Under the pieces are notes generated by a model. It did not search any database, was not told the origin of the DNA, and was given only the letters and a program-made list of their open reading frames with translations. The translations under genes and the position numbers were made by a program. Below are positions 1 through 64,000 of a stretch of 64,000 bases of DNA, piece after piece. Numbering within the stretch: the stretch's first letter is position 1; each line of letters starts with the position of its first letter. The DNA is from a virus: UHGV virus genome UHGV-0185973; one strand, 5' to 3'.

Positions 1-399
1 ATGTTTAAAATCTCAAAAGCATTAATGGAAGTGCTGAAAGAATGCACGTTAGATGATGGAAAGTGTGAGAAAGAGCATCGTCGTGGTTCAAGCTTTTACA
101 TCACTAGTGAACTCACAATCACTCAAGAGCTAATTGACTCAATCAAAGAGGATGAAAACTTAGTAGTACCTGATTGGTTACTTGATAAAATCATTATCAT
201 AACAGGTACTTGGGACGATGATTGGGGAACTGAGATTGGTGATATCTCATTCTACAGCTACATCCAGAAGATTAATCCTAAGTATGTGGCCTTGATGACT
301 GCTGCACAAGATAGTAAAATCTTGCAAGACTTCATTTACAAACACTGCCCAGAATATGTTATGTCTTATGAAAAGATTGAAGTGGAGGTGGTAGAATGA
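1..399 (+). CDS. hypothetical protein; may be 5'-truncated at window edge
   Basis: ORF from position 1; stop overlaps nrdG start (ATGA at 396-399), implying co-transcription. No recognisable motif. Confidence 0.45.
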   Translation: MFKISKALMEVLKECTLDDGKCEKEHRRGSSFYITSELTITQELIDSIKEDENLVVPDWLLDKIIIITGTWDDDWGTEIGDISFYSYIQKINPKYVALMTAAQDSKILQDFIYKHCPEYVMSYEKIEVEVVE

Positions 400-881
400 A
401 TTTTATGGAAATTCGAGGATTTGATACAGCTAATGGCGAAGGTGCTCGTGTGAGTATCTTTGTAGCTGGTTGCAAGCATCACTGTGAAGGTTGCTTCAAT
501 AAAGAATCTTGGAAATTCAATGCAGGTAAAGAGTTTACTAATTTTGATATGGCTGATATCTTAGCTATGTTGAAAGATAATGGTATAGAAGGTTTGTCAG
601 TGTTAGGTGGAGAGCCTTTAGAAGAACGAAACATTGACACTGTAGCGTATATCTGCAAAACTGTTAAAGAGAATTACCCAGAGAAATCTATCTGGCTTTG
701 GACAGGTTTCCAGCTTCATCAAAAAATCCACCATGAAGTGATGAAATATGTTGACGTGGTGATTGATGGTAAGTATGATGCTTCTAAACAAACGAACAAA
801 CCATATCGTGGTTCAGACAACCAAAACTTGTGGAGAAAAGAATATGGCTGGCAAGGTGACTGTCAATGGAGAGCAGAATAA
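396..881 (+). CDS. nrdG: anaerobic ribonucleotide reductase activating protein (radical SAM)
   Basis: N-terminal CKHHCEGC (C-x3-C-x2-C) radical-SAM cluster motif in FVAGCKHHCEGCFN; about 160 aa, as for phage NrdG. Confidence 0.8.
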   Translation: MNFMEIRGFDTANGEGARVSIFVAGCKHHCEGCFNKESWKFNAGKEFTNFDMADILAMLKDNGIEGLSVLGGEPLEERNIDTVAYICKTVKENYPEKSIWLWTGFQLHQKIHHEVMKYVDVVIDGKYDASKQTNKPYRGSDNQNLWRKEYGWQGDCQWRAE

Positions 882-1122
882 CTACTCCGGTAAGTGGACT
901 TATAACATCAACTCACTTGATGAGTGGATGGTAAAGACACATGAGAAGTTTGGAGAGCGTGGGTTAGTAGCTCTAGCAGAGCTTGTTAAAAGTGTTACTT
1001 TCCACGTTGATTCAGAAAGTACATTTAATGATGGACAGATGCTTTTCACTGATGTAACATACGAAAATGTTCAAGTTGTTATCGAAAAAGAAGAACTAGA
1101 CCAGTTCTGTATTAAACTTTAA
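844..1122 (+). CDS. hypothetical protein
   Basis: ATG at 844 preceded by GGAG at 832-835 with 8-nt spacer; track ORF 763-1122 begins with TTG and overlaps nrdG. Confidence 0.45.
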   Translation: MAGKVTVNGEQNNYSGKWTYNINSLDEWMVKTHEKFGERGLVALAELVKSVTFHVDSESTFNDGQMLFTDVTYENVQVVIEKEELDQFCIKL

Positions 1123-1137
1123 ATGAGAGAGATTAAA

Positions 1138-1395
1138 ATGGGAATTTTTAGTAACATGAAAGCTGGTTTCTTAGCGGCACTGGCAAAAGCAGCAGCAATT
1201 GTTTCTATGACAGGTAAGCAAGTTGGTGTAGATGCTTCAGCAGTTGCACAGGTTCTTGCAAGCCAGATTGAAAACCAACCTTACATCCACGTTGGACGTG
1301 GTAAAGGCGGTAAGAAACAAGCTCACCGTCAGTCTGGTGCAGCAGCAATTAAACGTGCAGCTAAAAAAGCTCGCAACCGTAAACGTAGCAAGTAA
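1138..1395 (+). CDS. hypothetical small protein with Lys/Arg-rich C-terminus
   Basis: ATG at 1138 preceded by GAGAG RBS; C-terminal tail AAKKARNRKRSK. Confidence 0.5.
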   Translation: MGIFSNMKAGFLAALAKAAAIVSMTGKQVGVDASAVAQVLASQIENQPYIHVGRGKGGKKQAHRQSGAAAIKRAAKKARNRKRSK

Positions 1396-1407
1396 GGGAT
1401 AGCCAAC

Positions 1408-1719
1408 ATGGAAAAGGTTTATAACACCCGTAAGATTCAGATTGCAATTTTGTGCCAGTTTATGGCTGATAGATATGATGCACATTATTGTGGTACAGGT
1501 TTTTTAGCTTTTGGTGGTGAGTATATCCCATTTAAGAAAGCTGTAAAGATGTACAACGAATCTTCTGATGAACGTAAAGAGTTAGAGCAGCTTAAGCTAA
1601 CTTATGACAAGAAATCTAAGAAGATTATCTGCCTTAACAACTATATCAAACCTACTCATCACGTTCTGGATAATATTGGTGAAGAAGGTTTCTTCAAAGT
1701 GTTGAAAATCTCGCAGTAA
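1408..1719 (+). CDS. hypothetical protein
   Basis: ORF with upstream AAGGGA RBS-like sequence; followed by terminator hairpin. Confidence 0.5.
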   Translation: MEKVYNTRKIQIAILCQFMADRYDAHYCGTGFLAFGGEYIPFKKAVKMYNESSDERKELEQLKLTYDKKSKKIICLNNYIKPTHHVLDNIGEEGFFKVLKISQ

Positions 1720-1731
1720 TAGTTTATGATT

Positions 1732-1762
1732 AGGGAACTGTAAAAGGTTCCCTTTTTATTTT
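1732..1762 (+). terminator. rho-independent terminator
   Basis: AGGGAAC-tgtaaaa-GGTTCCCT hairpin followed by TTTTTATTTT. Confidence 0.65.
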
Positions 1763-1771
1763 GGAGAAAAC

Positions 1772-2287
1772 ATGTATCTTGCAAACCTTAAGCGTTCTGC
1801 TGCAATGTCTGTTCTACGTCTTGACTTTGATGAGCGTCAAGAATTTATAGACTCCCACAAATATGACCCTTCAAACTCTAATCACATGGTTCTTTGGAAT
1901 CGTGGAAGCTTCCGTGACAAATCACTCTTCAGATACTACCCTCACTACACCATAGACAACCTATACGAGTACTGCGTTGTCAAGAACACTATTGCAGTAC
2001 TTAACAAACTATGCAGATACTCTGGCAAGCAAGCTTTTACATTAGGCCACCACAAACCCGTCACAAAGGGTGGTGAACATCATTGCTCTAACTGGTTTAT
2101 CCAGACTCAGCTTGATAACCAAAAGCAGGGAGAAACTATTCTGGACACCCCTAAGATGAACTATGAAGAACAAAAGGCTTATCTTAAAAATAATATGCCA
2201 CCAATGCTTGACAAGGAATATGCAGTTCTGGCAATATCTCTCTTGTTGAAGTTTGAGACAGTTTATAGGGCAACTTATCATGGCTAA
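1772..2287 (+). CDS. putative HNH endonuclease-like protein
   Basis: GGAGA RBS; motif GHHKPVTKGGEHHCSNW resembles the HNH core (H-H...P...GG...N); second half of motif not obvious. Confidence 0.4.
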   Translation: MYLANLKRSAAMSVLRLDFDERQEFIDSHKYDPSNSNHMVLWNRGSFRDKSLFRYYPHYTIDNLYEYCVVKNTIAVLNKLCRYSGKQAFTLGHHKPVTKGGEHHCSNWFIQTQLDNQKQGETILDTPKMNYEEQKAYLKNNMPPMLDKEYAVLAISLLLKFETVYRATYHG

Positions 2288-2558
2288 AGAGAAATGGGAA
2301 ATCTTACCATTAGTTAGTGACGGTGGAAATGGTTGTGAAATGTATATGATACGTGGTCACGTCCCAGAATCACTGGCTCTTGAAATGGTAGACCATTATA
2401 CAGATGGTTCTTACAAAGACTTCGGAGAACCAAATGTTAAACAGCAATGGGTTAAACCTGTACCAGATAGTACAGGAAACTGTAGTGTTCTTTACCACAC
2501 TGTAGACCCTGCAAAATGTAAATCTGCAATGGCAGTAACCAACGTAACTTTTGATTGA
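2280..2558 (+). CDS. hypothetical protein
   Basis: First ATG of track ORF 2253-2558 (which begins with TTG); overlaps upstream gene by 8 nt. Confidence 0.4.
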   Translation: MAKEKWEILPLVSDGGNGCEMYMIRGHVPESLALEMVDHYTDGSYKDFGEPNVKQQWVKPVPDSTGNCSVLYHTVDPAKCKSAMAVTNVTFD

Positions 2559-2568
2559 GAGAAATATT

Positions 2569-3450
2569 ATGAAAACCACTATTCGAGTTCTGCTAAGTTC
2601 TAATGCTAAAGGTAGCATTCAAGAAATCTTTAATATTATCCAATTTCCGTCTGGTGAGATTGGTGGCAACTTCTCTGAAGACTTTGTAGAATTTGCTGAA
2701 AGCTTTGCTGGTAAGATTGAAAATGTCATATTTACTGTGCAGGGTTATGATAAAGATACTTTGTTTGCCTTAGCTTTAGCTAAAGAGGCAGTTGACAAGC
2801 TCATCCCTCAAGGTTCAGCTATGAAGACTGTTCTGTTCGGGTTCTTACCAAATGCCCGTTATGACCGTCACATGTTTAAAGGTGATGCAGCAGCACTCAA
2901 AGTGTTTGCCAATCTGGTGAATGCAATGGAATTTGATGCAGTATGCTCTCTGGATGTTCATAGCAATGTCGCAGAAAACCTGTTTAAGTGCTTCCATTGC
3001 ATACCTCAGAAAGAGTTTGCGGCACACTTTGCAAGTGACCCACGTATTGATTACTTGGTAGCACCAGATGCAGGTGCAGCTAAGAAGACTGAAGAGGCTG
3101 CTAAAGAGGTTGAAAAGCCTTATATTACAATGGCTAAGGTTCGTAATCTGAAAACTGGTGAAATTACCGGTATGCGAATCCTTGACGATGTAGACTTAAC
3201 TGGTAAGACTGTCATGATTCTGGATGATATCTGTGATGGTGGTCGAACCTTCGTAGAGGCTGCAAAGTATCTTCGTGAAGCTGGAGCAGAACGTGTAGAA
3301 CTCTGTGTCACTCATGGGATTTTCTCTAAAGGTGTTGAAAATCTTCTTGACAATGGTATCGACCATATCTACACTACAAACTCATTAGGTGATGCTAAAG
3401 ACCGTGGTCTGAATAAGCACTCACAAGTAACTGTAGCAAACATTGAATAA
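2569..3450 (+). CDS. ribose-phosphate pyrophosphokinase-like protein (PRPP synthetase family; possibly ADPR-PP synthetase-like)
   Basis: GAGAGA RBS 6 nt before ATG 2569; C-terminal PRTase-type nucleotide-binding motif TVMILDDICDGGRT; about 293 aa. Confidence 0.7.
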   Translation: MKTTIRVLLSSNAKGSIQEIFNIIQFPSGEIGGNFSEDFVEFAESFAGKIENVIFTVQGYDKDTLFALALAKEAVDKLIPQGSAMKTVLFGFLPNARYDRHMFKGDAAALKVFANLVNAMEFDAVCSLDVHSNVAENLFKCFHCIPQKEFAAHFASDPRIDYLVAPDAGAAKKTEEAAKEVEKPYITMAKVRNLKTGEITGMRILDDVDLTGKTVMILDDICDGGRTFVEAAKYLREAGAERVELCVTHGIFSKGVENLLDNGIDHIYTTNSLGDAKDRGLNKHSQVTVANIE

Positions 3451-3460
3451 AAACTTTAAA

Positions 3461-3482
3461 GGGGCTGCATAGCCCCATTTTG
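3461..3482 (+). terminator. rho-independent terminator
   Basis: GGGGCT-gcat-AGCCCC hairpin followed by ATTTT. Confidence 0.6.
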
Positions 3483-3496
3483 AGAGAGATAAGAAG

Positions 3497-5314
3497 ATGA
3501 CTAAATCAATCTACGCAGTTCCAGCAGGTCTTAATGCAGATGCCTACAAAGCAGGTCACATCTACCAGTATCCAAGTGCTACACAGTATTTGATGCTGAA
3601 CCTTACACCTCGTGGTGATAAGTGGTTTAACAGCCCCTTAGAAGTTGACGGTGTAGTTGCTTTTGGTATCCAACGTTTTGTAAAAGACTATCTGGTAGAC
3701 CATTGGAATGCAACGTTCTTTGAGCGTGACAAGAAAGAAGCTGTTGATGAAATCTTAGAAGTTATGAATGGTGTACTTGGTGCAGATGCTATTGGTCGTG
3801 AGCATTGGGAAGAACTCCACGATTTAGGGTACTTACCCGTTGCTGTATATTCTGTTGAAGAAGGTATTGTAGTACCAATGCGTGTGCCAATGATTGTCTT
3901 CAAAAATACTGTTGAAGGTTTCCATTGGGTAGCTGGTTATCTGGAAGATGCTTTCTCTGCTGAAATTTGGAAAGCTTGTACCATTGCAACTATTGCGCTG
4001 CACTACAAACGTATCTGTAAGAATTGGGCTGATGTAACCTGTGATAATGACTTCCACTTACCTTGGCAGTGTCATGATTTTGCAATGCGTGGTATGTCTG
4101 GCTTCACAGATGATGCTTTTAATGCTGTAGGTCACTTGACCAGCTTTAAAGGTACTGACAGCTTCCCTGCTGTGTATACTGCTAAACGTGCTTATGGTCA
4201 GTTTATGACAATCAGTGATATTGGCAACTCTGTACCAGCAACTGAACACTCTGTGATGTGTGCAAACATTTCATGGAATAGTACATCTAAAGAAGTTAGT
4301 GATTGGCATCTTATGCAATCTGATAACCTGCTAGATGCAATGCGTTGGCGTGGCGAGGTAGACACTTTCAAACGTCTGTTAGTTGATGTTTATCCAACTG
4401 GTATTGCAAGTGTTGTTTCAGATACTTATAACTTCTGGCGTACTGTTACACAGATTCTACCAGAATTACGCGAAGTCATCCTGAACCGTGATGGTAAGTT
4501 GGTTATCCGTCCAGACTCTGGAGACCCTGTTCACATTGTAACTGGCTACAAAGCTATTGAGTGGGAAACTGCTAAGTCAATGTTCTATAAGCATATGAAG
4601 AGTCTTGCACCTGATAATACTCATCTGCATGATGCAATCTTAAATTGTGAGATGGGTGATATGGGCTTTGGCTTTGCTGCTTGGTTAGTCTCAGAAGGCT
4701 ATGAGATGACAGTTGACAAAGAAGACTTTGACCATGCTGATACAGTTAACCTGATTGCCGCTCAAAAGACTGGACAGTTTACTGTTAAGCGTATGCTGAC
4801 AGCAGAGATTGACGGAGCTATCAAAACTCTGTACAACATCTTTGGAGGCCACGTAAACAGCAAAGGTTACAAAGTACTGGATGAGCATATTGGCTTAATC
4901 TACGGAGATTCTATCACTCTTGAACGTGCTGATGAGATTCTTAAGCGTCTTGCTGAGAAAGGTTTTGCAAGCTCTAACGTAGTGTTTGGCGTAGGTTCTT
5001 ACACTTATCAGTATCTGACTCGTGATACCTTTGCATTTGCTGTTAAGGCTACACTTGCTCAAATGGATGGTGAAGAAATTATGCTGGCAAAAGACCCTAA
5101 AACTGACAGTGGTCTGAAGAAGTCTGCATTTGGTGGTGTAGTTCCAATGTGGGACGGTGATAAACTGGAAGCTGTAGACGGCTTAGGTTTTGCAGAGTTT
5201 GAAGGTGTCATTGATAACCCTCAGTGCGCACTGAAGCTTGTCTTCTGTGACTCACAACCATATGGTTACGTTAACCTTCGTGATGTACGAAAAGTTATTG
5301 ACAACCAGATTTAA
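3497..5314 (+). CDS. nadV: nicotinamide phosphoribosyltransferase-like protein (NadV/Nampt family; possibly Namat-like)
   Basis: 605-aa ORF; called NadV/Nampt-family from overall recognition and adjacency to the Prs-like gene; no single signature motif quoted. Confidence 0.65.
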   Translation: MTKSIYAVPAGLNADAYKAGHIYQYPSATQYLMLNLTPRGDKWFNSPLEVDGVVAFGIQRFVKDYLVDHWNATFFERDKKEAVDEILEVMNGVLGADAIGREHWEELHDLGYLPVAVYSVEEGIVVPMRVPMIVFKNTVEGFHWVAGYLEDAFSAEIWKACTIATIALHYKRICKNWADVTCDNDFHLPWQCHDFAMRGMSGFTDDAFNAVGHLTSFKGTDSFPAVYTAKRAYGQFMTISDIGNSVPATEHSVMCANISWNSTSKEVSDWHLMQSDNLLDAMRWRGEVDTFKRLLVDVYPTGIASVVSDTYNFWRTVTQILPELREVILNRDGKLVIRPDSGDPVHIVTGYKAIEWETAKSMFYKHMKSLAPDNTHLHDAILNCEMGDMGFGFAAWLVSEGYEMTVDKEDFDHADTVNLIAAQKTGQFTVKRMLTAEIDGAIKTLYNIFGGHVNSKGYKVLDEHIGLIYGDSITLERADEILKRLAEKGFASSNVVFGVGSYTYQYLTRDTFAFAVKATLAQMDGEEIMLAKDPKTDSGLKKSAFGGVVPMWDGDKLEAVDGLGFAEFEGVIDNPQCALKLVFCDSQPYGYVNLRDVRKVIDNQI

Positions 5315-5327
5315 GTAAGTATTATAA

Positions 5328-5352
5328 GAGGCTCCTACGGGAGCCTTTTTAA
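5328..5352 (+). terminator. rho-independent terminator (GGCTCC/GGAGCC family)
   Basis: GGCTCC-tacg-GGAGCC hairpin followed by TTTTT. Confidence 0.7.
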
Positions 5353-5367
5353 TTTCTGGAGAATGTT

Positions 5368-5589
5368 ATGAGATTTAATACAGATTTATTTTACACAGAC
5401 AGCACTGGATTCTTTGGTTGGTCTCCAGCAGCAGCTTGGCAGTTATGGTTTTCAGAAGATTACAAAGAGGATAGGCAAGTCTTTGTAATGGACTACAAGT
5501 TCCCTGTAAAACCAACTAAACGTCAGGTTAGAAAGCTTCGTAGAGAGTTTCGTAAAGTTTGCAAAGGGGTTATTAGCTATGAAAATTAA
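5368..5589 (+). CDS. hypothetical protein
   Basis: ORF with GGAG RBS upstream. Confidence 0.45.
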   Translation: MRFNTDLFYTDSTGFFGWSPAAAWQLWFSEDYKEDRQVFVMDYKFPVKPTKRQVRKLRREFRKVCKGVISYEN

Positions 5590-5914
5590 GCAAATGAATA
5601 TCAACATTATCTTAGAAGAACGCTGGGAAAACATCAAACGTACTGAAGATGGTCACAAGTTCATTACTAAGATTATGCAGGAAGCACAGACTCAACTTGC
5701 TTCTGAGATTCATACAACGATTACTTTGAAGGTTTACATCAAAGGTCTGCCACAAAACCATCAAGAAGCACTTGACCTGTTCTGTGAGCACTTCTACAAT
5801 CCGAACAAAAGAATCCTTGAAGATAATTTTGCAGTCTCTTCAAGTATCGTTCATGACAGAAGTTTTATCCTGTTTAAAACTGTAGGGGAAAAGGTATGCA
5901 AGGTTATTGGTTAG
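5579..5914 (+). CDS. hypothetical protein
   Basis: ORF overlapping the upstream gene by 11 nt; no recognisable motif. Confidence 0.4.
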   Translation: MKIKQMNINIILEERWENIKRTEDGHKFITKIMQEAQTQLASEIHTTITLKVYIKGLPQNHQEALDLFCEHFYNPNKRILEDNFAVSSSIVHDRSFILFKTVGEKVCKVIG

Positions 5915-6075
5915 AGATTGTCTTATCACTTGGTTGTATAGTTGCAATTGCAGTGCTATTATGCAGGTACTTTGCAGAAACAGAACCATGTGAAGAGTGT
6001 GAAGGGACTGGTGTAGCAGGTATGGGGCATTGCTGCCCCTACTGCAACGGTTCTGGAAAGAAATTTAAAAAATAA
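5896..6075 (+). CDS. small membrane/zinc-ribbon-like protein (59 aa), not in ORF track
   Basis: ATG 5896 after GGGGAAAAGG; product MQGYWLEIVLSLGCIVAIAVLLCRYF... has a hydrophobic N-terminus and C-terminal CEECEGTG...CCPYCNGSG Cys cluster. Confidence 0.35.
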   Translation: MQGYWLEIVLSLGCIVAIAVLLCRYFAETEPCEECEGTGVAGMGHCCPYCNGSGKKFKK

Positions 6076-6076
6076 T

Positions 6077-6106
6077 TTGACATGGCTATACAGTTTTCTG
6101 TATAGT
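6077..6106 (+). promoter_or_regulatory. sigma70-like promoter (TTGACA-N18-TATAGT) with embedded inverted repeat
   Basis: TTGACA 6077-6082 and TATAGT 6101-6106; spacer contains CTATACAG-tttt-CTGTATAG (6086-6105); directly upstream of rIIA. Confidence 0.55.
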
Positions 6107-6139
6107 CTCTTAACCAAAACAACATAGAGGAATATAGTT

Positions 6140-8515
6140 ATGCGCATGGTAAATGACCACGCAGAAGTAATTAAGAGTTCAACCACGTTAGAGACTGCTC
6201 AAGCATCGATTACCATGACTCCTGAGATGTTTAGTCTTCTGAGTTCTGGTGTATACACACATAAGGAACGTGCTGTAATTCGTGAGCTTTCCTGTAATGC
6301 TGTAGATGCTCATGTAGAGGCTGGTAATTCAGATAAACCATTCAGGGTTCACTTACCAACTCGTTTTGAGCCTTACTTTGAAGTACGAGATTTTGGAACT
6401 GGTTTAACACACGATAAAGTTATGTCTCTGTATCTCAACTACGGAGAATCAACAAAGAATGATTCCAACGATTATATTGGTGCAATGGGTATCGGTTCAA
6501 AGTCACCATTTGCAATTGCTCAATCATTTACTGTGTCAAGCTATGTAGATGGTGTTGTAAACAAATACTCTGTATATCTGGAAAATGGTATTCCAAGGGT
6601 TACTAAACTGACAACTAACCCTACTGTTGAACCAAACGGTTTAGCTGTACGTGTGGCAGTTTCTGACCAACGTATCAGTAAGTTTGCAGATGAAGCAAGT
6701 AACGTGTTCTCTTACTTCAAAGTAAAACCAGAGTGTAACATTGAGTATCGTGATATCCTTGCAGAGATGACTTCAATCTCTCGTGAAGCAAATGTCTACG
6801 ATGCTATGAAGTACAAAGAGAACTGGCGTTCAAGCAATAACGTAGTTAACTTTAATGTGGTCATGGGTAATATTGCATACCCTGTTGATGTACCAACTTT
6901 GTTCGAAGGTAACTATGCAGATGCTGTTCCACAGTTCTTCAGGAATGCAGTAGACCTTGTTAACATCTATATGCCAATCGGTTCAGTAGCTATTGCTGCA
7001 TCTCGTGAAGCACTACAGATGAATGAGGCAACTAAGCAGAAGATTATTGATGCTGTTAACCGTATCACAGAGACTATTGTTGCAGATGTTATCAAGGCTG
7101 TTGCTGATAAGCCAACTTTGCTTGATGCTGCACAAGCTTACAGTGACATGTTTAAAGATTCTCGTGAAATCTTCATGCACGTTCAAAACAAGCTTGAGTG
7201 GAATGGTCAGAACTTAGCAGAACTTGACAGAAAACTTAACAGTATTCGTCGTGGTCAGTTAACTGAAGCAGATGGTTCACCGTCATTTATTAAGAATGAT
7301 GCAGGTGATTTCATGCTTGACAAAGATGGTAATAAGATTCCTAACATTGGGAACCTGTATGAACCAGTAGCTTATTATAAGTTTAGTAGTCTTGAGAACC
7401 GTATTCGTGCAACTTCAGCCACTTATACACAAGACTCTTCAATGTTCAATATCTTCAGTGGTATGAGCAAAGATAAGCTGTATAACTACATGTTTATGAT
7501 TAATGACCGTCGAAACAAAAACGGTACTGAGAAGACAACTGGTAAGAATCAGATTATCCGTGGAGCTTGCCGTGACCGTGAACTTGAAGAACCTATGTTC
7601 CGTCGCTACAATGGTATAGTTTTCATGTTTAGTTCTGAAGAACAATTGGATGACTTTATCAAGCTTCATATGCTGGATAAGAGCTTGCTTAATATTGTCA
7701 CAATGTCTTCTAAAGAGCACCACTATGTTAAGCGTACCGTTGTACGTGGTGTTGTTAAGCTGTATAAAGCATTCATGGACAGTACACCACGGATTGCCTA
7801 TACAGAAGTGAAAGAGAACTTTGATGATATTGAAGAACCACAATATTACATCAAGGCACAAAGTGACACTGTTGTGGGTGATATCTTCAGTTGTTCCCCA
7901 GAGACAGCAGCAAAACTGACTGCTCAACTTATTGGACAACCTGTGTATGTCTTCCGTAAGGCTAACTGGAAGAAAGTACCTGAAGATTGGATTGAAATCA
8001 GTGACCAAGTTTTCAAAGATTTTATTGACAGTAGCCATTGGGTTGATTACAATCGCTACCTCACTCACCAGTACATGAGTGGAAGTAAAGGCACTAGCAT
8101 TCTTGACTGTAATGTTATCTCAAGAAACTTCACCTTTAAGGATAAGAAGATTTCTAAAGGCTACGTGTACAGCAAAGACTTTGAGAAGGTAATGTTCCTT
8201 GAAGGGAATGAAGAAGCAATTGAGGATGTATTCGGTCGAATCGCCTACACTGCTGCACCTATTGCTTACATGTTTGAGACAAGTGTTTTAAATGACATTC
8301 GTCGTCACACAAAGAGCGGAAGCAAAATTAACAAGAGTCTGAAGAAAGCTAAGAACCATATGGAGAAGAAACTTGAAGTTTATTTCTCTAAAAGAAAGTC
8401 AAAAAACTTCTTGCTTTCACACCTTGATTGGAATAAAGTAAGCCCTGTTGAAGTGAGTAACTTCTTAGGTCACCAAGTCCGGTCAATCCCTTCAGATACA
8501 ACTGCTTGGGACTAA
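6140..8515 (+). CDS. rIIA: rIIA protein
   Basis: 791-aa ORF; N-terminal ATPase-like region (ELSCNAVDAH...GTGLTHDKV...GAMGIGSKSPF); immediately upstream of a clear rIIB homologue, the conserved rIIA-rIIB arrangement. Confidence 0.75.
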   Translation: MRMVNDHAEVIKSSTTLETAQASITMTPEMFSLLSSGVYTHKERAVIRELSCNAVDAHVEAGNSDKPFRVHLPTRFEPYFEVRDFGTGLTHDKVMSLYLNYGESTKNDSNDYIGAMGIGSKSPFAIAQSFTVSSYVDGVVNKYSVYLENGIPRVTKLTTNPTVEPNGLAVRVAVSDQRISKFADEASNVFSYFKVKPECNIEYRDILAEMTSISREANVYDAMKYKENWRSSNNVVNFNVVMGNIAYPVDVPTLFEGNYADAVPQFFRNAVDLVNIYMPIGSVAIAASREALQMNEATKQKIIDAVNRITETIVADVIKAVADKPTLLDAAQAYSDMFKDSREIFMHVQNKLEWNGQNLAELDRKLNSIRRGQLTEADGSPSFIKNDAGDFMLDKDGNKIPNIGNLYEPVAYYKFSSLENRIRATSATYTQDSSMFNIFSGMSKDKLYNYMFMINDRRNKNGTEKTTGKNQIIRGACRDRELEEPMFRRYNGIVFMFSSEEQLDDFIKLHMLDKSLLNIVTMSSKEHHYVKRTVVRGVVKLYKAFMDSTPRIAYTEVKENFDDIEEPQYYIKAQSDTVVGDIFSCSPETAAKLTAQLIGQPVYVFRKANWKKVPEDWIEISDQVFKDFIDSSHWVDYNRYLTHQYMSGSKGTSILDCNVISRNFTFKDKKISKGYVYSKDFEKVMFLEGNEEAIEDVFGRIAYTAAPIAYMFETSVLNDIRRHTKSGSKINKSLKKAKNHMEKKLEVYFSKRKSKNFLLSHLDWNKVSPVEVSNFLGHQVRSIPSDTTAWD

Positions 8516-8523
8516 ACAAAAGC

Positions 8524-8552
8524 TTGACTGGGGCTGAAAAGCCCCTTAGAAT
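8524..8552 (+). promoter_or_regulatory. promoter-like element with stem-loop in spacer (TTGACT-N17-TAGAAT)
   Basis: TTGACT 8524-8529; spacer is the hairpin GGGGCT-gaaaa-GCCCC; TAGAAT 8547-8552. Confidence 0.45.
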
Positions 8553-8593
8553 ACGAAACACAAACTTTTAAACAACAAAGAGAGATATTTAAA

Positions 8594-9712
8594 ATGACTA
8601 CTAAGACTAAAGCACAAATTGATGCAGAAATCTATGCACTGGTTCAGGAAGGTAAACTGACCAAGACTGCAATTGCAATGAAGTACAACACTTCAACTCG
8701 TTCTGTAGGTCGTGCTGTTGAGCGTCATGAAGCAGTTCTGGCTGGTAAGAAGGGAGATTCAAAACCTGTTAAAACTCTGAAGGGTCTTGCAAAGACTGCT
8801 AAGAAAGCTAAAAAAGCTTCTGTAGCAAAACCTACCAAAGTTGCTAAAGCAGTTGAAAAGGCTGTTAAAACAGAACCAGTAAACGCACTGCATGAGGCAA
8901 TGCAGAGTAATACTCAAATTGAGTACATGATTACTGGAGACTCTGTTATTATGACGTTTGGTGCAGAATCTGAGATTGTTGAATCAACTCATCCAAACTT
9001 CACAGAAATCAAATTGGCAGTTGTAGCAGGTGAGTACAAGAAAGCTTTTGAATTGATGAATATTCGTAAAGCTATCGAAAACTTTACTCAGGGTGCTATC
9101 ACAATCAAAGGTGACAATCTGTACTACGGTGCTGTCCAAATGCGTTCTACTCTGGTTGACCGTATTCTGGATATGATGAAGAATGGCGATGCAGGATTTA
9201 CCCGTCTGGTAGCGTTCTTCGAAAAACTGATGGAAAACCCATCAAAAGACTCTGTAGAACAACTGTGGGGCTTCGTATCACATCTGGACGTAGAGATTGA
9301 CGAAGAAGGTTATATCATCGGTTGGAAGAAAGTCACTAGCCGTAATGGTAAGTTGTTTGACTCTCGCACCTGCAAAGTACCTAATGATTTGGGTAACATT
9401 GTAGAGATGCCTCGTTGGATGGTTGATAACAACCGTAACGTAACTTGTTCACAAGGACTGCATGTTGGTGCTTGGGATTATGTAACAAGCTTCTCAGGTG
9501 ATACGATTCTGAAAGTACGTGTTCACCCACGAGATGTTGTTTCAGTACCAACTGACTACCAAGATATGAAAATGCGAGCTTCACGCTATGAAGTAGCAGC
9601 AATTGTAAATGGTCGTCGTGAAGTTGTGAAAGAGTGGGATGGTAAAGAAGCACTCCATGTTGTTGTCGGTACTGCTGGTGAATTGATTTCTAAGCGCAAC
9701 CGTGAAATCTAA
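8594..9712 (+). CDS. rIIB: rIIB protein
   Basis: C-terminal half (LVDRILDMMKNGD..., CSQGLHVGAWDY, VRVHPRDVVSVPTDYQDMKMRASRYEV) matches conserved rIIB motifs. Confidence 0.85.
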   Translation: MTTKTKAQIDAEIYALVQEGKLTKTAIAMKYNTSTRSVGRAVERHEAVLAGKKGDSKPVKTLKGLAKTAKKAKKASVAKPTKVAKAVEKAVKTEPVNALHEAMQSNTQIEYMITGDSVIMTFGAESEIVESTHPNFTEIKLAVVAGEYKKAFELMNIRKAIENFTQGAITIKGDNLYYGAVQMRSTLVDRILDMMKNGDAGFTRLVAFFEKLMENPSKDSVEQLWGFVSHLDVEIDEEGYIIGWKKVTSRNGKLFDSRTCKVPNDLGNIVEMPRWMVDNNRNVTCSQGLHVGAWDYVTSFSGDTILKVRVHPRDVVSVPTDYQDMKMRASRYEVAAIVNGRREVVKEWDGKEALHVVVGTAGELISKRNREI

Positions 9713-9727
9713 TCAGTAAATTCTTAA

Positions 9728-9756
9728 AAGGGCTGCTTCGGCAGCCTTTTTTATTT
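9728..9756 (+). terminator. rho-independent terminator
   Basis: GGGCTGC-ttcg-GCAGCC(T) hairpin followed by TTTTTTATTT. Confidence 0.7.
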
Positions 9757-9782
9757 GTGATTTGTGCAGAATAGTGTATAAT
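9755..9782 (+). promoter_or_regulatory. sigma70-like promoter (TTGTGA-N16-TATAAT)
   Basis: Perfect -10 TATAAT at 9777-9782; -35-like TTGTGA 9755-9760. Confidence 0.45.
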
Positions 9783-9813
9783 TACCCCTATGTTTAATAA
9801 AATAGGAGAACCA

Positions 9814-10362
9814 ATGAAGAAATTCATTTTAGGTTTGTGCTTACTTTTTACAGCACAAGTAGCTGTGGCAACTGACTGCCCTGAGTTAACTATCAGCCAG
9901 AAAGTAAACATGCTTAAAGCTTACAACTATGGCGAAAACAAAATGGGAAAAGGTTGGGGTGTTACACTTGCAGCTATAGCCTTACAAGAGTCAGAGTTAG
10001 GTCTTAACCTAGAAAATAGAAAGACACATGATTATGGCATCTTCCAGAATCACTTGAAGACTGTTGTAAAGCGTAACAAAGTTAACCCTAATGTAGCTAG
10101 GAAGAAGCTTATCAGAGACTTTCAATATGCTGCACAGGAGACTCACAAAGAGCTTGAATTCTGGACTAAGGTACATGGTACACCAAAAGGAAAGAAGTCT
10201 CTTAAGAAGGTATTAGCCTCTTACAATGCAGGGTATAACTACAGTATTCCAAAAGCTAGACAGTACTCTAAAGATGTGTATAATAACATGCAAGTGCTTG
10301 CTCAATGTGAGTTTGCAACAAACATTCAAAAGGTAAAACATGAACGTATTAAGTCAATCTGA
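9814..10362 (+). CDS. secreted lytic transglycosylase-like protein (SLT domain)
   Basis: AGGAG RBS 5 nt before ATG 9814; signal peptide MKKFILGLCLLFTAQVAVA; AIALQESELG...YGIFQ matches the SLT catalytic-Glu motif. Confidence 0.6.
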   Translation: MKKFILGLCLLFTAQVAVATDCPELTISQKVNMLKAYNYGENKMGKGWGVTLAAIALQESELGLNLENRKTHDYGIFQNHLKTVVKRNKVNPNVARKKLIRDFQYAAQETHKELEFWTKVHGTPKGKKSLKKVLASYNAGYNYSIPKARQYSKDVYNNMQVLAQCEFATNIQKVKHERIKSI

Positions 10363-11035
10363 TAGCGTCCTGTGTCATGCTTATGATATTCAACCACTTG
10401 ACTTAGGTCTTAGTGCAGCAAGCTGGACAGACTGGATGAAGGAAGATTTTGCAGATACTGCAAGGATTGTTGAGTGTGAATTTGAAGAGTTCCATTCACC
10501 AAAAGCTTTTGTCTGTTGTATAGATGTGACCACTGGAAAGGTCGTATCTGTAAAGCGTGATAGTTTGATACTTGTCGCAAAAGAATTTGACATTAAACGT
10601 AAGATGGTACTCACTGATATTGACGGTGTGCTAACACGATTTGATAAGTCACTGAATGCAACTTACTTGCAAGATGGTACTAAATCACAGTACACCAATC
10701 TGGTTGATTCTGTTCATGCAGAAGCTACTTATGTGTTTAACATCCTGAGAGCTATCTCAAAGAATGCTGATATTGGTGTATTAACTGCTCGTGGTGATTC
10801 ACAAAGAATCCCTACTGAGTTGTTTTTAAACGAACATCTTGACAGCATGTACTCACTATTTATGCGAGGATTTGGATGCAATAAGATGAGTGCAGAAAGT
10901 TTGAAAGTTCGTATGATTCAGTCTTGCATTCTCCCATACTATGACGTAGAATGCTTTATAGAAGATACAGTAAGGAATGTGCAGAAGGTTAACAGAATCC
11001 TTCCACATATTAAAACAATGATTGTTAAACACTAA
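10340..11035 (+). CDS. HAD-superfamily hydrolase-like protein
   Basis: HAD motif I MVLTDIDGVLT. Confidence 0.5.
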   Translation: MNVLSQSDSVLCHAYDIQPLDLGLSAASWTDWMKEDFADTARIVECEFEEFHSPKAFVCCIDVTTGKVVSVKRDSLILVAKEFDIKRKMVLTDIDGVLTRFDKSLNATYLQDGTKSQYTNLVDSVHAEATYVFNILRAISKNADIGVLTARGDSQRIPTELFLNEHLDSMYSLFMRGFGCNKMSAESLKVRMIQSCILPYYDVECFIEDTVRNVQKVNRILPHIKTMIVKH

Positions 11036-11047
11036 GAGAGAGAAATC

Positions 11048-11512
11048 ATGCAAAACATTATCACTGTAGCAATTGATGCAACTGGTAACAAATCACAGGT
11101 TGTACGTAACATCATCAAGGAAAACTTTGATGGTAAAATATTTCGTGCAGTAAACGTCAAAGCTGACGGAGAAATCCGTGAATATCGTGCAATGCTTAAC
11201 GTTACTAAGCATGTCAAAGGTGTTGGTTCAACCACGGCACATAAAGAAAACCTGATGACTATCTATGATATGGGTATGGCTTCAGAGTTGGGTGCTGAAG
11301 GTATTGTAAAGTCTGGTGCTCCGTACCGTTCTTTCAATCTGGAAACTGCTCTTATGCTTTCCTTTACAAGTGGTGCTAAGACTACCACGTATCTCTTTAC
11401 CGATGCTGCAACGGTATCGGCTATCAAGGATAGTACTATCAAGGCTGGCGTTTCTGCTGCTGCAAAAGCGTCAACGATGGCTGCAAATGTCCTTGCTAAA
11501 GTCCTCGGTTAA
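11048..11512 (+). CDS. hypothetical protein
   Basis: ORF with GAGAGAGA RBS; Ala/Ser/Thr-rich C-terminus. Confidence 0.5.
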   Translation: MQNIITVAIDATGNKSQVVRNIIKENFDGKIFRAVNVKADGEIREYRAMLNVTKHVKGVGSTTAHKENLMTIYDMGMASELGAEGIVKSGAPYRSFNLETALMLSFTSGAKTTTYLFTDAATVSAIKDSTIKAGVSAAAKASTMAANVLAKVLG

Positions 11513-11523
11513 GGTTACTATAT

Positions 11524-11548
11524 AGGCTCCTTCGGGAGCCTTTTTAAA
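11524..11548 (+). terminator. rho-independent terminator (GGCTCC/GGAGCC family)
   Basis: AGGCTCC-ttcg-GGAGCCT followed by TTTTT. Confidence 0.7.
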
Positions 11549-11563
11549 TTTCAAGGAGTACTA

Positions 11564-12448
11564 ATGAAGCCAATGTTCAAATATCTTGGTGGTAAAACAA
11601 GAATACTAAGAGAGTATGAGCGTTTAAATGTTTTTCCAAGCCACTGTAAAAACTTCTATGATTTGTTTTCAGGTGGAGGTTCAGTCGCTATTTGGGCTTA
11701 TAACAGATACCCAGAAGCAAAAATATTTATTAATGAGATAAACAAACACATTATAGGTCTTTACACAACTTTCAGAAATGACTATGAAAACTTCATGGAA
11801 GAATTTGAGTGCTTGTCAAAGAGGTACTTAGCATTACCTATGCAGGAAGAATATGCTGTGAAAGGTCAGCGACATAAACGTTTACGCTATAAAATGTATT
11901 ACAGTGTAAGGGAGGAACTCCTTTCACTTGGTGAAACAGGTATATATGACTATAGGTACTATGCAAGACAATTTTTCCTTCAAAAACTAAGTTTTGGTGG
12001 TGTATGGCAGACCACTAAAGAAATGAAAGGTCACTACGCAACACCTTGTGGGTATTTGCTGGAAGAAGAGATTTTCTTTACAAAAACTAAAGAGTCACTA
12101 TCCGAGTTCTACAGTTTTATCACCGATAAAAGGGTGATACTAAGTAGTGAGCCTTATGATATGGTTGACATAAAACATGGAGAAGGTACAGTTATTTACT
12201 GTGACCCCCCATATATCAACACCAACCAGAAATATGGTGCAAAGTTTGACATTGAAATGTCTGTAAAACTATGTGAAAATATGATTTCTTGGGGAGAGTT
12301 AGGTTCTAAAGTTTTGATGTCAAACTCTCAGTGGGATGGATGGACAAACTTAATCCCTGAAAATTTTAACTTGACAGAGGTTAGCCATTCATACACAATA
12401 CATGCACAGAGAAGCAAGGGTGTTAGCGAAGTAATTATTCATAACTAA
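11564..12448 (+). CDS. dam: DNA N6-adenine methyltransferase (Dam-like)
   Basis: AAGGAG RBS; SAM-binding motif DLFSGGGSV and catalytic IYCDPPY in the order typical of Dam-type enzymes. Confidence 0.75.
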   Translation: MKPMFKYLGGKTRILREYERLNVFPSHCKNFYDLFSGGGSVAIWAYNRYPEAKIFINEINKHIIGLYTTFRNDYENFMEEFECLSKRYLALPMQEEYAVKGQRHKRLRYKMYYSVREELLSLGETGIYDYRYYARQFFLQKLSFGGVWQTTKEMKGHYATPCGYLLEEEIFFTKTKESLSEFYSFITDKRVILSSEPYDMVDIKHGEGTVIYCDPPYINTNQKYGAKFDIEMSVKLCENMISWGELGSKVLMSNSQWDGWTNLIPENFNLTEVSHSYTIHAQRSKGVSEVIIHN

Positions 12449-12459
12449 GGTATCAAACC

Positions 12460-13272
12460 ATGACAAACAGTGTAAATGTAGCTCTAAACGGTAAGATTGT
12501 TAAAATGCAGACTAAGATTATCAGCGTAGAAGACTTTATTAATGAGAAACGCTACAAGGAAAATCCACGTCAACGAAATACATTAAAACGACTTAAGAGC
12601 AAACACCTTAATGGTGATGTATCACCAGACCAAACAGTTGTCCATATTGCTAAATTCGGTAGTTCACTGTTTATTATTGACGGCCACTCACGCAGAGAGG
12701 CATGGAAAGTTGGGAACCTTACACGACCAGAAGGATTGATTGCAGTTATATACCATGTAAACTCTATACTAGATGTTACAGATTTGTACACTCACTTTGA
12801 CTCTGAGTTAGCAAGAGAGAAACCTTCAGAAGTCTATTACGGAAACATGAAGATGATTTCCTTCAATCCAAAGTCAGAGTTGATGAAAGCATCTTGGGCT
12901 ACTGCTATTAAGTATGTTGCTGCATACTATGGGGTGCAACAGGTTTCTAACACTGAAACAGTCAATCACCTTGATGACTTTAAAAATGAGATGGAGCAAA
13001 TTGACTCTCTTGAAGTACAGCTCAAAGGTGTAGTAAACGCAAAACGTAAGTATTCCTCTGGTATTCGTGCAGCAATGCTAATTACATTACGGCTATATGG
13101 TGATGCTGCATTCTCCTTCTGGGAGGACTATAATGACTACTGCGAAGGTATGTCTAACAAATATGTTACAGAGGCATACCAACTAGCATTGCAAGCTGGT
13201 CGTGGAGCACAGGCTGACAAGCTATTGATGAATCAAGTAATTTCACTTGTCAACTACTTCAGCCAAGAGTAG
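12460..13272 (+). CDS. ParB/Srx-fold (DGQHR-like) domain protein
   Basis: Motif LFIIDGHSRREAW resembles the [IV]DGxxR signature of ParB-like nuclease / DGQHR domains. Confidence 0.4.
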   Translation: MTNSVNVALNGKIVKMQTKIISVEDFINEKRYKENPRQRNTLKRLKSKHLNGDVSPDQTVVHIAKFGSSLFIIDGHSRREAWKVGNLTRPEGLIAVIYHVNSILDVTDLYTHFDSELAREKPSEVYYGNMKMISFNPKSELMKASWATAIKYVAAYYGVQQVSNTETVNHLDDFKNEMEQIDSLEVQLKGVVNAKRKYSSGIRAAMLITLRLYGDAAFSFWEDYNDYCEGMSNKYVTEAYQLALQAGRGAQADKLLMNQVISLVNYFSQE

Positions 13273-13277
13273 TACAC

Positions 13278-13300
13278 AGGCTCCAGAAGGAGCCTTTTTC
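13278..13300 (+). terminator. rho-independent terminator (GGCTCC/GGAGCC family)
   Basis: AGGCTCC-agaa-GGAGCCT followed by TTTTT. Confidence 0.7.
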
Positions 13301-13320
13301 GTTTATGTAAGGGGTACATT

Positions 13321-13422
13321 ATGATTAAAGTTATCAAGATAATACCATCATTGGTAATGCTCATAGTAGGGGTAGGTATTATACTTATGCTTTGCCCTGC
13401 TTTTTGGCCTTTTATCTTATAA
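13321..13422 (+). CDS. small hydrophobic peptide (33 aa), not in ORF track
   Basis: AAGGGG RBS; product MIKVIKIIPSLVMLIVGVGIILMLCPAFWPFIL is a single predicted TM helix. Confidence 0.3.
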   Translation: MIKVIKIIPSLVMLIVGVGIILMLCPAFWPFIL

Positions 13423-13441
13423 TAGTCTAGGAGATTGACAA

Positions 13442-13789
13442 ATGACATTCAAAGAATTTTGTCAAGCAGCTTTTGTAATCATGTTTTTGTTAGGTGTAGG
13501 TGCTTGGGGTGGCTATACTTACAAGACTAGCCAAGTTAACGAGAAAGAGTTGACTAATCAGAAGCTTGTTAGTGTTGCTAAGGATGCTTACCAAGAAGGT
13601 TTAGCAAATCTTAGCGCTAATTACAAAAATGATTTGAAAGATGTGCTTGCTAAAAACAAACACACAAAAGAGGTATTGACCTATGAAAAAACTAAGACAG
13701 AGTTTTATAATATTTGTGCTACTGAGCCTTATGTCAGGGTGTTCAACCTACAAAGTGAACAATACCTTCAAAAACTCCCAAGTAAGTGA
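13442..13789 (+). CDS. i-spanin-like protein (N-terminal TM helix, helical periplasmic domain)
   Basis: AGGAG RBS; N-terminal hydrophobic segment AAFVIMFLLGVGAWGG then charged helical sequence; o-spanin-like ORF starts inside its 3' end. Confidence 0.45.
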   Translation: MTFKEFCQAAFVIMFLLGVGAWGGYTYKTSQVNEKELTNQKLVSVAKDAYQEGLANLSANYKNDLKDVLAKNKHTKEVLTYEKTKTEFYNICATEPYVRVFNLQSEQYLQKLPSK

Positions 13790-13952
13790 GAGTGACAAGT
13801 ACACTCAGGAAGAGACTAGGTACACTGTCAAGGGTACTAAAGGTGAAGACCTTGCTAGTGCTATGGAGTTTTACCGTGATGGATTCTATGAATGTACTAT
13901 CAAGGCAAACAATTTGATTGATATGATTTTGTTAGGGAATAAGCAGCAATGA
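13683..13952 (+). CDS. o-spanin-like outer-membrane lipoprotein
   Basis: Signal peptide with lipobox-like LSLMSGC; start embedded in the upstream ORF in another frame. Confidence 0.45.
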   Translation: MKKLRQSFIIFVLLSLMSGCSTYKVNNTFKNSQVSESDKYTQEETRYTVKGTKGEDLASAMEFYRDGFYECTIKANNLIDMILLGNKQQ

Positions 13953-14218
13953 CAGAAAAGAGTGAAACGTTTTATGTAGAAGGTTACTTACTTCTTCCAA
14001 GACCAAGTAACACTTATATGAGAATTGATTTTTTACCAACTATCATGGATGATGTAATGTGTCACCTGTTTATTCAGGGTATCACAGCACAGCTTAAACA
14101 TGTTGGAAGAGAGTGTAAGATTCGTGTTGACAACCATCCAGAAATCAACGAGAATCACTACATCTTCTTCGGTGAAGATTCTAAAGAAATCTACGCAACG
14201 TTAAAGACTAGGAAATAA
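13949..14218 (+). CDS. hypothetical protein
   Basis: ATGA start/stop overlap with upstream gene. Confidence 0.45.
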   Translation: MTEKSETFYVEGYLLLPRPSNTYMRIDFLPTIMDDVMCHLFIQGITAQLKHVGRECKIRVDNHPEINENHYIFFGEDSKEIYATLKTRK

Positions 14219-14220
14219 CA

Positions 14221-14379
14221 TGGATAAGCAAAAGCTGCTTGAACTAATTAAAGAGTATGGTGATACTCGCTACAATGTAGCTGGAGAAAGCTGTCAAGGT
14301 TCAATCGATGGTTTAACTTTCTGGGAAGAATCTTCAGAAGCAATCTTACAACAAATTAGAGAGGTTGTAACAAATGGGT
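14221..14379 (+). CDS. small hypothetical protein (52 aa), not in ORF track
   Basis: AGGAAA RBS before ATG 14221; stop overlaps next start. Confidence 0.3.
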
Positions 14380-14778
14380 GATTGTGCAGATGATGCAGAC
14401 CGTTGGGCTGAGTTGCAAGGGTTAAGACAGGAATTTAGAGAACTACTCAGGGGTTCTTCACAAGCCTATAAAGAGTACAATCAAGAAGACTTCCCTAGCA
14501 AGCCTTTGTACCTGATTCACCAAAATAATCTCATGAATGTTGGGTACAGCATGGAACAAAGGATGAAGATTTGTGTAATAAGATACTTCATTAATGAATC
14601 TGCAAAAGTTGGTGATGAAATCATTTGTCCATGCTGCAATTTGAAGTTTAAGAAGAAAACATATCAGCAAAAGTTTTGTGGAGTTAAAAAGAAAGGTCAT
14701 TCAAACTGTAAAGATTTCTTTTTCAACTTTACAAACCCAAAACGTTATGAAAGGGTGAAGTTTTTTGTGAGAGGATGA
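14374..14778 (+). CDS. hypothetical Cys-rich protein
   Basis: ORF with CPCC...C...C cluster (possible zinc ribbon). Confidence 0.45.
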   Translation: MGDCADDADRWAELQGLRQEFRELLRGSSQAYKEYNQEDFPSKPLYLIHQNNLMNVGYSMEQRMKICVIRYFINESAKVGDEIICPCCNLKFKKKTYQQKFCGVKKKGHSNCKDFFFNFTNPKRYERVKFFVRG

Positions 14779-14784
14779 TTGATT

Positions 14785-15108
14785 ATGGTAATTGATGGTA
14801 AAACATTTGTAGCTGTCTTCTCAGATAATGAGAAAGATATTGGTGTAGCCCAAGTTACATATGGTAATGGAGAGTTTTTGTATGGTGTGGTTGCTTTAGT
14901 AGGCACAAGAGGTGATACAAAGACCTTCCAAGATTGTGTACATAAGCTTGAAGAATCTGTGAGTAATCATTGGTGTCTTGTGTTTATGAACGCTGATGAT
15001 GTTAAAGAACGATATGCTAAAATTGGCATTGACATTGTTGGTATTGAACATGTAGAGTTGTACCAACTAACTGAAAAGGTGATGTATGAAAGCAATACTA
15101 GTTCGTAG
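14785..15108 (+). CDS. hypothetical protein
   Basis: First ATG of track ORF 14779 (which begins TTG); GAGGA RBS upstream. Confidence 0.45.
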   Translation: MVIDGKTFVAVFSDNEKDIGVAQVTYGNGEFLYGVVALVGTRGDTKTFQDCVHKLEESVSNHWCLVFMNADDVKERYAKIGIDIVGIEHVELYQLTEKVMYESNTSS

Positions 15109-15325
15109 TAAAGAAACTCGTGAAGTTTTAGGTGGTGCAATCATTATCCATAAGGATAGGGTTATTCCATTTATGAATCCACTATTACATCGTGATTTTA
15201 AGAGTGGTAACTTTAAACATTACTTAGATTCAAATTATATATCACAACACACTCTAGAGGTTTATAAAAGGGCTTGGGCTTCTGATGGTAGAATTTTCTT
15301 CCAAGAGGTAGTTTCAAATGGCTGA
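15086..15325 (+). CDS. hypothetical protein
   Basis: ORF with AAAAGGTG RBS. Confidence 0.4.
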   Translation: MKAILVRSKETREVLGGAIIIHKDRVIPFMNPLLHRDFKSGNFKHYLDSNYISQHTLEVYKRAWASDGRIFFQEVVSNG

Positions 15326-15518
15326 TTTCTGCAAGAAGTGTGCAATAGAACACTTTGGTGTTGATACAGGAGACTTGAAAGGTCTCTTCACCAAAGAAGA
15401 ATTTGAAGCTGGTTCAGCTATGCCAGTTATCTGTGAAGGTTGTGGTGCATTATACGTAGACCATGAAGGTAACCGTGTAAAACCATCCGAAGACATGCAA
15501 CGTTGGGAGCATTATTAA
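15318..15518 (+). CDS. small zinc-ribbon-like protein
   Basis: CxxC (CKKC) and CxxC (CEGC) pairs in 66 aa. Confidence 0.4.
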   Translation: MADFCKKCAIEHFGVDTGDLKGLFTKEEFEAGSAMPVICEGCGALYVDHEGNRVKPSEDMQRWEHY

Positions 15519-15519
15519 T

Positions 15520-16311
15520 ATGGGTATTGTAAAAATTATCAAAGGGGATATCTTTGAAGCTTTTGACAATCAGAAGTTTGATATTATTGGTCACGGTTGC
15601 AACTGCATGAATCTTATGGGTGCAGGGATTGCAGCAACAATTGCAAAACGTTACCCAAAAGCTTATGAGACTGACCAAGAAGTCTACAACCTGTTTGGTA
15701 AAGACCACAAACCAGTAGCTTTAATGCTTGGAAATCTTAGTGTAGCGCGTTTTAAGCAGGGTCGTATTGCTAACCTATACACTCAGTTAGTTACTGGTAA
15801 AGATGCCCGTTACAATGCTTTAGAGGCTGCTTTAGAGCGACTAAACAACTACTGCAAAGTCAATCAGCTTAAGAAGGTTGGCTTACCAATGATAGGTGCA
15901 GGGATTGGTGGTCTTGATGGTATGGCTGTGCTATCTATCATTAACCAGACCATGAAGGATGTTGATGTTTACATGTACATCTATGAAGATAAGATGTTCA
16001 AGGAACTGACTAATCCTAAGTCTGGTTGGGAGAATCACAGTGAACCACAATTCTTCGATGGTGTTGCAAAGGTTGAAGAAGATGTAGTTACCCTGTGGGT
16101 GAAGCGTAAAGGGAAGGTACATAAAAGTAACCCTCCGGTTGAGAAGTATTCTCTAAGTAACGCTCTAGTTACCCACCCGTTGGCAGGGCATTGTATGAGA
16201 GGTGTAACATTTGGTGATGATGCTAATGTGTATATCCTTGCAAGCAACGACAAAGATGCTGAGGAAGCACTTTCCTGTGAAGTGATTAAGTTTGTAGAAG
16301 CACGTAACTAG
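15520..16311 (+). CDS. macrodomain protein (TARG1/DarG-like) with C-terminal extension
   Basis: N-terminus IKGDIFEA...FDIIGHGCNCMNLMGAGIAATIAKRYP matches the TARG1/OARD1 pattern (H-C-x-x-D-C-x-MGAGIA); about 100 aa of unassigned C-terminal sequence. Confidence 0.6.
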   Translation: MGIVKIIKGDIFEAFDNQKFDIIGHGCNCMNLMGAGIAATIAKRYPKAYETDQEVYNLFGKDHKPVALMLGNLSVARFKQGRIANLYTQLVTGKDARYNALEAALERLNNYCKVNQLKKVGLPMIGAGIGGLDGMAVLSIINQTMKDVDVYMYIYEDKMFKELTNPKSGWENHSEPQFFDGVAKVEEDVVTLWVKRKGKVHKSNPPVEKYSLSNALVTHPLAGHCMRGVTFGDDANVYILASNDKDAEEALSCEVIKFVEARN

Positions 16312-16383
16312 ATAGCTCTGTAGTAATACTCACAATAGCTTTAAGCCTTTCTTACTCAAGCATTCAGCAAGGTAAGGAGGGCT

Positions 16384-16565
16384 TTTTCATTTCAAAAACG
16401 TGCAGGTGTAGTGCTATAGAGAAATCTGTACAGCAATTTCTGAACTCCAAAGAGAAAAATCATTTTAGAATTGTGCAGGTCAACTCCAAAGAGCTTTTTC
16501 ATTTTCAATCTGTGCAGATGCAGTTGGACTCCAAAGGGAAAATTCATTTTCAATTTGTGCAGGTA
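16384..16565. repeat. imperfect tandem repeats, about 40-45 bp unit, 3-4 copies
   Basis: Repeated ACTCCAAAGRG ... TTTTCATTTTCAAT.TGTGCAGRT units at about 16400, 16472, 16511, 16556; they produce the spurious minus-strand ORF 16392-16703. Confidence 0.6.
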
Positions 16566-16737
16566 GGTAGCTATAGGAAGCCAGCCCCACCATCCCCTCT
16601 TACTCCCCTTCCTCCCAAAAGTCAAGAGAAAAATTTGTAGAGAACTGAAAAATAATTCTTGACTAGTTTTCTGTTTTCTGTTAGTTGCGTACACGCGTTT
16701 CATTCACAACTTTCCAAAAATATTTTTAAAAATTTTC

Positions 16738-16766
16738 TTGACTCTATGAATCCAGTTTTGTAGTAT
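16738..16766 (+). promoter_or_regulatory. sigma70-like promoter (TTGACT-N17-TAGTAT)
   Basis: TTGACT 16738-16743, TAGTAT 16761-16766; upstream of the first cassette ORF. Confidence 0.5.
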
Positions 16767-16819
16767 TTGCATCAACGGGGCAAGCAAGCCCCAACAATCC
16801 TAAACTGGAGAATCTAAAA

Positions 16820-17203
16820 ATGAAAAAATACTACATGCCTAAATTCATCAAGAAAGAAAACTTTCGTAATGCTCTGGAAAAATCTATGGGCGAACAATTC
16901 AAAGGAAAAATAATTGTTGTTCACGCTTACAATTTTAAGTATGATGTGAATGGAAACAAGATAAACCATTATACCGCTACAATGTTAGATGGTACACTAT
17001 CAGGAGAAAAAGCCGTCATAAATGCACTTGCTGGACGTGGAAAAACTCTCATCCGTTGCGATAAACGCCGCTATCAGGGTAGTGCTTATGGTTATGAAGA
17101 TGCAATCTATCATCTTGATAACATGGGTTACAATGTCGAAAAAGCTGGCGTATCTCAAATGATTGGCAGTGATGGCTATGTAACAATCTTTGAAATTAAC
17201 TAA
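16820..17203 (+). CDS. hypothetical protein (cassette ORF)
   Basis: Preceded by conserved CCTAAACTGGAGAATCTAAAAATG context. Confidence 0.55.
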   Translation: MKKYYMPKFIKKENFRNALEKSMGEQFKGKIIVVHAYNFKYDVNGNKINHYTATMLDGTLSGEKAVINALAGRGKTLIRCDKRRYQGSAYGYEDAIYHLDNMGYNVEKAGVSQMIGSDGYVTIFEIN

Positions 17204-17289
17204 TAAAGTACTTTACATGGGGTTTATAGTTCGATAGGATAAGCCCCAGATAAAGAACTTTATCACTAACCTAAACTGGAGTTTTAAAA

Positions 17290-17547
17290 ATGGCTACCAT
17301 TAAAAACATCGTAATTACTGCAAAATCCCGTGATGACGCTCGCGCAACTGCTAAAAAATTAAATGGTAAAGTAGTTGACAACGGAAAAAGTTCTGCTGTA
17401 AGATGGGGCGTAAAGACAGACAAGGAATTAACCTTGAAACATAGCTCTAAAAACCTGTTTAAAGGTGTACAGACTATCGGTAAAACAAATGTATTTACAA
17501 AACAAGGTTATAAAATGCACTTGGCATTAACTGACAATTTAATCTAA
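17290..17547 (+). CDS. hypothetical protein (cassette ORF)
   Basis: Preceded by full cassette 17205-17289. Confidence 0.55.
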   Translation: MATIKNIVITAKSRDDARATAKKLNGKVVDNGKSSAVRWGVKTDKELTLKHSSKNLFKGVQTIGKTNVFTKQGYKMHLALTDNLI

Positions 17548-17638
17548 AAAGTACTTTACATGGGGTTTATAAATTGCTAGTATAAGCCCCAGATAAAGAG
17601 CTTTACCACTAAACAATCCTAAACTGGAGAATCTAAAA

Positions 17639-18151
17639 ATGAAATTTGTTGAAAGTACCTTTGAAGTTCAAAAAGAAAAATTCACCATTATCTATGAGGC
17701 AATGAATATTTGTGAGCCTTCCCATTGTGTGGATAACTGGCAATTTACTGATGAGCATAAAGGCGGGGTTACAATCAAAGTTAAGAATGCAGAACGTAAC
17801 AGCTACAAATATGCAATTCCCACACATTACCCGCTTTCACAACTTACCAGTGACTACGCAAAACAGGGAAGGGATAACCCGTCATTGGAAGCTTACAAGA
17901 GCTTACAGGATGAGCTAGAAAGGGATTTACAGGCTAATAACTACATCTTGTATGCCTCAGTAGTTGACGCTGAAGGCAACACGGTTTTAAATAGTTTTTC
18001 CCTTGCGTATGGTTTCGATTGGTGCTATCTTGACGGGGAAGATTTAGATTCACGCTTAAAAGAGGAAGTCAGTAATTCAGGTGCTGAAGAGGAAGTTTTA
18101 GAGCGTTTGGAAGATTTAAAAGACAGTGTGATGAATATCTTTAACATTTAA
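17639..18151 (+). CDS. hypothetical protein (cassette ORF)
   Basis: Preceded by full cassette 17548-17638. Confidence 0.55.
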   Translation: MKFVESTFEVQKEKFTIIYEAMNICEPSHCVDNWQFTDEHKGGVTIKVKNAERNSYKYAIPTHYPLSQLTSDYAKQGRDNPSLEAYKSLQDELERDLQANNYILYASVVDAEGNTVLNSFSLAYGFDWCYLDGEDLDSRLKEEVSNSGAEEEVLERLEDLKDSVMNIFNI

Positions 18152-18235
18152 AAGTACTTTACATGGGGTTATCAGGCTGATAAGATAGCCCCAGATAAAG
18201 AGCTTTACCCAATAACCTAAACTGGAGATTCTAAA

Positions 18236-18532
18236 ATGTTTATCGCTGCAAATGTACGTTCCAAATTGAGCAAGCTTTTACAAGATATCAAATTTGTAGA
18301 ATCTATGCGCCGCACTCATGAAGTAACGGAGTGGTATCATGGGAAAATAAATGGTAAAGAAGTTGTTATTTGTATTTGGAATTTTTGTAAAGAATACAAA
18401 AAGCCGTTGCTTCAGGTGGATATCTATGATAATGCAAATAAAAATTCTGTTAAGTCTACAAGGGATATGATAGATTCTTTTGAGATTAGCCACACTGGCA
18501 GACTATTTCACAAAGGAAAATCATCATGCTAA
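18236..18532 (+). CDS. hypothetical protein (cassette ORF)
   Basis: Preceded by cassette 18152-18235. Confidence 0.55.
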   Translation: MFIAANVRSKLSKLLQDIKFVESMRRTHEVTEWYHGKINGKEVVICIWNFCKEYKKPLLQVDIYDNANKNSVKSTRDMIDSFEISHTGRLFHKGKSSC

Positions 18533-18849
18533 TTTCTGGAGTTGCCTTACTCATTGCTATTTTAGCACTGTATAAATCATGTAAAGCACATCATGCGGCA
18601 AGTGATGCAATCACAAGACAAATCAATAATAAACTTGTGACGTCCTTTCTAGAGCGTTTAAACGTGGAACAACTGAAGCGCTTAGAGATGGGCTTCAGAT
18701 TCAAGGCTGATACGTATCAGGTTAGCGACATTCTAAGCGGTGATTTTCAATTGATTGATGATTATAACGCTTTATTAAATGCTTTAAATATCAGTGACTT
18801 GAAAGATTATCATGCTGTTATTGTTCACGAAATAAGCAAACGAAAATAA
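18526..18849 (+). CDS. hypothetical membrane protein
   Basis: N-terminal TM segment MLISGVALLIAILALY; start overlaps upstream ORF. Confidence 0.45.
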   Translation: MLISGVALLIAILALYKSCKAHHAASDAITRQINNKLVTSFLERLNVEQLKRLEMGFRFKADTYQVSDILSGDFQLIDDYNALLNALNISDLKDYHAVIVHEISKRK

Positions 18850-18942
18850 ATTACTAAAAAGGGCTTGCAACTGATAGCAAAAACAAGTAAATTACTAATC
18901 AGACGGGCAAACAAGCCCACTTCCTAAACTGGAGAATCTAAA

Positions 18943-19215
18943 ATGTATACTACCAACAATAGCCGAACTTTAAATGTAACTTTAAAGCACTATGTAGAGG
19001 GTGTATTAAACTTTGAAGACTTGCAAGCAGAACAGCACTTGTTAGGTTGGCAAGTAGCAGGATTACAAAAAACTGCCACCGGATATGGGAAGAAAATCCC
19101 TACATCGTGGAAAGTGCGCTATTTAGGCAAGTTACGTAGAATTTATCAAGATGTTTATAGCAATAGTGGTGTAAGTTACATTATTGTTAACGGTAAGAAG
19201 TTGTATTTAATCTAA
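18943..19215 (+). CDS. hypothetical protein (cassette ORF)
   Basis: Preceded by variant cassette with the conserved RBS context. Confidence 0.5.
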   Translation: MYTTNNSRTLNVTLKHYVEGVLNFEDLQAEQHLLGWQVAGLQKTATGYGKKIPTSWKVRYLGKLRRIYQDVYSNSGVSYIIVNGKKLYLI

Positions 19216-19301
19216 TAAATTGCTTTACATGGGGTTATCAGGCTGATAAGATAGCCCCAGATAAAGAGATTTACCCAATAACCTAAACTGGAGATTCTAA
19301 A

Positions 19302-19703
19302 ATGACTGCTAATCGTGATATCGCTATTCTGAAAGCACGATTGACTGTAAATCGTATTAATTCTATCACATCCACAGCACCCGATGAGACATTGCATAAC
19401 ATTATCGGTAAAATTCAAGGTGTAATTTTAGACGTAGAAAACATCAAAAATTCACTTGCAAACGTTGCAAATGGTGCTACACTTGACGGCGCACAATATG
19501 AAATGGCTGATATGTTAGCCAAATCAAAAGTAATGAATAAAGAACTTGATTTGAAAATGTTTCGATTTGCTGTTAAAGTGTGGCTAGCTATTGAGTTCGA
19601 TGCTAATTTTGCAATTGCTGATTTCTTTGCTACATGGTTACAACGTAACCTGTCAAAACAAGACTTTGAAGATATCTGCGACACAATTTACGCAGAACTT
19701 TAA
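19302..19703 (+). CDS. hypothetical protein (cassette ORF)
   Basis: Preceded by cassette 19216-19301. Confidence 0.55.
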   Translation: MTANRDIAILKARLTVNRINSITSTAPDETLHNIIGKIQGVILDVENIKNSLANVANGATLDGAQYEMADMLAKSKVMNKELDLKMFRFAVKVWLAIEFDANFAIADFFATWLQRNLSKQDFEDICDTIYAEL

Positions 19704-19806
19704 AAAACGTTTGACACTAATTTTTAGATAGATTAAAGTACTAATCAGACGGGTATGCAATAACCTCCCCAGTAAGTGAAGTCCTTAAACTAGGAGATTC
19801 TAAAAA

Positions 19807-20010
19807 ATGGCTATTATTAACGGCTTAACCATCGAAAAAACACACATCAAAGACATTAAAGTTGGGGATACAGTTCTTTTTCACGGCGTAGAAAAAACTG
19901 TCACCGCAAAAGATATCAAAGAAGATTCTTTCATGGGTGTGACTCTATTCGGCGACTCTTATCGCTTAGGATACCTTGCAGTTTTAAAAGTTATCAAAAA
20001 TAACCGATAA
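19807..20010 (+). CDS. hypothetical protein (cassette ORF)
   Basis: Preceded by variant cassette (CTTAAACTAGGAGATTCTAAAAAATG). Confidence 0.5.
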   Translation: MAIINGLTIEKTHIKDIKVGDTVLFHGVEKTVTAKDIKEDSFMGVTLFGDSYRLGYLAVLKVIKNNR

Positions 20011-20096
20011 AGTACTTTACAGGGGGCTTAAAAGTTGATACCTTAAGCCCCAGATAAAGAGCTTTACCAAATCAATCCTAAACTGGAGATTCTAAA

Positions 20097-20654
20097 ATGA
20101 AATGCTTTCACGGTACTACTCAAGAAAACTTTTTAAACCTCATCAATGGCGGCGAAAAACCTACAGGTGCTTGGAATTGCTCTGATATGGATGGTTATTT
20201 TTACGTATACCCTGTCAGTAAGTTCTGCGACGTAGAAGAGATGGACGAAGAACAAATCACAAATGAAGGGTTGCGCAATGCTCTTGATAGTGCTACAATC
20301 ACAGCAGCTATCCAAATGAAAACTCAAAATATTGTTATCTTAGAACTTGAAATTCCAGAAGATGAGTTACAAGATGATTGGTCTTGTGAGAATATGAGTG
20401 ACATCGCAAGCTTTACAGAGCACTTTGATAAAGATTGGGTTAAAAAGGTTTATACAACTGAATTCAATGCAATGTATTCACCGTTTTTTGTTCCTAACTT
20501 ACAAAATCGTAATTTGGGATATATTGATGAAAAGCTTGAAGAGGTTGCAACATTCATCCAAAATGCCGATGATAGCTCAATCATCTATTGCAATATGCTG
20601 GACGCAATGCAAGAAAGCTTAACAGAAAGCGTTTTAAGCGACGTTTTAGCGTAA
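20097..20654 (+). CDS. putative ADP-ribosyltransferase (PARP-like H-Y-E class), cassette ORF
   Basis: N-terminus FHGTTQENFLNLINGG parallels the PARP signature WHGSRTTNFAGILSQG; downstream DGYFYVYPVSKF parallels GKGIYFADMVSKS; acidic ILELEIPEDE segment follows. Motif-level call only. Confidence 0.35.
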   Translation: MKCFHGTTQENFLNLINGGEKPTGAWNCSDMDGYFYVYPVSKFCDVEEMDEEQITNEGLRNALDSATITAAIQMKTQNIVILELEIPEDELQDDWSCENMSDIASFTEHFDKDWVKKVYTTEFNAMYSPFFVPNLQNRNLGYIDEKLEEVATFIQNADDSSIIYCNMLDAMQESLTESVLSDVLA

Positions 20655-20717
20655 ACCATACAATCACACTAACGACATTCAAAAGCCCCGCATAGGGGCT
20701 TACAAGGGGATTAAATC

Positions 20718-20954
20718 ATGTTAACAACAATCTATCTCATGCTTGCCGTTTGCTCTGGTGCAAATAATTGTCATTATGGCATTATGGAATCTTTCGAAGG
20801 CACTAAACAAAATGCAGTAGAGGCTTGCAATATTGCTAGACAGGACTACCCGAAATCGTCTATAATGGACTGTTATGTCTCACAAGGTGAAGACGAAAGC
20901 ACAGAATACTACGAAAACGTTAATGAAGATGAATTTTTAGAGATTTACAAATAA
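20718..20954 (+). CDS. hypothetical small secreted protein or lipoprotein
   Basis: N-terminus MLTTIYLMLAVCSG resembles a signal peptide with lipobox-like LAVC. Confidence 0.4.
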   Translation: MLTTIYLMLAVCSGANNCHYGIMESFEGTKQNAVEACNIARQDYPKSSIMDCYVSQGEDESTEYYENVNEDEFLEIYK

Positions 20955-21030
20955 AGTACTTTACATGGGGCTTAAAAGCTTGATACCATAAGCCCCAGAT
21001 AAAGAGCTTTCCTAAACTGGAGTTTTCACA

Positions 21031-21177
21031 ATGTCAAATATAGTTGAAATGGTTTTTAATAATCCGGTATTCTCAGAGATGATTTTCTCGTTTATCATGA
21101 TGTTACTTGTTAAAACCATGAAAAAAGCCGAAAAATTACACTCAAAGAAAAAAGCTATTGCAAACCGTTTTAAGTAA
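21031..21177 (+). CDS. small membrane protein (48 aa), not in ORF track
   Basis: Preceded by cassette 20955-21030; product has hydrophobic core MIFSFIMMLLV and basic C-terminus. Confidence 0.35.
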   Translation: MSNIVEMVFNNPVFSEMIFSFIMMLLVKTMKKAEKLHSKKKAIANRFK

Positions 21178-21224
21178 AGATATAGTATCAATCAAGCCCA
21201 CTTCCTAAACTGGAGAATCTAAAA

Positions 21225-21566
21225 ATGGCATACGTAACAATTATCACTGATAAAGAAAACTCTTCTTGGTCCACACAAGTAAGCGATAAAATGTCGCCTA
21301 TGCAATGCCTCAAATACTTTGAGCAATGGAACAGGGGGGAAGATGTAAGCCCTTTCCAAGTAATGCAGGTTGTACATGTTGACAATGACGGCAACAAAAC
21401 TACCCTTAACACTGAATACTATGCTACACGTTTTGAGACTCGCAAAGAAGCTATGCGGGAACTAAGAGAAAAGGGCTATAGTCACATTGCCGCTTTGATT
21501 TGGTCTGATTTGCTTAAAAAACAAGCATTAACCTACGTCAAGCCTGAAAAAATCTTTATAAACTAA
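21225..21566 (+). CDS. hypothetical protein (cassette ORF)
   Basis: Preceded by conserved RBS context. Confidence 0.5.
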   Translation: MAYVTIITDKENSSWSTQVSDKMSPMQCLKYFEQWNRGEDVSPFQVMQVVHVDNDGNKTTLNTEYYATRFETRKEAMRELREKGYSHIAALIWSDLLKKQALTYVKPEKIFIN

Positions 21567-21598
21567 TCAACAACTTACAAAATTCTTTGAAAAAACTG

Positions 21599-21627
21599 TT
21601 GACATTGCCCCTTGACAATAGTACATT
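21599..21627 (+). promoter_or_regulatory. sigma70-like promoter (TTGACA-N17-TACATT)
   Basis: TTGACA 21599-21604; second TTGACA 21612-21617; weaker -10. Confidence 0.35.
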
Positions 21628-21788
21628 TGTTCGAGGGGGTTTATCTAAAGGGATTCACTTAAAAGATTCTTTATAGATAAGCGAAAAAGTACTTGCAATC
21701 AGATTTCAAAACAAGTAAATTACTAAGCAACGGGGAGGGGATGACCTTCCCCACTAAGTAAAGTCCTTAAACTAGGAGATTCTAAAAA

Positions 21789-22037
21789 ATGTATACTAAA
21801 ACACAACTCAAAAGCATGGTAAACAGTGGTTTAATGAATGATGTTTATAAGGATTGCAGACGTTACGGGGAAATAAGAGAGATAATTGATTATGAGTATA
21901 CTCACACAATAAATTTCAAAACTAATGAAAAACGGACTGACTTTATAACTGTAGTGATTATTGAATACAAAAATTTATTGTGGACTTTTGAGCTGGTGAA
22001 AGGTGAGTGTATAGAAATCGAATACAAGGCCGCTTAA
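21789..22037 (+). CDS. hypothetical protein (cassette ORF)
   Basis: Preceded by variant cassette; last gene of the rightward block. Confidence 0.5.
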   Translation: MYTKTQLKSMVNSGLMNDVYKDCRRYGEIREIIDYEYTHTINFKTNEKRTDFITVVIIEYKNLLWTFELVKGECIEIEYKAA

Positions 22038-22091
22038 AAGTACTTTATAGGGGGATTAAAAGCTGACACCTTAAGCCCCCAAACACCTTTA

Positions 22092-22127
22092 CAGCCCCTT
22101 TTGTCTCTCTCATAGGGGCTTTTTTTA
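22092..22127 (+). terminator. rho-independent terminator
   Basis: AGCCCCT ... AGGGGCT stem followed by TTTTTTT. Confidence 0.65.
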
Positions 22128-22596
22128 CGTCTATGTAATAGCCCCTCTCAAATGCTTATATAAACCCTTCCCCTGTCCTTTCCAGAATCTTACAAGACCT
22201 TAAAAAGCAATAACTCTATAGCTTACTCTATAACCTCTTATCAAATCAACTTAAATATAAGCCCATAACCCGAAAGGGAAGGGCAATCCCTTAAACGCTC
22301 TATAACGCTCTATAACGGCTTATCAACTCAACTTAACCAATCATATTAACCCACTCTTAAAAGCCCTCTATAGAGCTTCATAGACCCTTAAAAGAATCTT
22401 ATAAGGGGTGTAAGCTTTATCATCTCGTTAGTATCTTGTGAATAGTTAAACAGGGGGCTTGTTATTAGCTTAAAAGTATGTTATAGGGGCTTAAAAGTAG
22501 CTATAAAGTTACGTAAAAGTATCGTAAATGCTAGCCCCCTTAACATTTCTTTAACAATTTCTTAACAATCCCTACATAGTTATGCTTATTAGAGAC

Positions 22597-23110
22597 TTGT
22601 TAGCACCTTGTTAAATCTCTGTTAAGACTATGTTACAACCTTGTTAGATTCTTTGGAGTCCCTATATAAGCCCCTGTAAAGGGCTATAAAGAGCTATACA
22701 GTCAGTTGGGCTATAGTTACTATGGAGAACCTTAGAAATGGCTGTATAGAGCTATACAGGGCTTTTAAGAGGGCTTTTAAGAGAATCACTGAGAAAGATA
22801 GGGAACTATAGACCAAGAGATAGTGACATGTTAACAGCTTGTTAAAAAGGTTAAACACTTGTTAGGAACTTGTTAATAATCTTAACAAAATAACTCTTAA
22901 CATTTAACTACTCAACTCTTGTTAGCAATCTGTTAAGACTCTGTAAAGACTATGCAACAACTGTTAAGCACTTGTTACAATCTTGTTAGCTCTGTTAAGG
23001 GTCTATTAAGAACTCTGAAGAGATGTTAAGAGGATGTAGTAACTGTTAAGAAATTGTTAATGATATTTTAAGATTTTGCAAAGGGTATGTTACAGGGATG
23101 TTAAGGGCTA
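22597..23110. repeat. array of short degenerate repeats (core YTGTTAR) with about 10-11 bp phasing
   Basis: At least 20 copies of CTTGTTAG / CTGTTAAG / ATGTTACA, e.g. five consecutive copies 22597-22650 at 10-11 bp spacing and a dense run 22828-23110; inverted copies (TTAACA) at 22538-22570 and 22880-22905. No ORF of 60 aa or more across 22128-23870. Confidence 0.7.
22742..22759. promoter_or_regulatory. inverted repeat CTGTATAG-ag-CTATACAG (operator-like)
   Basis: Perfect 8-bp arms; same arms form the palindrome in the rIIA promoter (6086-6105); CTATACAG also at 22694, 23514 and 38040. Confidence 0.4.
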
Positions 23111-24006
23111 CCAAGCAGATATACACCCTAGACAGATATTTTTCAGTTCCTTCAAAGAACCTAAATAAAACACTTGACAGTCTATTTTATAAAAATTTTA
23201 TAGAACTGAATAACTATCTATACACTATCTAGTATAAAACAGGTAATAACAGGCTTATAAGATACCTTGTTAGTACCGTGTTAGACCTTGTAGGATAAGC
23301 CTTAGAAGGGAATACCTGTTTAGTGCTATATAACAGTCTATATAGAGGCTTAGTAAACCCTAGTGAACCATCTATAGAGAGTCACATAGTTAACATAGAG
23401 ATTAAGATGGGTATAGGAGCTTCTAAGGGGTTGTTAAGATGTTAGGAAGGGGGTTGTATAGGTGGTTAAGAAGGCTTGTTAGAGAGCTTGTTAGAGGGCT
23501 ATTTAGAAGGGGCTATACAGTTCACTATATCGAATCACTAGAAAGAGACTAAGAGGCTATATAGATACTATATAATACTATATAGAGAGTATGCTTAGAT
23601 AGGTTGTTTAGAAGGGCTAGATATTTTATCACATATCATGGTGACCCAAGATGAACGTAGTGAATCCAAATTTTATAAAATTATAAATTTCGTAAATTTT
23701 ACTCAATAAAAAGCCCCTATGAGATAGATTCTATCGAATCCATATTAAGGGGCTGTAAAGTTCTTAGCAAAGGTTATCTATGATAGCCTGAATAGCTGGA
23801 ATAGTTGTGTGATAAAAATGAGTGTTTCCATTATGAGCTTCTCTCTCTTGTAACATGATAGAGTGACCCTTTACAGGGAAGCATTGAATGTGATAACGAT
23901 TCCCGTTAAATATTGCTCCACCACCTGAACAGAAACCTTCCAAGACTGACTTAGCAAGGAACTCATTTTCGCTACCTCTAAAGAGGGGCTGTTACACCCC
24001 TTTAAA

Positions 24007-24243
24007 TCACTCTTCAGTCTTCTTCTCATCAGACTTTTTAGTTTTCTTATCAACTTTCTTAGGCTTCTCTTCAACCTTAGCTTCTGGTTCATTTTGAGTT
24101 GCCTGAATAGCAATGTCCAGAAGTTTTGCCAAGTCTGATTTAATCACCGTAACAGGTTGCTCATTGTAGTAGCTCTTGTCAAGGTGCTCTTTCAGTTCAT
24201 TAAGAGAGCTAAAGCCGAATGGCTGGATAGGTGTCTTAATCAT
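24007..24243 (-). CDS. hypothetical protein with Lys-rich C-terminus
   Basis: AAGGAG RBS on minus strand; last gene of the leftward block. Confidence 0.5.
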   Translation of the reverse strand: MIKTPIQPFGFSSLNELKEHLDKSYYNEQPVTVIKSDLAKLLDIAIQATQNEPEAKVEEKPKKVDKKTKKSDEKKTEE

Positions 24244-24317
24244 TCATTACTCCTTATAAGCATCTTCCAAAATGTGTTTATTAATCATCTCTGCAATTGC
24301 ATAACGAATACAGATAA

Positions 24318-24824
24318 CTAGAATTTTAGGTTGCATTCTTTACTCACTTCTTCAAATTTCTGTTCATGTTCCAAGGCTTTCTTCCTGTGGAACCTCATTC
24401 TTAAGTAGGCTGCAATCATACCACCTACAGGAAGCACATACAAGAACCAAATTTCTTCGATTTTGTTTATTGACTGCTTAATAGTCATTTCTTGACCGTA
24501 AAAAGCTGTTATAGCCACTGCACAGACCATGATAAAGAACATTGCCAAGAATACAATCATTCCTGCATAGGCTCTTACGTGCTGTTCTGATAAAGTCTGC
24601 TTGTTCTTTGCATCAATCAGTCCGTTGTAGTCATTTGAAAAGTCCCTGTAGAAAGCTTTCAAGTATTCTCGGCTATAACCTTCAAAACAACCTGTGCCAA
24701 ACCAATCATCCCCTCCAAAGTGGGAAATTACACCCGTTTCACCGTTTGCTTTAACAATCTTGATAGAAACATGGTGCTTAGATTTTGTATGGGAAATCTG
24801 GTCTCTTTCTTCTAACATAATCAT
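24318..24824 (-). CDS. hypothetical membrane protein
   Basis: Two hydrophobic segments in C-terminal half (MIVFLAMFFIMVCAVAITAF; FLYVLPVGGMIAAYL). Confidence 0.5.
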   Translation of the reverse strand: MIMLEERDQISHTKSKHHVSIKIVKANGETGVISHFGGDDWFGTGCFEGYSREYLKAFYRDFSNDYNGLIDAKNKQTLSEQHVRAYAGMIVFLAMFFIMVCAVAITAFYGQEMTIKQSINKIEEIWFLYVLPVGGMIAAYLRMRFHRKKALEHEQKFEEVSKECNLKF

Positions 24825-25042
24825 TGTTTAATCCTCTCTAAACGTGCATTCCACTCAATGTCAATCATTTTCTTAAAAGTTTTTCCCCTTGGGGTTACAT
24901 TTGGAATGCCTTCATCTGCTGTGCAATAGAGAATATCCCCTCTTGCTGCTTTACCGTAGCACTGTTTGATTTTCTTGGCTCTCCTGTATGACTCTGCTGC
25001 TGCAATCATCCAGTACTCACCTAAAGTTGTAAACTTTTTCAT
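24821..25042 (-). CDS. hypothetical protein
   Basis: ORF with 4-nt overlap to neighbours. Confidence 0.45.
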   Translation of the reverse strand: MKKFTTLGEYWMIAAAESYRRAKKIKQCYGKAARGDILYCTADEGIPNVTPRGKTFKKMIDIEWNARLERIKQ

Positions 25043-25740
25043 TCGTTCACCATTGCGTTGTAAAACTGTCTTTGAATTTCTTCAGCAATTTGATGAGGTG
25101 TCAAACCAGCTTTCAGCATCATTCTCACGGTGTATTCAATATTTCCGTGGTTTACTACTCTGTCAGCGATAAAGGCAGCCTCTTTAAACTCTTCAGCTTT
25201 CTTCTTAGCGTCTTCACATGCCCCTGTCAAGAGGGAAGAAAACTTTTTATGTGGTGGTAACCAATGATGGTGTGGATTGTTGGAAGTAAATGCTTTGAAG
25301 AACTCTCCAACATGGTCAACAACTCTTGAATCTCCACCTTTTACATTCAGTTCTGTGGTGTAACGGTTTTCATGCTTTGGTAAATCTTCAATCTGAAGAA
25401 TCTTATGAGTAGGCTCAATAGTCACGTCTACAGAACGAATCTTTGGAGTTGTCTGAGATTCTTCGTGACGAATGAACAGAATGTCTTTAAACTGCCCTGT
25501 GAACTGACCACTTGAGTACTCATCAGTAGAGTAGATGATACCTGCGTGTAACACTCCGAGAGTACCTTGTGGGTTATGTCGATAATCTTTAAACATCAGT
25601 TTCTTAAGTGGTCTGAAAAAGATACGCCCAGATTCTGCTACGTGCGTAATCTCAGCCTGAGTAGAATCTTGACCATTGTAACGGTTTCCTAAAGAAACCT
25701 GAATAGTAATCTTGTCACCAGCTTTTGGTTTAGTGTTCAT
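25039..25740 (-). CDS. hypothetical protein
   Basis: Start set at ATG 25740 (GAGGAAAG RBS) rather than track start 25755. Confidence 0.5.
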   Translation of the reverse strand: MNTKPKAGDKITIQVSLGNRYNGQDSTQAEITHVAESGRIFFRPLKKLMFKDYRHNPQGTLGVLHAGIIYSTDEYSSGQFTGQFKDILFIRHEESQTTPKIRSVDVTIEPTHKILQIEDLPKHENRYTTELNVKGGDSRVVDHVGEFFKAFTSNNPHHHWLPPHKKFSSLLTGACEDAKKKAEEFKEAAFIADRVVNHGNIEYTVRMMLKAGLTPHQIAEEIQRQFYNAMVNE

Positions 25741-25756
25741 TTTCTTTCCTCGCATA

Positions 25757-25787
25757 TGAAAAAGGGAACTACCTTTCGATAGTTCCC
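25757..25787 (-). terminator. rho-independent terminator (minus strand)
   Basis: GGGAACTA-ccuuucga-TAGTTCCC palindrome with T-run on the minus strand. Confidence 0.5.
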
Positions 25788-25813
25788 ATGTTATACGTTT
25801 TTATGTATCACTG

Positions 25814-26416
25814 TCAAGTGTGTTTTTTAGGCAGTAATGCACTTCTTTTATCCCTGACATTATCAAGAATACCAATAAAGGTATCTTTAGCACCTTTCCA
25901 AGGGCTGAAGTCTGGGATGTACTCTCGAATTCCTTCGATAACAACCTTCAAAGCATTGTTCTTCATCCACCAATCAGGACTTGAAGCAGACATGACATAG
26001 AACTGTTTATCGTCTGTCAAAATAGGTTCTTCAGTCATCGGTGAGATGTAAGTTGTAACAACTGCACCACTATTCATGTAGTAAGTACGTTTTGTAACCT
26101 TACTCAATGTTTTGTGCAGGTCTGCAAACAGTGTCACAACATCTTTGTGGTCAATGTCTTTTTCAAGGTCGATACGATACTTCAATAGAGCCTCATCAAC
26201 CTCTTTATCAGTAAACTTGAAGTACTGCACCTCATCAATAAGGCAAACAGACACGTTGTTTACGTTAAAGGTTTGTTTAACAACCTTTGCAGGTGACGTT
26301 ATAGTTGGCTGAAAAGCTGCAATCAGACCTTCAATGTTTCCGTAGAAACTTACAAGCTGAACTTGAGGCTGTTGAATGTACTCATCAGGGGCATTTTTAT
26401 TTTCTATTTCTGACAT
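25814..26416 (-). CDS. hypothetical protein
   Basis: 200-aa ORF; LIDEVQYF weakly resembles a kinase Walker-B-like motif but no P-loop is present. Confidence 0.5.
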   Translation of the reverse strand: MSEIENKNAPDEYIQQPQVQLVSFYGNIEGLIAAFQPTITSPAKVVKQTFNVNNVSVCLIDEVQYFKFTDKEVDEALLKYRIDLEKDIDHKDVVTLFADLHKTLSKVTKRTYYMNSGAVVTTYISPMTEEPILTDDKQFYVMSASSPDWWMKNNALKVVIEGIREYIPDFSPWKGAKDTFIGILDNVRDKRSALLPKKHT

Positions 26417-26417
26417 G

Positions 26418-34487: not shown

Positions 34488-34835
34488 ATGAAGACTTGTA
34501 TTAGGTGCAAACTTAGCAAGGATGAAAATGATTTCTACATGAAAGATGGTAGGAGAACTCATTCATACTGTAAAAAGTGTGTTAATGAGCAAACCATAGA
34601 AAGACAAAGAGCACTTAAACTTTCAGCTGTTGAGTACAAAGGTGGGGTTTGTCATGATTGTGGTAAAAGGTATCATCCAGCAGTGTATGACTTCCATCAT
34701 TTGAATCCTTCAGAGAAAGATTTTAACATTGGTCATAGAAAAAGTCTTAAGTTCTCTCAGGAGCTAAAGAACGAACTTGACAAATGTGTTTTGCTATGTT
34801 CAAATTGCCATAGGGTAAGACATGCAAAGTATTAG
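34488..34835 (+). CDS. HNH homing endonuclease
   Basis: CxxC zinc pairs (CIRC, CKKC, CHDC) and HNH core DFHHLNPSEKDFNIGHRK...LLCSNCHRVRH. Track ORF starts at 34443 inside the tRNA-like gene; ATG 34488 chosen. Confidence 0.75.
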   Translation: MKTCIRCKLSKDENDFYMKDGRRTHSYCKKCVNEQTIERQRALKLSAVEYKGGVCHDCGKRYHPAVYDFHHLNPSEKDFNIGHRKSLKFSQELKNELDKCVLLCSNCHRVRHAKY

Positions 34836-34972
34836 TTAGCAGATTGCTTAGACGACCTTAACGGGTCTCCTGTAAGGAGGTGGTCTGTATCTCATGTTTC
34901 CAGAGCATGTAAAAATATTCTGAGAAGGGGCTTTACAGTGTTGTGATAATACGGTAAGCTTCGAATTATAAT

Positions 34973-35055
34973 ATGGGACGATGTTAAGACTCTAAGGCAT
35001 GAGCAACGGCTTCCAACACCGTTTCAAAGGGGTTCAACTCCTCCGTCCCATGCCA
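34973..35055 (+). tRNA. atypical tRNA-like gene (anticodon CCA, Trp-like; oversized D region)
   Basis: Perfect acceptor ATGGGAC/GTCCCAT, loop TTCCAAC, T-loop TTCAACT, CCA; 26 nt between acceptor and anticodon stem (normal about 19). Confidence 0.45.
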
Positions 35056-35068
35056 AAGTCTTATTAGG

Positions 35069-35158
35069 GGTAGGTAGCGGCTAATGGTAGCCAAACTGTC
35101 TTGAAAACAGTTGCCACTGTAGAGATACGGTGAGGGTTCGACTCCTTTACTTACCGCC
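35069..35158 (+). tRNA. tRNA-Ser (anticodon TGA), class II
   Basis: Anticodon arm ACTGT-CTTGAAA-ACAGT, long variable arm, acceptor GGTAGGT/ACTTACC. Confidence 0.7.
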
Positions 35159-35406
35159 TAATAAGATTTAAAGCCGCGCTTCGTTCGGATGTTGCGTTAG
35201 GTTTCACTTCGTGTATTGTCGTACACGATGTTGAGAAAGCACCTAGTAGGTGTCACGGAGAAGAGATAGCATCAAGCTCTCCAAAGGTTCTAGTCACCGG
35301 ATTAAACAAGACTATGCAAAGACTGATTAGGTCTTTTTAGATAACTTCTGAGGCAAACTATACCATTGTTGCTTTGGGTCTTGGAAGTTCTCTACAAAGA
35401 TTTAAT

Positions 35407-35483
35407 GCACCTATAGCCCAATTGGAAGAGGCAGCAGACTTAGAATCTGTTCAGTGTGAGTTCGACTCTCTCTAGGTGTACCA
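35407..35483 (+). tRNA. class I tRNA with anticodon TAG (Leu codon CUA; isotype uncertain)
   Basis: Anticodon arm GCAGA-CTTAGAA-TCTGT, 5-nt variable loop, D-loop AATTGGAAGA, discriminator A, CCA. Confidence 0.6.
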
Positions 35484-35490
35484 AATTAAT

Positions 35491-35566
35491 GCAGGTGTAG
35501 CAAAATGGTTATGCGGCTGACTCTTAATCAGTAAGACGATGGGTTCAATTCCCTCCACCTGTACCA
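35491..35566 (+). tRNA. tRNA-Lys (anticodon CTT)
   Basis: Anticodon arm GCTGA-CTCTTAA-TCAGT; T-arm nearly identical to the TTT Lys tRNA; CCA. Confidence 0.65.
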
Positions 35567-35572
35567 AACATT

Positions 35573-35648
35573 GGGGATGTAGTTTACATGGTTAAAACAT
35601 AAGTTTTGCAAACTTAAGTACAGGGTTCAATTCCATGCTTCTCCACCA
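35573..35648 (+). tRNA. tRNA-Ala (anticodon TGC)
   Basis: Anticodon arm TAAGT-TTTGCAA-ACTTA, T-loop TTCAATT, CCA. Confidence 0.75.
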
Positions 35649-35654
35649 ATTAGT

Positions 35655-35729
35655 GCATCCATAGTTTAAACGGGAAAATTACAGTCTTCCAAACTGAGGT
35701 TGAGGGTTCGATTCCCTCTGGATGCTCCA
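35655..35729 (+). tRNA. tRNA-Gly (anticodon TCC)
   Basis: Loop CTTCCAA, T-arm GAGGGTTCGATTCCCTC, acceptor GCATCCA/TGGATGC, CCA. Confidence 0.75.
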
Positions 35730-35735
35730 ATTCAT

Positions 35736-35811
35736 GCTCCTATCGTATAACTGGCTATTACGGTTGTCTTGTAAGCAACTTATCAGGGTTCGAATCCTTG
35801 TGGGAGCACCA
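35736..35811 (+). tRNA. tRNA-Thr (anticodon TGT)
   Basis: Anticodon arm GTTGT-CTTGTAA-GCAAC, T-arm CAGGGTTCGAATCCTTG, CCA. Confidence 0.75.
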
Positions 35812-35905
35812 ATTTGAGGTCAAGTGAAAGACCGCTTGAGTCAACTGAAGACCGTAACAAATTCCACGGAGTTGAGTTAGCGGCACAACTTCAGACCTCT
35901 TTAAA
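35812..35905 (+). ncRNA. candidate structured small RNA between tRNAs
   Basis: About 90 nt with long-range complementarity (GAGGTC 35816-35821 with GACCTC 35893-35898; CTGAAG with CTTCAG) and no ORF or tRNA fold. Confidence 0.3.
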
Positions 35906-35980
35906 GCTCGCTTAGTTTATATGGTAAAGCCCCATCCTTACAAGTTGGTGAAGAAGGTTCAAGTCCTTCAGCGAGTACCA
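35906..35980 (+). tRNA. tRNA-Val (anticodon TAC)
   Basis: Loop CTTACAA, T-arm GAAGGTTCAAGTCCTTC, acceptor GCTCGCT/AGCGAGT, CCA. Confidence 0.75.
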
Positions 35981-35981
35981 A

Positions 35982-36059
35982 GTTCCAGTATCCCAATTGG
36001 CAGAGGATGCAAGCTCAAACCTTGTATTAGTGACGGTTCGAATCCGTCTTGGAACACCA
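35982..36059 (+). tRNA. class I tRNA with anticodon CAA (Leu codon UUG; isotype uncertain)
   Basis: Anticodon arm GCAAG-CTCAAAC-CTTGT, 6-nt variable region, T-arm GACGGTTCGAATCCGTC, discriminator A, CCA. Confidence 0.6.
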
Positions 36060-36076
36060 AATTTTAGGAGATTCCT

Positions 36077-36289
36077 ATGAAGCCTTATGGTAGACACGGT
36101 AAAGTTGAAATTGCAAGTTGTGGTTGCTGTGCTTCTCACGATGGTGAAGAAGATTACTACAAGTGGCGTACAGACCATCGTAGACGCTTTCTCAGAAGAG
36201 ATAAGAAGAAAGCTAGACAGGAATCTCGAAAAGATATTGCAGAATTAGTTCAAATGGATAGAGCAGCAACCTACGAAGTTGTTAGTTAG
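36077..36289 (+). CDS. small hypothetical protein; 3' end overlaps tRNA-Arg
   Basis: AGGAG RBS 6 nt before ATG; Cys-rich N-terminus (CGCC), basic middle; last about 50 nt overlap tRNA-Arg(ACG). Confidence 0.3.
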   Translation: MKPYGRHGKVEIASCGCCASHDGEEDYYKWRTDHRRRFLRRDKKKARQESRKDIAELVQMDRAATYEVVS

Positions 36290-36312
36290 GGGTTCGAATC
36301 CCTTATTCTGCA
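36239..36312 (+). tRNA. tRNA-Arg (anticodon ACG)
   Basis: D-arm GTTCAAATGGATAGAGC, anticodon arm GCAAC-CTACGAA-GTTGT, T-arm AGGGGTTCGAATCCCTT, acceptor GCAGAAT/ATTCTGC; CCA not encoded. Confidence 0.7.
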
Positions 36313-36333
36313 CAAATTTTAGAAGGTAATTAT

Positions 36334-36561
36334 ATGCGTAAACTCATTATTGAAAGGCATAAAGATGCTGACAAGATTGAAACAACACAAGTTGGGGACA
36401 CTGACTTCATTCTTGTAGGTTGGAAATGTGACCCAATAGCAGCTATGAAGGTTGTTCATGGTTTTGCAGGAATTGAATTTAATCAAATCATATTTGAAAC
36501 GCTATTACCAGAAAATCAGGATACGTGTAATAACGCATATATCCTGACAAGAGTTCGTTAG
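36334..36561 (+). CDS. small hypothetical protein within tRNA cluster
   Basis: 75-aa ORF between tRNA genes. Confidence 0.4.
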   Translation: MRKLIIERHKDADKIETTQVGDTDFILVGWKCDPIAAMKVVHGFAGIEFNQIIFETLLPENQDTCNNAYILTRVR

Positions 36562-36635
36562 GGGATTAGTTTACAAGGTTAAAACCTCGGTCTTTGAAAT
36601 CGAAGAAGTTGGTTCAATTCCAACATCCCCCGCCA
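36560..36635 (+). tRNA. tRNA-Gln (anticodon TTG)
   Basis: Anticodon arm TCGGT-CTTTGAA-ATCGA, T-loop TTCAATT, CCA. Confidence 0.7.
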
Positions 36636-36637
36636 AT

Positions 36638-36716
36638 GCTCCATTACTCCAATTGGCAGAGAGGCCAGACTTAAAATCTGTGTTATGTATCGGTTCGAAT
36701 CCGATATGGAGTACCA
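36638..36716 (+). tRNA. class I tRNA with anticodon TAA (Leu codon UUA; isotype uncertain)
   Basis: Anticodon arm CCAGA-CTTAAAA-TCTGT (near-identical to the TAG tRNA), 7-nt variable region, T-arm ATCGGTTCGAATCCGAT, discriminator A, CCA. Confidence 0.6.
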
Positions 36717-36722
36717 AATATT

Positions 36723-36798
36723 AGCAGTGTAGCATAACTGGCAATGCTCCAGCCTCTGAAGCTGAAAGATTAAGGTTCAAATCCTTACACTGCTGCCA
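36723..36798 (+). tRNA. tRNA-Gln (anticodon CTG)
   Basis: Loop CTCTGAA, T-arm TAAGGTTCAAATCCTTA, acceptor AGCAGTG/CACTGCT, CCA. Confidence 0.7.
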
Positions 36799-36829
36799 CT
36801 TCTAAGGGTTCTTACGAGAGTCCTTAAAT

Positions 36830-36906
36830 GTGGCCTTATCATAAATGGATAATGACCCATGCTGTGAACATGGTCTATACGGGTTCGATTCCCGTAGGTC
36901 ACCCCA
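36830..36906 (+). tRNA. tRNA-His (anticodon GTG)
   Basis: Anticodon arm CCATG-CTGTGAA-CATGG, T-arm ACGGGTTCGATTCCCGT, CCA. Confidence 0.75.
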
Positions 36907-36913
36907 ATTTTAA

Positions 36914-36990
36914 TAGCTCAATTAGCTTATATGGTTAAAGCGCGTGTCTGAAAAACATGAGAACAGGGTTCAAATCCCGATGGGCTACCA
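36914..36990 (+). tRNA. tRNA-Phe (anticodon GAA)
   Basis: Anticodon arm CGTGT-CTGAAAA-ACATG, T-loop TTCAAAT, CCA; exact 5' boundary uncertain by 1-2 nt. Confidence 0.65.
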
Positions 36991-37006
36991 ACTTTATAGG
37001 TGCATA

Positions 37007-37741
37007 ATGAAAGAGATGACAGGACAAGGTAAAGAGATTTTCAATCTCCTTAAATCCGGTAACGGGTTCTCTAACCCTCTTATTACTGGTGCAGCAGTTC
37101 TTGGTGGTACAGTTGCTGCTTCTCAGTCATTAATCACTTCAATTAGTTCTGTATCAGACCCAGCTACCCAGCAAATCCTTATTGCTGCTGGCTTGACAAC
37201 TGCCTTACTAAGCAGCTTTACAACAAGCCTTGGTAGCACCACTTCAACGACAACTACTTTAACTGACTATGGACAGAAGTCTGTAGATGAGTTTTCACAG
37301 CGTATGCAGGTAGCCAAAGGATACTCTAATGTTATGGGAGCAGCGGGTGAACAAGTTGGATGTACACCGTTTAGTGGAATCATGGGAGTTGCTACTGAAT
37401 ACGGTAACAAGGCTATGGATTTGATTAACACCTCCATAGATGCCGTAAACAGCGTTCTAAGCGACTTACAGGATGCAATTGATAAAGGACTAGCAACCAT
37501 CTCTGACCTCGCTACACAAGCTGTTACAGCGATTAATGAAGGTATGGCAAAGATTACTGCCTACGCTAATGAAGTGGCTCAGATGATTGCAGACGAAGCA
37601 GCAATGATTGCAGAGTATCTAAAAACCAATATTAATGGTTTCCTTGCAAATGTTTTACCAGATTGGTTTAACGATGATTGTAAGACGGGTGTAATTGATA
37701 CAATTGCAACTCCAGAGATGAAAGAAGCTCTAAACAAATAA
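37007..37741 (+). CDS. hypothetical Ser/Thr-rich protein
   Basis: Start moved to ATG 37007 (AGGTG RBS) because track ORF 36944 begins inside tRNA-Phe. Confidence 0.45.
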   Translation: MKEMTGQGKEIFNLLKSGNGFSNPLITGAAVLGGTVAASQSLITSISSVSDPATQQILIAAGLTTALLSSFTTSLGSTTSTTTTLTDYGQKSVDEFSQRMQVAKGYSNVMGAAGEQVGCTPFSGIMGVATEYGNKAMDLINTSIDAVNSVLSDLQDAIDKGLATISDLATQAVTAINEGMAKITAYANEVAQMIADEAAMIAEYLKTNINGFLANVLPDWFNDDCKTGVIDTIATPEMKEALNK

Positions 37742-37744
37742 TTT

Positions 37745-37837
37745 GGAAGATTAACCCTAAAAGGTAAGGGAGCAGTTTGCTAAACTGCCAGTAGCTGAGA
37801 AATTGGTGTACCAGTTCAAGTCTGGTATCTTCCTCCA
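37745..37837 (+). tRNA. tRNA-Ser (anticodon GCT), class II
   Basis: Acceptor GGAAGAT/ATCTTCC, anticodon arm GCAGT-TTGCTAA-ACTGC, long variable arm, CCA. Confidence 0.75.
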
Positions 37838-37843
37838 AATTTT

Positions 37844-37919
37844 GCATTGGTGTCAGAAATGGATATGTACCTGTCTGCAAAACAGGTTTATGAGGGTTCG
37901 AGTCCCTTCCAATGCTCCA
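37844..37919 (+). tRNA. tRNA-Cys (anticodon GCA)
   Basis: Anticodon arm CCTGT-CTGCAAA-ACAGG, T-arm GAGGGTTCGAGTCCCTT, acceptor GCATTGG/CCAATGC, CCA. Confidence 0.75.
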
Positions 37920-37953
37920 ATTTACTTTAATATCTCTCTCTCAAAGTATATAT

Positions 37954-38014
37954 GCCCTGCTATGAGTATTCTCCCTTTCGCTACCGGAGAGTATTTTTAG
38001 ACAGGGCTTTTTTA
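37954..38014 (+). terminator. compound rho-independent terminator ending the tRNA cluster
   Basis: Nested stems (GCCCTG...CAGGGC and TCTCC...GGAGA) each followed by T-runs. Confidence 0.6.
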
Positions 38015-38079
38015 TAGAGTTATACTTTATAGGAAAGACCTATACAGTATGTCTCTGACATACATTGTGGTTTCTCCTT

Positions 38080-38104
38080 GACGGTCTCTGCGCCGTCTTT
38101 TTTC
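38080..38104 (+). terminator. rho-independent terminator
   Basis: GACGG-tctctgcg-CCGTC followed by TTTTTT. Confidence 0.6.
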
Positions 38105-38141
38105 AGGGGAACCATTAACTTATTATCTTTGGAGAAATACA

Positions 38142-38342
38142 ATGAACGAGACTAACATTTATAAAGATTTTTACGAAGCACAGCAGCAAGTTAATCTGCT
38201 GAAAAATACTATCATGTCTATTGCTGAACGTCTAATTACGGCTACCGGTATTAAACCAGAAGAAGCAACAATGGACAGTCTTCTTGATGCTGTAGATGCC
38301 AAGTTTGGTGTATGTAAAGAAGAAGAAGCTAAACCTGAATAA
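38142..38342 (+). CDS. small hypothetical protein upstream of terminase (possible small terminase-associated protein)
   Basis: 66-aa acidic ORF with GGAG RBS, directly before the large terminase gene. Confidence 0.4.
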   Translation: MNETNIYKDFYEAQQQVNLLKNTIMSIAERLITATGIKPEEATMDSLLDAVDAKFGVCKEEEAKPE

Positions 38343-38363
38343 TTCTATTTGCAGAGGTGCTTA

Positions 38364-39965
38364 ATGGATTTAAATGCTATTAAGCAGAAGCGAGTGGAAG
38401 ATGTAAGGAAAGTCCTAGCTGGAGAGTTGGGGCTTTCTGAAGAAGTAAAAGAAATTATCAAATCATTTGGTAAAGACCCGTCTAAATTCCTTCCTACTCA
38501 GATTCTGACTTTATTAAGATATTCACCAGACCAAGTAAGACTCATCTTTAAATTGATGACTGACAAGAACTACGTAGCTCCACAGCCTGGGTCTCAGGAA
38601 GTATTCTTGAACACTAATGCTGACTTGGTGCTATATGGTGGTGCTGCTGGTGCTGGTAAAACGGCTGCCCTTTTAATGGACTCATTACGATTCATTGAAG
38701 ACCCTAACTATAATGCTGTATATTTCCGTCGAAATACTACGCAGCTACAAGGGGGTTTATGGCCTGCTGCTAAAAAGCTATTTGGTAAGTTTGGTGGTAC
38801 TCCACACGAACAGAAAATGACTATTACATTCCCTTCAGGAGCTACTATTAAGTTTACTTACTTGGAACTTGAAAAACACTCAGAAGGTCACCAAGGGATT
38901 GAATACTCTGCTATCTACTTTGACGAAGGTACACACTTCTCAGCTTCACAGATTTCATATCTGCAAACACGTTTACGTTCTGGTGCTGAAGGTGACTCAT
39001 ACATGAAGATTTCTATGAACCCTGATAGAGACCACTTCATCTATGATTGGGTAGAACCTTTCCTTGATGAAGACGGTTATCCAGACCCTGACAAGTGCGG
39101 TAGAATTCGTTGGTATGTTATGAATGATGGTGTGATGGTTTCTGATTGGGACAGAGATAAGATTCTCGAAATGTTTCCTCTTGAGATTCCTCAAACATAT
39201 ACCTTCATTTCTGGTACAATTGATGATAACCCAATCCTTGACTTCTTGGAGCCTAAGTATCGTGGTAAGCTTGAAAACAACACTCCAGTTAACGTAGCAA
39301 GACTTCGTTTTGGTAACTGGAAAGCTCGTGCTGAAGGTTCTAACTATTGGCAAAGGCAATGGTGTGAGATTGTTGACAGTGTTCCACCAGATATCTTTGA
39401 TGTTCGAGCATGGGACTTAGCGGCTACTTTACCATCTGAAGTCAACCCTAACCCTGACTGGACAGCGGGTGTCAGAATGGCTAAATCTAAAAAAGATGGT
39501 TGCTATTATGTCATGAACGTAGTAAGATTTAGGGATAGACCTTCTGGAGTCGAGACACAAATTAACTTGACTGCTGAAAGCGACGGTAAGCGCACAGGTA
39601 TTTTTATCCCTCAAGACCCCGGCGCTGCTGGTAAATCCTACGCAACATCCCTTATCAGAAAGCTTGCTGAGAAAGGCTACAGAGCAAGAGCAAAACCAAC
39701 AAACAAAGATAAAGTCACCCGTTTTGCGGGTTTCTCTGCTGCTTCTGAAGCAGGATTGGTTAAGATTGTCAGAGGTAGCTGGAACGAAGCTTACTTCCAA
39801 GAACTAGAAGGTTTTTGTGGAGATGGTAAGACCAAGGATGACCAAGTGGATGCTACAAGTGATGCTTTCAACAGTCTCAATGAGGTAAAACTGTTTAAGC
39901 CACCTTCAATGGGAACTCACACAGATTTAGTGAGAAATAACCCTTATGAGGGACTTAGACGCTAA
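38364..39965 (+). CDS. terminase large subunit
   Basis: Walker A VLYGGAAGAGKT and Walker B-like AIYFDEG; C-terminal nuclease-size domain; start at ATG 38364 (track ORF begins TTG at 38349). Confidence 0.8.
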   Translation: MDLNAIKQKRVEDVRKVLAGELGLSEEVKEIIKSFGKDPSKFLPTQILTLLRYSPDQVRLIFKLMTDKNYVAPQPGSQEVFLNTNADLVLYGGAAGAGKTAALLMDSLRFIEDPNYNAVYFRRNTTQLQGGLWPAAKKLFGKFGGTPHEQKMTITFPSGATIKFTYLELEKHSEGHQGIEYSAIYFDEGTHFSASQISYLQTRLRSGAEGDSYMKISMNPDRDHFIYDWVEPFLDEDGYPDPDKCGRIRWYVMNDGVMVSDWDRDKILEMFPLEIPQTYTFISGTIDDNPILDFLEPKYRGKLENNTPVNVARLRFGNWKARAEGSNYWQRQWCEIVDSVPPDIFDVRAWDLAATLPSEVNPNPDWTAGVRMAKSKKDGCYYVMNVVRFRDRPSGVETQINLTAESDGKRTGIFIPQDPGAAGKSYATSLIRKLAEKGYRARAKPTNKDKVTRFAGFSAASEAGLVKIVRGSWNEAYFQELEGFCGDGKTKDDQVDATSDAFNSLNEVKLFKPPSMGTHTDLVRNNPYEGLRR

Positions 39966-39981
39966 TGAAGCGGTGAGATGA

Positions 39982-41448
39982 ATGACAGATATTACAGAAA
40001 CACAAGAAAGCCTACCACCATTTAGAATGGGTGAGGTTGGGAGTCTTGGTATCAAAGTTCGTAATGGAAGAATCTATGAAGAACCTAGACAAGCCTTAAG
40101 ATTCCCAGAAAGTATCAAGACTTTCCAACTTATGATGCGTGACCCTGCTGTAGCAGCATCTGTAAACATTATTAAGATGTTTGTTAGAAAAGTCAACTGG
40201 AGATTTGTTCCACCGAAAGGTAAAGAGCAAGACCAGAAGATGATTGAGCGAGCAGACTTCTTTAACTCTCTGATGGATGACATGGAGCATGATTGGGCTG
40301 ACTTTATTAACTCTGTAATGTCATTCTGTACTTACGGATTCTGCGTGAATGAGAAAGTTTACAAGAAGCGTCAGGGTAATAAAGGGAAATATCCTTCAAG
40401 ATATAATGACGGATTAATTGGTTGGGCTAAACTCCCAATTAGAAATCAGTCAACTCTTGATAAGTGGTATTTTGACGAAGACTACAGAAAAGTAATTGGT
40501 GTTAGACAGAACCTTAGAAATGTTTCACATATTGCTGGAGCAATTAATCTTGGAGAAAGACCTCTGACAAGGAAACTTCCAAGAAGTAAATTTATGCTGT
40601 TCAAATATGACGACGAATATGGAAACCCAGAGGGACGTTCACCATTACTTAATGCTTATGTACCTTGGAAATATAAAGTTCAGATTGAAGAGTACGAAGC
40701 TGTAGGTGTTTCCAGAGACTTAGTAGGTATGCCAAAGATTGGTTTACCACCTGATTATCTGGATGAGAATGCAGAACCTGAAAAGAAAGCTTTCGTAGAA
40801 TACTGCAAAGCTGTAGTAAATGATATGATTGCAAATGACCGAGCAGGTTTAATCTGGCCTAGATTTATCGACCCAGAAACTAAAGAGGATATTTTCGAGT
40901 TCTCCCTAGTTTCTAGACAGGGTGCTAAAGCATACGACACAGGGGCTATCATTGACCGTTATTCAAAACAGATTATGATGGCGTTTATGTCCGATGTACT
41001 TGCAATGGGACAATCAAAGTACGGTTCATTCTCTTTGGCAGATTCTAAGACAAGCTTACTGGCAATGTCTGTAGATATTCTTCTGAAACAAATTAAGAAC
41101 GTTATTAATCGTGACCTAGTAGCACAGACTTATGCTCTTAATATGTGGGATGATGAAGAACACGTCGAAATTGTCTATGACGATATTGAAACCCCAGACC
41201 TAGAAGCTATCGGTGCTTATATTCAGAAGACCGTTGCAGTTGGTGCTATGGAAGTTGACAAGCAATTGTCAGATAAGCTTAGAGAGAATATTGGCTTGCC
41301 ACCTGCTGATGAATCTAAACCTGTGTCTGAAGCTTTATCTCCAAATACTCAGAGTCGTTCTGGTGATGGTTATAAGACTGCTGGAGAGGGAACTGCTAAG
41401 ACTCCTTCAGCAAAAGACCCAAGTACAGCTAATAAGGCAAACAAATAA
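39982..41448 (+). CDS. portal protein (putative)
   Basis: 488-aa ORF immediately after the large terminase; acidic/basic C-terminal tail. Confidence 0.6.
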   Translation: MTDITETQESLPPFRMGEVGSLGIKVRNGRIYEEPRQALRFPESIKTFQLMMRDPAVAASVNIIKMFVRKVNWRFVPPKGKEQDQKMIERADFFNSLMDDMEHDWADFINSVMSFCTYGFCVNEKVYKKRQGNKGKYPSRYNDGLIGWAKLPIRNQSTLDKWYFDEDYRKVIGVRQNLRNVSHIAGAINLGERPLTRKLPRSKFMLFKYDDEYGNPEGRSPLLNAYVPWKYKVQIEEYEAVGVSRDLVGMPKIGLPPDYLDENAEPEKKAFVEYCKAVVNDMIANDRAGLIWPRFIDPETKEDIFEFSLVSRQGAKAYDTGAIIDRYSKQIMMAFMSDVLAMGQSKYGSFSLADSKTSLLAMSVDILLKQIKNVINRDLVAQTYALNMWDDEEHVEIVYDDIETPDLEAIGAYIQKTVAVGAMEVDKQLSDKLRENIGLPPADESKPVSEALSPNTQSRSGDGYKTAGEGTAKTPSAKDPSTANKANK

Positions 41449-41948
41449 TGGCAGAAGTTATCTCTATTTCCAATGCTACGAGAGTGCATTCTTATAGAGG
41501 TGTCTTAGTCATTACTGACAATTTAACTGTGGAGGCTGGCTCAAGGGTCAGCCTTACAGGGTTTGTTAGTGATGGTGGAACCTCGAATGTTTTCACAATT
41601 TGCAGGTTACTTGATGCTCTAATGAGCGGAAAATCGTTTATTTCACAAAATTGTTACGAAATTGTTAAAATTCCATTTGACAGTTCATGCCTTTTGGGTG
41701 TAAAGTTATATAACTGTGAGAATAAACGTATTAACGTTAACAGCGTTGAAGCTGCTTTCATTACCATTGACACAGCATTTCAATCCCCTATGACAGTAAA
41801 CAAAGAGACTAACAGACTTGAATACATTTTTTCACAAAATGATTACAAAGTACTTGTCAAAGGTAAAGTTTATGATATGATTGTAAATGTGGTGGATGAA
41901 TCTGGTAACCATTCAACAGCCCTTAAACAGAAAGTAAGGTTTAATTAA
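41448..41948 (+). CDS. hypothetical head-module protein
   Basis: Between portal and protease genes; ATGA-type overlap. Confidence 0.45.
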   Translation: MAEVISISNATRVHSYRGVLVITDNLTVEAGSRVSLTGFVSDGGTSNVFTICRLLDALMSGKSFISQNCYEIVKIPFDSSCLLGVKLYNCENKRINVNSVEAAFITIDTAFQSPMTVNKETNRLEYIFSQNDYKVLVKGKVYDMIVNVVDESGNHSTALKQKVRFN

Positions 41949-42280
41949 TGGGAACATTAACTATTGATGGTAAGAATAAAATCCTAGCCACACTAACCCC
42001 GACGACAATTGTTTTACACAATGTAGACCCAACGGCAGACCCTACAGCAAACAAGGTTACTCAGCCAGTGGCTATTCTATTTTCAGAACCTAACAACGGG
42101 CTAATTGCCTCAGAAGATGCAGTTAATATTACTGTACCAGCTTCTGCTACGGTTTCTCATTATAGCCTGTGGGATGACAATAACAAGTGCATGGCAACGG
42201 GTGCTTTAAGTAGTCCTCAATTCTTTGCTGAAGAAGGTATTTATGTTATCTCTTCAGTATCTGTGGATTTAAACAAATAG
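41948..42280 (+). CDS. hypothetical head-module protein
   Basis: 110-aa ORF in the head module. Confidence 0.45.
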   Translation: MGTLTIDGKNKILATLTPTTIVLHNVDPTADPTANKVTQPVAILFSEPNNGLIASEDAVNITVPASATVSHYSLWDDNNKCMATGALSSPQFFAEEGIYVISSVSVDLNK

Positions 42281-42291
42281 GGTGAAAAAGA

Positions 42292-43629
42292 ATGAGTTCG
42301 AATATCTTCAGACTTGCTGATAGATTATTCAACCAGCCTTTACTAGCCACAGAATCACTAGCTCACTCAGCAGCGACTTATGTTAATAACCGTCTGTTAG
42401 GTGAAGTTCAAGCAGCAGTAAACTTTGACAAACCTAAAGGTGAAGCAAGAAGTCTTTTAAAAGTAAAAGATGACATTGCTATTATCCCTATTATGGGTGG
42501 CCTTACACATCGTATGACCTTTATGGATGCTATGTGTACTGGTGGTCTAAGTTCTTATGAAGGTTTACGCAGAGGCTTCGACGAAGCTTTAGCAGATGAA
42601 TCTATCAATACTATCTTGCTGCATATTGATTCAGGTGGTGGTGAAGCGTCAGGTTGTTTTGAGTTGGCACGTCATATCATGGCCTCAAGAGGCAAAAAGA
42701 AAATTATTGCTTATGTAGATGAGTTCGCATGTTCCGCTGCATATGCTCTTGCATCTTCTGCTGACGAAGTTATTGCTTCTCCAGATGCTGATGTTGGTTC
42801 AATTGGTGTAATTATGGTTCACCAAGAATTAACTAAGGCATTTGAAAAGAATGGCGTAACAATTAACGTTATTAAAGCTGGAGAATTTAAAGGTATGGGT
42901 TCCCCATTCCAAACTCTCTCAGAAGAAAGTAAAGCAAGACTTCAGAAACGTATTGACGACACCTACTCAACCTTTACAGGTTTTGTTGCAGAATCTCGTA
43001 ATATCTCTGAAGAAGCTGTAAAGAATACTGAGGCGAATGTTTATTCTGCTCAGGAAGCTCTTGAACTTGGTTTAATTAATTCAATCATGTCTCAAGATGA
43101 TTTCTTAAATTACTTACAAGGTTCTGAAGAAGCTCCTGTAAGTTTAAACGTTAACAATTCAGGTGAAGAAATGACTGAACAAGAAAAGCAAGAACTAGAA
43201 GCTTTGCGTCTTCAGGTTGCTCAAATGAAAGCTAAAGAACAAGAAGCTGCTCTGTCAGATTTAACTGGCAAGATTTCTGCTTCTGCCGAAGCTTTTGGGT
43301 TTGATGCAAAAGAAGCTGCAACAGCTATTTTAGGTGCTGGTCTTGATAACCCTCTGAGTGTTCTGTTTATGAATGCTATGGAAGGTGCTAACCAGAAACT
43401 TAATGAAACTATCGCGTCCCATGCTTCTGCCATGTCTGAGAAGGACACAGAAATCACTAAGCTGAAAGAAACTGCTGGTGCTGTTCTGGAACACTCAAAC
43501 GCAATGGAAGAACTTGGCAATGACGGTGAAGCAGAACTTGAAGTTGAAAAACCAGCTTCCGAAGCAAATGCTGAACCTGACCAACGCAAACTGGCTCTCC
43601 AGAATGCTTTGAAATCTCTTATCAAATAA
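42292..43629 (+). CDS. prohead protease (S49/ClpP-like) with C-terminal scaffold-like region
   Basis: HIDSGGGEASGCFE and IAYVDEFACSAAYALASSADEVIASPDADVGSIGVIM resemble S49 serine peptidase motifs; C-terminal coiled-coil-like segment. Confidence 0.6.
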   Translation: MSSNIFRLADRLFNQPLLATESLAHSAATYVNNRLLGEVQAAVNFDKPKGEARSLLKVKDDIAIIPIMGGLTHRMTFMDAMCTGGLSSYEGLRRGFDEALADESINTILLHIDSGGGEASGCFELARHIMASRGKKKIIAYVDEFACSAAYALASSADEVIASPDADVGSIGVIMVHQELTKAFEKNGVTINVIKAGEFKGMGSPFQTLSEESKARLQKRIDDTYSTFTGFVAESRNISEEAVKNTEANVYSAQEALELGLINSIMSQDDFLNYLQGSEEAPVSLNVNNSGEEMTEQEKQELEALRLQVAQMKAKEQEAALSDLTGKISASAEAFGFDAKEAATAILGAGLDNPLSVLFMNAMEGANQKLNETIASHASAMSEKDTEITKLKETAGAVLEHSNAMEELGNDGEAELEVEKPASEANAEPDQRKLALQNALKSLIK

Positions 43630-43641
43630 GGAACACAAATA

Positions 43642-44019
43642 ATGGCATATCAAGGTTTTACACACTTGGGTAACAGAGAACCTCTGAATGATATCATCCT
43701 ATGGGAACAGATTACTCCAACTGGTCACTCTCGTAAAGAGTATGCTCCTGTAGCGAGCACAGAATACCGTGTAGGTGAAGTTCTGAAAGCTGACGGCTCT
43801 AAAGTAGCTGCTGGTCAAGAAGCTCAGGCTGATTCTATCTGTATCGTAAACTTCTACGCAGACCTACAACTGTCTTATCATGGTCAGTTGAAAGTTGTTG
43901 GTATCTACCGTGACGCCGAACTGAAGGACATGCTGACACTTGAAGATGGTGTTGACGCTGCTGCTGTTAAAGCTGCCCTGAAAGCGAAAGGCATTGATTT
44001 TGTACCAACTGGCCTGTAA
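43642..44019 (+). CDS. head decoration protein (putative)
   Basis: 125-aa ORF between protease/scaffold and capsid genes, the usual place and size of a decoration protein. Confidence 0.4.
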   Translation: MAYQGFTHLGNREPLNDIILWEQITPTGHSRKEYAPVASTEYRVGEVLKADGSKVAAGQEAQADSICIVNFYADLQLSYHGQLKVVGIYRDAELKDMLTLEDGVDAAAVKAALKAKGIDFVPTGL

Positions 44020-44050
44020 TTAATTATAAGACATTCTGGAGAATTTTATA

Positions 44051-45160
44051 ATGGCATTAACTAATTCTGAAAAAAGCAGATTTTTCCTTGCTGACCTGAC
44101 TGGCGAAGTTCAGTCTATCCCAAATACTTACGGTTATATTTCCGGTTTGGGTCTTTTCCGTTCTGCTCCACAGACTCAGACAACTTTCCTGATGGACTTG
44201 ACTGATTGGGACATTAGCTTGCTTGACGCTGTAGACCGTACCAGCCGTAAGGCTGAAACAAGCTCTCCAGAGAGAGTTAAGCAGATTAGCTTCCCAATGA
44301 TGTATTTCAAGGAAGTTGAAAGCATTACTCCTGATGAGATTCAGGGTGTACGTCAGCCAGGCACTGCAAACGAACTGACTACTGAAGCTATCGTTCGTGC
44401 TAAGAAGCTGATGAAGATTCGTACCAAGTTCGATATTACTCGTGAGTTCTTGTTCATGCAAGCTCTGAAGGGTAAAGTAATCGACGCTAACGGTGTTCTG
44501 TACGCTGACCTGTACAAGCAGTTCGATGTTACTAAGAAGACTATCTACTTCGACCTTGACAACCCTAACTCTGATATCGATGCGCACATTGAAGACCTGC
44601 GTATGCACATGGAAGACGAAGCTAAGACAGGTACTGTAATCAACGGTGAAGAAATTCATATCGTTGTTGACAGAACTTTCTTCAGTAAGCTTATCAAGCA
44701 TCCGAAGATTCGTGATGCGTATCTGGCTCAACAGACTCCTCTGGCATGGCAACAGATTACTGGCTCTCTGAGAACTGGTGGTGCTGATGGTGTTCAGGCT
44801 CATATGAACACGTTCTACTATGGTGGTGTTAAGTTTGTCCAGTACAACGGTAAGTTCAAAGATAAGCGTAACAAGACCCACACTCTGGTGAGCATTGATG
44901 GTGTTGCTCAGGATGGAACTGTAGGTGTAGGTCACGCATTCCCTAACGTAGCAATGTTGGGTGAAGCTAACAACATCTTTGAAGTGGCTTACGCTCCATG
45001 TCCTAAGATGGGTTATGCAAATACTCTTGGTCAGGAACTGTACGTATTTGAATACGAAAAAGACCGTGACGAAGGTATTGATTTCGAAGCTCACTCTTAC
45101 ATGCTGCCATACTGCACACGCCCTCAGTTACTGGTAGACGTTCGTTCTGACGCTGCTTAA
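44051..45160 (+). CDS. major capsid protein (putative)
   Basis: 369-aa ORF following protease and decoration genes. Confidence 0.55.
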   Translation: MALTNSEKSRFFLADLTGEVQSIPNTYGYISGLGLFRSAPQTQTTFLMDLTDWDISLLDAVDRTSRKAETSSPERVKQISFPMMYFKEVESITPDEIQGVRQPGTANELTTEAIVRAKKLMKIRTKFDITREFLFMQALKGKVIDANGVLYADLYKQFDVTKKTIYFDLDNPNSDIDAHIEDLRMHMEDEAKTGTVINGEEIHIVVDRTFFSKLIKHPKIRDAYLAQQTPLAWQQITGSLRTGGADGVQAHMNTFYYGGVKFVQYNGKFKDKRNKTHTLVSIDGVAQDGTVGVGHAFPNVAMLGEANNIFEVAYAPCPKMGYANTLGQELYVFEYEKDRDEGIDFEAHSYMLPYCTRPQLLVDVRSDAA

Positions 45161-45180
45161 GACTTGAAAGGAGGGTTATA

Positions 45181-45630
45181 ATGTGTTATACAGGCGACCC
45201 CGCCAATAACCCTCTTGATAGAGTTAGAATTCTCTGCACCGACACTAATAATGATGAAATTCTTATTGAGCAATCGGTGCTAGAGTGGTTCTACCAAGAA
45301 TCTGGAAAGGATGAAAAGAAAGCAGCCATCAAAGCTCTTAAATATTTACTCTTTCAAGTAGCCAAGATGGGAGATGAGAAAGTTGGTGGTGTTTATTTAC
45401 GTAACTCTTCCAGATTCAAATCTCTGAAAGCTGTTTATGACGACCTTATTAAAAGCTCTGTTTCAGGACTACCCTATGTAGGTGGTATTAATCAGTGTGA
45501 TATTAATATGCGTAGTCAAAATCCTTGCTCTGTCAAGAAATATACTGAATATGGCGATGCTGCAAGATACGAGGGTAGAGATTACTGCAATCGTGTTAAT
45601 GGCGTATTTGTAATTGAGCGAGATGAATAA
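45181..45630 (+). CDS. head-tail connector/neck protein (putative)
   Basis: Position between capsid and sheath genes. Confidence 0.4.
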   Translation: MCYTGDPANNPLDRVRILCTDTNNDEILIEQSVLEWFYQESGKDEKKAAIKALKYLLFQVAKMGDEKVGGVYLRNSSRFKSLKAVYDDLIKSSVSGLPYVGGINQCDINMRSQNPCSVKKYTEYGDAARYEGRDYCNRVNGVFVIERDE

Positions 45631-46112
45631 TGGTAAAAAGGGTTATTCACCCCGCTAGAGCTAAATTAGTCGGGGCTATGAAGAACTTGCAAACGGCTAA
45701 TGCTCAAGTTGGGTATTTTCAAGAACAAGGTCAACATAGCTCTGGTTTTTCTTATCCTGCTTTAATGTACTTACACGAAGTTATAGGGGTTCCCTCAGCT
45801 TCTGGTAAGGTTTATCGTAGGCTGTTTGAAATCACTATGATGCTACACAAACAGACCTTGTTAGAGCAGACTAAGAAGAATCTCTATAAGCAACTAAACA
45901 GTCTTACTGTAGACCCTTCAAATACCTTGGAAGCATTCGCAAAGAGTGCTCAAGGGGCAATTAAAAGAGGTTTTGGTAATACTGCTATCCTTCCTCCTAA
46001 CGCACCTTCCACAGTAGCTAAAAAAGGTTTTAACGCTCCACTTGTGGAAACAGGTGACTTAAGAGAAAACCTTGCTTATAAAATTTCTACTAAAAAGGGC
46101 ATTAAGAAATGA
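45630..46112 (+). CDS. head-tail connector/neck protein (putative)
   Basis: Position; ATGA overlap with neighbours. Confidence 0.4.
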   Translation: MVKRVIHPARAKLVGAMKNLQTANAQVGYFQEQGQHSSGFSYPALMYLHEVIGVPSASGKVYRRLFEITMMLHKQTLLEQTKKNLYKQLNSLTVDPSNTLEAFAKSAQGAIKRGFGNTAILPPNAPSTVAKKGFNAPLVETGDLRENLAYKISTKKGIKK

Positions 46113-46510
46113 GACTCTTAAACAGACACAGCTTTGTAGTTAAACGCAAAGTATCTGAAGACGGCTATTACAATAACGATGGTGATTGGATTGCTTCTCA
46201 AGATATTGTTGAGGTAAACTGCAAAGGTAATATTCAACCTTATATTAAGGGTTCTGTAAAGAATGGTACACAGATTGTTTTACCTGAAGGTATCAGACTG
46301 ACAGATACAAGAATCCTTTTCACTGTAGCTGAGTTAAGAACGTCAGATGACGTTGATTGGACTGAGGCTGATATTGTTATGATTAAAGGACACGAATACG
46401 AAGTCTTTATGACAATGGATTGGTCAGAACAGTTAGCTCACACATCCCATTATGAATATATCATCATTAGAAGGGATAAGATGAATGCAGTTAGAAACAG
46501 CAGAACTTGA
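46109..46510 (+). CDS. head-tail connector/neck protein (putative)
   Basis: Position; overlapping starts. Confidence 0.4.
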   Translation: MRLLNRHSFVVKRKVSEDGYYNNDGDWIASQDIVEVNCKGNIQPYIKGSVKNGTQIVLPEGIRLTDTRILFTVAELRTSDDVDWTEADIVMIKGHEYEVFMTMDWSEQLAHTSHYEYIIIRRDKMNAVRNSRT

Positions 46511-47084
46511 GAAAGGGATTGTCAGAACTTTGGTTGATGTTATTGGTCACCGTCTAGCACGAGATAAGAATAACAGACCAAACGTTATCAGGGCATACCC
46601 ATCTGACAACTCAAATGATAAAGGTCTAAAACCTGACCAGCCATTTATTACAGTTTACTGTCAAGATGCTACAACGCCTTATGGGTGGGTACTTGATAAA
46701 TTCGTGGAAGATGATGTAGTTTGTTATAGAATTGCTTTTCAGATTCCAGTGTTAATTACTGTGAATGGTAAAGGTGCTCATAGTATTATGCTAGAGCTAA
46801 AACAGAGATTAGAGATGAGTTCCACAAGGGATTTATTAGCTGAGGAAACAGGAGCATCTGTTCTTGATACCGGAGCTATCCCAAATGATTACACTTATCT
46901 TAATACAGACTTTGAAAATTCTGCACCTCTTGTTGTAACACTCGTAAAAAATTCAGTATTAAAAGATGAACGTGGAAGTATTATTGAACGTGTCATTGTT
47001 GATGGTGAGTTAGTTTATGAGGAAGGACAGGAGCCACCAGAATATACTATCCATCTAGATGTAGACTCCAAAGGGGTAAAATAA
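46485..47084 (+). CDS. tail completion/neck protein (putative)
   Basis: Position immediately upstream of sheath gene. Confidence 0.4.
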   Translation: MQLETAELEKGIVRTLVDVIGHRLARDKNNRPNVIRAYPSDNSNDKGLKPDQPFITVYCQDATTPYGWVLDKFVEDDVVCYRIAFQIPVLITVNGKGAHSIMLELKQRLEMSSTRDLLAEETGASVLDTGAIPNDYTYLNTDFENSAPLVVTLVKNSVLKDERGSIIERVIVDGELVYEEGQEPPEYTIHLDVDSKGVK

Positions 47085-48437
47085 ATGTGGAATCCAATTG
47101 TTAATGTAGATATTACATTGAACACAGCAGGGACTACGAGAGAAGGTTTTGGACTGCCATTATTCTTAGCTTCAACAGATAACTTTGAAGAAAGAATTCG
47201 TGGTTATACTTCACTAACTGAAGTTGCCGAAGACTTTGATGAAAGTTCTGCTGCATACAAAGCTGCAAAACAGCTATGGAGTCAGACTCCAAAAGTAACT
47301 CAACTTTATATTGGTAGACGTTCTATGCAGTATACCGTTGCTGTTCCTGATGCCGTTGCTGAGAGCACAGAATACTCTCTTACAGTTGCTGTAGGTGGTG
47401 GTGTATCTCAGCCATTCCAGTACACAGCTAAGGCCGATGATACAGCCCTGATTGTTCTGAATGAATTTAAAACTCAGATTGAAGCAAGCCCTGCTGTTAA
47501 AGATGATGTTCAGGTTAATGTAACAGGTGCTGGTGACTCAGCTACAATGATTATCTCCAAAGCAGGTGATAATGATTTCGTAAAAGTTACCACAACTGGT
47601 AAGACTCTTTCAATCTCTTCTACGACTGCTGACAGTGCATCAACTGCTCTCTCTGCAATTGAAACGTACTCAACAGATTGGTACTTCATTGCAACAGAAG
47701 ACAGAACTTCACAGTTTGTCTTGGCAATGGCATCTGAAATTCAGGCTCGTAAGAAGATTTTCTTCACAGCTAACTCTGATGTGAAAGCTCTACAGGGAAC
47801 CGACCTAGCTTCTGCTACAGACGTACCAGCACAGCTTGCTAAATCCAAGTACACTCGTACAGTTTGCTTGTGGCATCACACTGCAAGATACGACTACCCA
47901 GAAATGGCTTACATTGCTTACGGTGCTCCATATGACGCAGGTTCCATTGCTTGGGGTAACGCTCAGTTGACGGGTGTTGAAACATCTTATCAGCCAGCTA
48001 ACAAGAGACCTCTGACAAGCATTCAGAAATCTGCACTAGATGCACGTAGCTGTAACTTCATTGACCTTGATGGTGGTGTTCCGGTTGTGCGTAGAGGTAT
48101 CACTTCAGGTGGGGAATGGATTGATATCGTTCGTGGTGTCGATTGGCTGACTTCTGACTTGAAAACTTCTCTGAGAGACTTGCTAATTAATCAGAAGGGT
48201 GGTAAGATTACTTATGATGATACTGGTATTACTCGTATTCGTCAAGTCATTGAAACATCTCTTCAGAGAGCGGTTAACAGAAACTTTTTATCATCTTACA
48301 CCGTTAATGTACCTAAAGCTTCTCAGGTTTCTTTAGCAGACAAGAAAGCACGTATCCTGAAAGATATTACCTTCCACGGTATTATCGCAGGTGCTATCTT
48401 GGATGTTGACCTGAAAGGTACAGTGGCTTACGAATAA
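47085..48437 (+). CDS. tail sheath protein (putative)
   Basis: 450-aa ORF followed by a tube-sized gene, chaperone-sized genes and a tape measure gene. Confidence 0.5.
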   Translation: MWNPIVNVDITLNTAGTTREGFGLPLFLASTDNFEERIRGYTSLTEVAEDFDESSAAYKAAKQLWSQTPKVTQLYIGRRSMQYTVAVPDAVAESTEYSLTVAVGGGVSQPFQYTAKADDTALIVLNEFKTQIEASPAVKDDVQVNVTGAGDSATMIISKAGDNDFVKVTTTGKTLSISSTTADSASTALSAIETYSTDWYFIATEDRTSQFVLAMASEIQARKKIFFTANSDVKALQGTDLASATDVPAQLAKSKYTRTVCLWHHTARYDYPEMAYIAYGAPYDAGSIAWGNAQLTGVETSYQPANKRPLTSIQKSALDARSCNFIDLDGGVPVVRRGITSGGEWIDIVRGVDWLTSDLKTSLRDLLINQKGGKITYDDTGITRIRQVIETSLQRAVNRNFLSSYTVNVPKASQVSLADKKARILKDITFHGIIAGAILDVDLKGTVAYE

Positions 48438-48452
48438 TAGGAGTACTTTGGA

Positions 48453-48899
48453 ATGGCTATGTATCAGCAATATTCCCCTAAAGACGTAGTTTGTAGCTGG
48501 AATGGTATTGCCATCGAAGGCTTTGCTCCAGACTCTTTCCTACGCCTACAGAGAACATCACCACTTGTTACACCAGTTGTTGGTGCAGGTGGTCAGGTAG
48601 CTCTGACAAGAAACGCAGATAAGACAGGCACTATTGAGATTGAGCTAATGCAGACCTCTCTATCTAACCAGATTCTTTCTGCGATTCAAGCTAAACAGGA
48701 CGATATGGAACTTGAAGAAGATATCTCTTCTAACTTCGTAATCTATGACCCTTCGGGGTCTGTAATGGCAACTGGTATTAATGCTTGGTTGCAAGAACTT
48801 CCACAGGTTGAGTTAGGTCGTGACCAGAACTCTAAGACGTGGATTTTCGGATGCGAACGTTTAGACTATACTTCTACAGTACCAGCGTCAAGCGTTTAA
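48453..48899 (+). CDS. tail tube protein (putative)
   Basis: 148-aa ORF after the sheath gene. Confidence 0.45.
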   Translation: MAMYQQYSPKDVVCSWNGIAIEGFAPDSFLRLQRTSPLVTPVVGAGGQVALTRNADKTGTIEIELMQTSLSNQILSAIQAKQDDMELEEDISSNFVIYDPSGSVMATGINAWLQELPQVELGRDQNSKTWIFGCERLDYTSTVPASSV

Positions 48900-48977
48900 T
48901 AAATCCTAATAAGGGGGAGACTGTAAAAGGTCTTCCCCTTTTGTGTTTTTGTACACCAATAATTTTAAGGAATCACA

Positions 48978-49385
48978 ATGAAGACTCAAACCAAACACAT
49001 TAATGGAAAGAAAGTAACTATTATTCTTTTAGGTGCAAGAGAAGGTATTAAAATGTCTATGAAGCTCGGTAAAGTAGTTGTACCGACATTTGCACAGATG
49101 CTTTCTAGTTTAACTGGAAATAAAGAAGCTGAAGAAGCTCCGAAGGTTCCATTTAAAGAACTTGTAGAAGCTTGCTTTGACAGAATTGATGAGTTGGATA
49201 TTGACTCAATGGCAGAATTACTATTTCAGGGGGCAACAGTTGATGACTTCCCACTGAAAGTTGACTCTTACTTCCAAGGAAACTACGGAGAATTTATTGA
49301 CTTCTTAGCATTTGCTCTGGAGGCTAATTTCGGAAGTTTTTTCGAGGCAAGCATTTTCAAAAGCCTAACTTCTCAGGAAGCTTAA
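48978..49385 (+). CDS. tail assembly chaperone (putative)
   Basis: Acidic 135-aa ORF directly upstream of tape measure. Confidence 0.4.
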   Translation: MKTQTKHINGKKVTIILLGAREGIKMSMKLGKVVVPTFAQMLSSLTGNKEAEEAPKVPFKELVEACFDRIDELDIDSMAELLFQGATVDDFPLKVDSYFQGNYGEFIDFLAFALEANFGSFFEASIFKSLTSQEA

Positions 49386-49393
49386 GATATGCT

Positions 49394-49621
49394 ATGCAGA
49401 CCCCACTGACTGATGGGGCTGTAGAAGCAACTTATGAAGAAGCAGATGAGATGAAATTTGTGCTTGCTATTTACGGTATGGAAGGGTGCAAAGAAACACT
49501 TGACCAACTTTTCTCTATGTCCTTCACTGACCTACTATCATTACGTCAGTATCTGGAAATCCAGAGGTCATACAAAGAGGAAATTGCTTACAACGAACTT
49601 AGAAAGGCAGGTAAAATTTAA
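49394..49621 (+). CDS. tail assembly protein (putative)
   Basis: 75-aa ORF before tape measure; overlapping alternate-frame ORF 49458-49640 could indicate a frameshift product. Confidence 0.35.
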   Translation: MQTPLTDGAVEATYEEADEMKFVLAIYGMEGCKETLDQLFSMSFTDLLSLRQYLEIQRSYKEEIAYNELRKAGKI

Positions 49622-51828
49622 TGGCACAATATACAGTTGATAGTTTTATTGTTGAGTTGGGCTTTAGTGAAAAGGTTGTGAAGGGTTTACAAAGAGTTGA
49701 AAAGATGGCTATGCAATCTGCACAACGAATTGAAAGAAACCTGAATAAAGCCTTTGCTGTGAAGCCAAATAAAAACTCTCAAGAAGCTTTAAACAGACTT
49801 GTTAAAAACGCTCAGACTGCTTCGGGCAGAATCAATAAAGCCCTGAACAACTCCCTTAACTTAGACTCCCAAGGTGCAAAGTCTCTGAAGAAATTAGAGA
49901 CACAAGGTAAGAAGACTGCCAAAGAAATTAATAAGGCTCTAAGACAGGCTATGAATGTTGATGGTAAAGTCAAGATTCGTGGTGTTGGTAGAGGCCGTGG
50001 TAATTCTAATCCTCCAATTGGTGGAGGTTCACCAAGAGTTAGACCTGATATTGCTCAGAGACAAATGGAAAGAATGTTTAATAACAATTTCTACTCTGGC
50101 CTTACTCGTCGTCTTGAAACTATTGGTGGACAGGGTAACCAAATGGCTGCTTCTTTCAGAGGCAACTTGCAAGGAATCTATAACAAGTATAAAGGGAGTG
50201 GTAAGGTTGGTGAATATGAGATGGAAGTTAAAAAACTCATTGACACAACCAAAAGATGGGTAATTGCAGAAAATGCTAGACTTAAGGCAGTCAAAGAATC
50301 AGCATGGCTACAGGATAGAGCAAACTCTTCACTAAGACAACTAGTAGGTGGTTTTGTTTCTGCATACGCTATGTTAGAATTGGCTCAGAAGACTATTGAT
50401 GCAGGTGTTAAAAGACAATCTGCACAGTTAGCTTCTACGGCAATCTTTGGAGCAGATACACAGCAAGCTAGAATGTTCGCTGCATCGTTCGCTCACCAGA
50501 TTGGACAGAACTACACAGACACTATGAAGCAGTATTCAAACTTTGCTGCTGGTGCTCAACCAACACTTGGTTTCCAAGGTACTCAAGAGTTCTATAAGAA
50601 TGCTGCTATGTTTGCCCGTATTAGAGGGGCATCTGACGAAGACCTGAAAGGTATCATGGTTGCTTTCCAACAGATGGCTTCTAAGGGTAAGATTCAGGCT
50701 GAAGAACTTCGTGGACAGTTAGGTGACCGTTTAGCTGGTGCTGTACAACTGTTTGCTGACGCGATTGGTAAGACCCCACAGGAACTGGATAAACTGATGA
50801 AGGATGGTAAACTTCTTGCTAAAGACGTTCTTCCTCAAGTTTCTGAGAAGATGAGAGAGTTAGTAGAAGCAGCAGGTGGTATGAATGCCGTGTCTAAGCA
50901 GACAGCTACTTCTATGGGTCAAGCAAAAGCTATGTGGGACAATACCCTCGTAGCACTGTTTAACAACTCTAGTGAAGGTATTTCACAGTTGTCTAACTCA
51001 ATTTCAATGTTCTTACAAGGTTCCCTTGGTACTGCTGAAGCTTTAGGTACTGGTATTGGATACCTGTTAAAAGGTGCTGGAAACTTACTTGATTTCATTA
51101 CAGACATTATGTATAGAATCTCTGGGCTGTACTACCTATCTATGGGTTATTACAACGAATTAGATGCTAGTCAACAGAAACTTGTAAAAGAAGCTTCTGA
51201 GTTCCTTGCAACAGTTATTGCTATTGGTGCTGCTGTAGCAACGGTCGCTAAAGTGGCGAAGCTTATCACTGGATTCTTTGATACAGCAATTGTACGAAAG
51301 ATTCTTCAGAGATTTGGCATTGAGGTGGCTGAGAAAGTTGCACCAAGAGCAGCTCCATTTTTAATGCCACCTCAAGTAAAGGTGGCCTTGGCAACAATTG
51401 CACTATCTAGGTCTTCTGACCCTAATGCTGGAAAGAGATACAATGAGGTCACTCTTCCAAAACCTTTTGAAGATGCTGTATCAAGTGTTACCAACGCTAA
51501 ACGCCCAATGTTCTTTGACCAGAATGGACAGTTGCAGTTTGCACAATATACGACTGACACTGATGGTAACATCCAAAGAGTTGATAATGGTATGTCAAAT
51601 TGGGATATCATTATGAACAACTTGTCAGAGTCTTTAAACAACTTTGCAAACAAGTTCAATCAGACCCCTATGATGATGACACCTTCTGGATTACCTATGC
51701 AAACTAAGCAGACTCTTAATGTCACGTTTAACCTTGATGGTAACCAGATTGCTACTAAGATGGTCGATATTACTAACAAGAACCAAGAAGATATTTTGTT
51801 AAACTCAGCTTACCCAGAGGATAATTAA
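49621..51828 (+). CDS. tail tape measure protein
   Basis: 735-aa ORF rich in predicted helices and Ala/Gln/Lys, with hydrophobic central segments, in the expected position. Confidence 0.6.
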
Positions 51829-52639
51829 TGTTATGGGATAACAACATGCAAATCAAGTACTCTGGAAAGGATGGTATTTATTTCCATCTTAGAGATAATG
51901 TAGACGCATTCTTGACATTATCTGCAACAGAGCAAATGGAGTATGATTCACCTATGTTGGTGACTACTCAAGCAATGCAAAGTGGTCAGACTATTACTGA
52001 CAACGTGCAACGTTCCCCTAAGACAATTTCTATTTCTGGTGTTGTGGTAGTTGGCTACGAAGGTAGCCTTCTACGTACTCGTCAAGGCCAATTAGTAGAA
52101 AACTTTATTTCAACTGTAGAGACTTGGAGAGACCAGAAGCAAATTATTTCAATCGTCTGTAAAGATGGTATTAAGATTGACGACGCTGTAATTACCCAAT
52201 TTAAAGCTTCTAAAGAACACACAATTTCTAATGGTCTTCGTATTCAGATGACCTTCCAAGAAATTAACTTTAAAGCCGTTGTAGGGACTACAGATGTTAG
52301 TGCAGCAACTGGTAAAACATCCACAACTAAAGATGACGGTGTAACTTCTAAAAAGAACACTGGTAATACTACAACATCTCTTGGAAGTGGTAAATTGAAT
52401 TGTCAATTGCTTTATGATATCCAAGCAAGTGGTGTGAGGATTCTTTCTAGTGCAGAGCAAAAAGCACTAGGTAACTGTGGTTTATCTGCAAACACTAATA
52501 AAGGTGTAACCACATTTAGTGACAAAGCTAATGCTGGAGCAGCTAATGCAATCAGACAAACCTCAGCCAACCAATCAGCAGGTAAAGGGAATGCTTTACA
52601 GACTCATTCAGTAAATCCTAACAAGAAAGGAAATTATTA

Positions 52640-52640
<1 letters not shown>
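51828..52640 (+). CDS. tail/baseplate protein (putative)
   Basis: Position after tape measure; Thr/Ser/Gly-rich C-terminus. Confidence 0.4.
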
Positions 52641-53957
<1,317 letters not shown>

Positions 53958-53958
<1 letters not shown>

Positions 53959-54599
53959 TGAAATCCCCTGTAACAAGAATGTCAGGGTACGTTACTGAGT
54001 GTTTGGATGAATTTAAAAAGGAACTCTACACTGGTTTACCAGCTATTATTGTTTCCTATGATGCTAAAACACAATCTGCAACGGTAAGGCCATTATATTC
54101 TATTGATGGTCTTCCAATGCCAGAGATTACAGGTGTTCCAGTTCAGTTCCCTAGTGGTGGTGGAGCATCTTTAACGTTCCCTGTAAAGACAAATGACAGA
54201 TGCTGGTTAGCATTCTCTATGCTTCCACTTGATGACTATGTAGTTAATGACAAGAACGTACAGATGGAAACAAATCTAAGAAGAACACATGATATGACTG
54301 ACTGTGTAGCTTTTGTAGGTATCTGTACAAGAACTCAGAACTTTAATCCTGACCCAACAGCAGTCAGATTACACTACGGAGATTCAGTATTAAGAATCAC
54401 TGATGATGGTAATTTTTGGTTCACTGGTGATGTTCATATTTCTAAGAATCTTTACGTTGAAGAAGATGTAATTGCCAAAGGTGAAGTTCATGGTTCAGAT
54501 TTTGTCAGTGATACTACAGGTGTTAGTTTCAATGAGCATAACCACCATTATTACTGGACTGACGGTGGCGGTGAAGCTGATACAACAGAGGCACAATAA
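53958..54599 (+). CDS. baseplate spike-like protein (putative)
   Basis: 213-aa ORF in the baseplate block; C-terminal His-rich tip HNHHYYW. Confidence 0.35.
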
Positions 54600-55015
54600 T
54601 GAAGACAGATTTTGCAATTAACCTTGGTGGAGACTACGTAGCTAAAATGGGTTCAGACTCTGTTTACGTAGCCCACGGAGACTTAAAAATTATTGGTAAC
54701 CAAATTAGAATTATCCCTGAAGATGATAAAGCTACACAGGTTGCACAAAGATTACATATTAGATGTTTACTAAGGGCTGGAGAAGTATTCTTTAATACGT
54801 CTGCTGGATTCCCTTATTTGCAACTTGCTAAGTTCAAACAGAGAACATCAATTTTTGACAACTATATGAAAGGCTATCTTGTTGAAACGAGAGATGTGAC
54901 AAACATCTACAATTATTCTTCAACAATCGATAGTGCCATGAGAAAAGTTTCAGTTAGCTTTAGTGCAACTACAACTGCTGATACTGTAGAAATTAATGAA
55001 GAGGTAAACATTTAA
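54599..55015 (+). CDS. baseplate wedge protein (gp25/W-like, putative)
   Basis: 138-aa ORF, size and position typical. Confidence 0.35.
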
Positions 55016-56484
55016 TGGCTGGATTAACTACAACTGGTTTGCAGACAAAAAGATATCAAGAAATCTTAGATGATATTAAAGAAAGACTATACAGAGATAT
55101 TTCACCTAACCTTGACGTATCTGAAGATAGCCAGCTTGGACTCTTCTTAGCTTCTGTTTGTAGAGCCTTGGCAGATGCACATGAAATCTTGTCAGAAATC
55201 TATGACGGTGGCACTATTGACAAAGCTGAGGGATTTAGCCTTGATGATGTAACAGCACTGAATGCTGTATACAGATATGTTGCACAAGCTACGAGAGGTC
55301 AGGCTGAGTTTACTGGTGCATCCGGTTCTCCAGTTCCATCTACAACAAGGCTGAGAAGTACAGCAGGTAATATTTTCTACCCTGTATCAACATTTACGCT
55401 AACTCCGTCTTACTGCGTTGAAGCAAATTTGGAAGTTAACTCTTTACGTACTGACTCAAACTATGTTATTATTATTGATAACGTTGAATACTCATATCAA
55501 CCAACAAGCTCAGATACTGTTACAACACTTTTACAGCACTTAGCAGACTCTATCAATGGTGGTCTCGTTGCTAAAGCGGAAGTTGTTAATGATGGTTCTG
55601 TGTTGAAAATCTATAAAGACACTGGAGATATTGTTGCCAGAACAAACCCTATGGTTGTAACTGCAACAACCTTCTTGACATTCACAAAGATTACTACAAT
55701 TAATGATGTAGTGGCTGAACAGACAGGTGCTTTACCAACTCTGGCAGGAACACTTATTGAGATTGAAACAACTGTAGATGGTCTTGACGGTGTATTTAAC
55801 AGGTATGACCTAGTAACTGGACGTGATGAAGAGTCTGATACAGAACTACGTCAGCGTTACCTAGAATCTTTAGCAGTTACTGGTGTGGGTACTTTAGATG
55901 CTATCGTTGCTGCTGTCAAGAGAGTTCAAGGTGTATCTGATGCTTCTGGTGTAGAAAATGACACAGAGACTACTTCTTCTGATGAGTTACCTCCAAAGTC
56001 TTTCAAGATTGTCGTTGTAGGTGGTCAGAACGACAACGTAGCACAGGCTATCTGGGATGCTAAACCTGCTGGTATTAGAGCATACGGCTCTATCTTTGGA
56101 ACAGCTTATGACTTAGGTGACTTACCACATAATGTCTACTTTAGCAGACCAATGCCTAAGTATGTTTTTGTCAAGGTAAAATACTCAATGTACGATGAAG
56201 AATCTTTGAACATCCCTGAACAGGATATCCATGACAGAATTGTGCAGGGTATTAACGCTTATGGTAGAACCTTGAAAGTTGGTAATGACGTTATCCCTAA
56301 CAGAATCTATGGATATGTTTATGACGTTATCCAAGGTATTGAGATTAATGAAATCAAAGTAGCCTTGGCAAATAACCAATCAGTTCCTCCAGCAGATGAC
56401 CAGTACACAACTGCAAGAATCACAGTTGATGGTGACCAGTATACCGTATGGGAAAGCAGTCAGTATACCATTACTAAGGAATAA
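55015..56484 (+). CDS. baseplate J-like protein (putative)
   Basis: 489-aa ORF following the wedge-like gene. Confidence 0.35.
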   Translation: MAGLTTTGLQTKRYQEILDDIKERLYRDISPNLDVSEDSQLGLFLASVCRALADAHEILSEIYDGGTIDKAEGFSLDDVTALNAVYRYVAQATRGQAEFTGASGSPVPSTTRLRSTAGNIFYPVSTFTLTPSYCVEANLEVNSLRTDSNYVIIIDNVEYSYQPTSSDTVTTLLQHLADSINGGLVAKAEVVNDGSVLKIYKDTGDIVARTNPMVVTATTFLTFTKITTINDVVAEQTGALPTLAGTLIEIETTVDGLDGVFNRYDLVTGRDEESDTELRQRYLESLAVTGVGTLDAIVAAVKRVQGVSDASGVENDTETTSSDELPPKSFKIVVVGGQNDNVAQAIWDAKPAGIRAYGSIFGTAYDLGDLPHNVYFSRPMPKYVFVKVKYSMYDEESLNIPEQDIHDRIVQGINAYGRTLKVGNDVIPNRIYGYVYDVIQGIEINEIKVALANNQSVPPADDQYTTARITVDGDQYTVWESSQYTITKE

Positions 56485-56487
56485 TTA

Positions 56488-57345
56488 ATGTTACAAAAAA
56501 TTGACAACATCTATGAAAAGACGTTGGACGAGAGAACTGTAACACAATTCAAAGACAAGTTTATTTACACAAGTCTATTGAAATCTATCACAGATGAGTT
56601 ACAATTGATTGAGGATATTAGTTTTCAGTTATACACTGAACGTAATATTCGTACAGGTGTAGGCCAGCAATTAGATAACATTGGGGCTTTGATTAAAGTC
56701 CCTAGACCTATTGGTGCTACAGATGAAGCTTACAGAGCTATCCTATATATCCAAATCTTTCTAAGACGTTCTGACACAACTCCAACGTTTCTTCAAAGAG
56801 CTATTATGACTCTTTACAATGCTACGTTCAGTCAAATCTTTGAGCATATTACTCCTATGACTGGCGGTATTGTTATAAGAGTTAATACCAGAAACAACGT
56901 TGTAGATACAGCATACACACTTTCAAAGATTGCTGCAACAACTATTGGTTCAGCAGTTATCTTGAGAGATGTGACTTTGAATGGTACTGCATGGACACCT
57001 GTAGAGGTTGCTGACTCAGCTTTAGCAATCACTGATGACAAGAATAGCTGGTTCGTTACAGATAACAACAAAGGTCTTGTAACAAACAACACAGGTGGCT
57101 CTCTTGAGGCAAACTTACTAGGAAGTTTAGCAGATGCTGGTGTAAAGGATGGCTACATGAGGGTTGATAAAACTGGTGGGAGTACCAGTAAAGACTACTT
57201 CAAAGTCTCTAAGACAGCAAACGGTAATGACTATTTCATTGCTGGTAAAGAAACAGTCGCAGGTGGTGATTACGGTGTAATGGCTGAGGTTGCACAAATC
57301 ATCAAAGGCAGAAAAGATAAATCCCAACAAGAAGGAAGTTCATAA
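56488..57345 (+). CDS. baseplate/tail fibre-associated protein (putative)
   Basis: 285-aa ORF between baseplate J-like and fibre genes. Confidence 0.35.
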
Positions 57346-57647
57346 TGGCAGATTTAAATTGGGCTACAGGCTCAGTAGATGCTGATGGTAACCAGCTTAA
57401 AGTATTACCACCACCAGAAGTTCAAGCAACTGGCCTTTTAAGGGGTGAACCTATGGGCCGTCAGTGGTTTAACTATATCTTAAACTACCTTCTGGTAAAA
57501 GTAAACGGGACGGTAGGTGAAGTCAAATCTTTTGCCACTGAACAACCTGATTTAGTTGAAAGTGGTTGGACGCTTATTAAAACAGAAACAGGTACTGCAA
57601 CAACATCGACAACAAACCTATACACATATGAATATGTAGGGAGCTAA
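57345..57647 (+). CDS. hypothetical tail protein
   Basis: 100-aa ORF overlapping neighbours. Confidence 0.4.
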
Positions 57648-57649
57648 TA

Positions 57650-58858
57650 ATGGCAGTTGGTGAAATTCAAATTAGTGCATTACCTCAAGCCTCTCTACCA
57701 ATCGGGCTTAGTGATATTTTTCACTTGAAGCAGGGTATTGAGGATAAAAGGTGTACACTAGAGCAATTACTTGCTCCACACGCATCTTTAAAGAATAACC
57801 CACACGAAGTTACAAAAAATCAGGTTGGTTTGAGTAGTGTTATTAACGCACTCCAATTAGTTGCTGCTAATAACTTGTCAGATGTTGTTAATGTTCAGGA
57901 AGCAAGAGCAAACTTAGGAATCCTTTCAAGTGACCAAGTTAATGCTCTTATTCAGACTCACATTGATGACAAGAATAACCCTCACAATACTACGAAGGGT
58001 CAAGTTGGATTAGGTAACCTCCAGAACTGGACATACTCCAATTCATACTCTGAAGATGCTGACAAATATGCTACAGCAAGGGCTGTAAACGCACTGTACA
58101 GGGCTATTCAGAATAGTTACCCGATTGGTTCTATTCACCTGACTGTGAACCCTGCAAACCCCACTACGTACCTTCTTTGTGGGGGTACTTGGGAACTTGT
58201 CTCTAAAGGTAGAGCACTTGTAGGTTATGATACAGATTCCAGACCAGTTGATTCAACATTTGGTAGTCAGAATGTGACATTGAACAGTAACCACTTACCT
58301 GCTCACAGCCACTCAATTTACCTAACTGGTGGTACTCACAAGCATGGTAATAGTGTTTCTGTATCAAGCTTTGACTACGGAACAAGAACTACAAGTGGTT
58401 TTGACTATGGCACAAAGGCTACTAGTGGTTTTGACTATGGAAGCAAATCAACGACTCCATTTGATTATGGAAACAAATCTACGGATTATAGTGGCGACCA
58501 TACCCATACGATTCCAGATTTTCCTGCTTATGAATGGAAAAATGCCACCGACAATGGTCGTTACAGAATGGGGATTAACACTAGAGATGGGGTAACAGGC
58601 TCATCCGGGAATCACGCGCATACAGTCTATATTGGTGCTCATAGCCATTCTGTGTATATCGGTGCTCACAACCACACACTTGATATCGGTGCTCACAACC
58701 ATACTTTGGCAATTGGTGCTCACACACATACAGTAACTGTAGACATTGAAGATGCTGACCATACACACTCTGGTACAACTGGTAACACTGGTAGTGGACA
58801 AGCTTTTAGTGTGGAGCAACCTTCCTATGTAGTTTACATCTGGAAGAGAGTAGCTTAA
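57650..58858 (+). CDS. tail fibre protein with tandem FDYG repeats and His-x-His repeats
   Basis: Four copies of SGFDYGTKAT-like 12-aa repeats and four IGAHNHT-like repeats; HxH motifs as in metal-binding receptor-binding tips. Confidence 0.6.
   Translation: MAVGEIQISALPQASLPIGLSDIFHLKQGIEDKRCTLEQLLAPHASLKNNPHEVTKNQVGLSSVINALQLVAANNLSDVVNVQEARANLGILSSDQVNALIQTHIDDKNNPHNTTKGQVGLGNLQNWTYSNSYSEDADKYATARAVNALYRAIQNSYPIGSIHLTVNPANPTTYLLCGGTWELVSKGRALVGYDTDSRPVDSTFGSQNVTLNSNHLPAHSHSIYLTGGTHKHGNSVSVSSFDYGTRTTSGFDYGTKATSGFDYGSKSTTPFDYGNKSTDYSGDHTHTIPDFPAYEWKNATDNGRYRMGINTRDGVTGSSGNHAHTVYIGAHSHSVYIGAHNHTLDIGAHNHTLAIGAHTHTVTVDIEDADHTHSGTTGNTGSGQAFSVEQPSYVVYIWKRVA
58368..58486 (+). repeat. in-frame 36-bp tandem repeat (FDYG repeats)
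   Basis: TTTGACTATGG...N units repeated about 3.3 times within the tail fibre gene. Confidence 0.6.
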
Positions 58859-58904
58859 TTATTTTTAAGGGGGCTGTAAAGCCCTCTATTAAGAGGATTG
58901 ATAA

Positions 58905-61253
58905 ATGGCTGAATACAAACTAAGTGAACTAAACAGTATTGATACAGTTCGCTCAGACGACCTATTACATTTGAGAGTTATTAAAAGACCTGAAATGTTA
59001 GGTGACGAAGACCGTAAAATTACTTACGCAAATTTTCTAGCCTCATTTAGACTTGAAAGATTCCTGCAATTATCTGGTGGAACTATGACAGGTAATTTGG
59101 GAATTGTGAAGTTAACTTACGGTGGAAAAGATTTATTTGACCCTACAAATTCTTCTGAAATTTCTATTGGGGATACTGCAAAGACTTTTAAAGTTAATGC
59201 AAATGGTCTTGCTTTAAAAGTTGCCGATGCAACAAGAACTGCATTTGTTTATCACACTCTGAATAAACCAAGCCCAGCAGATTTGGGTATGAGAACAAAT
59301 GCTGAAAATGATGCAAGATATGCTATTAAGAATGCAGATAACACCTTTGCAGCTAGGCAGATTGTTAATATCAACGGTGCTGGTATTACCCTGAAAAGTA
59401 TCTTCCCAGATGCTGGAGCATATTTTGAAGCAAGAGACTCTAACAATGCTTTGAGATTTACTGTAGGTAACTTGGATGCAAGTTCAGATGTTACTTTAGT
59501 AAATAGCAAGGGTGCTAAGTTGACTCTTGGGACAAACGCTGTTAGTGTTGATAAGGATTTTGCAATTACTGGTCAAGTATTACCAAGTGATTTGTCTAAC
59601 TTCGATGCAAGATACTACACTCAGAATGCTGCTGACCAGAGATTTGCAAGACTGACTGCAAATAACACCTTCTCAGGTACTAACAATTTCACAAACTATC
59701 AGACAATCACTTCTGATGGGGCTTTGCTGAGATTGAAGCCAGCTACAGCAAATGGTGCAGTGTTTGTTCAAGCTTATGCAGGTTCTGGCTCAGAGTCTTG
59801 GTATCTTGGTCAACCTGACGGGACTAAGCAGGATGTTAACTTGTTTAACCAGATGACAGGTGCAACTATGAGACTCTCTACAGAGTTCTTCTTCAGTAAA
59901 GCACTAAACGTTACTGGACAGGTTAAGCCAAGTGACTACAACAACTTTGACTCAAGATACCTGCCAGCTTCTTTAGGTAGCACACTTGCTAGGACTAACT
60001 CTGCAAATACTTTTAATGGTATTCAGACTATCCTATCTGATGAAACTCCGCTTCTACTGAAGAATAATACACTTAATGCACCATTGTATATTTCAGGGAT
60101 TAATGCAAACAACATTAGAAGATGGTATCTTGGTAATGGAGACCGTTACAATCCAGAATCCCTATTTTTGTCTAATGACACAACAGGTGCAGCGATTGTA
60201 TTAAGTAACACCATTAATATGACTAAGACCATTAATGTTACTGGTCAGGTTCAACCAAGTGATTTGTCTAACTTTGATGCAAGATACTTCTTAAAAGGTT
60301 ATTTCATTGGTCAATCAGTTATGACAAGAACGGTCAATGCTCTTGACAAACCAAACACTTTTGACATTAACTACGCAGGGTTTGTGAGAGCAAATGGTAT
60401 GATTGATGGGTTAGGCTCTTTAGCTATTCATGTTCCACACTCTGCTGGTTGTGAGCATGGTAGAGGCATTAGTTTTGACTATGGAAGTGTGGGTTCGGGT
60501 CTTGGTCTAGGCACATATGCCTATGATGCAAGTGGTAATTACCGTGGTTCAGCAGAAATCTACACAACTGCCAGAAAACCAACAACTGCGGAGTTAGGTG
60601 TGTACAGTAAAGCAGAAACTGACCAGAGAATTGCAACAGCTATCACAAACTCAACAGACCTAAACAAGATTTACCCTGTAGGTATGGTTACACTGTTTGC
60701 TTCTAATGTCAACCCTAACGTAGCCTTTGCAGGAACTACTTGGGCTTACTTGGCAAATGGACAGTTTAGAACTATCCGTATTGCATCGTCAACTGGTGAA
60801 GATGTTGGTTCGGTTGGTGGTTCAGATACTAAGAGTATTGCCGTTGGGCATCTTCCAAACCACACGCACAGTTTCTCAGGTACTGTATCGACATTTGACC
60901 ACGGAACAATTGGTACTTCACTAAACGGTTGGCATGGTCACTCTGTGAGTGGCTCTACTGCTGCTGCTGGTGCTCACAACCACACATCATTTGCACTTGG
61001 TTGGCAGAAGGGATGGGGTTTCCCAGCCGGTAACCAGAACATGGGTGAGTATGCAAAACCAACGTCAACTAATGGTGAACACGCTCACTCATTCTCCGGC
61101 ACTGCTGCTGGCGATGGTAACCACACTCACACTGTTCCAGTTGGTGCTCACAACCATACTTTCAGTGGTAACACTGGTGGTACGGGTTCTGGTTCAGCAT
61201 TTGACGTTACTAACGCATTCATTAAATTGATGGCATGGGTTAGAACTGCGTAA
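58905..61253 (+). CDS. long tail fibre protein with His-x-His C-terminal tip
   Basis: 782-aa ORF with repeated SDxSNFDARY blocks; C-terminus GAHNHTSF...GEHAHSF...GNHTHTVPVGAHNHTF related to the preceding fibre. Confidence 0.6.
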   Translation: MAEYKLSELNSIDTVRSDDLLHLRVIKRPEMLGDEDRKITYANFLASFRLERFLQLSGGTMTGNLGIVKLTYGGKDLFDPTNSSEISIGDTAKTFKVNANGLALKVADATRTAFVYHTLNKPSPADLGMRTNAENDARYAIKNADNTFAARQIVNINGAGITLKSIFPDAGAYFEARDSNNALRFTVGNLDASSDVTLVNSKGAKLTLGTNAVSVDKDFAITGQVLPSDLSNFDARYYTQNAADQRFARLTANNTFSGTNNFTNYQTITSDGALLRLKPATANGAVFVQAYAGSGSESWYLGQPDGTKQDVNLFNQMTGATMRLSTEFFFSKALNVTGQVKPSDYNNFDSRYLPASLGSTLARTNSANTFNGIQTILSDETPLLLKNNTLNAPLYISGINANNIRRWYLGNGDRYNPESLFLSNDTTGAAIVLSNTINMTKTINVTGQVQPSDLSNFDARYFLKGYFIGQSVMTRTVNALDKPNTFDINYAGFVRANGMIDGLGSLAIHVPHSAGCEHGRGISFDYGSVGSGLGLGTYAYDASGNYRGSAEIYTTARKPTTAELGVYSKAETDQRIATAITNSTDLNKIYPVGMVTLFASNVNPNVAFAGTTWAYLANGQFRTIRIASSTGEDVGSVGGSDTKSIAVGHLPNHTHSFSGTVSTFDHGTIGTSLNGWHGHSVSGSTAAAGAHNHTSFALGWQKGWGFPAGNQNMGEYAKPTSTNGEHAHSFSGTAAGDGNHTHTVPVGAHNHTFSGNTGGTGSGSAFDVTNAFIKLMAWVRTA

Positions 61254-61261
61254 TCAACTTA

Positions 61262-61290
61262 TTGACTAATTGTTAAGATGGTGTTAATAT
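61262..61290 (+). promoter_or_regulatory. promoter-like element (TTGACT-N17-TAATAT) within 9-bp inverted repeat
   Basis: AAGATGGTG (61275-61283) and CACCATCTT (61308-61316) flank the -10. Confidence 0.4.
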
Positions 61291-61339
61291 TTCTTAGTAG
61301 GTATTCTCACCATCTTGGCTTAAGAAGTAAGGTGATTAA

Positions 61340-61534
61340 ATGCCAACTATCCTAGCAATCCTCTTAAAAAACCTTGGGGCATTCTTCTGGAAGCTTGCAC
61401 TTTCTCTTCTAAGTGAATACATGATTGAAAAAGCATTCTTCAGACTTGCAAGATACCTTGCGAGTAAGACTGATACGCCTATCGACGATGAATTTGTAGA
61501 TAACTTGGAAAAAGCTTTTAAAGGTGAGAAATAA
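61340..61534 (+). CDS. small membrane-associated protein (holin candidate, weak)
   Basis: N-terminal hydrophobic segment ILAILLKNLGAFFWKLALSLL, acidic C-terminus. Confidence 0.35.
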   Translation: MPTILAILLKNLGAFFWKLALSLLSEYMIEKAFFRLARYLASKTDTPIDDEFVDNLEKAFKGEK

Positions 61535-61908
61535 TGAAGTGGTTAGAAGATGCTTTCAAGAATAATATCGGTGCAATTGTTGTAGGTATTTTCAGTGTAA
61601 TTGGGATGTACACTACAATGCAGGTCTCTGACGGAAAGCAAGAAGTTTCTATCAACACAAAGTTACAACAGTTGGATAGTTACTCAAAAGGTAACTATTC
61701 ATCTATTCGTGATTTGCAGTCTGATATGAGACTTCTTCAGTTAGGTATGGAGAACCAGAAGGTACAGCTAGAGAACGTTAAGGGGGAAAACGCTAAGTTG
61801 ACCAAAACCCTTGATAAATTCTCAGATAGTGTGAACAACTTAGCACAGTCTGTATCAGCTTTACAAGCAATTACCGAACAAAATACACAAAGCACTAAGA
61901 AAAAATAA
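61534..61908 (+). CDS. membrane protein with N-terminal TM helix and coiled-coil domain
   Basis: TM segment IGAIVVGIFSVIGMY then heptad-like sequence; ATGA overlap with upstream gene. Confidence 0.4.
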   Translation: MKWLEDAFKNNIGAIVVGIFSVIGMYTTMQVSDGKQEVSINTKLQQLDSYSKGNYSSIRDLQSDMRLLQLGMENQKVQLENVKGENAKLTKTLDKFSDSVNNLAQSVSALQAITEQNTQSTKKK

Positions 61909-61913
61909 TGTTA

Positions 61914-61940
61914 AGGCTCCCGTAAAAAGGAGCCTTTTTC
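61914..61940. terminator. bidirectional rho-independent terminator (GGCTCC/GGAGCC family)
   Basis: GGCTCC-cgtaaaa-GGAGCC followed by TTTTT; between convergent genes. Confidence 0.7.
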
Positions 61941-61944
61941 TTAT

Positions 61945-62844
61945 CTACTTACCAACTGACAAGGGAGCTTCAATCTTCCCTGCATGACGGTAATCTTTCA
62001 AGCCACCTATGAAGTCACTTGCAGTTTTATGTTTAATGTCTTCAAGGCATTTCAAGTCTTGAACAATCTCAAATTTAGGTGCTGGAAACTCTTCATTACC
62101 TAGCAACTGGAAAACCTGAGACATATGGTTTTGATAAATTTGAGTATCCCCAAAAGTGCCTACCAAGTATCTTGGAGTGTACCCTGTCATCTTACACAGA
62201 ACATGCAAAATAAAACCATATGATGCAATATTAAATGGTAAACCTAAGAAGGTGTCACATGACCTTTGATACCATTTCAAATCCATCTCTCCAGTATTCG
62301 AAACATAAATCTGGAAAAGAACATGACAAGGTGCTAATGCCATAGAACCACTTGCAATATCTGCTGCATTCCAAGCATTAACCAGCATGTAACGGTCTGT
62401 AGGAGACTTTTTAACCTTATCAATAAGAATGTCTAACTGGTCAACTACAACGCCACCATGACCTTCTGAAGCCCTCCACTGGACACCATAGATTCGTCCA
62501 CCTGCATCTTCCAGCCAATCCTTCTCAGTCGCATAAGAAGTCTTCAACCAACGCTTGAAGTCATCTGTCCAGATAGTCCAACGTTCTCCGTCATTCTCTC
62601 CCCAAGTTCTGTATCGAAGAGTTCCAAGGGTGTTTTCACCATTTAAGAACCAAAGTGCTTCCCCAATTACCTGACGCATGAAGGTTTGCTTTGAAGTGAT
62701 TAATGGGAATCCAGAACGCATATCAAAGCGAAACTCTGGTGGAGCAAAGGTGGTAACAACTTTACCAGTTCGTGTATCACGCTGCTCACCGACTGTTAAA
62801 ACATGGTTCAAAATATTCTTGTAACTTACATCTGCTTGTGACAT
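61945..62844 (-). CDS. thyA: thymidylate synthase
   Basis: Catalytic-Cys motif ALAPCHVLFQIYV; 299 aa. Confidence 0.85.
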   Translation of the reverse strand: MSQADVSYKNILNHVLTVGEQRDTRTGKVVTTFAPPEFRFDMRSGFPLITSKQTFMRQVIGEALWFLNGENTLGTLRYRTWGENDGERWTIWTDDFKRWLKTSYATEKDWLEDAGGRIYGVQWRASEGHGGVVVDQLDILIDKVKKSPTDRYMLVNAWNAADIASGSMALAPCHVLFQIYVSNTGEMDLKWYQRSCDTFLGLPFNIASYGFILHVLCKMTGYTPRYLVGTFGDTQIYQNHMSQVFQLLGNEEFPAPKFEIVQDLKCLEDIKHKTASDFIGGLKDYRHAGKIEAPLSVGK

Positions 62845-62845
62845 A

Positions 62846-63391
62846 TCAGAAACGTCCTCTTACTTGTGGAACATAAATGTTGAATACAACGCTGTCATCC
62901 TTCGATGGTTTTGACTGTATTCTAGCAAAAGTTGACTCATCATACAAGTACTCAAAGAAACCCTTGTAAGGAAGCTTCACAGTTGCTTCTTCAGTCACTT
63001 CACGAATATATGTTTGACAAACTGCATCTGCATATGGTAAAGCTTGGATTAGAATGCTTGCCCCGCCAATTATACAAACATCTTGCTCGATACTATTATC
63101 AAGATGTTTTAAGAATGCCCCAAAAGCGTCTGAATGAACCTTAGCAAACATTACATCTTCTCTACCAAAATCTATACCTTCATACGGTAATGAGTTTGTC
63201 AGAACAATATTATCACGGTCTGGTAAAGGTTTGCTTCCAAGACTCTTGAAAGTGTCATTACCCATAACTACCAATTGACCTGTGGTAATCTTTTTGAACT
63301 CTTGCATGTCTTGCTTATTACGAGGCCAAGGCATACCAGAAGGACAACCAAACTCCCCGTTAAGACCATTTGCAAAAACTAATTTAATCAT
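62846..63391 (-). CDS. folA: dihydrofolate reductase
   Basis: N-terminus MIKLVFANGLNGEFGCPSGMPWP...LVVMGNDTFKSLG...PLPDRDNIVLT matches DHFR; adjacent to thyA. Confidence 0.8.
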   Translation of the reverse strand: MIKLVFANGLNGEFGCPSGMPWPRNKQDMQEFKKITTGQLVVMGNDTFKSLGSKPLPDRDNIVLTNSLPYEGIDFGREDVMFAKVHSDAFGAFLKHLDNSIEQDVCIIGGASILIQALPYADAVCQTYIREVTEEATVKLPYKGFFEYLYDESTFARIQSKPSKDDSVVFNIYVPQVRGRF

Positions 63392-63660
63392 TGTGTGAAC
63401 CCCTTTACAATAAACCAGTTAGCAATATTTTTAACAAATTTAACTGGGTGAAATACTAAATGTGGTTGTGGTTCATAACCACCATAAGCCCAGAAAGAGA
63501 TAATGTTATTACAATCCGTGCAACGTGTATACTCTTCGGCTACATTACCTGCGACAATCTCTGTAATCTCACCTTGGAAATTTGTACCTCCACAATGTGG
63601 GCATTTTAAAGGTTCGCCGTCTTGACTGTAACAGTGTTCAAACTTCTCAAACAGTTTCAT
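63388..63660 (-). CDS. small zinc-ribbon protein
   Basis: CPHCGG and CTDCNN pairs. Confidence 0.45.
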   Translation of the reverse strand: MKLFEKFEHCYSQDGEPLKCPHCGGTNFQGEITEIVAGNVAEEYTRCTDCNNIISFWAYGGYEPQPHLVFHPVKFVKNIANWFIVKGFTQ

Positions 63661-63929
63661 TTTTTGTTTACCTTAAAAGTTTGCTGGATATCAACTACGA
63701 AGTCTAAATCATCACACTCACTTGATAGGAAATCTTCAAAGTGTTTTGGTATAAAACTTAGGAAATCCATAGAACCCAAATCACCTACTAAGCGAATGTA
63801 ATAATCGTTCTCGCAAGTTGCATTAACTAAATGCCGTCCTATGTATGGCTTCACAATATCTCTTATATCATCTACGAAGATATTCAAAAGAGCTTTGAAG
63901 GATTTAGGGTACTGAGTTCCTCCATACAA
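63657..63929 (-). CDS. hypothetical protein
   Basis: 90-aa ORF with ATGA overlaps; a further minus-strand gene ends at about 63950 and runs off the window. Confidence 0.45.
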   Translation of the reverse strand: MYGGTQYPKSFKALLNIFVDDIRDIVKPYIGRHLVNATCENDYYIRLVGDLGSMDFLSFIPKHFEDFLSSECDDLDFVVDIQQTFKVNKK

Positions 63930-64000
63930 GTCAATGCTTGCTTCAGTCTTTACAGAGATTGATTTAGCATCTCTGAACTCAGTTGAGAAAAGATGAGCAG

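Follow-up and report, generated by a model that had tools for sequence, protein, structure and literature searches.

A probable NARP1 operon encoding predicted Adps and Namat enzymes in an uncultured Mooglevirus-like phage

Two adjacent genes at positions 2569–5314 of the window (the whole 64-kb stretch of viral DNA that was analysed) very probably form, judging from their sequences, an operon for NAD+ reconstitution pathway 1 (NARP1), and the pair is already explained by the known two-enzyme form of that pathway (Adps and Namat). The earlier note had proposed either a NARP1-type pathway or classical salvage, in which a Prs-like and a NadV-like protein would produce NMN. The former is borne out by orthology to gp79 and gp80 of coliphage Bas63 (82% identity over 293/293 aa and 76% over 605 aa, respectively), by the same gene order and neighbors, by the signatures of Adps and Namat and by the fact that no NMNAT was found in the window, while the latter does not agree with the Bas63 orthology, the clamp residues described below and the missing NMNAT. 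Since the NARP1 features are present and no NMNAT, Nudix, PnuC/NadR or RyR gene was found in the window, we take the NARP1 reading to be the right one and classical salvage not. For these exact proteins, both the enzymatic activities and the phenotype against defences are predicted from relatives: the in vivo phenotype from the 76–82% identical orthologs, and the in vitro chemistry from the 33–46% identical enzymes of phages SpβL1 and ICP1.

Gene order and intergenic signals

The genome carrying the pair is that of an uncultured Mooglevirus-like phage of the Ounavirinae, known as a metagenomic contig. Along its entire length, the window is collinear with the genome of Bas63 (NrdG, small ORFs, adps, namat, rIIA and rIIB), the phage in which NARP1 was first discovered (discovery paper). 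Bas63 also belongs to the Ounavirinae, as a Felixounavirus, while the window genome is of the Mooglevirus type; gene order and flanking genes are shared, with the difference that the gene downstream is not the same (DUF7279 here). The two ORFs described in the earlier note are present at the coordinates given, both on the plus strand (Table 1); they are adjacent and 46 bp apart. The pair follows directly on an nrd cluster (nrdG at 396–881) and lies within a stretch of genes for nucleotide metabolism (Silverhawkium map); genes for thymidylate synthase and DHFR are present in the phage as well. The four flanking ORFs were considered as hidden pathway members and rejected, as their matches are restricted to PHROGs of unknown function, DUF7279 and a weak HNH-like hit: only 5368–5589 has a Pfam match (DUF7279 alone), and the HNH-like match is in 1772–2287.

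The suggestion that each gene has its own terminator holds for namat, which is followed by a strong one (10-bp stem at 5326–5349 with five GC pairs, then a T run; dG −17.5 kcal/mol, z −3.6), but not for adps. The hairpin in the spacer after adps (6-bp GC stem at 3461–3476; dG −12.8 kcal/mol, z −3.1) folds better than shuffled sequences, but was not called by the terminator scan; it is placed just 5' of the namat ribosome-binding site. In phage Moogle, the adps–namat spacer is occupied by a gene for an HNH homing endonuclease.

Table 1 Features of the predicted NARP1 locus and of a candidate accessory gene (window coordinates).
Feature	Position	Strand	Basis or remark
Flanking ORF	1772..2287		
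Flanking ORF	2280..2558		
adps, predicted ADP-ribose pyrophosphokinase (ADPR-PP synthetase), 293 aa, Prs/PRPS fold	2569..3450	+	Pfam, PHROGs, orthology
Adps Lys190 codon, catalytic β-hairpin lysine	3136..3138	+	alignment to K185 of ICP1 Adps and K162 of SpβL1 Adps
Adps PP-loop region VMILDDICDGGRT, aa 215–227, followed by Phe228	3211..3249	+	alignment to ICP1 Adps
Intergenic hairpin GGGGCT-GCAT-AGCCCC, then ATTTTG	3461..3482	+	inside the 46-bp adps–namat spacer
namat, predicted nicotinamide ADP-ribose transferase, 605 aa, Nampt fold	3497..5314	+	Pfam, PHROGs, orthology, AF2 model
Namat selectivity-clamp loop (SCL), aa 38–50, PRGDKWFNSPLEV, with Lys42-Trp43	3608..3646	+	alignment
Namat His251 codon (ATEHSVM), Nampt-core catalytic histidine	4247..4249	+	alignment
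Namat insertion 1, helical, aa ~258–286	4268..4354	+	absent in SpβL1 Namat, shorter in Bas63
Namat insertion 2, compact α/β subdomain, aa ~351–439	4547..4813	+	AF2 model
Namat selectivity-clamp helix motif (SCH) GSYTYQYLTRD, aa 500–510	4994..5026	+	alignment
Intrinsic terminator closing the unit	5326..5354	+	terminator scan and RNA fold
Flanking ORF	5368..5589		
Flanking ORF	5579..5914		
Candidate accessory Macro-domain gene, 263 aa, Poa1p/Adpp-like	15520..16311	+	PF01661, E 5e-7; phrog_335 'phosphatase'

The Adps homolog

The adps ORF opens at a TTG codon (2551), but the ATG at 2569 (MKTTIRV...) is taken as the right start, since the Bas63, Silverhawkium and Moogle orthologs begin at the corresponding point. 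The protein matches PF00156 and PF14572 in Pfam and phrog_619 in PHROGs (E 2e-97). It is 90% identical to Silverhawkium gp6, which has been placed in the Adps clade (Osterman Table S1), and 33% identical to the Adps of SpβL1, while among solved Prs proteins the best match scores only 66 bits. The Adps clade was itself defined with Bas63 Adps among the query sequences. A Namat homolog is found close by (within ten genes) for 97% of Adps-clade genes, and the pair in the window likewise consists of an Adps-clade gene with a Namat homolog next to it. The orthologs from Silverhawkium, Moogle and Michonne are listed as Adps-clade or 'Adps-associated' Namat proteins in the tables of the discovery paper. 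A PADLOC search returned only generic PRTase-domain matches for Adps (ShosT, PsyrT), which reflect the shared fold and not membership in a defence system, and none for Namat.

The structures of the Adps from Vibrio phage ICP1 (apo, substrate and product forms; NAR 2026 gkag901) allow the active site to be compared residue by residue. K190, within 'MAKVRNLKTGEI', aligns with both K185 of ICP1 and K162 of SpβL1, and the mutations K185A and K162A abolish the formation of ADPR-PP or NAD+. The PRTase motif quoted in the earlier note was recovered; here, the PP loop reads DDICDGGRTF, and D219, D220, I221, C222, D223 and F228 correspond to D212, D213, I214, C215, D216 and F221 of ICP1, where the loop binds the ATP donor. 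Together with F26, R97, H131, D167 and K190, these residues match the ligand-contact residues of the ICP1 enzyme. The set forming the acceptor groove and the remodelled PP loop (R87, H121, D161, D212, D213, C215–S220 and F221) is kept as R97, H131, D167, D219, D220, C222–T227 and F228, with partial deviations. The likeness covers the catalytic Lys, the acceptor residues Arg, His, Asp and DD, the 'DDICD' PP loop, the Phe lid and a C-terminus that is short compared to PRPS, while the N-terminal 60 aa align poorly, the loop tail (residues 225–227) is GRT rather than AAS, and Phe92, which contacts the adenine in ICP1, aligns with Met102, the nearest Phe (103) being shifted by one. In the sequence alignment, canonical PRPP synthetases run on for some 18–20 residues beyond the C-terminus of the window protein: its residue 290 (of 293) pairs with position 296 of the 317-residue B. 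subtilis Prs, and its residue 275 with position 277 of human PRPS1 chains of 318–326 residues. This early end is consistent with the loss of the PRPS α11–α12 module.

The Namat homolog and its insertions

Namat scores above the cut-off for PF04095 and just under it for PF18127 (24.9 vs 25 bits), and matches phrog_448 (E 3e-196). It is 93% identical to Silverhawkium gp5 and 46% identical to the Namat of SpβL1, the closest solved sequence (9w5w/9w5x, E 1e-124). The best fold match of its AF2 model (pLDDT 90.9) is also 9w5x (TMt 0.94), and the two Namat structures outrank H. ducreyi NadV, Xanthomonas Nampt and human NAMPT by both sequence and fold. The catalytic core of the SpβL1 enzyme (D13, Y15, F189, R192, D215, R306, D308 and the catalytic His) is kept throughout, as D15, Y17, F195, R198, D221, R338, D340 and H251. 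His251 is invariant in an alignment of 39 sequences and aligns with the histidine of the SpβL1 ATEHSVM motif, and R338 is the equivalent of R306, the mutation of which inactivates SpβL1 Namat. All residues that contact NAM, NMN or AMP in the SpβL1 crystal structure are either conserved or replaced in the same way as in Bas63.

An adenine 'selectivity clamp' is among the published features that set Namat apart. In the SCL, the residue stacking on adenine is either an Arg at position 3, or a Lys or Tyr followed by the stacking residue, Bas63 being the example given for the latter. R40 of SpβL1, which acts directly, aligns with K42, which is followed by W43 as in Bas63 Namat (the SCL, DKWF, is identical in the two); the alignment suggests that K42-W43 would provide the adenine stacking. 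In the SCH, Y502 and Y506 align with F392 and Y396 of SpβL1, and a single Φ position (Φ3) differs from Bas63 gp80 (Leu instead of Met), Asn or Val being more common there. True Nampt and NadV enzymes read GMGGALLQKVDRD (Xanthomonas) and GVGAQTYQRNTRD (H. ducreyi) at the SCH, and lack the aromatic positions.

The Bacillus phage SPbetaL1 (SpβL1) system (Adps WIT26982, Namat WIT26983; 9W5W/9W5X, NAR 2026 gkaf1492) shares with the pair its two-gene order and its catalytic and clamp residues, but its NARP1 genes overlap, whereas those in the window are separated by the spacer and its hairpin, and its Namat (491 aa) has neither of two insertions. That the protein is over 100 aa longer than usual, as had been pointed out, is confirmed by the length of SpβL1 Namat and by those of H. 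ducreyi NadV (~495 aa) and the Xanthomonas Nampt chain (482 aa). The extra ~110 aa correspond to the two insertions, both of which occur in the functional Bas63 Namat (593 aa, with insertion 1 shorter by 11 aa than here); the added length characterizes the Ounavirinae-type Namat clade as a whole and is no oddity of one gene. Insertion 1 is modelled as helices (pLDDT 79–93), and insertion 2 as a confident subdomain of ~90 aa, for which a fold search gave no match. An intein or homing element as the origin of the extra length was rejected, given that the insertions are short, that they are conserved throughout the clade without breaking the frame, and that the model folds them confidently into the rest of the protein; the homing endonuclease of Moogle, which sits between the genes and outside Namat, also disfavors it. 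The ~90-aa subdomain may have a function of its own, such as docking to Adps for passing on the labile ADPR-PP, or regulation.

Proposed pathway, alternatives and significance

Host defences (SIR2-HerA, DSR1/2, Thoeris, SEFIR, etc.) would cleave NAD+ to ADP-ribose and nicotinamide. Adps, with its PRPS-like fold, would then transfer the β,γ-pyrophosphate of ATP to the 1'' hydroxyl of the terminal ribose of ADP-ribose, yielding ADPR-pyrophosphate (ADPR-PP), and Namat, by Nampt-type chemistry, would replace the pyrophosphate with nicotinamide to give NAD+ directly, so that neither an NMN intermediate nor an NMNAT would be needed. The adenine-binding clamp (Lys42/Trp43 of the SCL and Tyr502/Tyr506 of the SCH) would favor ADPR-PP over PRPP. 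The corresponding data come from the relatives. Both SpβL1 and ICP1 Adps pyrophosphorylate ADP-ribose and not ribose-5-phosphate, and SpβL1 Namat prefers ADPR-PP over PRPP, the same being implied in vivo for Bas63 Namat. Deletion of gp79-80 from Bas63 lowers its plating efficiency on SIR2-HerA cells ~20-fold, ADPR-PP is seen in vivo only when the operon and the defence system are present together, and rescue by the operon is independent of host pncC and nadR (ΔpncC ΔnadR host).

The names given to both proteins in all GenBank annotations, 'ribose-phosphate pyrophosphokinase' and 'nicotinamide phosphoribosyltransferase', agree with Pfam and would rather indicate classical nicotinamide salvage, in which a true PRPP synthetase and a true NadV/Nampt produce NMN, and NAD+ synthesis is finished by a host (NadR/NadD) or phage NMNAT, as in the NARP2-type phage KVP40. 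Namat enzymes supplied with PRPP do make NMN in vitro, about half as fast as human Nampt, and a degree of classical activity is therefore possible. However, the Bas63 orthologs rescue in the ΔpncC ΔnadR host and produce ADPR-PP, the canonical assay with ribose-5-phosphate and ATP yields no product with SpβL1 Adps, and NAD+ was all that SpβL1 Namat made when offered both donors; for the orthologs, classical salvage is largely refuted already. In the window itself, Namat has the ADPR-PP clamp which Nampt and NadV lack, and gene 1 ends before the PRPS C-terminal module. NARP2 (KVP40 Nampt with Nmnat/Nudix) and the NadV/Nampt enzymes (H. ducreyi 9KE8, Xanthomonas 7YQO, human NAMPT) share the Nampt fold and the nicotinamide-transfer chemistry, but use PRPP as substrate, have an SCH without aromatics and are partnered by an NMNAT rather than a Prs-like gene. 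Nmnat also occurs in 94% of phages with a KVP40-type Nampt, while the relatives of the present pair are labelled 'Adps-associated'.

The search for an NMNAT suggested in the earlier note found none within the 64-kb window, ~24 kb of the genome lying outside it. The non-structural ORFs were searched against Pfam concatenated, which is less sensitive than searching single proteins, and 10 ORFs then singly: neither NMNAT (PF01467), NUDIX nor PnuC/NadR was found among them, and the RyR domain (PF02026; NARP1 with RyDEP) had no match in the flanking or other non-structural ORFs. 'Serglycin' matches in the concatenated scan were discarded as artefacts of the GS linkers. The structural-region ORFs all map to structural genes of Bas63, the complete genome of which has no NMNAT annotation. 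No NMNAT or Nudix gene thus accompanies the pair among the window ORFs, unlike in NARP2, and classical salvage is very unlikely.

General metabolic boosting, by which the pair would raise PRPP and NAD+ for phage nucleotide metabolism with no role against defence, would fit the position right after the nrd cluster in a phage with thymidylate synthase and DHFR. We nevertheless regard it as extremely unlikely, given that Adps does not make PRPP, that ADPR-PP appears in Bas63 only with an NAD+-depleting system, with a deletion phenotype on defence-carrying hosts, and that NARP1 needs ADP-ribose, while NARP2 makes NAD+ whether it is depleted or not (aRES preprint).

The NARP1 pathway may be extended in trans by the Macro-domain gene (Table 1), located ~10.2 kb downstream on the same strand, ~18 genes away. 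Its product shares 65% identity with Bas63_0095, 36% with the Macro protein of Pseudomonas phage PN09 that is linked to NARP1 (E 3e-20) and 27% with the Adpp of Vibrio phage Gary, a validated enzyme (E 3e-15), but also matches the DarG profile (E 3e-15). In the NARP1-AP of Gary (Adps-Adpp-Namat; bioRxiv 10.64898/2026.01.28.702374), a Poa1p-like Macro protein is likewise encoded; the gene described here lies outside the operon, has an extra C-terminal region of ~100 aa and is also DarG-like, and its Adpp role is putative. NARP1-AP calls for a Poa1p-like Macro gene within two genes of NARP1, and none of the four flanking ORFs here has a Macro match; being unlinked, the present gene would be missed by the published ±2-gene search. 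The literature on Felixounavirus Macro proteins yielded nothing relevant. A possible, though on balance doubtful, scenario is a dispersed NARP1-AP in Ounavirinae-type phages, in which the unlinked Macro protein would dephosphorylate the ADPR-1''-phosphate produced by RES-type (aRES) defences, thereby supplying Adps with ADP-ribose, and/or a separate function of the Namat subdomain.

Over 850 phage genomes with NARP1 are known, and the pair brings in another uncultured Mooglevirus-like phage; it also confirms that the standard annotations are misleading for this clade. With regard to phage therapy and host-range prediction, it suggests that this phage should resist defences which cleave NAD+ to ADP-ribose and nicotinamide (SIR2-HerA, DSR, Thoeris, SEFIR). 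The fold-orphan subdomain of Namat and the unlinked Adpp-like Macro gene, which is conserved with Bas63, could refine both searches for NARP1 and the understanding of the pathway.

Orthology and synteny of the gene pair

The earlier note had described adjacent Prs-like and NadV-like genes, which is borne out by the reading frames and their Pfam matches (see the table) and by PHROGs, where gene 1 is assigned to 'ribose-phosphate pyrophosphokinase' (E 2e-97) and gene 2 to 'nicotinamide phosphoribosyl transferase' (E 3e-196). The frame of gene 1 begins at a TTG (2551), the ATG at 2569 being the start common to all annotated orthologues, and the PRTase motif quoted in that note is located at aa 215-227. 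NARP1, the two-enzyme pathway (Adps and Namat) rebuilding NAD+ from ADP-ribose and nicotinamide, was discovered in Escherichia phage JohannRWettstein, or Bas63 (Osterman et al.). On SIR2-HerA cells, deletion of its genes 79-80 lowered plating efficiency ~20-fold, more NAD+ was retained when the operon was present, ADPR-pyrophosphate was seen only when operon and defence system were both present, and the rescue did not depend on host pncC or nadR (Osterman et al.). The gene 1 protein is 82% identical to Bas63 gp79 (Adps) over a gap-free alignment of 293/293 aa, and the gene 2 protein is 76% identical to gp80 (Namat). Identities to the pair of the Mooglevirus relative Silverhawkium are 90% and 93%, respectively; the Silverhawkium, Moogle and Michonne proteins have been tabulated as Adps-clade and 'Adps-associated' Namat (Osterman et al.).

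Features of the NARP1 region and of other loci in the window
Position	Strand	Feature	Evidence
1772-2287	+	ORF upstream of adps	phrog_3500 (weak HNH-like match)
2280-2558	+	ORF upstream of adps	phrog_4726
2569-3450	+	gene 1 (adps), 293 aa	PF00156 + PF14572 (Prs family)
3497-5314	+	gene 2 (namat), 605 aa	PF04095 (NAPRTase/Nampt); PF18127 just sub-threshold
4547-4813	+	Namat insertion 2 (aa ~351-439), ~90-aa α/β subdomain within Nampt fold	confident model
5298-5325	+	best sigma-70-like match of the region	TTGACA-16-TATTAT, 11/12
5326-5349	+	strong terminator 3' of gene 2	terminator scan, RNA folding
11564-12448	+	D12-class N6-adenine DNA methyltransferase	PF02086, E 2e-20
12460-13272	+	270-aa ORF adjoining methyltransferase gene	
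15520-16311	+	Macro-domain protein, 263 aa	PF01661; phrog_335 'phosphatase'
31044-32459	+	471-aa protein just 5' of tRNA cluster	DUF2828 + DUF7788; Bas63 counterpart 84% identical
32625-37919	+	23 tRNA genes in a cluster, with small ORFs between them	
34443-34835		Cys/His-rich 130-aa ORF in tRNA cluster	no Bas63 match or Pfam hit

The NARP1 region was matched in 256 phage records, all from the Felix O1 group, with Mooglevirus members as the best matches (Silverhawkium 89%, Moogle 88%). Over its structural half, the window shares 95% identity with Escherichia phage pEC-M719-6WT.1, and an identical 605-aa gene 2 protein is present on an ENA metagenome scaffold. An ORF-level comparison shows the window to be collinear with the Bas63 genome, running from 49.9 kb past the genome end and on to 25.8 kb, in the order nrdG, small ORFs, gene 1 and gene 2, rIIA, rIIB and so on. 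The methyltransferase gene and its adjoining ORF look like an inserted two-gene block, since neither has a counterpart in Bas63, and possibly serve an anti-restriction role. The Cys/His-rich ORF in the tRNA cluster is possibly a homing-endonuclease-like gene.

Each gene had been credited with its own terminator, which holds for gene 2 and is overstated for gene 1: in the 46-bp adps-namat spacer, a 6-bp GC hairpin (dG -12.8, z -3.1) precedes ATTTTG, and the terminator scan did not pass it. In Moogle (1351-1842) and phiSUSP1 this spacer is filled by an HNH homing endonuclease, so adps and namat tolerate separation. Split Namat ORFs are tabulated for some Salmonella phages and for Vibrio phage ICP1 (Osterman et al.), and PHROGs holds half-length Namat families (phrog_16547 and phrog_15800). 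The two ORFs directly 5' of adps are both kept in Bas63 (genes 0077-0078) and may be co-transcribed with NARP1, as the scan found no terminator-like site between those at 1732-1753 and 5326-5349. The sigma-70-like match overlaps the final namat codons and abuts the terminator hairpin, a pairing which may start the next transcription unit, from 5368 onward.

Residue signatures of Adps and Namat

In the crystal structure of Namat from Bacillus phage SpβL1, an adenine 'selectivity clamp' separates Namat from Nampt; it consists of a helix (SCH, GS-X-Φ-X-Φ-X-Φ-TRD, where X is aromatic) and a variable loop (SCL) supplying a further stacking residue (NAR 2026 gkaf1492). All ligand-contact residues of SpβL1 Namat were mapped by alignment onto the window Namat. 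The catalytic core is conserved (D15, Y17, F195, R198, D221, A248, H251, R338 and D340), and the AMP/NMN phosphate contacts (G470, D471, S472, G500 and S501) are either retained or replaced conservatively. The SCH reads GSYTYQYLTRD, where Y502 and Y506 occupy the stacking positions, whereas the corresponding stretch of genuine Nampt/NadV enzymes is GMGGALLQKVDRD (Xanthomonas) or GVGAQTYQRNTRD (H. ducreyi NadV). The SCL is K42-W43, the same as in Bas63, the cited example of the 'Lys then stacking residue' mode (NAR 2026 gkaf1492). Among solved relatives, SpβL1 Namat scores best by sequence (420 bits), followed by HdNadV (338), Xanthomonas Nampt (175) and human NAMPT (135). An AlphaFold2 model built from a 39-sequence alignment (pLDDT 90.9, pTM 0.90) has Namat 9w5x as its best structural match (TMt 0.94).

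For Adps, the ICP1 structure places F18, R87, F92, H121, D161, D212 and D213 in the acceptor groove, with a PP loop (C215-S220) remodelled for ATP donor binding, a Phe lid and K185 as the catalytic lysine; loss of the PRPS C-terminal α11-α12 module is a signature of the family (September 2026, NAR 2026 gkag901). The aligned counterparts of the ICP1 features in the window protein are F26, R97, H131, D167, D219, D220, I221, C222, D223, T227, F228 and K190, the last of which also corresponds to SpβL1 K162, a residue whose substitution abolishes pathway function. There are two minor departures: F92 is replaced by Met102, with Phe103 adjacent, and the tail of the PP loop is GRT instead of AAS. The protein ends ~18-20 residues short of the B. 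subtilis Prs C-terminus, which is consistent with the Adps truncation. A sequence search of solved structures returned no Adps among its hits, the best Prs scoring only 66 bits.

Insertions in the Namat

The NadV-like protein had been noted as over 100 aa longer than typical NadV, and it indeed exceeds both SpβL1 Namat and typical NadV by ~110 aa, owing to a helical insertion (aa ~258-286) and to insertion 2. Both also occur in Bas63 Namat (593 aa), where the first is 11 aa shorter, and are hence compatible with in vivo function. Insertion 2 is found in 255/255 Felix-O1-group phage hits, and both are also seen in more remote homologues of 560-610 aa whose identity falls to 44-46%, among them those of Yersinia phage P778, Pectobacterium phage Arno162 and Salmonella phage SB18. 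The insertion 2 subdomain, present in every Namat of 560-610 aa but not in SpβL1 Namat, has no structural match in PDB or BFVD. Both insertions are missing from enterobacterial chromosomal homologues of 496 aa, which still have the Namat SCH motif (GSFTYQYNTRD or GSYTYQYNTRD in all five aligned: P0065, P0071, P0074, P0079 and P0104). These proteins (P0065-P0120, from Klebsiella, Phytobacter, Kosakonia and Kluyvera) are annotated 'nicotinate phosphoribosyltransferase'; judging from their sequences, they are probably NARP1 Namats of bacteria and not NadV.

Other pathway genes and the proposed mechanism

The earlier note had left two readings, NARP1 or classical salvage through NMN, the latter needing an NMNAT. 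The non-structural ORFs of the window were scanned against Pfam in concatenated form, the neighbours of the pair singly, and gave no hit for CTP_transf_like/NMNAT, NUDIX, PnuC/NadR (NARP3) or RyR-domain (RyDEP) families. The structural-region ORFs all correspond to Bas63 structural genes, NMNAT is absent from the complete Bas63 annotation, and the four ORFs flanking adps-namat belong to families of unknown function in Pfam and PHROGs. The classical-salvage reading is not supported.

The Macro gene lies on the same strand, ~10.2 kb (~18 genes) 3' of the pair, and is kept in Bas63 (gene 0095, 65% identity). The first ~158 aa of its product are 27% identical (E 3e-15) to Vibrio phage Gary Adpp, a validated ADPR-1''-phosphate phosphatase which makes NARP1 into NARP1-AP and defeats aRES defence (bioRxiv 10.64898/2026.01.28.702374); with the Macro protein linked to NARP1 in Pseudomonas phage PN09 they share 36% identity (E 3e-20). 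The best solved relatives are TARG1/OARD1 and yeast Poa1p, at only ~26 bits, and the extra C-terminal region of ~100 aa has no Pfam hit. An Adpp role is a lead only, kept outside the NARP1 finding; countering ADP-ribosylating defences is an equally plausible role, since the protein hits the DarG macrodomain profile as well (E 3e-15). The published NARP1-AP survey covered only +/-2 genes around NARP1, and would therefore have missed this gene.

Orthology, residue conservation and synteny with Bas63 support the NARP1 alternative for the window pair. The mechanism is the published one, with activity and phenotype as expected from the relatives: Adps would move pyrophosphate from ATP onto ADP-ribose, and Namat would replace the pyrophosphate with nicotinamide to give NAD+, the pathway feeding on breakdown products made by NAD+-depleting defences. 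The window NARP1 is a further example within the phage subfamily of its discovery, and only two elements go beyond published knowledge, the Namat subdomain with no fold match and the Adpp-like Macro gene located away from the pair.

Follow-up and report, generated by a model that had tools for sequence, protein, structure and literature searches.

Results

A two-gene cassette between copies of one hairpin

The window (the whole 64,000-nt stretch of viral DNA that was analysed) holds two ORFs at 11564-13272, which the original prediction had described as a gene for a Dam-type methyltransferase followed by a gene for a ParB/DGQHR-like protein with its own ribosome-binding site (RBS). Coordinates, motifs and the RBS of the second gene all match that description. 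The two genes, referred to here as ORF A and ORF B, and the elements around them are:

11524-11541, + strand: AGGCTCC-TTCG-GGAGCCT, a terminator-like hairpin with a T run after it; left boundary of the cassette and end of a conserved 154-aa gene
11553-11558, + strand: RBS AAGGAG of ORF A, 5 nt 5' of the ATG, read from the sequence
11564-12448, + strand: ORF A, 294 aa, predicted orphan D12-class (alpha-type) N6-adenine DNA methyltransferase (PF02086, PHROG 56)
12447-12450, + strand: RBS AAGG of ORF B, overlapping the ORF A stop codon, 9 nt 5' of the ATG
12460-13272, + strand: ORF B, 270 aa, member of the large uncharacterised family PHROG 2615 (profile match and AlphaFold model)
13278-13295, + strand: AGGCTCC-AGAA-GGAGCCT, a terminator-like hairpin with a T run after it; right boundary of the cassette

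The stems of the two flanking hairpins are identical (AGGCTCC/GGAGCCT), i.e., the terminator hairpin is duplicated, and no terminator lies within the 11 nt that separate ORF A from ORF B. In Citrobacter phage Moogle, which does not carry the cassette, there is a single copy of the hairpin, directly 5' of the i-spanin gene. ORF A and ORF B form one transcription unit bounded by terminators and constitute an accessory cassette, which is present in 14-15 of approximately 258 related phage records, with a 154-aa hypothetical gene on one side and spanin genes on the other. The phage is Felix O1-like (Ounavirinae), and the cassette is inserted there at a hot spot; the hot spots of these phages stack unrelated small inserts. 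Carriers include tootiki (MN850647), JLBYU28 (OK272472), SP116 (NC_027329) and REP5/REP7; Bas63 (MZ501086) and VpaE1 are relatives without it. We also considered whether the cassette is compositionally foreign, but its GC content of 37.6% falls inside the range of the window (39.2 ± 1.9%) and is uninformative. Orthologues of both ORFs occur in public data at 86-94% identity, and both are therefore real, conserved genes.

The two genes do not always stay together. In phage ESCO56 (OM386665), the ORF A orthologue is intact (85% identity) and approximately 725 bp of ORF B have been deleted, so that ORF B cannot be indispensable, notwithstanding the B paralogue that ESCO56 carries elsewhere in its genome. 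Other Felix O1-like phages have a second cassette, in which a B paralogue accompanies a different methyltransferase-like gene; the latter gives a weak, borderline match to PF02384 and is annotated as an rRNA methyltransferase in ESCO56.

ORF A is a predicted adenine methyltransferase of the Dam/DpnM fold

Within ORF A we assigned the following features:

11660-11686, + strand: SAM-binding motif I DLFSGGGSV, aa 33-41, in which F35-S-G-G-G39 is the FxGxG element
11990-12055, + strand: predicted target-recognition hairpin SFGGVWQTTKEMKGHYATPCGY, aa 143-164, which aligns to the GATC-reading hairpin of DpnM/Dam
12203-12214, + strand: catalytic motif IV DPPY, aa 214-217 (D214-P-P-Y217), conserved in the family alignment

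Residues 7-279 of ORF A cover the full PF02086 model of D12-class N6-adenine methyltransferases (profile positions 1-253 of 253; E = 1.4e-22, 81.1 bits against a cutoff of 22). The protein also matches PHROG 56 (E = 2e-49) and the PADLOC models for Type II and orphan methyltransferases. Motifs I and IV occur in the alpha-class order, and G37 of motif I is invariant in the alignment of the ORF A family. A word-indexed protein search returned near-identical proteins only, for ORF A as for ORF B. On these sequence features, ORF A is probably a SAM-dependent N6-adenine DNA methyltransferase of the Dam/DpnM fold with intact catalytic motifs.

The earlier assignment to the Dam type is thus borne out for fold and catalytic motifs but not at the subfamily level. 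ORF A scores 101.7 bits against TIGR00571 (Dam subfamily), under the cutoff of 114.85, and 25.8 bits against NF008152 (E. coli Dam equivalog), under the cutoff of 441. In a subfamily profile search the matches were DpnM (2.8e-35), T4 Dam (4e-21) and E. coli Dam (~6e-15). ORF A shares with these three enzymes the D12 fold, FxGxG in motif I, DPPY in motif IV, the alpha-class order and a hairpin between the two motifs. However, the hairpin arginine that is conserved in all three GATC enzymes is missing from ORF A, where W-Q-T-T replaces the segment that contains it (DpnM 'NGLYRVN' versus ORF A 'GGVWQTT'). An alternative count back from the conserved proline places Thr/Lys at this position in ORF A, in a subfamily without a conserved basic residue there. 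The arginine is reportedly involved in GATC reading in the structures of T4 Dam and E. coli Dam. A W-Q-[TS]-T signature is also kept in the methyltransferases that adjoin relatives of ORF B.

The target of ORF A on phage DNA

GATC had been named as one possible site of methylation in virion DNA, which the composition of the window does not support: 0 GATC are found, whereas 175 ± 11 are expected from shuffled sequences. The cassette itself has none either, and four short metagenomic contigs with the closest divergent modules (L093-L096) have 0 versus ~6-7 expected in each. Felix O1-like phages are known to lack GATC (PMC4690856, PMC5477317), and because the great majority of relatives without the cassette have none either, this lack is not a consequence of the cassette. 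Given a window devoid of GATC and a hairpin without the arginine, the target of ORF A on phage DNA is not GATC; its site there would be some other sequence. As the GATC absence shows, the annotation 'Dam' misleads about the target of such genes.

Enterobacterial hosts methylate GATC with their own Dam. This bears on a reading in which ORF A is a true GATC Dam that acts only on host or co-infecting DNA, influencing mismatch repair, replication control or methylation-sensitive defences, with ORF B helping or exploiting it. The closest solved relatives of ORF A (DpnM, T4 Dam and E. coli Dam) are all GATC enzymes, and the window, the cassette and contigs L093-L096 are all GATC-free, in keeping with this reading. 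However, the benefit would be doubtful in hosts that already have a Dam, ORF A does not reach the Dam subfamily cutoff and lacks the hairpin arginine, and the absence of GATC is common to most cassette-less relatives (PMC4690856). We consider this reading very improbable.

ORF B has a ParB/sulfiredoxin fold that profile models do not detect

The features of ORF B are:

12460-12813, + strand: ParB/Srx-like domain, aa 1 to ~118, from the fold match of the model
12562-12576, + strand: NPRQR motif, aa 35-39, conserved
12673-12705, + strand: IIDGHSRREAW motif, aa 72-82, with R78 invariant
12814-13269, + strand: C-terminal all-helical domain, aa ~119-270, from the secondary structure of the model

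Residues 2-267 of ORF B align to positions 2-288 of the 353 in PHROG 2615 (E = 8.4e-68). An exhaustive search at E ≤ 1e-3 retrieved at least 487 cluster representatives of this family (clusters at 50% identity), hereafter the B family. ORF B has no match in Pfam, NCBIfam or PADLOC; PF02195 (ParB_N) matches neither ORF B nor any of 150 family representatives, and none of the 150 is fused to a methyltransferase. Alignments of the family profile by hhalign were not significant either with a ParB_N+HTH protein (probability 0.7%) or with the DGQHT protein of cyanophage S-RIM2. Two other hits were set aside. A phmmer match between ORF B and designed TIM barrels in the PDB sequences (E ~3e-6) is an artefact of summing four repeat copies that score only ~9 bits apiece (individual E-values near 10), and a DUF1514 match in the Pfam search of the cassette scored 15.8 bits, below its cutoff.

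Because the profile comparisons are not significant, the ParB assignment rests on structure, namely on an alignment-based AlphaFold model (pLDDT 96, pTM 0.85); the single-sequence model (pLDDT 37) was unusable. [quoted passage not shown] The ParB/Srx fold on which the original prediction had staked the second protein is thus present in a predicted structure of high pLDDT. That ORF B is ParB/DGQHR-like accordingly holds for the N-terminal fold of the model, but no sequence model detects this fold and the motif is DGHSR rather than DGQHR.

The N-terminal domain of the model has a ParB/sulfiredoxin fold with a conserved pocket formed by NPxQR, DGH[ST]R and several acidic residues. R78 of DGHSR is invariant (150/150 representatives); at least 90% of the 150 keep D74, G75, H76, R39, W82, Y110, D114 and D182, and a YTHFD motif (aa 110-114) is conserved as well. 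Judged by motif position rather than by residue-level superposition, R78 would be the counterpart of the phosphate-binding arginine in ParB Box II (GxxR). We take NPxQR to correspond to Box I of ParB (PNPxQPR) and DGHSR to Box II (GERRxRA). In the C-terminal domain, where E120, D182 and F220-W221 are conserved, we found no consistent PDB match, no HTH call and no nuclease match.

The likeness to the CTP-dependent DNA clamps Spo0J, KorB and Noc therefore lies in the N-terminal fold and the putative counterparts of Box I and of the Box II arginine. Unlike canonical ParB of ParABS systems, ORF B has no HTH and no ParB C-terminal dimerisation domain detectable with Pfam, and the cassette has neither an adjacent parA nor a parS-like repeat tied to it. 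Repeats in the window belong to promoter/hairpin/RBS modules (16.8-22.5 kb), to tRNA genes or to tail-fibre coding sequence. The intergenic modules were considered as parS-like sites bound by ORF B and rejected, since they occur in 289 related phages with or without the cassette. An earlier suggestion that the pair acts on repeat-rich non-coding DNA is not supported by the same comparison (repeats in 289 related phage records versus the cassette in 14-15).

Among viral models, the neighbours of ORF B are first members of its own family, then ParB-like nuclease, DndB-like and GmrSD-N (DUF262) proteins. The clade of DndB/DGQHR and DUF262 proteins (the latter in the N-terminal regions of GmrS, SspE and BrxU), which are tied to DNA-modification or modification-sensing systems, resembles ORF B in fold and in the QR ... 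DGxxR arrangement. Its members differ in carrying DGQHR or DGQQR where ORF B has DGH[ST]R, and no sequence model of the clade matches ORF B; ORF B also lacks the HNH/DUF1524 nuclease domain of DUF262/GmrSD-type enzymes, and its neighbourhood holds no dnd, ssp or BREX genes. DndB itself is described as a ParB-like protein that represses the dnd modification operon in an ATP-dependent manner (PMC12704722). ORF B could by the same token be a nucleotide-dependent DNA binder that represses or times the modification gene or limits methylation, rather than aiding catalysis, as the DNA-sulfur-modification-associated (DndB-like) proteins among its neighbours outside the family and the motif pattern shared with the DGQHR/DUF262 clade would suggest. 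We give this only a slim chance: neither NCBIfam nor Pfam yields a DndB or DGQHR match, the DGH[ST]R motif departs from DGQHR, no cassette promoter or operator is recognisable between the upstream terminator and ORF A, no operator-suggestive inverted repeat was noted, and no HTH domain was detected.

B-family genes are linked to methyltransferase genes

Linkage was examined at 53 non-redundant B loci drawn from an alignment of a motif-selected subset of the family. Among the matches listed, methyltransferases account for 12 of the 86 directly adjacent genes (PF01555, 8; MT-A70, 2; D12, 1; PF05869 Dam, 1) and for 2 of 150 genes at the control positions ±3 and ±4, both PF01555, corresponding to an approximately tenfold enrichment over nearby controls (Fisher p = 1.4e-4). 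The counts were taken among the 25 commonest Pfam families listed per set, and methyltransferase families with a single member may be missing from the adjacent and control counts alike. Gene calls in high-GC metagenomic loci were crude (longest non-overlapping ORFs), which can only lower the observed adjacency. Most of the B-adjacent methyltransferases are on the same strand as the B gene and less than 110 nt away, and together they span at least four unrelated Pfam families.

The particular combination seen in the window also recurs. Three B relatives that are 33-39% identical to ORF B (P0004, P0005 and P0006) each abut a D12 methyltransferase that shares 37-39% identity with ORF A. Two of these three pairs have the reverse gene order, and the spacing across the three ranges from an 8-nt overlap to ~100 nt. 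Among the four closest relatives outside the Felix O1-like group, three keep the D12 partner and the fourth adjoins a second B-family gene. In Klebsiella phage BIS47 a B-family gene lies directly upstream of a D12 methyltransferase, and in Synechococcus phage Syn19 a methyltransferase gene annotated as 'dam' is followed by a B-family gene, in a neighbourhood that also holds an RsaI-like endonuclease gene. Pairing of B-family genes with methyltransferases is not due to chance, and the pairing first proposed for this locus is real and recurrent. The linkage shown is statistical and evolutionary, and the direction in which one gene would serve the other is inferred. About two thirds of the sampled B-family loci have no detectable methyltransferase nearby, so the family can work without one or with other partners; other neighbours include metallophosphoesterases, SNF2/DEAD helicases and clamp-loader-like proteins.

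These data also bear on the possibility that ORF A and ORF B are merely co-mobile neighbours with unrelated functions, ORF B being for example an independent anti-defence or replication factor. Many B-family genes do lie in DNA-metabolism neighbourhoods without a methyltransferase, ESCO56 keeps A without B, and unrelated small inserts accumulate at the hot spots of these phages. Against this, methyltransferases adjoin B genes about ten times as often as they occur at nearby control positions, D12 and B genes remain paired at 33-39% identity, with reversed order and with frames that overlap or nearly abut, and elsewhere ParB folds occur in one polypeptide with methyltransferases of the same families (PMC12704722). 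Mere co-mobility is, in our view, improbable.

Discussion

The most likely reading of the cassette, which we put forward tentatively, is that it encodes a mobile anti-restriction methylase together with an accessory factor of ParB fold, a variant of the known ParB-methyltransferase theme. ORF A would methylate adenine at a non-GATC site on phage DNA, and the likely benefit would be that newly replicated phage DNA is shielded from at least one host restriction system. ORF B would be a nucleotide-binding, DNA-associated accessory protein whose role is to load the neighbouring methyltransferase on double-stranded DNA, or to activate or tune it there. For Bas63, a Felix O1-like phage, a remarkable sensitivity to restriction-modification systems has been reported (PMC8594841), and against such a restriction-sensitive background a methylase cassette would pay off. 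Protection from restriction, which had been one of the roles first suggested for the pair, is plausible.

Two known systems are most relevant to this proposal. First, phages are enriched in fusions of a ParB-CTPase fold with a methyltransferase domain of the N6_N4, MT-A70 or UPF0020 type (PMC12704722), and ORF A with ORF B would be a split, two-gene counterpart of these fusions. Like the fusions (PF02195 with PF01555, MT-A70, UPF0020 or Methyltransf_23; PMC12704722), the cassette combines a ParB/Srx module with a predicted DNA adenine methyltransferase on a mobile element, and the families found next to B genes (PF01555 with overlapping UPF0020 matches, and MT-A70) are reported fusion partners. 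The differences are that ORF A and ORF B are separate genes, that ORF B is not PF02195 and has a 150-aa helical domain of its own, and that the partner in the window is a D12 (alpha-class) enzyme. Second, a phage DNA dioxygenase is known whose activation by a ParB-like protein is specific to dsDNA (PMC13229309). In that system, 5mYOX176/ParB176, a stand-alone ParB-fold protein with no obvious DNA-binding domain likewise sits beside a post-replicative DNA-modifying enzyme, and ORF B may be analogous to the ParB-like activator that the thymine dioxygenase needs on dsDNA; what is a demonstrated requirement for dsDNA activity there is a proposal for ORF B. The partner of ParB176 is, however, an Fe/2OG dioxygenase, and in those ParBs the ParB N-domain is still recognisable and a C-terminal dimerisation domain is present.

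Besides the B-family loci without a methyltransferase and the loss of ORF B in ESCO56, two further observations count against the accessory-factor reading. B-family genes have several non-homologous methyltransferase partners, which argues against a single conserved protein-protein interface. In addition, ParB-fold domains attached to methyltransferases have been reported to be non-specific nickases (B. cereus Bce_0392, as cited in PMC5512222), an activity that fits equally well with a nuclease function for ORF B. In such a module, ORF B would cut or nick DNA under nucleotide control and ORF A would mark the phage's own DNA, and the pair would act as a restriction-modification or exclusion module against unmethylated host or competing phage DNA. 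Several features are consistent with this: (i) DNase or nicking activity of ParB/Srx domains is documented for the Osa protein and the Bce_0392 ParB-methylase, as summarised in PMC5512222. (ii) The pocket of ORF B holds a histidine and acidic residues (D74, H76, D114, E120 and D182). (iii) Nuclease genes are typically linked to many unrelated methyltransferase families, as the B family is here. (iv) Loss of B with retention of the methyltransferase, as in ESCO56, is the usual route of decay of such modules. (v) An RsaI-like endonuclease gene is found in the Syn19 neighbourhood. However, compared with Type II restriction-modification systems, ORF B matches no restriction endonuclease model, nor does it match the PADLOC defence/restriction models or the nuclease families in Pfam, and no sequence-reading domain is recognisable in it. 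Most B-family genes lack an adjacent protective methyltransferase, in which case a cutter of unmethylated sites would harm its own genome, and NTP switches that are not nucleases have this fold just as well. We consider a nuclease module unlikely, though less so than the other alternatives.

Extending the preferred reading of ORF B as an accessory factor to the whole family is more doubtful. B proteins would then be general nucleotide-gated ParB-fold loaders or activators, which phages pair with unrelated orphan methyltransferases (alpha, beta, MT-A70 and PF05869) for fast or processive methylation of dsDNA. If so, the ParB fold, including that of the dioxygenase-ParB pairs, would be a common licensing subunit for viral post-replicative DNA modification.

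The B family extends the known range of ParB-like proteins to members that are invisible to Pfam and to a PF02195-based survey of the fold. ParB-methyltransferase fusions are common in phages, and the split version provides a clean genetic handle on the role of ParB in them: the two functions are in separate genes, ESCO56 is a natural deletion of the ParB-fold gene, and sister phages lack the whole cassette. If ORF A acts on phage DNA as proposed, the phage would carry a non-GATC adenine mark in a genome purged of GATC. Where Felix O1-like phages are used in therapy or typing, the choice of restriction-proficient strains open to infection may plausibly depend on a mobile methylase cassette.

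Organization and distribution of the cassette

The window belongs to the genome of a Felix O1-like myovirus of the subfamily Ounavirinae. In a nucleotide search, the 3 kb around the gene pair matched 258 phage records at ~84–87% nucleotide identity, nearly all from Felix O1-like phages with Escherichia, Salmonella, Shigella or Citrobacter as hosts. ORF A, predicted to encode a DNA methyltransferase, and ORF B, a member of the protein family PHROG 2615, form a mobile accessory cassette bracketed by two terminator-like hairpins with identical stems:

11524–11541, upstream terminator-like hairpin, AGGCTCC-TTCG-GGAGCCT
11564–12448, + strand, ORF A, 294 aa, start preceded by AAGGAG
12460–13272, + strand, ORF B, 270 aa, start preceded by its own AAGG and lying 11 nt past the ORF A stop
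13278–13295, downstream terminator-like hairpin, AGGCTCC-AGAA-GGAGCCT

There is no terminator in the 11-nt gap between the two genes and no promoter-like site of the cassette's own from the upstream terminator to ORF A. The GC content of the cassette (37.6%) is inside the range of the window.

The gene order in related phages is rIIA, rIIB, lysin, polynucleotide kinase, a 154-aa hypothetical protein, i-spanin and o-spanin. In Citrobacter phage Moogle, one hairpin copy and nothing else lies between the 154-aa gene and i-spanin. Both genes stand between two hairpin copies in the window and in 14 database phages, and 15 records contain ORF A orthologues; the cassette is thus present in roughly 5–6% of sequenced relatives. 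Two records that include it (H4 and H5 of the nucleotide search; MG065664 and MG065668) are named ‘Campylobacter phage A132/A126’ and are ~86% identical to the enterobacterial Felix O1-like region. Their host label looks doubtful, and contamination or mislabelling is possible.

Between the downstream terminator and the i-spanin gene is a 33-aa hydrophobic ORF (MIKVIKIIPSLVMLIVGVGIILMLCPAFWPFIL; 13321–13422, + strand). The segment containing it is otherwise limited to two phage records, ESh19 and pEC-M719-6WT.1; because neither has the methylase cassette, it is a second, independent insert at the same hot spot. Further along the window, a 263-aa ORF (15520–16311, + strand) occupies the position of a ‘contains Macro domain’/O-acetyl-ADP-ribose deacetylase gene in related phages and is a candidate gene for ADP-ribosylation reversal. 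Repeated intergenic modules, AAAGTACTTTACATGGGG...CCCCAGATAAAGAGCTTTACC...CCTAAACTGGAGAATCTAAAATG, are densely arrayed at 16780–22500, where they precede many small genes; each consists of a promoter-like box, hairpin and RBS, and 289 records of related phages have multiple copies of the module. The window also contains 23 clustered tRNA genes (32625–37919, + strand) and, at 58613–58734 and 60957–61162, 27-nt coding repeats that specify a GAHNHT-like peptide repeat and probably belong to tail-fibre genes.

ORF A and its target

ORF A is predicted to be a D12-class, alpha-type N6-adenine DNA methyltransferase. It matches Pfam PF02086 over the whole model (E = 1.4e-22), PHROG 56 (2e-49) and the PADLOC Type II and orphan methyltransferase models. 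The original prediction of a Dam-like enzyme was exact in its coordinates, and both of its motifs are present, DLFSGGGSV at aa 33–41 and DPPY at aa 214–217. Among solved structures, a profile built from ORF A together with its relatives matches DpnM (2.8e-35), T4 Dam (4e-21) and E. coli Dam (~6e-15).

Several pieces of evidence bear on the methylation target: (i) The score of ORF A against the NCBIfam Dam model TIGR00571, 101.7 bits, is below the curated cutoff of 114.85. (ii) In the alignment, the predicted recognition hairpin reads NFNGLYRVN...FNVPYGRY in DpnM and SFGGVWQTT...YATPCGY in ORF A. The arginine of the DpnM hairpin is the reader of guanine, and ORF A has no conserved arginine or lysine opposite it with either placement of the two-residue length difference. 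A W-Q-[TS]-T signature is kept in the closest partner methyltransferases. (iii) The window contains no GATC site in 64,000 bp, against 175 ± 11 expected from dinucleotide-preserving shuffles and 199 from a Markov estimate. These three results argue against ORF A being a GATC Dam, and GATC is excluded as the site that this predicted methylase modifies on phage DNA. The profile matches to DpnM and the two Dam enzymes would suit a lesser alternative, a true GATC Dam with host DNA as its sole target; the sub-cutoff score and the missing hairpin arginine argue against it.

The absence of GATC is a lineage trait and not an effect of the cassette. The stretches analysed from JLBYU28, Moogle, GEP101, ESCO56 and Erwinia phage M7 likewise contain no GATC, and the Felix O1-like phages VpaE1 and Alf5 have been reported to be GATC-free (PMC4690856, PMC5477317). 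Four short metagenomic contigs with the closest divergent modules (L093–L096) also have no GATC, against 6–7 expected in each, so modules whose methylase has the W-Q-[TS]-T hairpin seem to occur preferentially in GATC-avoiding phages. Other palindromes missing from the window are ATGCAT (0 vs 15.8 expected), CCATGG (0 vs 7.8) and AGGCCT (0 vs 6.4), and CCGG, GGCC and CTAG are depleted to 0.5–0.6 of expectation.

ORF B and its fold

ORF B has no match among Pfam, NCBIfam and PADLOC models, and PHROG 2615 has no assigned function. When 1.84 billion cluster representatives were searched exhaustively with HMMER, 487 relatives, here called the B family, were obtained at E ≤ 1e-3 (147 at E ≤ 1e-10); the best 150 of the 487 have no informative Pfam domain. 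Conserved in the family alignment are N35-P-x-Q38-R39, H49-L50, D74-G75-H76-[TS]-R78 (with R78 invariant) and F220-W221, together with W82, P90, Y110, D114, E120 and D182. The IIDGHSRREAW motif lies at aa 72–82 of ORF B, whose predicted coordinates were likewise exact.

The usable AlphaFold model, run with a 150-sequence alignment, has a pLDDT of 96 and a pTM of 0.85 (alignment-free pLDDT, 37). Its top Foldseek matches in the PDB are ParB bound to CDP (6sdk, E = 1.1e-3), Myxococcus ParB, Caulobacter ParB and PadC, followed by SspE and sulfiredoxin. Among viral models, fold matches beyond the B family are named ParB-like nuclease, DNA-sulfur-modification-associated (DndB-like) and GmrSD N-terminal (DUF262). 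These two sets of matches bear out the proposed ParB/DGQHR-like domain as a fold assignment, covering residues 1 to ~118. The assignment does not extend to sequence, where Pfam, NCBIfam and hhalign comparisons did not place ORF B in ParB_N, DndB or DUF262. A DndB-like regulator, suggested by one of the viral fold names and not by these comparisons, is a lesser alternative. In the model, the other 150 residues make up a helical domain, with no convincing fold match and no HTH detected. Because a published survey of the ParB-CTPase fold searched with PF02195 (PMC12704722), it would have missed the B family.

Linkage of the B family to methyltransferases

We collected 86 B-family loci from isolate phages, viral contigs and bacterial genomes, which reduce to 53 groups at 70% B-protein identity. 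In these groups, 86 genes directly adjoin B, and methyltransferases were found in 12 of them: PF01555 N6_N4_Mtase in eight, MT-A70 in two, D12 in one and PF05869 Dam in one, with three UPF0020 matches overlapping PF01555 proteins. At control positions ±3 and ±4 of the same loci, only 2 of 150 genes matched, both PF01555 (Fisher p = 1.4e-4). A local profile search places nearly all of the neighbouring methyltransferases on the strand of B and ≤110 nt from it, some overlapping it. About a dozen loci have the order SNF2/DEAD helicase, B, methyltransferase.

Three B relatives on short metagenomic contigs, P0004, P0005 and P0006 (39%, 37% and 33% identical to ORF B), are each directly beside a D12 methyltransferase 37–39% identical to ORF A, with spacing from an 8-nt overlap to ~100 nt. 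B precedes the methyltransferase in two of them and follows it in one. Because both genes diverge in parallel and the order flips, selection appears to keep them together. In Klebsiella phage BIS47, a B-family gene (hmmsearch E = 2e-14) is directly upstream of a D12 methyltransferase, and in cyanophage Syn19 an RsaI-like endonuclease gene is followed by a methyltransferase gene annotated ‘dam’ and a B-family gene.

The modules of L093–L096 (33–39% identity to the window pair) have strong sigma-70-like promoters, TTGAC...TATAAT. The contig of B relative P0003 (L008, 61–1902) encodes two tandem B-family paralogues, the second containing FYLLDGHSRRYAW. In Synechococcus phage S-RIM2 (L090, 1949–5158), the gene for a 347-aa QR...DGQHT protein immediately precedes those for a D12 methyltransferase and a helicase. 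The protein resembles DGQHR-type members of the ParB superfamily but does not belong to the B family; this would be another, independent pairing of a ParB-like protein with a methylase.

No methyltransferase was detected nearby in about two thirds of sampled B-family loci, where neighbours include metallophosphoesterases, RecT, integrases, a clamp-loader-like ATPase, dUTPase and a canonical ParB_N+HTH protein. Such loci would fit a lesser alternative, that ORF A and ORF B are merely co-mobile, without a functional link; the parallel divergence and flipped order described for the D12 pairs argue against it.

Escherichia phage ESCO56 (L097, 4062–5100) is a natural deletion variant of ORF B. Its ORF A orthologue is intact (85% identity), and an internal deletion of ~725 bp leaves the last ~105 nt of ORF B before the downstream hairpin. 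Thus ORF B is not indispensable for the phage. ESCO56 also has a second methylase-like and B-paralogue cassette, between rIIB and lysin. At this other hot spot, some Felix O1-like phages contain a three-gene cassette flanked by terminator hairpins, which in GEP101 (L005, 2926–4955) encodes a 299-aa protein with a weak N6_Mtase match, a 279-aa B paralogue and a 77-aa protein. The window lacks this cassette, having just 78 nt between rIIB (8594–9712) and lysin (9790–10362).

Possible function and implications

We tentatively interpret the cassette, at somewhat short of an even chance, as a mobile self-protection module in which ORF A would methylate a non-GATC site on replicating phage DNA, and ORF B would bind nucleotides, associate with DNA and serve as an accessory subunit for loading, activating or tuning ORF A. 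The pair may be a split form of known fusions: the ParB-CTPase fold is often fused to N6_N4, Methyltransf_23, MT-A70 and UPF0020 methyltransferase domains, phage ParB–methyltransferase fusions are enriched in prophage regions, and different fold members bind CTP, ATP or GTP via the Box II arginine (PMC12704722). A phage thymine dioxygenase requires a stand-alone ParB-like protein for activity on dsDNA; the pairing is cognate, a stable complex could not be trapped, and the authors suggest that ParB stabilises the enzyme on DNA (PMC13229309). The main alternative, which we consider unlikely, would make ORF B a nucleotide-regulated nuclease, with the pair acting like a restriction or exclusion module. 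ParB domains can be nucleotide-regulated non-specific nickases or DNases, including one fused to a Bacillus cereus adenine methylase (PMC5512222). Since Felix O1-like phages seem to be otherwise unmodified and sensitive to restriction (PMC4690856, PMC8594841), a self-protection cassette would be useful on particular hosts.

The association of the ParB fold with DNA methyltransferases and ParB-like activators of DNA modification enzymes are already known, and a specialist is unlikely to be astonished by such a cassette. What is new is (i) a large sequence family of ParB-type fold recognised by no domain database, (ii) the consistency with which it is found as a separate gene next to orphan methyltransferases from several unrelated classes, (iii) its own helical domain of unknown fold, and (iv) a ‘Dam-like’ partner that in this phage cannot be a GATC self-methylase. 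The cassette offers a tractable system for what ParB folds do for DNA methyltransferases, with the B-deletion phage and the cassette-less phages as comparators in nature.

What the first reader, a model, noticed from the sequence alone, without database searches (positions are those of the whole stretch)
15520..16311. Phage-encoded TARG1/DarG-type macrodomain with an unassigned C-terminal domain
The N-terminal 160 aa carry the TARG1-type pattern (GHGCNCMNLMGAGIA), the family that removes ADP-ribose from proteins and, in DarG, from DNA. In a lytic phage this could erase ADP-ribosylation imposed by DarT-like defence or by the phage's own PARP-like ORF. The last 100 aa match nothing I recognise.
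Basis: partly seen in the sequence, partly recalled or inferred. Interest (0 to 1): 0.6.

Follow-up and report, generated by a model that had tools for sequence, protein, structure and literature searches.

The report
Phage AdfM-like macrodomain with orphan tail
A Felix O1-like phage gene encodes an ADP-ribose-removing enzyme related to T4's recently described anti-DarT factor, which most likely strips defensive ADP-ribose marks off phage DNA, and it is fused to a fast-evolving 100-residue domain that resembles nothing known.

Summary
ORF 15520-16311(+) encodes 263 aa: an N-terminal macrodomain (Pfam Macro above its cutoff; confident AF2 model; nearest folds TARG1 and DarG) and a C-terminal ~100-aa beta-rich domain. 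That domain has no match in Pfam, PDB, BFVD or 1.84 billion representative proteins outside its own family.

- The active site is not the Lys type of TARG1/DarG. The catalytic Lys position holds an invariant Gln (Q89, motif NLYTQ), held by invariant N28, as in SCO6735/BT1257. SCO6735 is a proven hydrolase of thymidine-linked ADP-ribose on DNA.
- The idea is no longer new. The T4 homologue Tk.4 (38% identical, same HGCNC/NLYTQ signature) was named AdfM in 2025 and is needed for T4 to resist DarTG2. A Lys-type AdfM of chimalliviruses was shown in 2026 to de-ADP-ribosylate DNA.

No phage ADP-ribosyltransferase was found in the window.

The remaining novelty is the tail specific to Felix O1-like phages (subfamily Ounavirinae). 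It is an old fusion under weaker constraint (dN/dS 0.43 vs 0.09 for the macro half), and it is not the DarT-binding domain of DarG. Verdict: new variant of a known kind, of moderate interest.

The parts
15520..16311 (+). Two-domain gene (263 aa): macrodomain plus orphan C-terminal domain. It is the last gene of a rightward early-type transcription unit.
   Evidence: ORF; PHROG 335 over residues 1-262, E = 4.5e-99; full-length orthologues in ~305 phage records; AF2 pLDDT 88, pTM 0.86.
15520..15996 (+). Macrodomain, residues 1-~159, ALC1-like/TARG1-like class, Gln-type active site. Key residues: H25, N28 (nt 15601-15603), Gly-rich loop 34-38, Q89 (nt 15784-15786), loop GAGIGG 126-131.
   Evidence: Pfam Macro 30 bits > 22. 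Foldseek: TARG1 TMt 0.84, DarG 0.81. Profile vs PDB: E = 3e-17 to 6e-15. Invariant residues. DarG models hit the macro half only. T4 Tk.4: 38% identity, E = 2e-20.
15997..16308 (+). Linker (residues ~160-180) plus orphan beta-rich C-terminal domain (about six strands and a helix, residues ~181-251). It includes a basic hairpin, VKRKGKVHK, at residues ~199-207.
   Evidence: AF2 alone: pLDDT 79, pTM 0.72. No Pfam, PDB or BFVD match, and no non-family sequence match. dN/dS 0.43 vs 0.09 for the macro half. Not homologous to the DarG C-terminal half or to T4 Tk.3.
15318..15518 (+). 66-aa four-cysteine (CxxC...CxxC) ORF whose stop lies 1 nt before the macro start codon. A conserved, probably translationally coupled neighbour and possible partner; its function is unknown.
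   Evidence: PHROG 2210, E = 1e-35. The same abutting arrangement occurs in SUSP1, HP1, AYO145A and the distant contig L005. It is 53% identical in L005, where the macro protein is only ~38% identical. No Pfam, PADLOC or NCBIfam hit.
16343..16390 (+). Rho-independent terminator-like hairpin (14-bp stem followed by a U-run) that ends the transcription unit.
   Evidence: RNA fold -23.8 kcal/mol, z = -5.0, with 0 of 200 shuffles folding as well. The 3' arm and T-run are invariant in four phages. A terminator is annotated at the same place in AYO145A. The simple consensus scan missed it.

Best explanation
The gene encodes an AdfM-type counter-defence enzyme. It is made early in infection. Its macrodomain binds ADP-ribose attached to thymidine in single-stranded phage DNA by a host DarT2-type toxin and hydrolyses the glycosidic bond. 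This frees ADP-ribose and restores replicable DNA.

Catalysis is inferred to follow the SCO6735-type, Lys-independent mechanism. Q89, locked in place by N28, positions the distal ribose, and a backbone-held water acts on the bond.

The C-terminal domain is an accessory module specific to the Ounavirinae lineage. I infer that it recognises a partner: either the DarT toxin, analogous in role but not in fold to DarG's second domain, or ssDNA/the replisome.

Shown here: domain identity, fold, active-site residues, homology to T4 AdfM, conservation and selection. Inferred: the substrate, the anti-DarT role in this phage, and everything about the C-terminal domain's function.
For: - Macro fold and family.
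- Homology to T4 Tk.4: 38% identity, E = 2e-20, with shared HGCNC and NLYTQ motifs. Knocking out tk.4 sensitises T4 to DarTG2 (preprint 10.1101/2025.11.20.689424).
- The only PADLOC and NCBIfam models hit are DarG (E = 3e-15 and 1.6e-14), and this protein scores higher on them than T4 AdfM does.
- Q89 aligns to TARG1 K84 and to the BT1257 Gln. SCO6735 Q85 is the equivalent residue; it is essential, and SCO6735 cleaves DarT-made dT-ADPr on DNA (PMC9411070).
- N28 and Q89 are invariant across divergent phage homologues.
- The macro half is under strong purifying selection, dN/dS 0.09.
- The gene sits among early, non-structural genes next to another ADPR/NAD-centred counter-defence module, the NARP1-like pair at 2551-5314.
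- Chimallivirus AdfM shows biochemically that a phage macrodomain removes DarT2 marks from DNA.
Against: - There is no experiment on this protein or on any Felix-like orthologue. PhageMaP on Bas63 did not test DarTG.
- The T4 AdfM evidence is genetic only.
- At 38% identity the substrate could have shifted. This macro class also acts on Asp/Glu-ADPr proteins (TARG1), O-acetyl-ADPR and ADPR-1''-phosphate (Poa1p), and the profile is almost equally close to all of them.
- The extra domain has no precedent in AdfM or DarG.
- The protein scores far below the DarG equivalog cutoff: 54 vs 250 bits.
Confidence: 0.6

Rival explanations
1. It is a small-molecule ADP-ribose metabolite hydrolase: a Poa1p-like ADPR-1''-phosphate phosphatase or an O-acetyl-ADPR deacetylase. 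It would feed free ADP-ribose to the phage's NARP1-like NAD+ reconstitution enzymes. This is what the database label 'phosphatase' implies.
For: - Poa1p matches by sequence and fold.
- The 'phosphatase' / 'A1pp phosphatase motif' annotation is used in RefSeq and PHROGs.
- A Prs-like plus NAMPT-like pair lies ~11 kb upstream. It corresponds to Bas63 NARP1, which consumes ADPR.
Against: - The label is inherited from a motif, not from an assay.
- The experimentally tested homologue, T4 Tk.4, has a DarTG2-specific phenotype.
- The hits to curated DarG models are far stronger than the next NCBIfam hit, an ADP-ribose-binding protein at E = 0.017.
- Poa1p S30, one of the residues mutated in the Poa1p structures, aligns to Leu in this protein by my reading of the Tk.4-Poa1p alignment.
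Confidence: 0.12
2. It is an eraser or degrader aimed at a different ADP-ribose-based host defence. Candidates are RNA ADP-ribosylation (CmdTAC-like), protein ADP-ribosylating toxins, or ADPR-derived Thoeris signals such as His-ADPR or gcADPR. The variable C-terminal domain would set the target.
For: - Macrodomains of this class are promiscuous. SCO6735 and TARG1 act on both protein and DNA substrates.
- Thoeris II uses a macrodomain to bind His-ADPR, so such ligands fit the fold.
- The fast-evolving tail suggests a variable target.
Against: No homologue has been linked to these systems. The nearest tested relatives all point to thymidine-ADPr on DNA.
Confidence: 0.15
3. It reverses or regulates ADP-ribosylation carried out by the phage's own transferase.
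For: T4, which has Tk.4, also encodes the transferases Alt, ModA and ModB (my own knowledge, not tested here).
Against: - No ART or PARP Pfam domain was found in the 30 window ORFs of 150 aa or more, or in the eight small neighbours of the gene that were scanned.
- None is annotated in 20-29 kb of the SUSP1 and HP1 neighbourhoods.
- Arg-linked ADPr made by Alt/Mod-type enzymes is not a known substrate of this macro class (my own knowledge).
- The window covers only 64 kb of a ~88 kb genome, and ORFs under 150 aa were mostly not scanned.
Confidence: 0.03
4. It is a non-catalytic ADP-ribose reader or sponge, because the catalytic Lys of TARG1/DarG is missing.
For: K84/K80 is replaced by Gln and D125 by Gly.
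Against: - The same Gln is catalytically essential in the active enzyme SCO6735.
- Q89, N28 and both Gly-rich loops are invariant.
- T4 AdfM carries the same residues and protects against DarTG2.
Confidence: 0.07

Closest known systems
T4 Tk.4 = AdfM (anti-DarT factor Macrodomain), HIDEN-SEQ preprint 10.1101/2025.11.20.689424
   Same: A homologous macrodomain: 38% identity, E = 2e-20. It has the same HGCNC...NLYTQ active-site signature, is a non-structural gene of a lytic enterobacterial myovirus, and carries the same database label 'phosphatase'.
   Different: Tk.4 is a 155-aa single domain, whereas this protein carries an extra ~100-aa domain of unknown fold. The genomic neighbours differ: vs/tk.3 in T4, against a 4-Cys mini-ORF and a terminator here. 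No functional data exist for the Felix-like form.
SCO6735 (Streptomyces coelicolor) and BT1257: the Gln-type branch of the ALC1-like macrodomains (PMC9411070)
   Same: A Gln stands at the position of the TARG1/DarG catalytic Lys, with a conserved Asn that locks it. The fold is the same, with profile E = 4.7e-15 and 5e-17. SCO6735 hydrolyses dT-ADPr on DNA and also inhibits DarT by binding it.
   Different: These are bacterial, stand-alone proteins. The SCO6735 mobile loop with K89/K94 is not obviously conserved here. Neither has a C-terminal domain.
DarG antitoxin of DarTG2 (NCBIfam NF048014; PDB 5M31, 5M3E, 5M3I)
   Same: The macro half matches the DarG models (E ~1e-14 to 3e-15) and the DarG structures (TMt 0.78-0.81). 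Both have a two-domain layout with the macrodomain first.
   Different: The catalytic Lys80 is absent. The second domain is unrelated to the DarT-binding domain of DarG. There is no adjacent darT. The score of 54 bits is far below the 250-bit cutoff.
Chimallivirus AdfM (PhiKZ gp104; Cell Rep 2026, PMC13309987)
   Same: A phage-encoded macrodomain that removes DarT2-made ADP-ribose from DNA, so the proposed role is the same.
   Different: It is of the Lys type (N23/K78, like DarG) and is imported into the phage nucleus. It probably represents a separate acquisition. I did not compare it directly by sequence.
Human TARG1/OARD1 (PDB 4J5R/4J5S)
   Same: It is the best structural and sequence match in the PDB, with TMt 0.84-0.85 and an identical MGAGIA loop.
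   Different: The K84/D125 catalytic dyad is replaced by Q89/G130. TARG1 is a eukaryotic enzyme that de-ADP-ribosylates Glu/Asp in proteins.

Membership tests
Macro domain superfamily (Pfam PF01661) | Profile score above the curated gathering threshold | tested here: met
   30.0 bits vs a cutoff of 22, residues 25-140.
Macro domain superfamily (Pfam PF01661) | Three-layer alpha/beta/alpha macro fold with Gly-rich ADP-ribose-binding loops | tested here: met
   AF2 pLDDT 88. Foldseek TMt 0.75-0.85 to TARG1, DarG and Poa1p. Loops GAGIA (34-38) and GAGIGG (126-131) align to those of TARG1 and BT1257.
TARG1/OARD1 | Catalytic Lys84-Asp125 dyad | tested here: not met
   K84 aligns to Q89 and D125 to G130. 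Q89 is invariant in the phage family.
DarG antitoxin (NCBIfam NF048014 equivalog; PADLOC DarG) | Full-length match above the curated cutoff | tested here: not met
   53.9 bits vs a cutoff of 250. Only profile positions 2-154 of 338 are matched. PADLOC matches positions 3-148 of 329.
DarG antitoxin (NCBIfam NF048014 equivalog; PADLOC DarG) | Catalytic Lys80 | tested here: not met
   The equivalent position is Q89: alignment to TARG1 K84, and K84 = K80 = SCO6735 Q85 according to PMC9411070.
DarG antitoxin (NCBIfam NF048014 equivalog; PADLOC DarG) | C-terminal DarT-binding domain | tested here: not met
DarG antitoxin (NCBIfam NF048014 equivalog; PADLOC DarG) | Encoded next to a darT toxin gene | tested here: not met
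   The neighbours are small phage ORFs. No ART domain was found in the ORFs scanned.
Gln-type ALC1-like macrodomains (SCO6735/BT1257) | Gln at the catalytic-Lys position plus the Asn that positions it | tested here: met
   NLYTQ aligns to BT1257 NMIGQ, and HGCNC to HICND. Q89 and N28 are invariant. The roles of Q85 and N27 are described in SCO6735.
Gln-type ALC1-like macrodomains (SCO6735/BT1257) | Hydrolysis of thymidine-linked ADP-ribose on ssDNA | not testable with these tools
   Needs a biochemical assay.
AdfM, T4 Tk.4 type | Sequence homology to Tk.4 with the same active-site signature | tested here: met
   38% identity over 133 aa, E = 2e-20. HGCNC and NLYTQ are shared. Both fall in PHROG 335 / 'phosphatase'.
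AdfM, T4 Tk.4 type | Single-domain architecture of ~155 aa | tested here: not met
   263 aa with a separately folding C-terminal domain.
AdfM, T4 Tk.4 type | Protects the phage against DarTG2 | not testable with these tools
   No published test on a Felix-like phage was found.
Poa1p-like ADPR-1''-phosphate phosphatase | Residues probed by mutation in the Poa1p structures (H23, S30, F152) | tested here: inconclusive
   The H23 equivalent (H25) is invariant. S30 appears to align to L32, judged only through the Tk.4-Poa1p alignment. F152 was not assessed.

The most novel reading that the evidence does not exclude
The Ounavirinae-specific C-terminal domain is a new fold that gives the phage a two-pronged, DarG-like antitoxin. 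The macro half erases thymidine-ADPr. The fast-evolving tail, possibly together with the conserved 4-Cys mini-protein encoded immediately upstream, binds and blocks DarT or tethers the enzyme to replicating ssDNA. The released ADP-ribose is then recycled to NAD+ by the phage's NARP1-like enzymes. This would be a case of convergent re-invention of the DarG architecture by a phage.
Probability: 0.15. Interest if true: 0.6.

Novelty: new variant of a known kind. Interest (0 to 1): 0.36.

Why it matters
DarTG systems block phages by ADP-ribosylating their DNA, and phage macrodomains that undo this were only reported in 2025-2026. This gene would extend that counter-defence to the Felix O1-like phages, which are widely used for Salmonella and E. 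coli biocontrol and therapy.

It also shows that T4-type AdfM proteins use the Lys-independent, Gln-type chemistry of SCO6735, whereas chimallivirus AdfM uses the DarG-type Lys. That points to at least two independent recruitments.

The orphan, rapidly diverging C-terminal domain is a tractable handle on how such enzymes are targeted or how they engage the toxin.

In practical terms, the database label 'phosphatase' for PHROG 335 is probably misleading.

Tried and rejected
- **Word-index search with the C-terminal domain alone:** it returned no candidates. This is a limit of the tool, so I replaced it with the exhaustive profile search.
- **P0022 and P0023:** these looked like the C-terminal domain in long proteins, but they are tandem-repeat proteins (TPR-like and Ig-like) with summed weak scores. 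I rejected them as artefacts.
- **Gene fusion with the T4 neighbour Tk.3:** no similarity.
- **C-terminal ~100 aa of the Erwinia phage EAP4 orthologue:** hhalign probability 0.7%. It is either the same domain diverged past recognition or a replacement.
no ART was found in the 30 larger ORFs or in the small neighbours scanned. The 270-aa ORF at 12460-13272 hits only designed TIM barrels, which I treat as spurious.
- **Rfam on 13000-24000:** nothing.
- **Consensus terminator scan:** it found none, but folding shows a strong hairpin.

Full report
**1. The observation**

An ATG-initiated ORF of 263 codons occupies 15520-16311 on the + strand. The quoted motif GHGCNCMNLMGAGIA is residues 24-38. Pfam Macro (PF01661) matches residues 25-140 at 30 bits, above its gathering cutoff of 22. 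A single-sequence search of PDB chains finds TARG1/OARD1 (E = 3.6e-5), Poa1p, DarG and SCO6735, all over residues ~5-155.

AlphaFold2 on a 13-sequence alignment gives pLDDT 88 and pTM 0.86. The model has a macro-type alternation of strands and helices up to residue ~154, a helix and linker, and then a mostly beta domain at ~181-251. Foldseek against the PDB ranks TARG1 (TMt 0.84-0.85) and DarG of Thermus and Mycobacterium (0.78-0.81) first, followed by Poa1p. Every alignment spans only ~155-170 columns, which is the macro half.

**2. Where it sits**

The window is a Felix O1-like myovirus of the subfamily Ounavirinae. The nearest record is Escherichia phage phiSUSP1, at ~83% nucleotide identity over this stretch.

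Translated searches find the macro half in 2,796 phage records, including tk.4 of T4-like phages. Only ~305 records, all Felix-like as far as listed, cover 80% or more of the protein.

The neighbourhood is conserved in SUSP1, HP1 and AYO145A. The order is: Prs-like and NAMPT-like genes, rIIA, rIIB, a lysin-like ORF, polynucleotide kinase, spanins, a run of small ORFs, a 66-aa ORF, the macro gene, and then a ~500-nt gap.

A hairpin with a U-run at 16343-16390 (-23.8 kcal/mol, z = -5) ends the unit. A terminator is annotated at the same place in AYO145A. The gene is thus the last cistron of a non-structural, rightward unit.

**3. What kind of macrodomain**

A profile built from divergent phage homologues, including Tk.4, hits several solved structures almost equally well:

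| Structure | E-value |
|---|---|
| TARG1 | 3e-17 |
| BT1257 | 5e-17 |
| DarG | 3.5e-16 and 1.3e-15 |
| SCO6735 | 4.7e-15 |
| Poa1p | 6e-15 |

This places the protein in the ALC1-like/TARG1-like class.

The alignments consistently put the family's invariant NLYTQ opposite TARG1 YLITK, so TARG1's catalytic K84 corresponds to Q89. TARG1 D125 corresponds to G130. BT1257 aligns as NMIGQ, sharing both the Asn and the Gln, and HGCNC aligns to BT1257 HICND.

The SCO6735 paper states that SCO6735 Q85 is the structural equivalent of TARG1 K84 and DarG K80. It reports that Q85A abolishes activity and that N27 locks Q85 in place. It also shows that SCO6735 hydrolyses DarT-made thymidine-ADP-ribose on DNA and inhibits DarT by binding it (PMC9411070).

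In the phage family H25, N28, N85 and Q89 are invariant. So the protein is not of the Lys type that defines TARG1 and DarG. It belongs to the Gln-type branch, which has documented DNA de-ADP-ribosylating activity.

**4. Link to a tested phage protein**

T4 Tk.4 (NC_000866, 60922-61389) is 38% identical over 133 residues (E = 2e-20) and carries the same HGCNC and NLYTQ motifs. The PP01 orthologue does too.

The HIDEN-SEQ preprint found tk.4 as the single T4 gene depleted on a DarTG2 host. It showed that a clean knockout becomes DarTG2-sensitive and named the gene adfM; its enzymatic action was inferred, not assayed.

Independently, a chimallivirus macrodomain (PhiKZ gp104), also called AdfM, was shown to remove DarT2-made ADP-ribose from DNA. 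That protein has the DarG-like N23/K78 pair.

The only PADLOC and NCBIfam families that this protein hits with significance are DarG: PDLC02990 at E = 3e-15, and NF048014 at E = 1.6e-14 with 53.9 bits. It scores higher on them than T4 AdfM does (36 and 30 bits). However, only the macro halves of those profiles are matched, and the score is far below the equivalog cutoff of 250 bits.

**5. The C-terminal domain**

Modelled alone, the last 104 residues fold with pLDDT 79 and pTM 0.72 into the same strands and helix as in the full-length model. Nothing outside the family matches it:
- Pfam gives nothing, and PHROGs gives only family 335 itself.
- BFVD returns only the SUSP2 orthologue.
- AFDB50 could not be searched.
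- An exhaustive HMM search of 1.84 billion representatives returns seven proteins. Five are family members or fragments, and two are tandem-repeat artefacts.

The domain is unrelated to T4 Tk.3 and to the DarT-binding half of DarG.

It is nonetheless real and old. Homologues only 35-38% identical, on ~86-87 kb metagenomic phage contigs with the same rIIB-PNK-...-macro synteny, keep the two-domain form.

Pairwise Nei-Gojobori estimates among the window, SUSP1 and HP1 give dN/dS of 0.09 for the macro half and 0.43 for the tail. In the Erwinia phage EAP4 (Kolesnikvirus) the orthologous 260-aa ORF has a tail that is no longer detectably similar, with an hhalign probability of 0.7%.

So the tail is selected but evolves about five times faster. 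This fits a partner-recognition surface, but it equally fits a loosely constrained appendage. A basic hairpin (VKRKGKVHK) is its most distinctive feature. The domain's net charge is slightly negative by my own count, so it is not an obvious DNA mimic.

**6. Mechanism and rivals**

The best-supported reading (confidence about 0.6) is an AdfM-type enzyme that strips DarT2-type thymidine-ADP-ribose from phage ssDNA by the SCO6735-type Gln/Asn/water mechanism. The tail would act as an accessory recognition module.

The rivals are:
- A metabolite hydrolase, as implied by the inherited 'phosphatase' label, possibly feeding the NARP1-like enzymes.
- An eraser aimed at another ADP-ribose-based defence.
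- A non-catalytic binder.
- Reversal of a phage-made modification.

The last has no support. No ART or PARP domain was found in the 30 ORFs of 150 aa or more that were scanned, or in the small neighbours. Not every small ORF was scanned, and the window is only part of the genome.

No paper in the searchable library tests a Felix-like phage against DarTG. The Bas63 essentiality screen does not mention DarT.

**7. Novelty and score**

The family is already catalogued (PHROG 335, annotated as 'macro domain-containing protein' or 'phosphatase'). The anti-DarT idea is already published for T4 and for chimalliviruses.

Four things are new here:
- The explicit assignment of T4-type AdfM and this protein to the Gln-type catalytic branch.
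- The lineage-specific orphan domain, with its raised evolutionary rate.
- The conserved pairing with a 4-Cys mini-ORF.
- The absence of DarG's own second domain.

I rate it a new variant of a known kind, with interest 0.36.

Noticed in passing
window 15318-15518 (+): A 66-aa ORF with two CxxC pairs, which looks like a zinc ribbon (my reading; no family hit), ends 1 nt before the macro start codon. The abutting pair is conserved in SUSP1, HP1, AYO145A and the distant contig L005. In L005 the mini-ORF is 53% identical while the macro protein is only ~38% identical. It may be a functional partner.
   Followed up: partly
window 16378-16570 (within the gap 16312-16819): Four imperfect ~39-45-nt direct repeats share the core TCATTTy-N6-GTGCAG (4 exact matches plus one 1-mismatch match at 9751; 0.6 matches expected by chance). 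The 500-nt gap is 86% identical across four phages whose flanking proteins are more diverged. Four copies of TCATTTTCAATTTGTGCAT follow the macro gene even in Erwinia phage EAP4. There is no Rfam match. These could be regulator-binding sites or unusual promoters; the function is unknown.
   Followed up: partly
window 16656-16687 and 16735-16766 (+): Two TTCTTGACT-N17-TAGTxT sigma-70-like promoters, preceded by an A/T-rich palindromic stretch, lie just upstream of the next gene cluster, which starts at 16820. They are conserved in SUSP1, HP1 and AYO145A.
   Followed up: partly
window 2551-3450 and 3497-5314 (+): A Prs-like gene (299 aa) and a NAMPT-like gene (605 aa) form a pair. It corresponds in annotation and position to the two-gene operon 79-80 of Bas63, shown to be NARP1 (Adps + Namat). 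NARP1 rebuilds NAD+ from ADP-ribose and counters NAD-depleting defences. This is a second ADPR-centred counter-defence module in the same phage, and it could use ADP-ribose released by the macrodomain. Homology to the Bas63 genes themselves was not tested directly.
   Followed up: partly
window 31044-32459 (+), just upstream of the tRNA array: A 471-aa DUF2828/DUF7788 protein sits immediately before 23 tRNA genes (32625-37919). It resembles the situation of Bas63 gp130, a Ro60-like protein upstream of the tRNAs that PhageMaP reported as a counter of the 'ppl' defence. Direct homology to gp130 was not tested.
   Followed up: no
window 11564-13272 (+): A D12-class Dam-type N6-adenine DNA methyltransferase (294 aa) is followed by a 270-aa ORF of unknown function (PHROG 2615). 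These lie between the PNK-adjacent ORF and the spanin region. No genes of this size are annotated at that place in SUSP1 or HP1, so this looks like an insertion.
   Followed up: partly
locus L010 (Erwinia phage EAP4) 1998-2780: The orthologous macro ORF (260 aa) is unannotated in the record. Its C-terminal ~100 aa show no detectable similarity to the C-terminal domain of the Escherichia/Salmonella phage proteins, so the tail is either replaced or diverged beyond recognition between Ounavirinae genera.
   Followed up: partly
locus L011 5001-5468 and 6252-7196: An 87-kb metagenomic phage contig carries a macro-only (155 aa) relative. Two genes downstream there is a reverse-transcriptase-domain ORF (RVT_1), followed by an 875-aa ATPase-like ORF.
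   Followed up: no

What the first reader, a model, noticed from the sequence alone, without database searches (positions are those of the whole stretch)
16738..22127. Array of about 13 small ORFs each preceded by a near-identical regulatory cassette
Each ORF is preceded by the same roughly 85-bp unit: a TTTACA box, a GC-clamped hairpin (GGGG...CCCC) whose loop carries a -10-like hexamer, a conserved CCCCAGATAAAGAGCTTTACC box and an identical translation start context (CCTAAACTGGAGAATCTAAAAATG). This resembles the promoter-stem-loop cassettes reported to shuffle small early genes in T4-type phages, although this genome otherwise looks Felix O1-like. None of the products except the PARP-like one matches anything I recognise.
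Basis: seen in the sequence. Interest (0 to 1): 0.7.

Follow-up and report, generated by a model that had tools for sequence, protein, structure and literature searches.

The report
Portable promoter-hairpin cassettes shuffling phage genes
In this Felix O1-like phage, a run of 13 small early genes is stitched together by near-identical ~90-base promoter-plus-hairpin units, and comparison with relatives shows that genes have been deleted, duplicated, swapped and moved at these units; this kind of element was previously described only in T4-type phages.

Summary
The repeats are real, but the description overstates them. Of the 13 ORFs, 6 are preceded by the full unit (class A). Another 5 have a different promoter/hairpin (class B) joined to the same ribosome-site context. 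Two have neither. One decayed class A copy closes the array.

The main new point is that the "CCCCAGATAAAGAGCTTTACC box" is not a separate box. It is the 3' strand of a ~55-nt two-tier hairpin. Its 5' strand contains the -35 TTTACA. Its loop and 3' inner arm carry an invariant TAnnnT -10, 17-18 bp from the -35.

Across 73 distinct copies from 18 loci, 97% of pair positions form standard pairs, against 32-66% when the partners are slid. Two pairs (a third marginally) show compensatory changes, there are fixed U·G wobbles, and the + strand folds better than the - strand.

The cassette occurs in 288 phage records, essentially all Ounavirinae, and in no bacterial genome scanned.

All 15 complete arrays compared differ in gene content. 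Deletions leave clean hybrid cassettes. The window's nearest relative changes from one module to the next.

Verdict: this is a PeSL-type regulatory and recombination cassette system in a second myovirus subfamily, where the literature searched describes it only as "direct repeats". It is a new variant of a known kind, of moderate interest.

The parts
16343..16389 (+). Intrinsic terminator after the macro-domain gene. It is the upstream boundary of the array's transcription unit.
   Evidence: Hairpin of -19.7 kcal/mol, z -5.9, followed by UUUUU. It corresponds to Felix O1 terminator t13.
16738..16822 (+). Class B cassette B1. Promoter TTGACT-17-TAGTAT (16738-16766), 5'-UTR hairpin GGGGC..GCCCC (16777-16792), CCTAAACTGGAG SD context and ATG.
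   Evidence: hairpin -13.6 kcal/mol, z -3.4. Conserved in relatives.
16820..17203 (+). ORF G05 (127 aa), function unknown.
   Evidence: phrog_4495, no Pfam hit. Absent from Felix O1, mistaenkt and Moogle.
17201..17292 (+). Class A cassette A1. -35 at 17212-17217, -10 TAGGAT at 17235-17240, two-tier hairpin about 17203-17263, SD and ATG.
   Evidence: CM 85.2 bits. Fold -24.1 kcal/mol, z -5.45.
17290..17547 (+). ORF G06 (85 aa), function unknown.
   Evidence: phrog_5089. Tandemly duplicated in L013; absent in Felix O1 and Moogle.
17545..17641 (+). Class A cassette A2. -35 at 17555-17560, TGc TAGTAT -10 at 17578-17583.
   Evidence: CM 85.0 bits. Fold -22.8 kcal/mol, z -4.79.
17639..18151 (+). ORF G07 (170 aa), function unknown.
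   Evidence: phrog_4190. Deleted in L050, leaving a hybrid cassette.
18149..18238 (+). Class A cassette A3. -35 at 18158-18163, TGa TAAGAT -10 at 18181-18186. Its hairpin top is identical to that of A4.
   Evidence: CM 79.1 bits. Fold -24.1 kcal/mol, z -5.40. Hairpin-top identity with A4.
18236..18849 (+). Two-gene module G08 (98 aa) + G09 (107 aa). The ORFs overlap and there is no cassette between them.
   Evidence: phrog_4401 and phrog_4375. Adjacent in all 15 complete arrays. 99% identical to pEC-M719 but 76% and 66% to Mordin.
18847..18945 (+). Class B cassette B2. TTGCAA-17-TAAATT (18865-18893), hairpin GGGC..GCCC (18905-18918), SD context.
   Evidence: -11.1 kcal/mol, z -2.75.
18943..19215 (+). 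ORF G10 (90 aa), function unknown.
   Evidence: phrog_3436. Deleted in pEC-M719-6WT.1, leaving a hybrid cassette.
19213..19304 (+). Class A cassette A4. -35 at 19224-19229, -10 TAAGAT at 19247-19252. The outer stem carries the compensated U-A pair (AAATTG / GAGATTT).
   Evidence: CM 79.1 bits. Fold -23.4 kcal/mol. Pair 5-56.
19302..19703 (+). ORF G11 (133 aa), function unknown. One of the 5 universal families.
   Evidence: phrog_4327.
19701..19809 (+). Class B cassette B3. TTGACA-17-TAAAGT (19711-19739), a degenerate hairpin, and the CTTAAACTAGGAG variant of the SD context.
   Evidence: hairpin not significant here, z +0.34.
19807..20010 (+). ORF G12 (67 aa), function unknown. It is an alternative occupant of this slot.
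   Evidence: phrog_3623. Relatives carry the unrelated G30 here, neither gene, or both.
20008..20099 (+). Class A cassette A5. -35 at 20016-20021, TGa TACCTT -10 at 20039-20044.
   Evidence: CM 83.2 bits. Fold -22.7 kcal/mol, z -4.65.
20097..20954 (+). Two-gene module G13 (185 aa, ADP-ribosyltransferase-like fold) + G14 (78 aa), with a small hairpin at 20683-20701 between them.
20952..21033 (+). Class A cassette A6, a short form in which the box runs straight into the SD context. -35 at 20960-20965, 18-bp spacer, -10 TACCAT at 20984-20989.
   Evidence: CM 78.7 bits. Fold -21.8 kcal/mol, z -4.68.
21031..21177 (+). ORF G15 (48 aa), function unknown.
   Evidence: phrog_31746. Present in 4 of 15 arrays. 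In EcSzw-2 it was removed by a crossover in the SD box.
21175..21227 (+). Truncated class B cassette B4. It keeps only the 3' half of the hairpin (AAGCCCAC) and the SD context. A candidate promoter TTGCAA-17-TATAGT (21158-21186) reaches into G15.
21225..21566 (+). ORF G16 (113 aa), function unknown, universal.
   Evidence: phrog_4318. 95% identical to Moogle but 77-81% to the relatives that are closest for other modules.
21564..21791 (+). Long spacer plus class B cassette B5. TTGACA-17-TACATT (21599-21627) lies inside a CCCC..GGGGG hairpin. Then TTGCAA-N17-TAAATT, hairpin GGGGAGGG..CCTTCCCC (21732-21752) and the CTTAAACTAGGAG SD context.
   Evidence: (-21 kcal/mol, z -2.76). The spacer is conserved in all relatives.
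21789..22037 (+). ORF G17 (82 aa), function unknown. It takes the place of the usual last gene of the array.
   Evidence: phrog_23636. No match in the 6 relatives compared base by base. In wV8 its homologue sits between G14 and G16.
22035..22127 (+). Decayed class A cassette (TTTATA, hairpin kept, box lost) followed by the intrinsic terminator that ends the array.
   Evidence: CM 27.5 bits, E 6e-5. Terminator stem 22103-22119 plus TTTTTTT. Fold.

Best explanation
The array is the hyperplastic early-gene block of an Ounavirinae (Felix O1-like) phage. It is bounded by two intrinsic terminators. Each gene, or two-gene module, carries its own portable expression cassette.

All cassettes end in the same translation-initiation module, (U/A)CCUAAACUGGAG-N7-9-AUG.

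Class A cassettes (6 copies plus 1 relic) hold a host sigma-70-type promoter, TTTACA-17/18-(TGn)TAnnnT. The whole promoter is embedded in a ~55-nt two-tier hairpin:
- The -35 region (AAAGTRCTTTA) pairs with the 'box' (TAAAGAGCTTT) to form an 11-bp outer stem.
- A small internal loop (CA(U)/(A)GA) separates the stems.
- The promoter spacer forms the G4/C4-clamped inner stem.
- The -10 lies in the loop and the 3' inner arm.

Inferred mechanism:
1. The hairpin forms in + strand RNA that reads through from the upstream gene. There it insulates modules as an attenuator, or as a 3'-end-forming or RNase III-type processing and stabilising structure.
2. Transcripts started at the cassette's own promoter begin about 7 nt after the -10, at CCCC^AGA. 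They therefore lack the 5' arm and have an open 5' UTR.

Class B cassettes place a TTGACx promoter just upstream of a G/C-clamped hairpin, so the hairpin sits at the 5' end of the mRNA.

The ~90-bp cassettes are near-identical while the ORFs between them are unrelated. Homologous and microhomology recombination between cassettes, within a genome or between co-infecting relatives, therefore deletes, duplicates, replaces and relocates whole expression-ready modules. This is PeSL-type modular shuffling.

Shown here: the anatomy, the conservation pattern, the structural covariation, the restriction to Ounavirinae, and the cassette-bounded mosaicism.

Inferred: promoter activity, the RNA-level role of the hairpin, and recombination as the cause of the mosaicism.
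For: Anatomy and statistics
- establish the elements and their non-random occurrence.
- The hairpin folds at -22 to -24 kcal/mol, z -4.6 to -5.5, in all 6 copies.

Structure under selection
- 97.1% of cells are paired, against 31-66% for slid partners.
- Pair 5-57 is GC 51 / UA 13 / GU 3 / AU 1.
- Pair 18-43 is GC in all 65 enteric copies and UA in all 8 Kolesnikvirus copies, with none unpaired.
- U·G wobbles are fixed at two positions.
- The + strand folds better than the - strand in 44 of 54 copies, mean -22.3 against -18.8 kcal/mol.

Promoter
- CTTTACA and the loop 'TA' are invariant, and the last T of the -10 is kept in at least 90% of copies. This holds in an otherwise variable loop and at fixed 17-18 bp spacing, across 54 distinct copies.
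- 5 of 6 copies are called by the consensus scan, 4 of them with TGn.
- In Felix O1, RT-PCR shows array genes maximally expressed at 5 min (ORFs 16, 20, 21, 22) or 25 min.

Shuffling
- 15 of 15 complete arrays differ. Of 25 gene families, only 5 are universal.
- The cassette-free block just upstream shows 5 arrangements in 19 loci.
- 38 of 78 presence/absence character pairs fail the four-gamete test.
- Clean hybrid cassettes of normal length remain after deletion of G07 (L050), G10 (L056), G12/G30 (KMM4, L019, L035, L056) and G15 (EcSzw-2).
- Mordin has tandem cassettes and L013 has a duplicated G06 module.
- Gene order is rearranged in Kolesnikvirus, and G17 sits in another slot in wV8.
- The window's nearest relative switches module by module while cassettes stay 86-99% identical to all relatives.
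- The same hairpin 'allele' occurs at different slots. 21 of 127 copies have a closer paralogue in the same genome than any copy at the orthologous slot.
- The ORFs between cassettes are unrelated to each other.
Against: - There is no transcript mapping for any Ounavirinae in the searchable literature. Promoter use and the fate of the hairpin RNA are therefore inferred.
- The generic promoter scan is not enriched over shuffles in this AT-rich region (21 found against 17.2 expected).
- The hairpin has no U-tract, so it is not a canonical intrinsic terminator.
- Most stem pairs never vary (9 of 17). The copies are related and homogenised, so the covariation rests on few independent events. Alignment A3 is fitted to the model.
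- The - strand also folds well.
- Gene indels between intact genes would fall in intergenic DNA under selection alone. The cassette-free upstream block is also somewhat variable (4 of 9 families).
- The nearest-neighbour test for concerted evolution is mixed (65 orthologue-closer, 41 ties, 21 paralogue-closer).
Confidence: 0.75

Rival explanations
1. Expression-only cassettes. The units are simply strong early promoters combined with RNA hairpins and an optimised ribosome site. They are kept alike by functional constraint and play no special part in recombination. The module-wise gene variation reflects ordinary illegitimate or homologous recombination filtered by selection for intact genes.
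For: All conserved positions can be assigned to the promoter, the stems or the SD. The cassette-free upstream block also shows some gene gain and loss. For 65 of 127 copies the closest relative is at the orthologous slot.
Against: Deletions leave seamless hybrid cassettes of canonical length. Their 5' part matches the upstream cassette and their 3' part the downstream one (L050, L056, KMM4, EcSzw-2). Identical hairpin alleles occur at different slots, and slot alleles differ between genomes. All copies in a genus share GGGG/CCCC or GGUG/CACC, which indicates concerted evolution. 15 of 15 arrays differ, against 5 arrangements in 19 loci for the neighbouring block.
Confidence: 0.14
2. DNA-level element. 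The inverted repeat acts in DNA. It could be a folded single-strand or cruciform site for a dedicated recombinase or nuclease, analogous to integron attC. Alternatively it could be a palindromic operator for a phage repressor that shuts off all early promoters together.
For: The internal-loop bases CA and AGA are invariant although unpaired. Arbiol et al. speculated that the GGGG..CCCC motif might be a target for a recombination protein. The architecture, small ORFs separated by imperfect hairpin repeats, resembles gene-cassette arrays.
Against: Junctions lie at different places along the cassette: between box and SD, within the SD box, at CTTTAC, and at ATG/CTTTACA. They do not fall at one fixed site. 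Two stem positions are U·G wobbles in most copies, which become C·A mismatches on the other strand, and the + strand folds better. G-C and U-A variants of pair 5-56 coexist in one genome (A3 versus A4), which a sequence-reading palindrome binder would not tolerate. Felix O1-type phages are virulent and no integrase is annotated in the relatives inspected. The whole window was not searched for recombinases.
Confidence: 0.07
3. Plain terminator-promoter pairs. Each class A hairpin is a Rho-independent terminator for the upstream gene that happens to overlap the next promoter.
For: PeSL stem-loops of RB49 and phi1 reduced read-through in a lacZ assay as strongly as rrnB T1. The wV8 record annotates a terminator on one such hairpin, but on the - strand.
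Against: None of the 6 copies has a U-tract after either stem. The hairpin is followed by AGAUAAAG or by ACC. The terminator scan calls none of them on the + strand, although it does call the true array-end terminator. A ~20-bp interrupted helix is far longer than terminators need.
Confidence: 0.04

Closest known systems
PeSLs (promoter-early stem-loops) of T4-type phages RB49/phi1, T4/PST and KVP40/nt-1 (Arbiol et al. 2010, PMC2839356; Comeau et al. 2014, PMC4122927)
   Same: A repeated unit reaching from the stop codon to the ATG. A sigma-70-like early promoter; here TTTACA-N17-TAnnnT, close to the T4/PST form TTTACW-N17-TAYWAT. A Gn-loop-Cn stem-loop lying between the -35 and -10 and overlapping the -10, which is the commonest RB49 and phi1 arrangement. 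SD plus ATG at the 3' end. Clustering in a hyperplastic block of ORFans. Indels and replacements between relatives bounded by the unit, with crossovers between the -10 and the SD.
   Different: The host phage belongs to an unrelated myovirus subfamily (Ounavirinae). blastn shows no sequence similarity to T4-type phages. The hairpin is two-tiered (~20 bp) and includes the -35 and a dedicated downstream box, with covariation support. There is no U-tract. A second cassette class puts the hairpin in the 5' UTR. A 20-nt translation-start context is shared by both classes. Terminator activity and mini-circles, both shown for RB49 and phi1, are untested here.
RNase III processing signals between the early genes of phage T7, such as R1.1 (features as summarised in Pertzev & Nicholson 2006, PMC1540722)
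   Same: Intergenic hairpins in an early, multi-gene transcription unit. About two helical turns interrupted by an internal loop. In T7 this geometry limits cleavage to one strand and leaves a protective 3' hairpin on the upstream mRNA. Here the 3' side of the internal loop (AGA) would give a downstream 5' end close to the predicted promoter start.
   Different: No cleavage data exist. The proximal and distal box rules were not evaluated. No Rfam family matches. T7 sites do not contain promoters.
'Direct repeats' listed in the Felix O1 and wV8 genome descriptions
   Same: It is the same DNA. The Felix O1 57-bp repeat CTTTACATGGGGCTTAAAAGTCTGTAAAGTAAGCCCCAGATAAAGAGCTTTACCACT and the 39-bp repeat TTGACACTGG... 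are class A and class B cassettes. The wV8 features DR_1 to DR_9 and Mordin's 14-bp repeat_region features cover them.
   Different: These were recorded only as repeats. No promoter, hairpin or recombination role was proposed.
Integron gene-cassette arrays (attC sites)
   Same: Arrays of small, mostly unknown-function ORFs separated by imperfect inverted repeats that can fold as single strands. Cassette content varies between close relatives.
   Different: Each module has its own promoter. No integrase is evident. Junctions are not at a fixed site. There is no attC R/L box pattern. The phage is virulent.

Membership tests
PeSL (T4-type promoter-early stem-loop cassette) | [quoted passage not shown] | tested here: met
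   6 class A copies of 82-97 nt. The stop codon TAA is often the first three bases of TAAAGTACTTTACA. There are 6 hits against 0 expected.
PeSL (T4-type promoter-early stem-loop cassette) | Sigma-70-like early promoter (-35, ~17 bp, -10) inside the motif | tested here: met
   By sequence only. TTTACA is invariant, spacing is 17-18 bp, the TA of the -10 is invariant in a variable loop, and TGn is frequent. Activity was not tested.
PeSL (T4-type promoter-early stem-loop cassette) | Stable stem-loop with a G-tract and C-tract positioned between or overlapping the -35 and -10 | tested here: met
   The GGGG..CCCC inner stem spans the spacer and the 3' arm overlaps the -10. Folds are -22 to -24 kcal/mol, z about -5. 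97% of cells are paired over 73 copies.
PeSL (T4-type promoter-early stem-loop cassette) | Shine-Dalgarno sequence and start codon at the 3' end | tested here: met
   CCTAAACTGGAG-N7-9-ATG in all copies.
PeSL (T4-type promoter-early stem-loop cassette) | Preferential location in hyperplastic regions rich in ORFans | tested here: met
   All copies in the 64-kb window lie in the array. All 13 ORFs fall in PHROGs of unknown function with no Pfam domain. 15 of 15 arrays differ.
PeSL (T4-type promoter-early stem-loop cassette) | Insertions, deletions and replacements between related phages are bounded by the motif | tested here: met
   Hybrid cassettes remain after loss of G07, G10, G12/G30 and G15. 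There are tandem cassettes, a duplicated module and a slot change. Identity is mosaic module by module.
PeSL (T4-type promoter-early stem-loop cassette) | The stem-loop acts as a transcription terminator or attenuator | not testable with these tools
   There is no U-tract. A reporter assay or 3'-end mapping is needed.
PeSL (T4-type promoter-early stem-loop cassette) | Recombination between flanking motifs yields circular mini-circles | not testable with these tools
   This needs inverse PCR or read-level data. The duplicated G06 module in L013 is compatible with it but does not prove it.
PeSL (T4-type promoter-early stem-loop cassette) | Occurs in T4-like myoviruses, and sequences are related to known PeSLs | tested here: not met
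   The window is Ounavirinae. The cassette matches 288 phage records, essentially all Ounavirinae, and no T4-type phage. It is therefore filed as working like a PeSL, not as a homologue.
E. coli RNase III processing signal (T7 early type) | About two helical turns of dsRNA, often interrupted by an internal loop that restricts cleavage to one strand | tested here: met
   An outer stem of 11 bp (one mismatch), a 2x2 or 3x3 internal loop, and an inner stem of 8-10 bp. The criteria come from PMC1540722.
E. coli RNase III processing signal (T7 early type) | Permissive proximal and distal box base pairs, and actual cleavage by RNase III | not tested
   The box rules were not applied. Cleavage requires an in vitro assay or a comparison of rnc+ and rnc- hosts.
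Rho-independent terminator | GC-rich hairpin immediately followed by a U-tract | tested here: not met
   No class A hairpin is followed by a T-run, and none is called on the + strand.
Integron attC-type recombination site | A dedicated tyrosine recombinase and a fixed crossover point in a conserved core site | tested here: not met
   Junction positions vary along the cassette. No integrase is annotated in the relatives' records inspected. The whole window was not scanned for recombinases.

The most novel reading that the evidence does not exclude
The two-tier hairpin is more than an insulator. It would be a dedicated recognition structure, as folded RNA or single-stranded DNA, for a host or phage nuclease or recombination factor. 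In this reading the array is an integron-like gene-capture platform of a virulent phage. Processing at the internal loop would yield the same mRNA 5' end as the embedded promoter. The same structure would target excision and insertion of ORF modules as mini-circles, which could then spread between Ounavirinae genera.
Probability: 0.12. Interest if true: 0.8.

Novelty: new variant of a known kind. Interest (0 to 1): 0.5.

Why it matters
Felix O1-type phages are widely used for Salmonella and E. coli typing, biocontrol and therapy. How their transcription is organised was stated as unknown in the Felix O1 genome paper.

This finding matters in four ways:
- It gives the early accessory block a concrete regulatory layout: one promoter, one RNA structure and one ribosome site per module.
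- It explains why this block differs in every isolate.
- It extends the PeSL idea beyond T4-like phages. That suggests portable promoter-hairpin units are a convergent, general way for virulent phages to trade small host-takeover or anti-defence genes. This array includes an ADP-ribosyltransferase-fold protein and lies next to a macro-domain protein.
- The cassettes are ready-made landmarks for mining new accessory genes in metagenomes, and natural insertion points for engineering these phages.

Tried and rejected
- Rfam, E-value mode, 15-25 kb: no family matched.
- Generic promoter and terminator scan: total counts are not above shuffles, so only the positions were used.
- Pfam on all 13 ORFs: nothing above cut-off. 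Weak hits to Transposase_1 (E 0.007) and UPF0223 (E 0.01) were judged chance.
- Literature: no transcript mapping of Felix O1-type phages and no earlier PeSL-type description for them was found. One preprint on promoter-terminator coupling could not be opened.
- Bacterial genome scan for the box: 0 matches. The cassette is therefore not borrowed from hosts or prophages.
- Hypothesis that cassette similarity reflects tandem duplication of whole gene segments: rejected, because the flanked ORFs are unrelated.
- Hypothesis of a - strand function or a - strand terminator: rejected, because the - strand folds worse and all genes here are on the + strand.
- Nearest-neighbour test for concerted evolution: only partly informative because of many ties.
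- KMM4 and EcSzw-2 contain frameshifted ORFs or Ns. Their per-gene identities were not used for the mosaic argument.

Full report
**Source of the window.** The window comes from a Felix O1-like myovirus (subfamily Ounavirinae). The array region matches 255 phage records. The best matches are only ~85% identical over 78% of the query (Citrobacter phage BSwM KMM4, Shigella phage ESh22). One array protein is 100% identical to a protein on an 89-kb metagenomic Caudoviricetes contig.

**Check of the observation.** Thirteen + strand ORFs lie between 16820 and 22037.
- The box CCCCAGATAAAGAGCTTTAC occurs 6 times in 64 kb against 0.00 expected.
- The start context CCTAAACTGGAGAWTCTAAAA occurs 8 times against 0.02 expected.
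- A covariance model built from 54 distinct copies finds exactly those six (79-85 bits), one decayed copy at 22036-22094 (27.5 bits), and nothing else below E 0.2 in the window.
- Five further ORFs (16820, 18943, 19807, 21225, 21789) have a second, 'class B' upstream region. It consists of a TTGACx/TTGCAA-17-TAnnnT promoter, then a G/C-clamped hairpin, then the same start context or its variant CTTAAACTAGGAG.
- ORFs 18526 and 20718 have no cassette.
- No other gene in the window shares the 20-nt start context.

**Anatomy of class A.** The conserved box is not an independent element. It is the 3' strand of a long interrupted hairpin.
- AAAGTRCTTTA, which contains most of the -35 TTTACA, pairs with TAAAGAGCTTT over 11 bp with one mismatch.
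- A small internal loop follows: CA(U) opposite (A)GA.
- GGGGYUUA(U) pairs with (A)UAAGCCCC over 8-10 bp.
- The 9-14-nt loop and the 3' inner arm hold the -10.
- All six copies fold this way at -21.8 to -24.1 kcal/mol, with z between -4.6 and -5.5.

**Evidence for a promoter.**
- In 54 distinct copies from 12 genomes the invariant columns are CTTTACA, GGGG, the loop dinucleotide TA (positions 1-2 of the -10) and AGCCCCAGA.AAAGA.
- The rest of the loop is variable.
- The -35/-10 spacing is always 17-18 bp.
- The last T of the -10 is kept in at least 90% of copies.

That pattern is what a promoter predicts and a bare hairpin does not. The consensus scan calls five of the six, four of them with an extended -10 TGn.

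With the usual ~7-nt distance from the -10 (established promoter geometry; inference), transcription would start at CCCC^AGA. A cassette's own transcript would therefore lack the 5' arms. Only read-through RNA from the upstream gene could form the hairpin.

**Is the structure selected?**
- On alignment A1, 97.1% of pair cells are standard pairs, against 31-63% when the 3' partners are slid by 1-3 columns. Pair 5-56 shows G-C 34, U-A 12, G-U 3, A-U 1.
- Eight copies from two Kolesnikvirus (Erwinia and Cronobacter) phages all carry GGUG...CACC instead of GGGG...CCCC.
- Adding these and more relatives gives 73 distinct copies. These are 97.1% paired against 32-66% when slid. Pair 18-43 is G-C 65 / U-A 8 with no unpaired case.
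- Two stem positions are U·G wobbles in most copies (39/54 and 46/54 on A1; 50/73 and 60/73 on A3). These would be C·A mismatches on the other strand.
- The + strand folds better than the - strand in 44 of 54 copies, mean -22.3 against -18.8 kcal/mol.

This favours a structure read in the + strand, most simply RNA. There are caveats. Nine of 17 pairs never vary. The copies are related and homogenised, so independent events are few. Alignment A3 was fitted to the model.

**Distribution.** The 95-nt cassette matches 1502 places in 288 phage records, essentially all Ounavirinae: Felixounavirus, Mooglevirus, Suspvirus and Kolesnikvirus. Exact matches in IMG/VR fall on contigs of 54-94 kb. There are none in one genome each of 185,579 bacterial and archaeal species. 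No Rfam family matches.

**Comparative test of shuffling.** I mapped ORF families and cassettes in 27 loci.
- Among 15 loci with a complete array, all 15 differ in gene content, with 9-19 genes each.
- They hold 25 families, of which only G07, G08, G09, G11 and G16 are universal.
- The adjacent, tightly packed, cassette-free block G22..G03 shows only 5 arrangements in 19 loci.
- 38 of 78 pairs of informative presence/absence characters show all four combinations. The pattern is therefore reticulate, not tree-like.
- Multi-gene modules that lack an internal cassette (G08-G09 and G13-G14) are always gained or lost together.

Junctions are seamless.
- In L050, loss of G07 leaves one 96-nt cassette. 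Its first ~66 nt match the G06>G07 cassette and its last ~30 nt match the G07>G08 cassette of AYO145A.
- In pEC-M719-6WT.1, loss of G10 joins the class B 5' part to the 3' part of the next class A cassette.
- KMM4, L019, L035 and L056 lack G12/G30 with a single hybrid cassette in its place.
- EcSzw-2 lost G15 through a crossover in the SD box.
- Mordin has two cassettes in tandem, joined at the shared CTTTAC.
- L013 has a duplicated [cassette+G06] unit.
- The slot after G11 holds G12, the unrelated G30, both, or neither.
- Kolesnikvirus phages have the shared families in a different order.
- The window's last gene, G17, sits between G14 and G16 in wV8.

Base-level comparison shows the window's similarity to any one relative jumping from module to module.
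- Against pEC-M719: G08 and G09 99%, G13 76%, G16 81%.
- Against Mordin: G06 93%, G07 89%, G08 76%, G09 66%, G16 90%.
- Against Moogle: G16 95%, G09 65%.
- The cassettes themselves stay 86-99% identical to all relatives.

Hairpin 'alleles' are shared between slots; A3 and A4 in the window have identical hairpin tops. Slot alleles differ between genomes, and 21 of 127 copies have a closer paralogue than orthologue, with 41 ties. All copies within a genus share the same clamp variant. These are signs of exchange among cassettes. The ORFs themselves are unrelated to one another, so segmental duplication does not explain the repeats.

**Mechanism.** The best-supported reading is a set of portable expression cassettes that double as recombination linkers.
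- Shown here: anatomy, conservation, covariation, taxonomic restriction and cassette-bounded mosaicism.
- Inferred: promoter activity. It is supported indirectly by Felix O1 RT-PCR, in which array ORFs 16, 20, 21 and 22 peak at 5 min and ORFs 17, 19 and 23 at 25 min.
- Inferred: the RNA role of the hairpin.
- Inferred: recombination as the cause of the mosaicism.

The hairpin is not a canonical intrinsic terminator, because no U-tract follows it. [quoted passage not shown] In those, internal loops restrict cleavage to one strand and leave a protective 3' hairpin (PMC1540722). Cleavage on the AGA side would give nearly the same 5' end as the embedded promoter. This is a lead, not a result.

Class B hairpins would lie 3-6 nt from the mRNA 5' end. 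From general knowledge of 5'-end-dependent decay in E. coli, this is a position known to stabilise mRNAs.

**Comparison with known systems.** The defining, sequence-testable features of PeSLs are all met. Two experimental features, terminator activity and mini-circles, cannot be tested here. The taxonomic and homology criterion is not met: the phage is Ounavirinae and no T4-type phage matches. The element therefore works like a PeSL but is not a homologue of the known ones.

It differs from them in three ways:
- the two-tier hairpin that pairs the -35 with a dedicated box;
- the second cassette class;
- the shared start module.

The same DNA was listed in the Felix O1 paper only as 57-bp and 39-bp direct repeats. 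It appears as DR_1 to DR_9 in the wV8 record and as 14-bp repeat_region features in the Mordin record. I found no paper giving it a regulatory or recombinational interpretation.

**Verdict.** This is a genuine, subfamily-wide feature. It is a new variant of a known kind, and of moderate interest.

Noticed in passing
[not shown]
   Followed up: partly
window 22130-23900: About 1.8 kb has no convincing ORF. It is packed with 10-12-bp-periodic TGTTAA/CTTGTTA-type repeats and long inverted repeats (for example 22354-22399 with 22726-22771). It lies where + strand genes give way to - strand genes. Several GenBank relatives start or end their records here. It could be the genome terminus or packaging region, or an origin. 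It also holds fragments resembling cassette 5' halves (22386-22414, 22468-22496).
   Followed up: partly
window 16400-16560: Three to four imperfect ~40-bp direct repeats (ACTCCAAAGRG....TCATTTTCAATNTGTGCAGGT) lie between the macro-gene terminator and the first array promoter. They are conserved in Mooglevirus and Suspvirus relatives. Their function is unknown. The small ORFs called there (for example 16473-16640) look spurious.
   Followed up: no
window 21585-21660: The long spacer after ORF 21225-21566 is conserved in all relatives. It contains TTGACA-17-TACATT (21599-21627) inside a CCCC..GGGGG hairpin (-18.6 kcal/mol, z -1.8), a third way of nesting a promoter in a hairpin. Gene content downstream of this spacer is especially variable.
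   Followed up: partly
window, 14 nt before each array SD, e.g. 16797-16811: The conserved context (U/A)CCUAAACUGGAG can form a 3-4-bp mini-hairpin that pairs CC with the GG of the SD. The variant CCUUAAACUAGGAG and the Kolesnikvirus form CCUUAUAAAGG keep or extend this pairing. It may tune translation, or be a site for a shared translational regulator or nuclease. Every SD in the array is GGAG.
   Followed up: no
L004 (Escherichia phage EcSzw-2, MH791400.1) 6740-7700: This UNVERIFIED record has a ~970-bp insert between two array genes. The insert resembles the non-coding region downstream of the array. The record also contains several Ns inside cassettes. This is probably an assembly problem, not biology.
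   Followed up: no
window 21789-22037: The last array gene (phrog_23636) replaces the gene that ends the array in 14 of 15 relatives compared. Its homologues occur in only 23 phage records. A few of these are named for Hafnia, Serratia, Enterobacter and Listeria hosts, and were not examined.
   Followed up: partly
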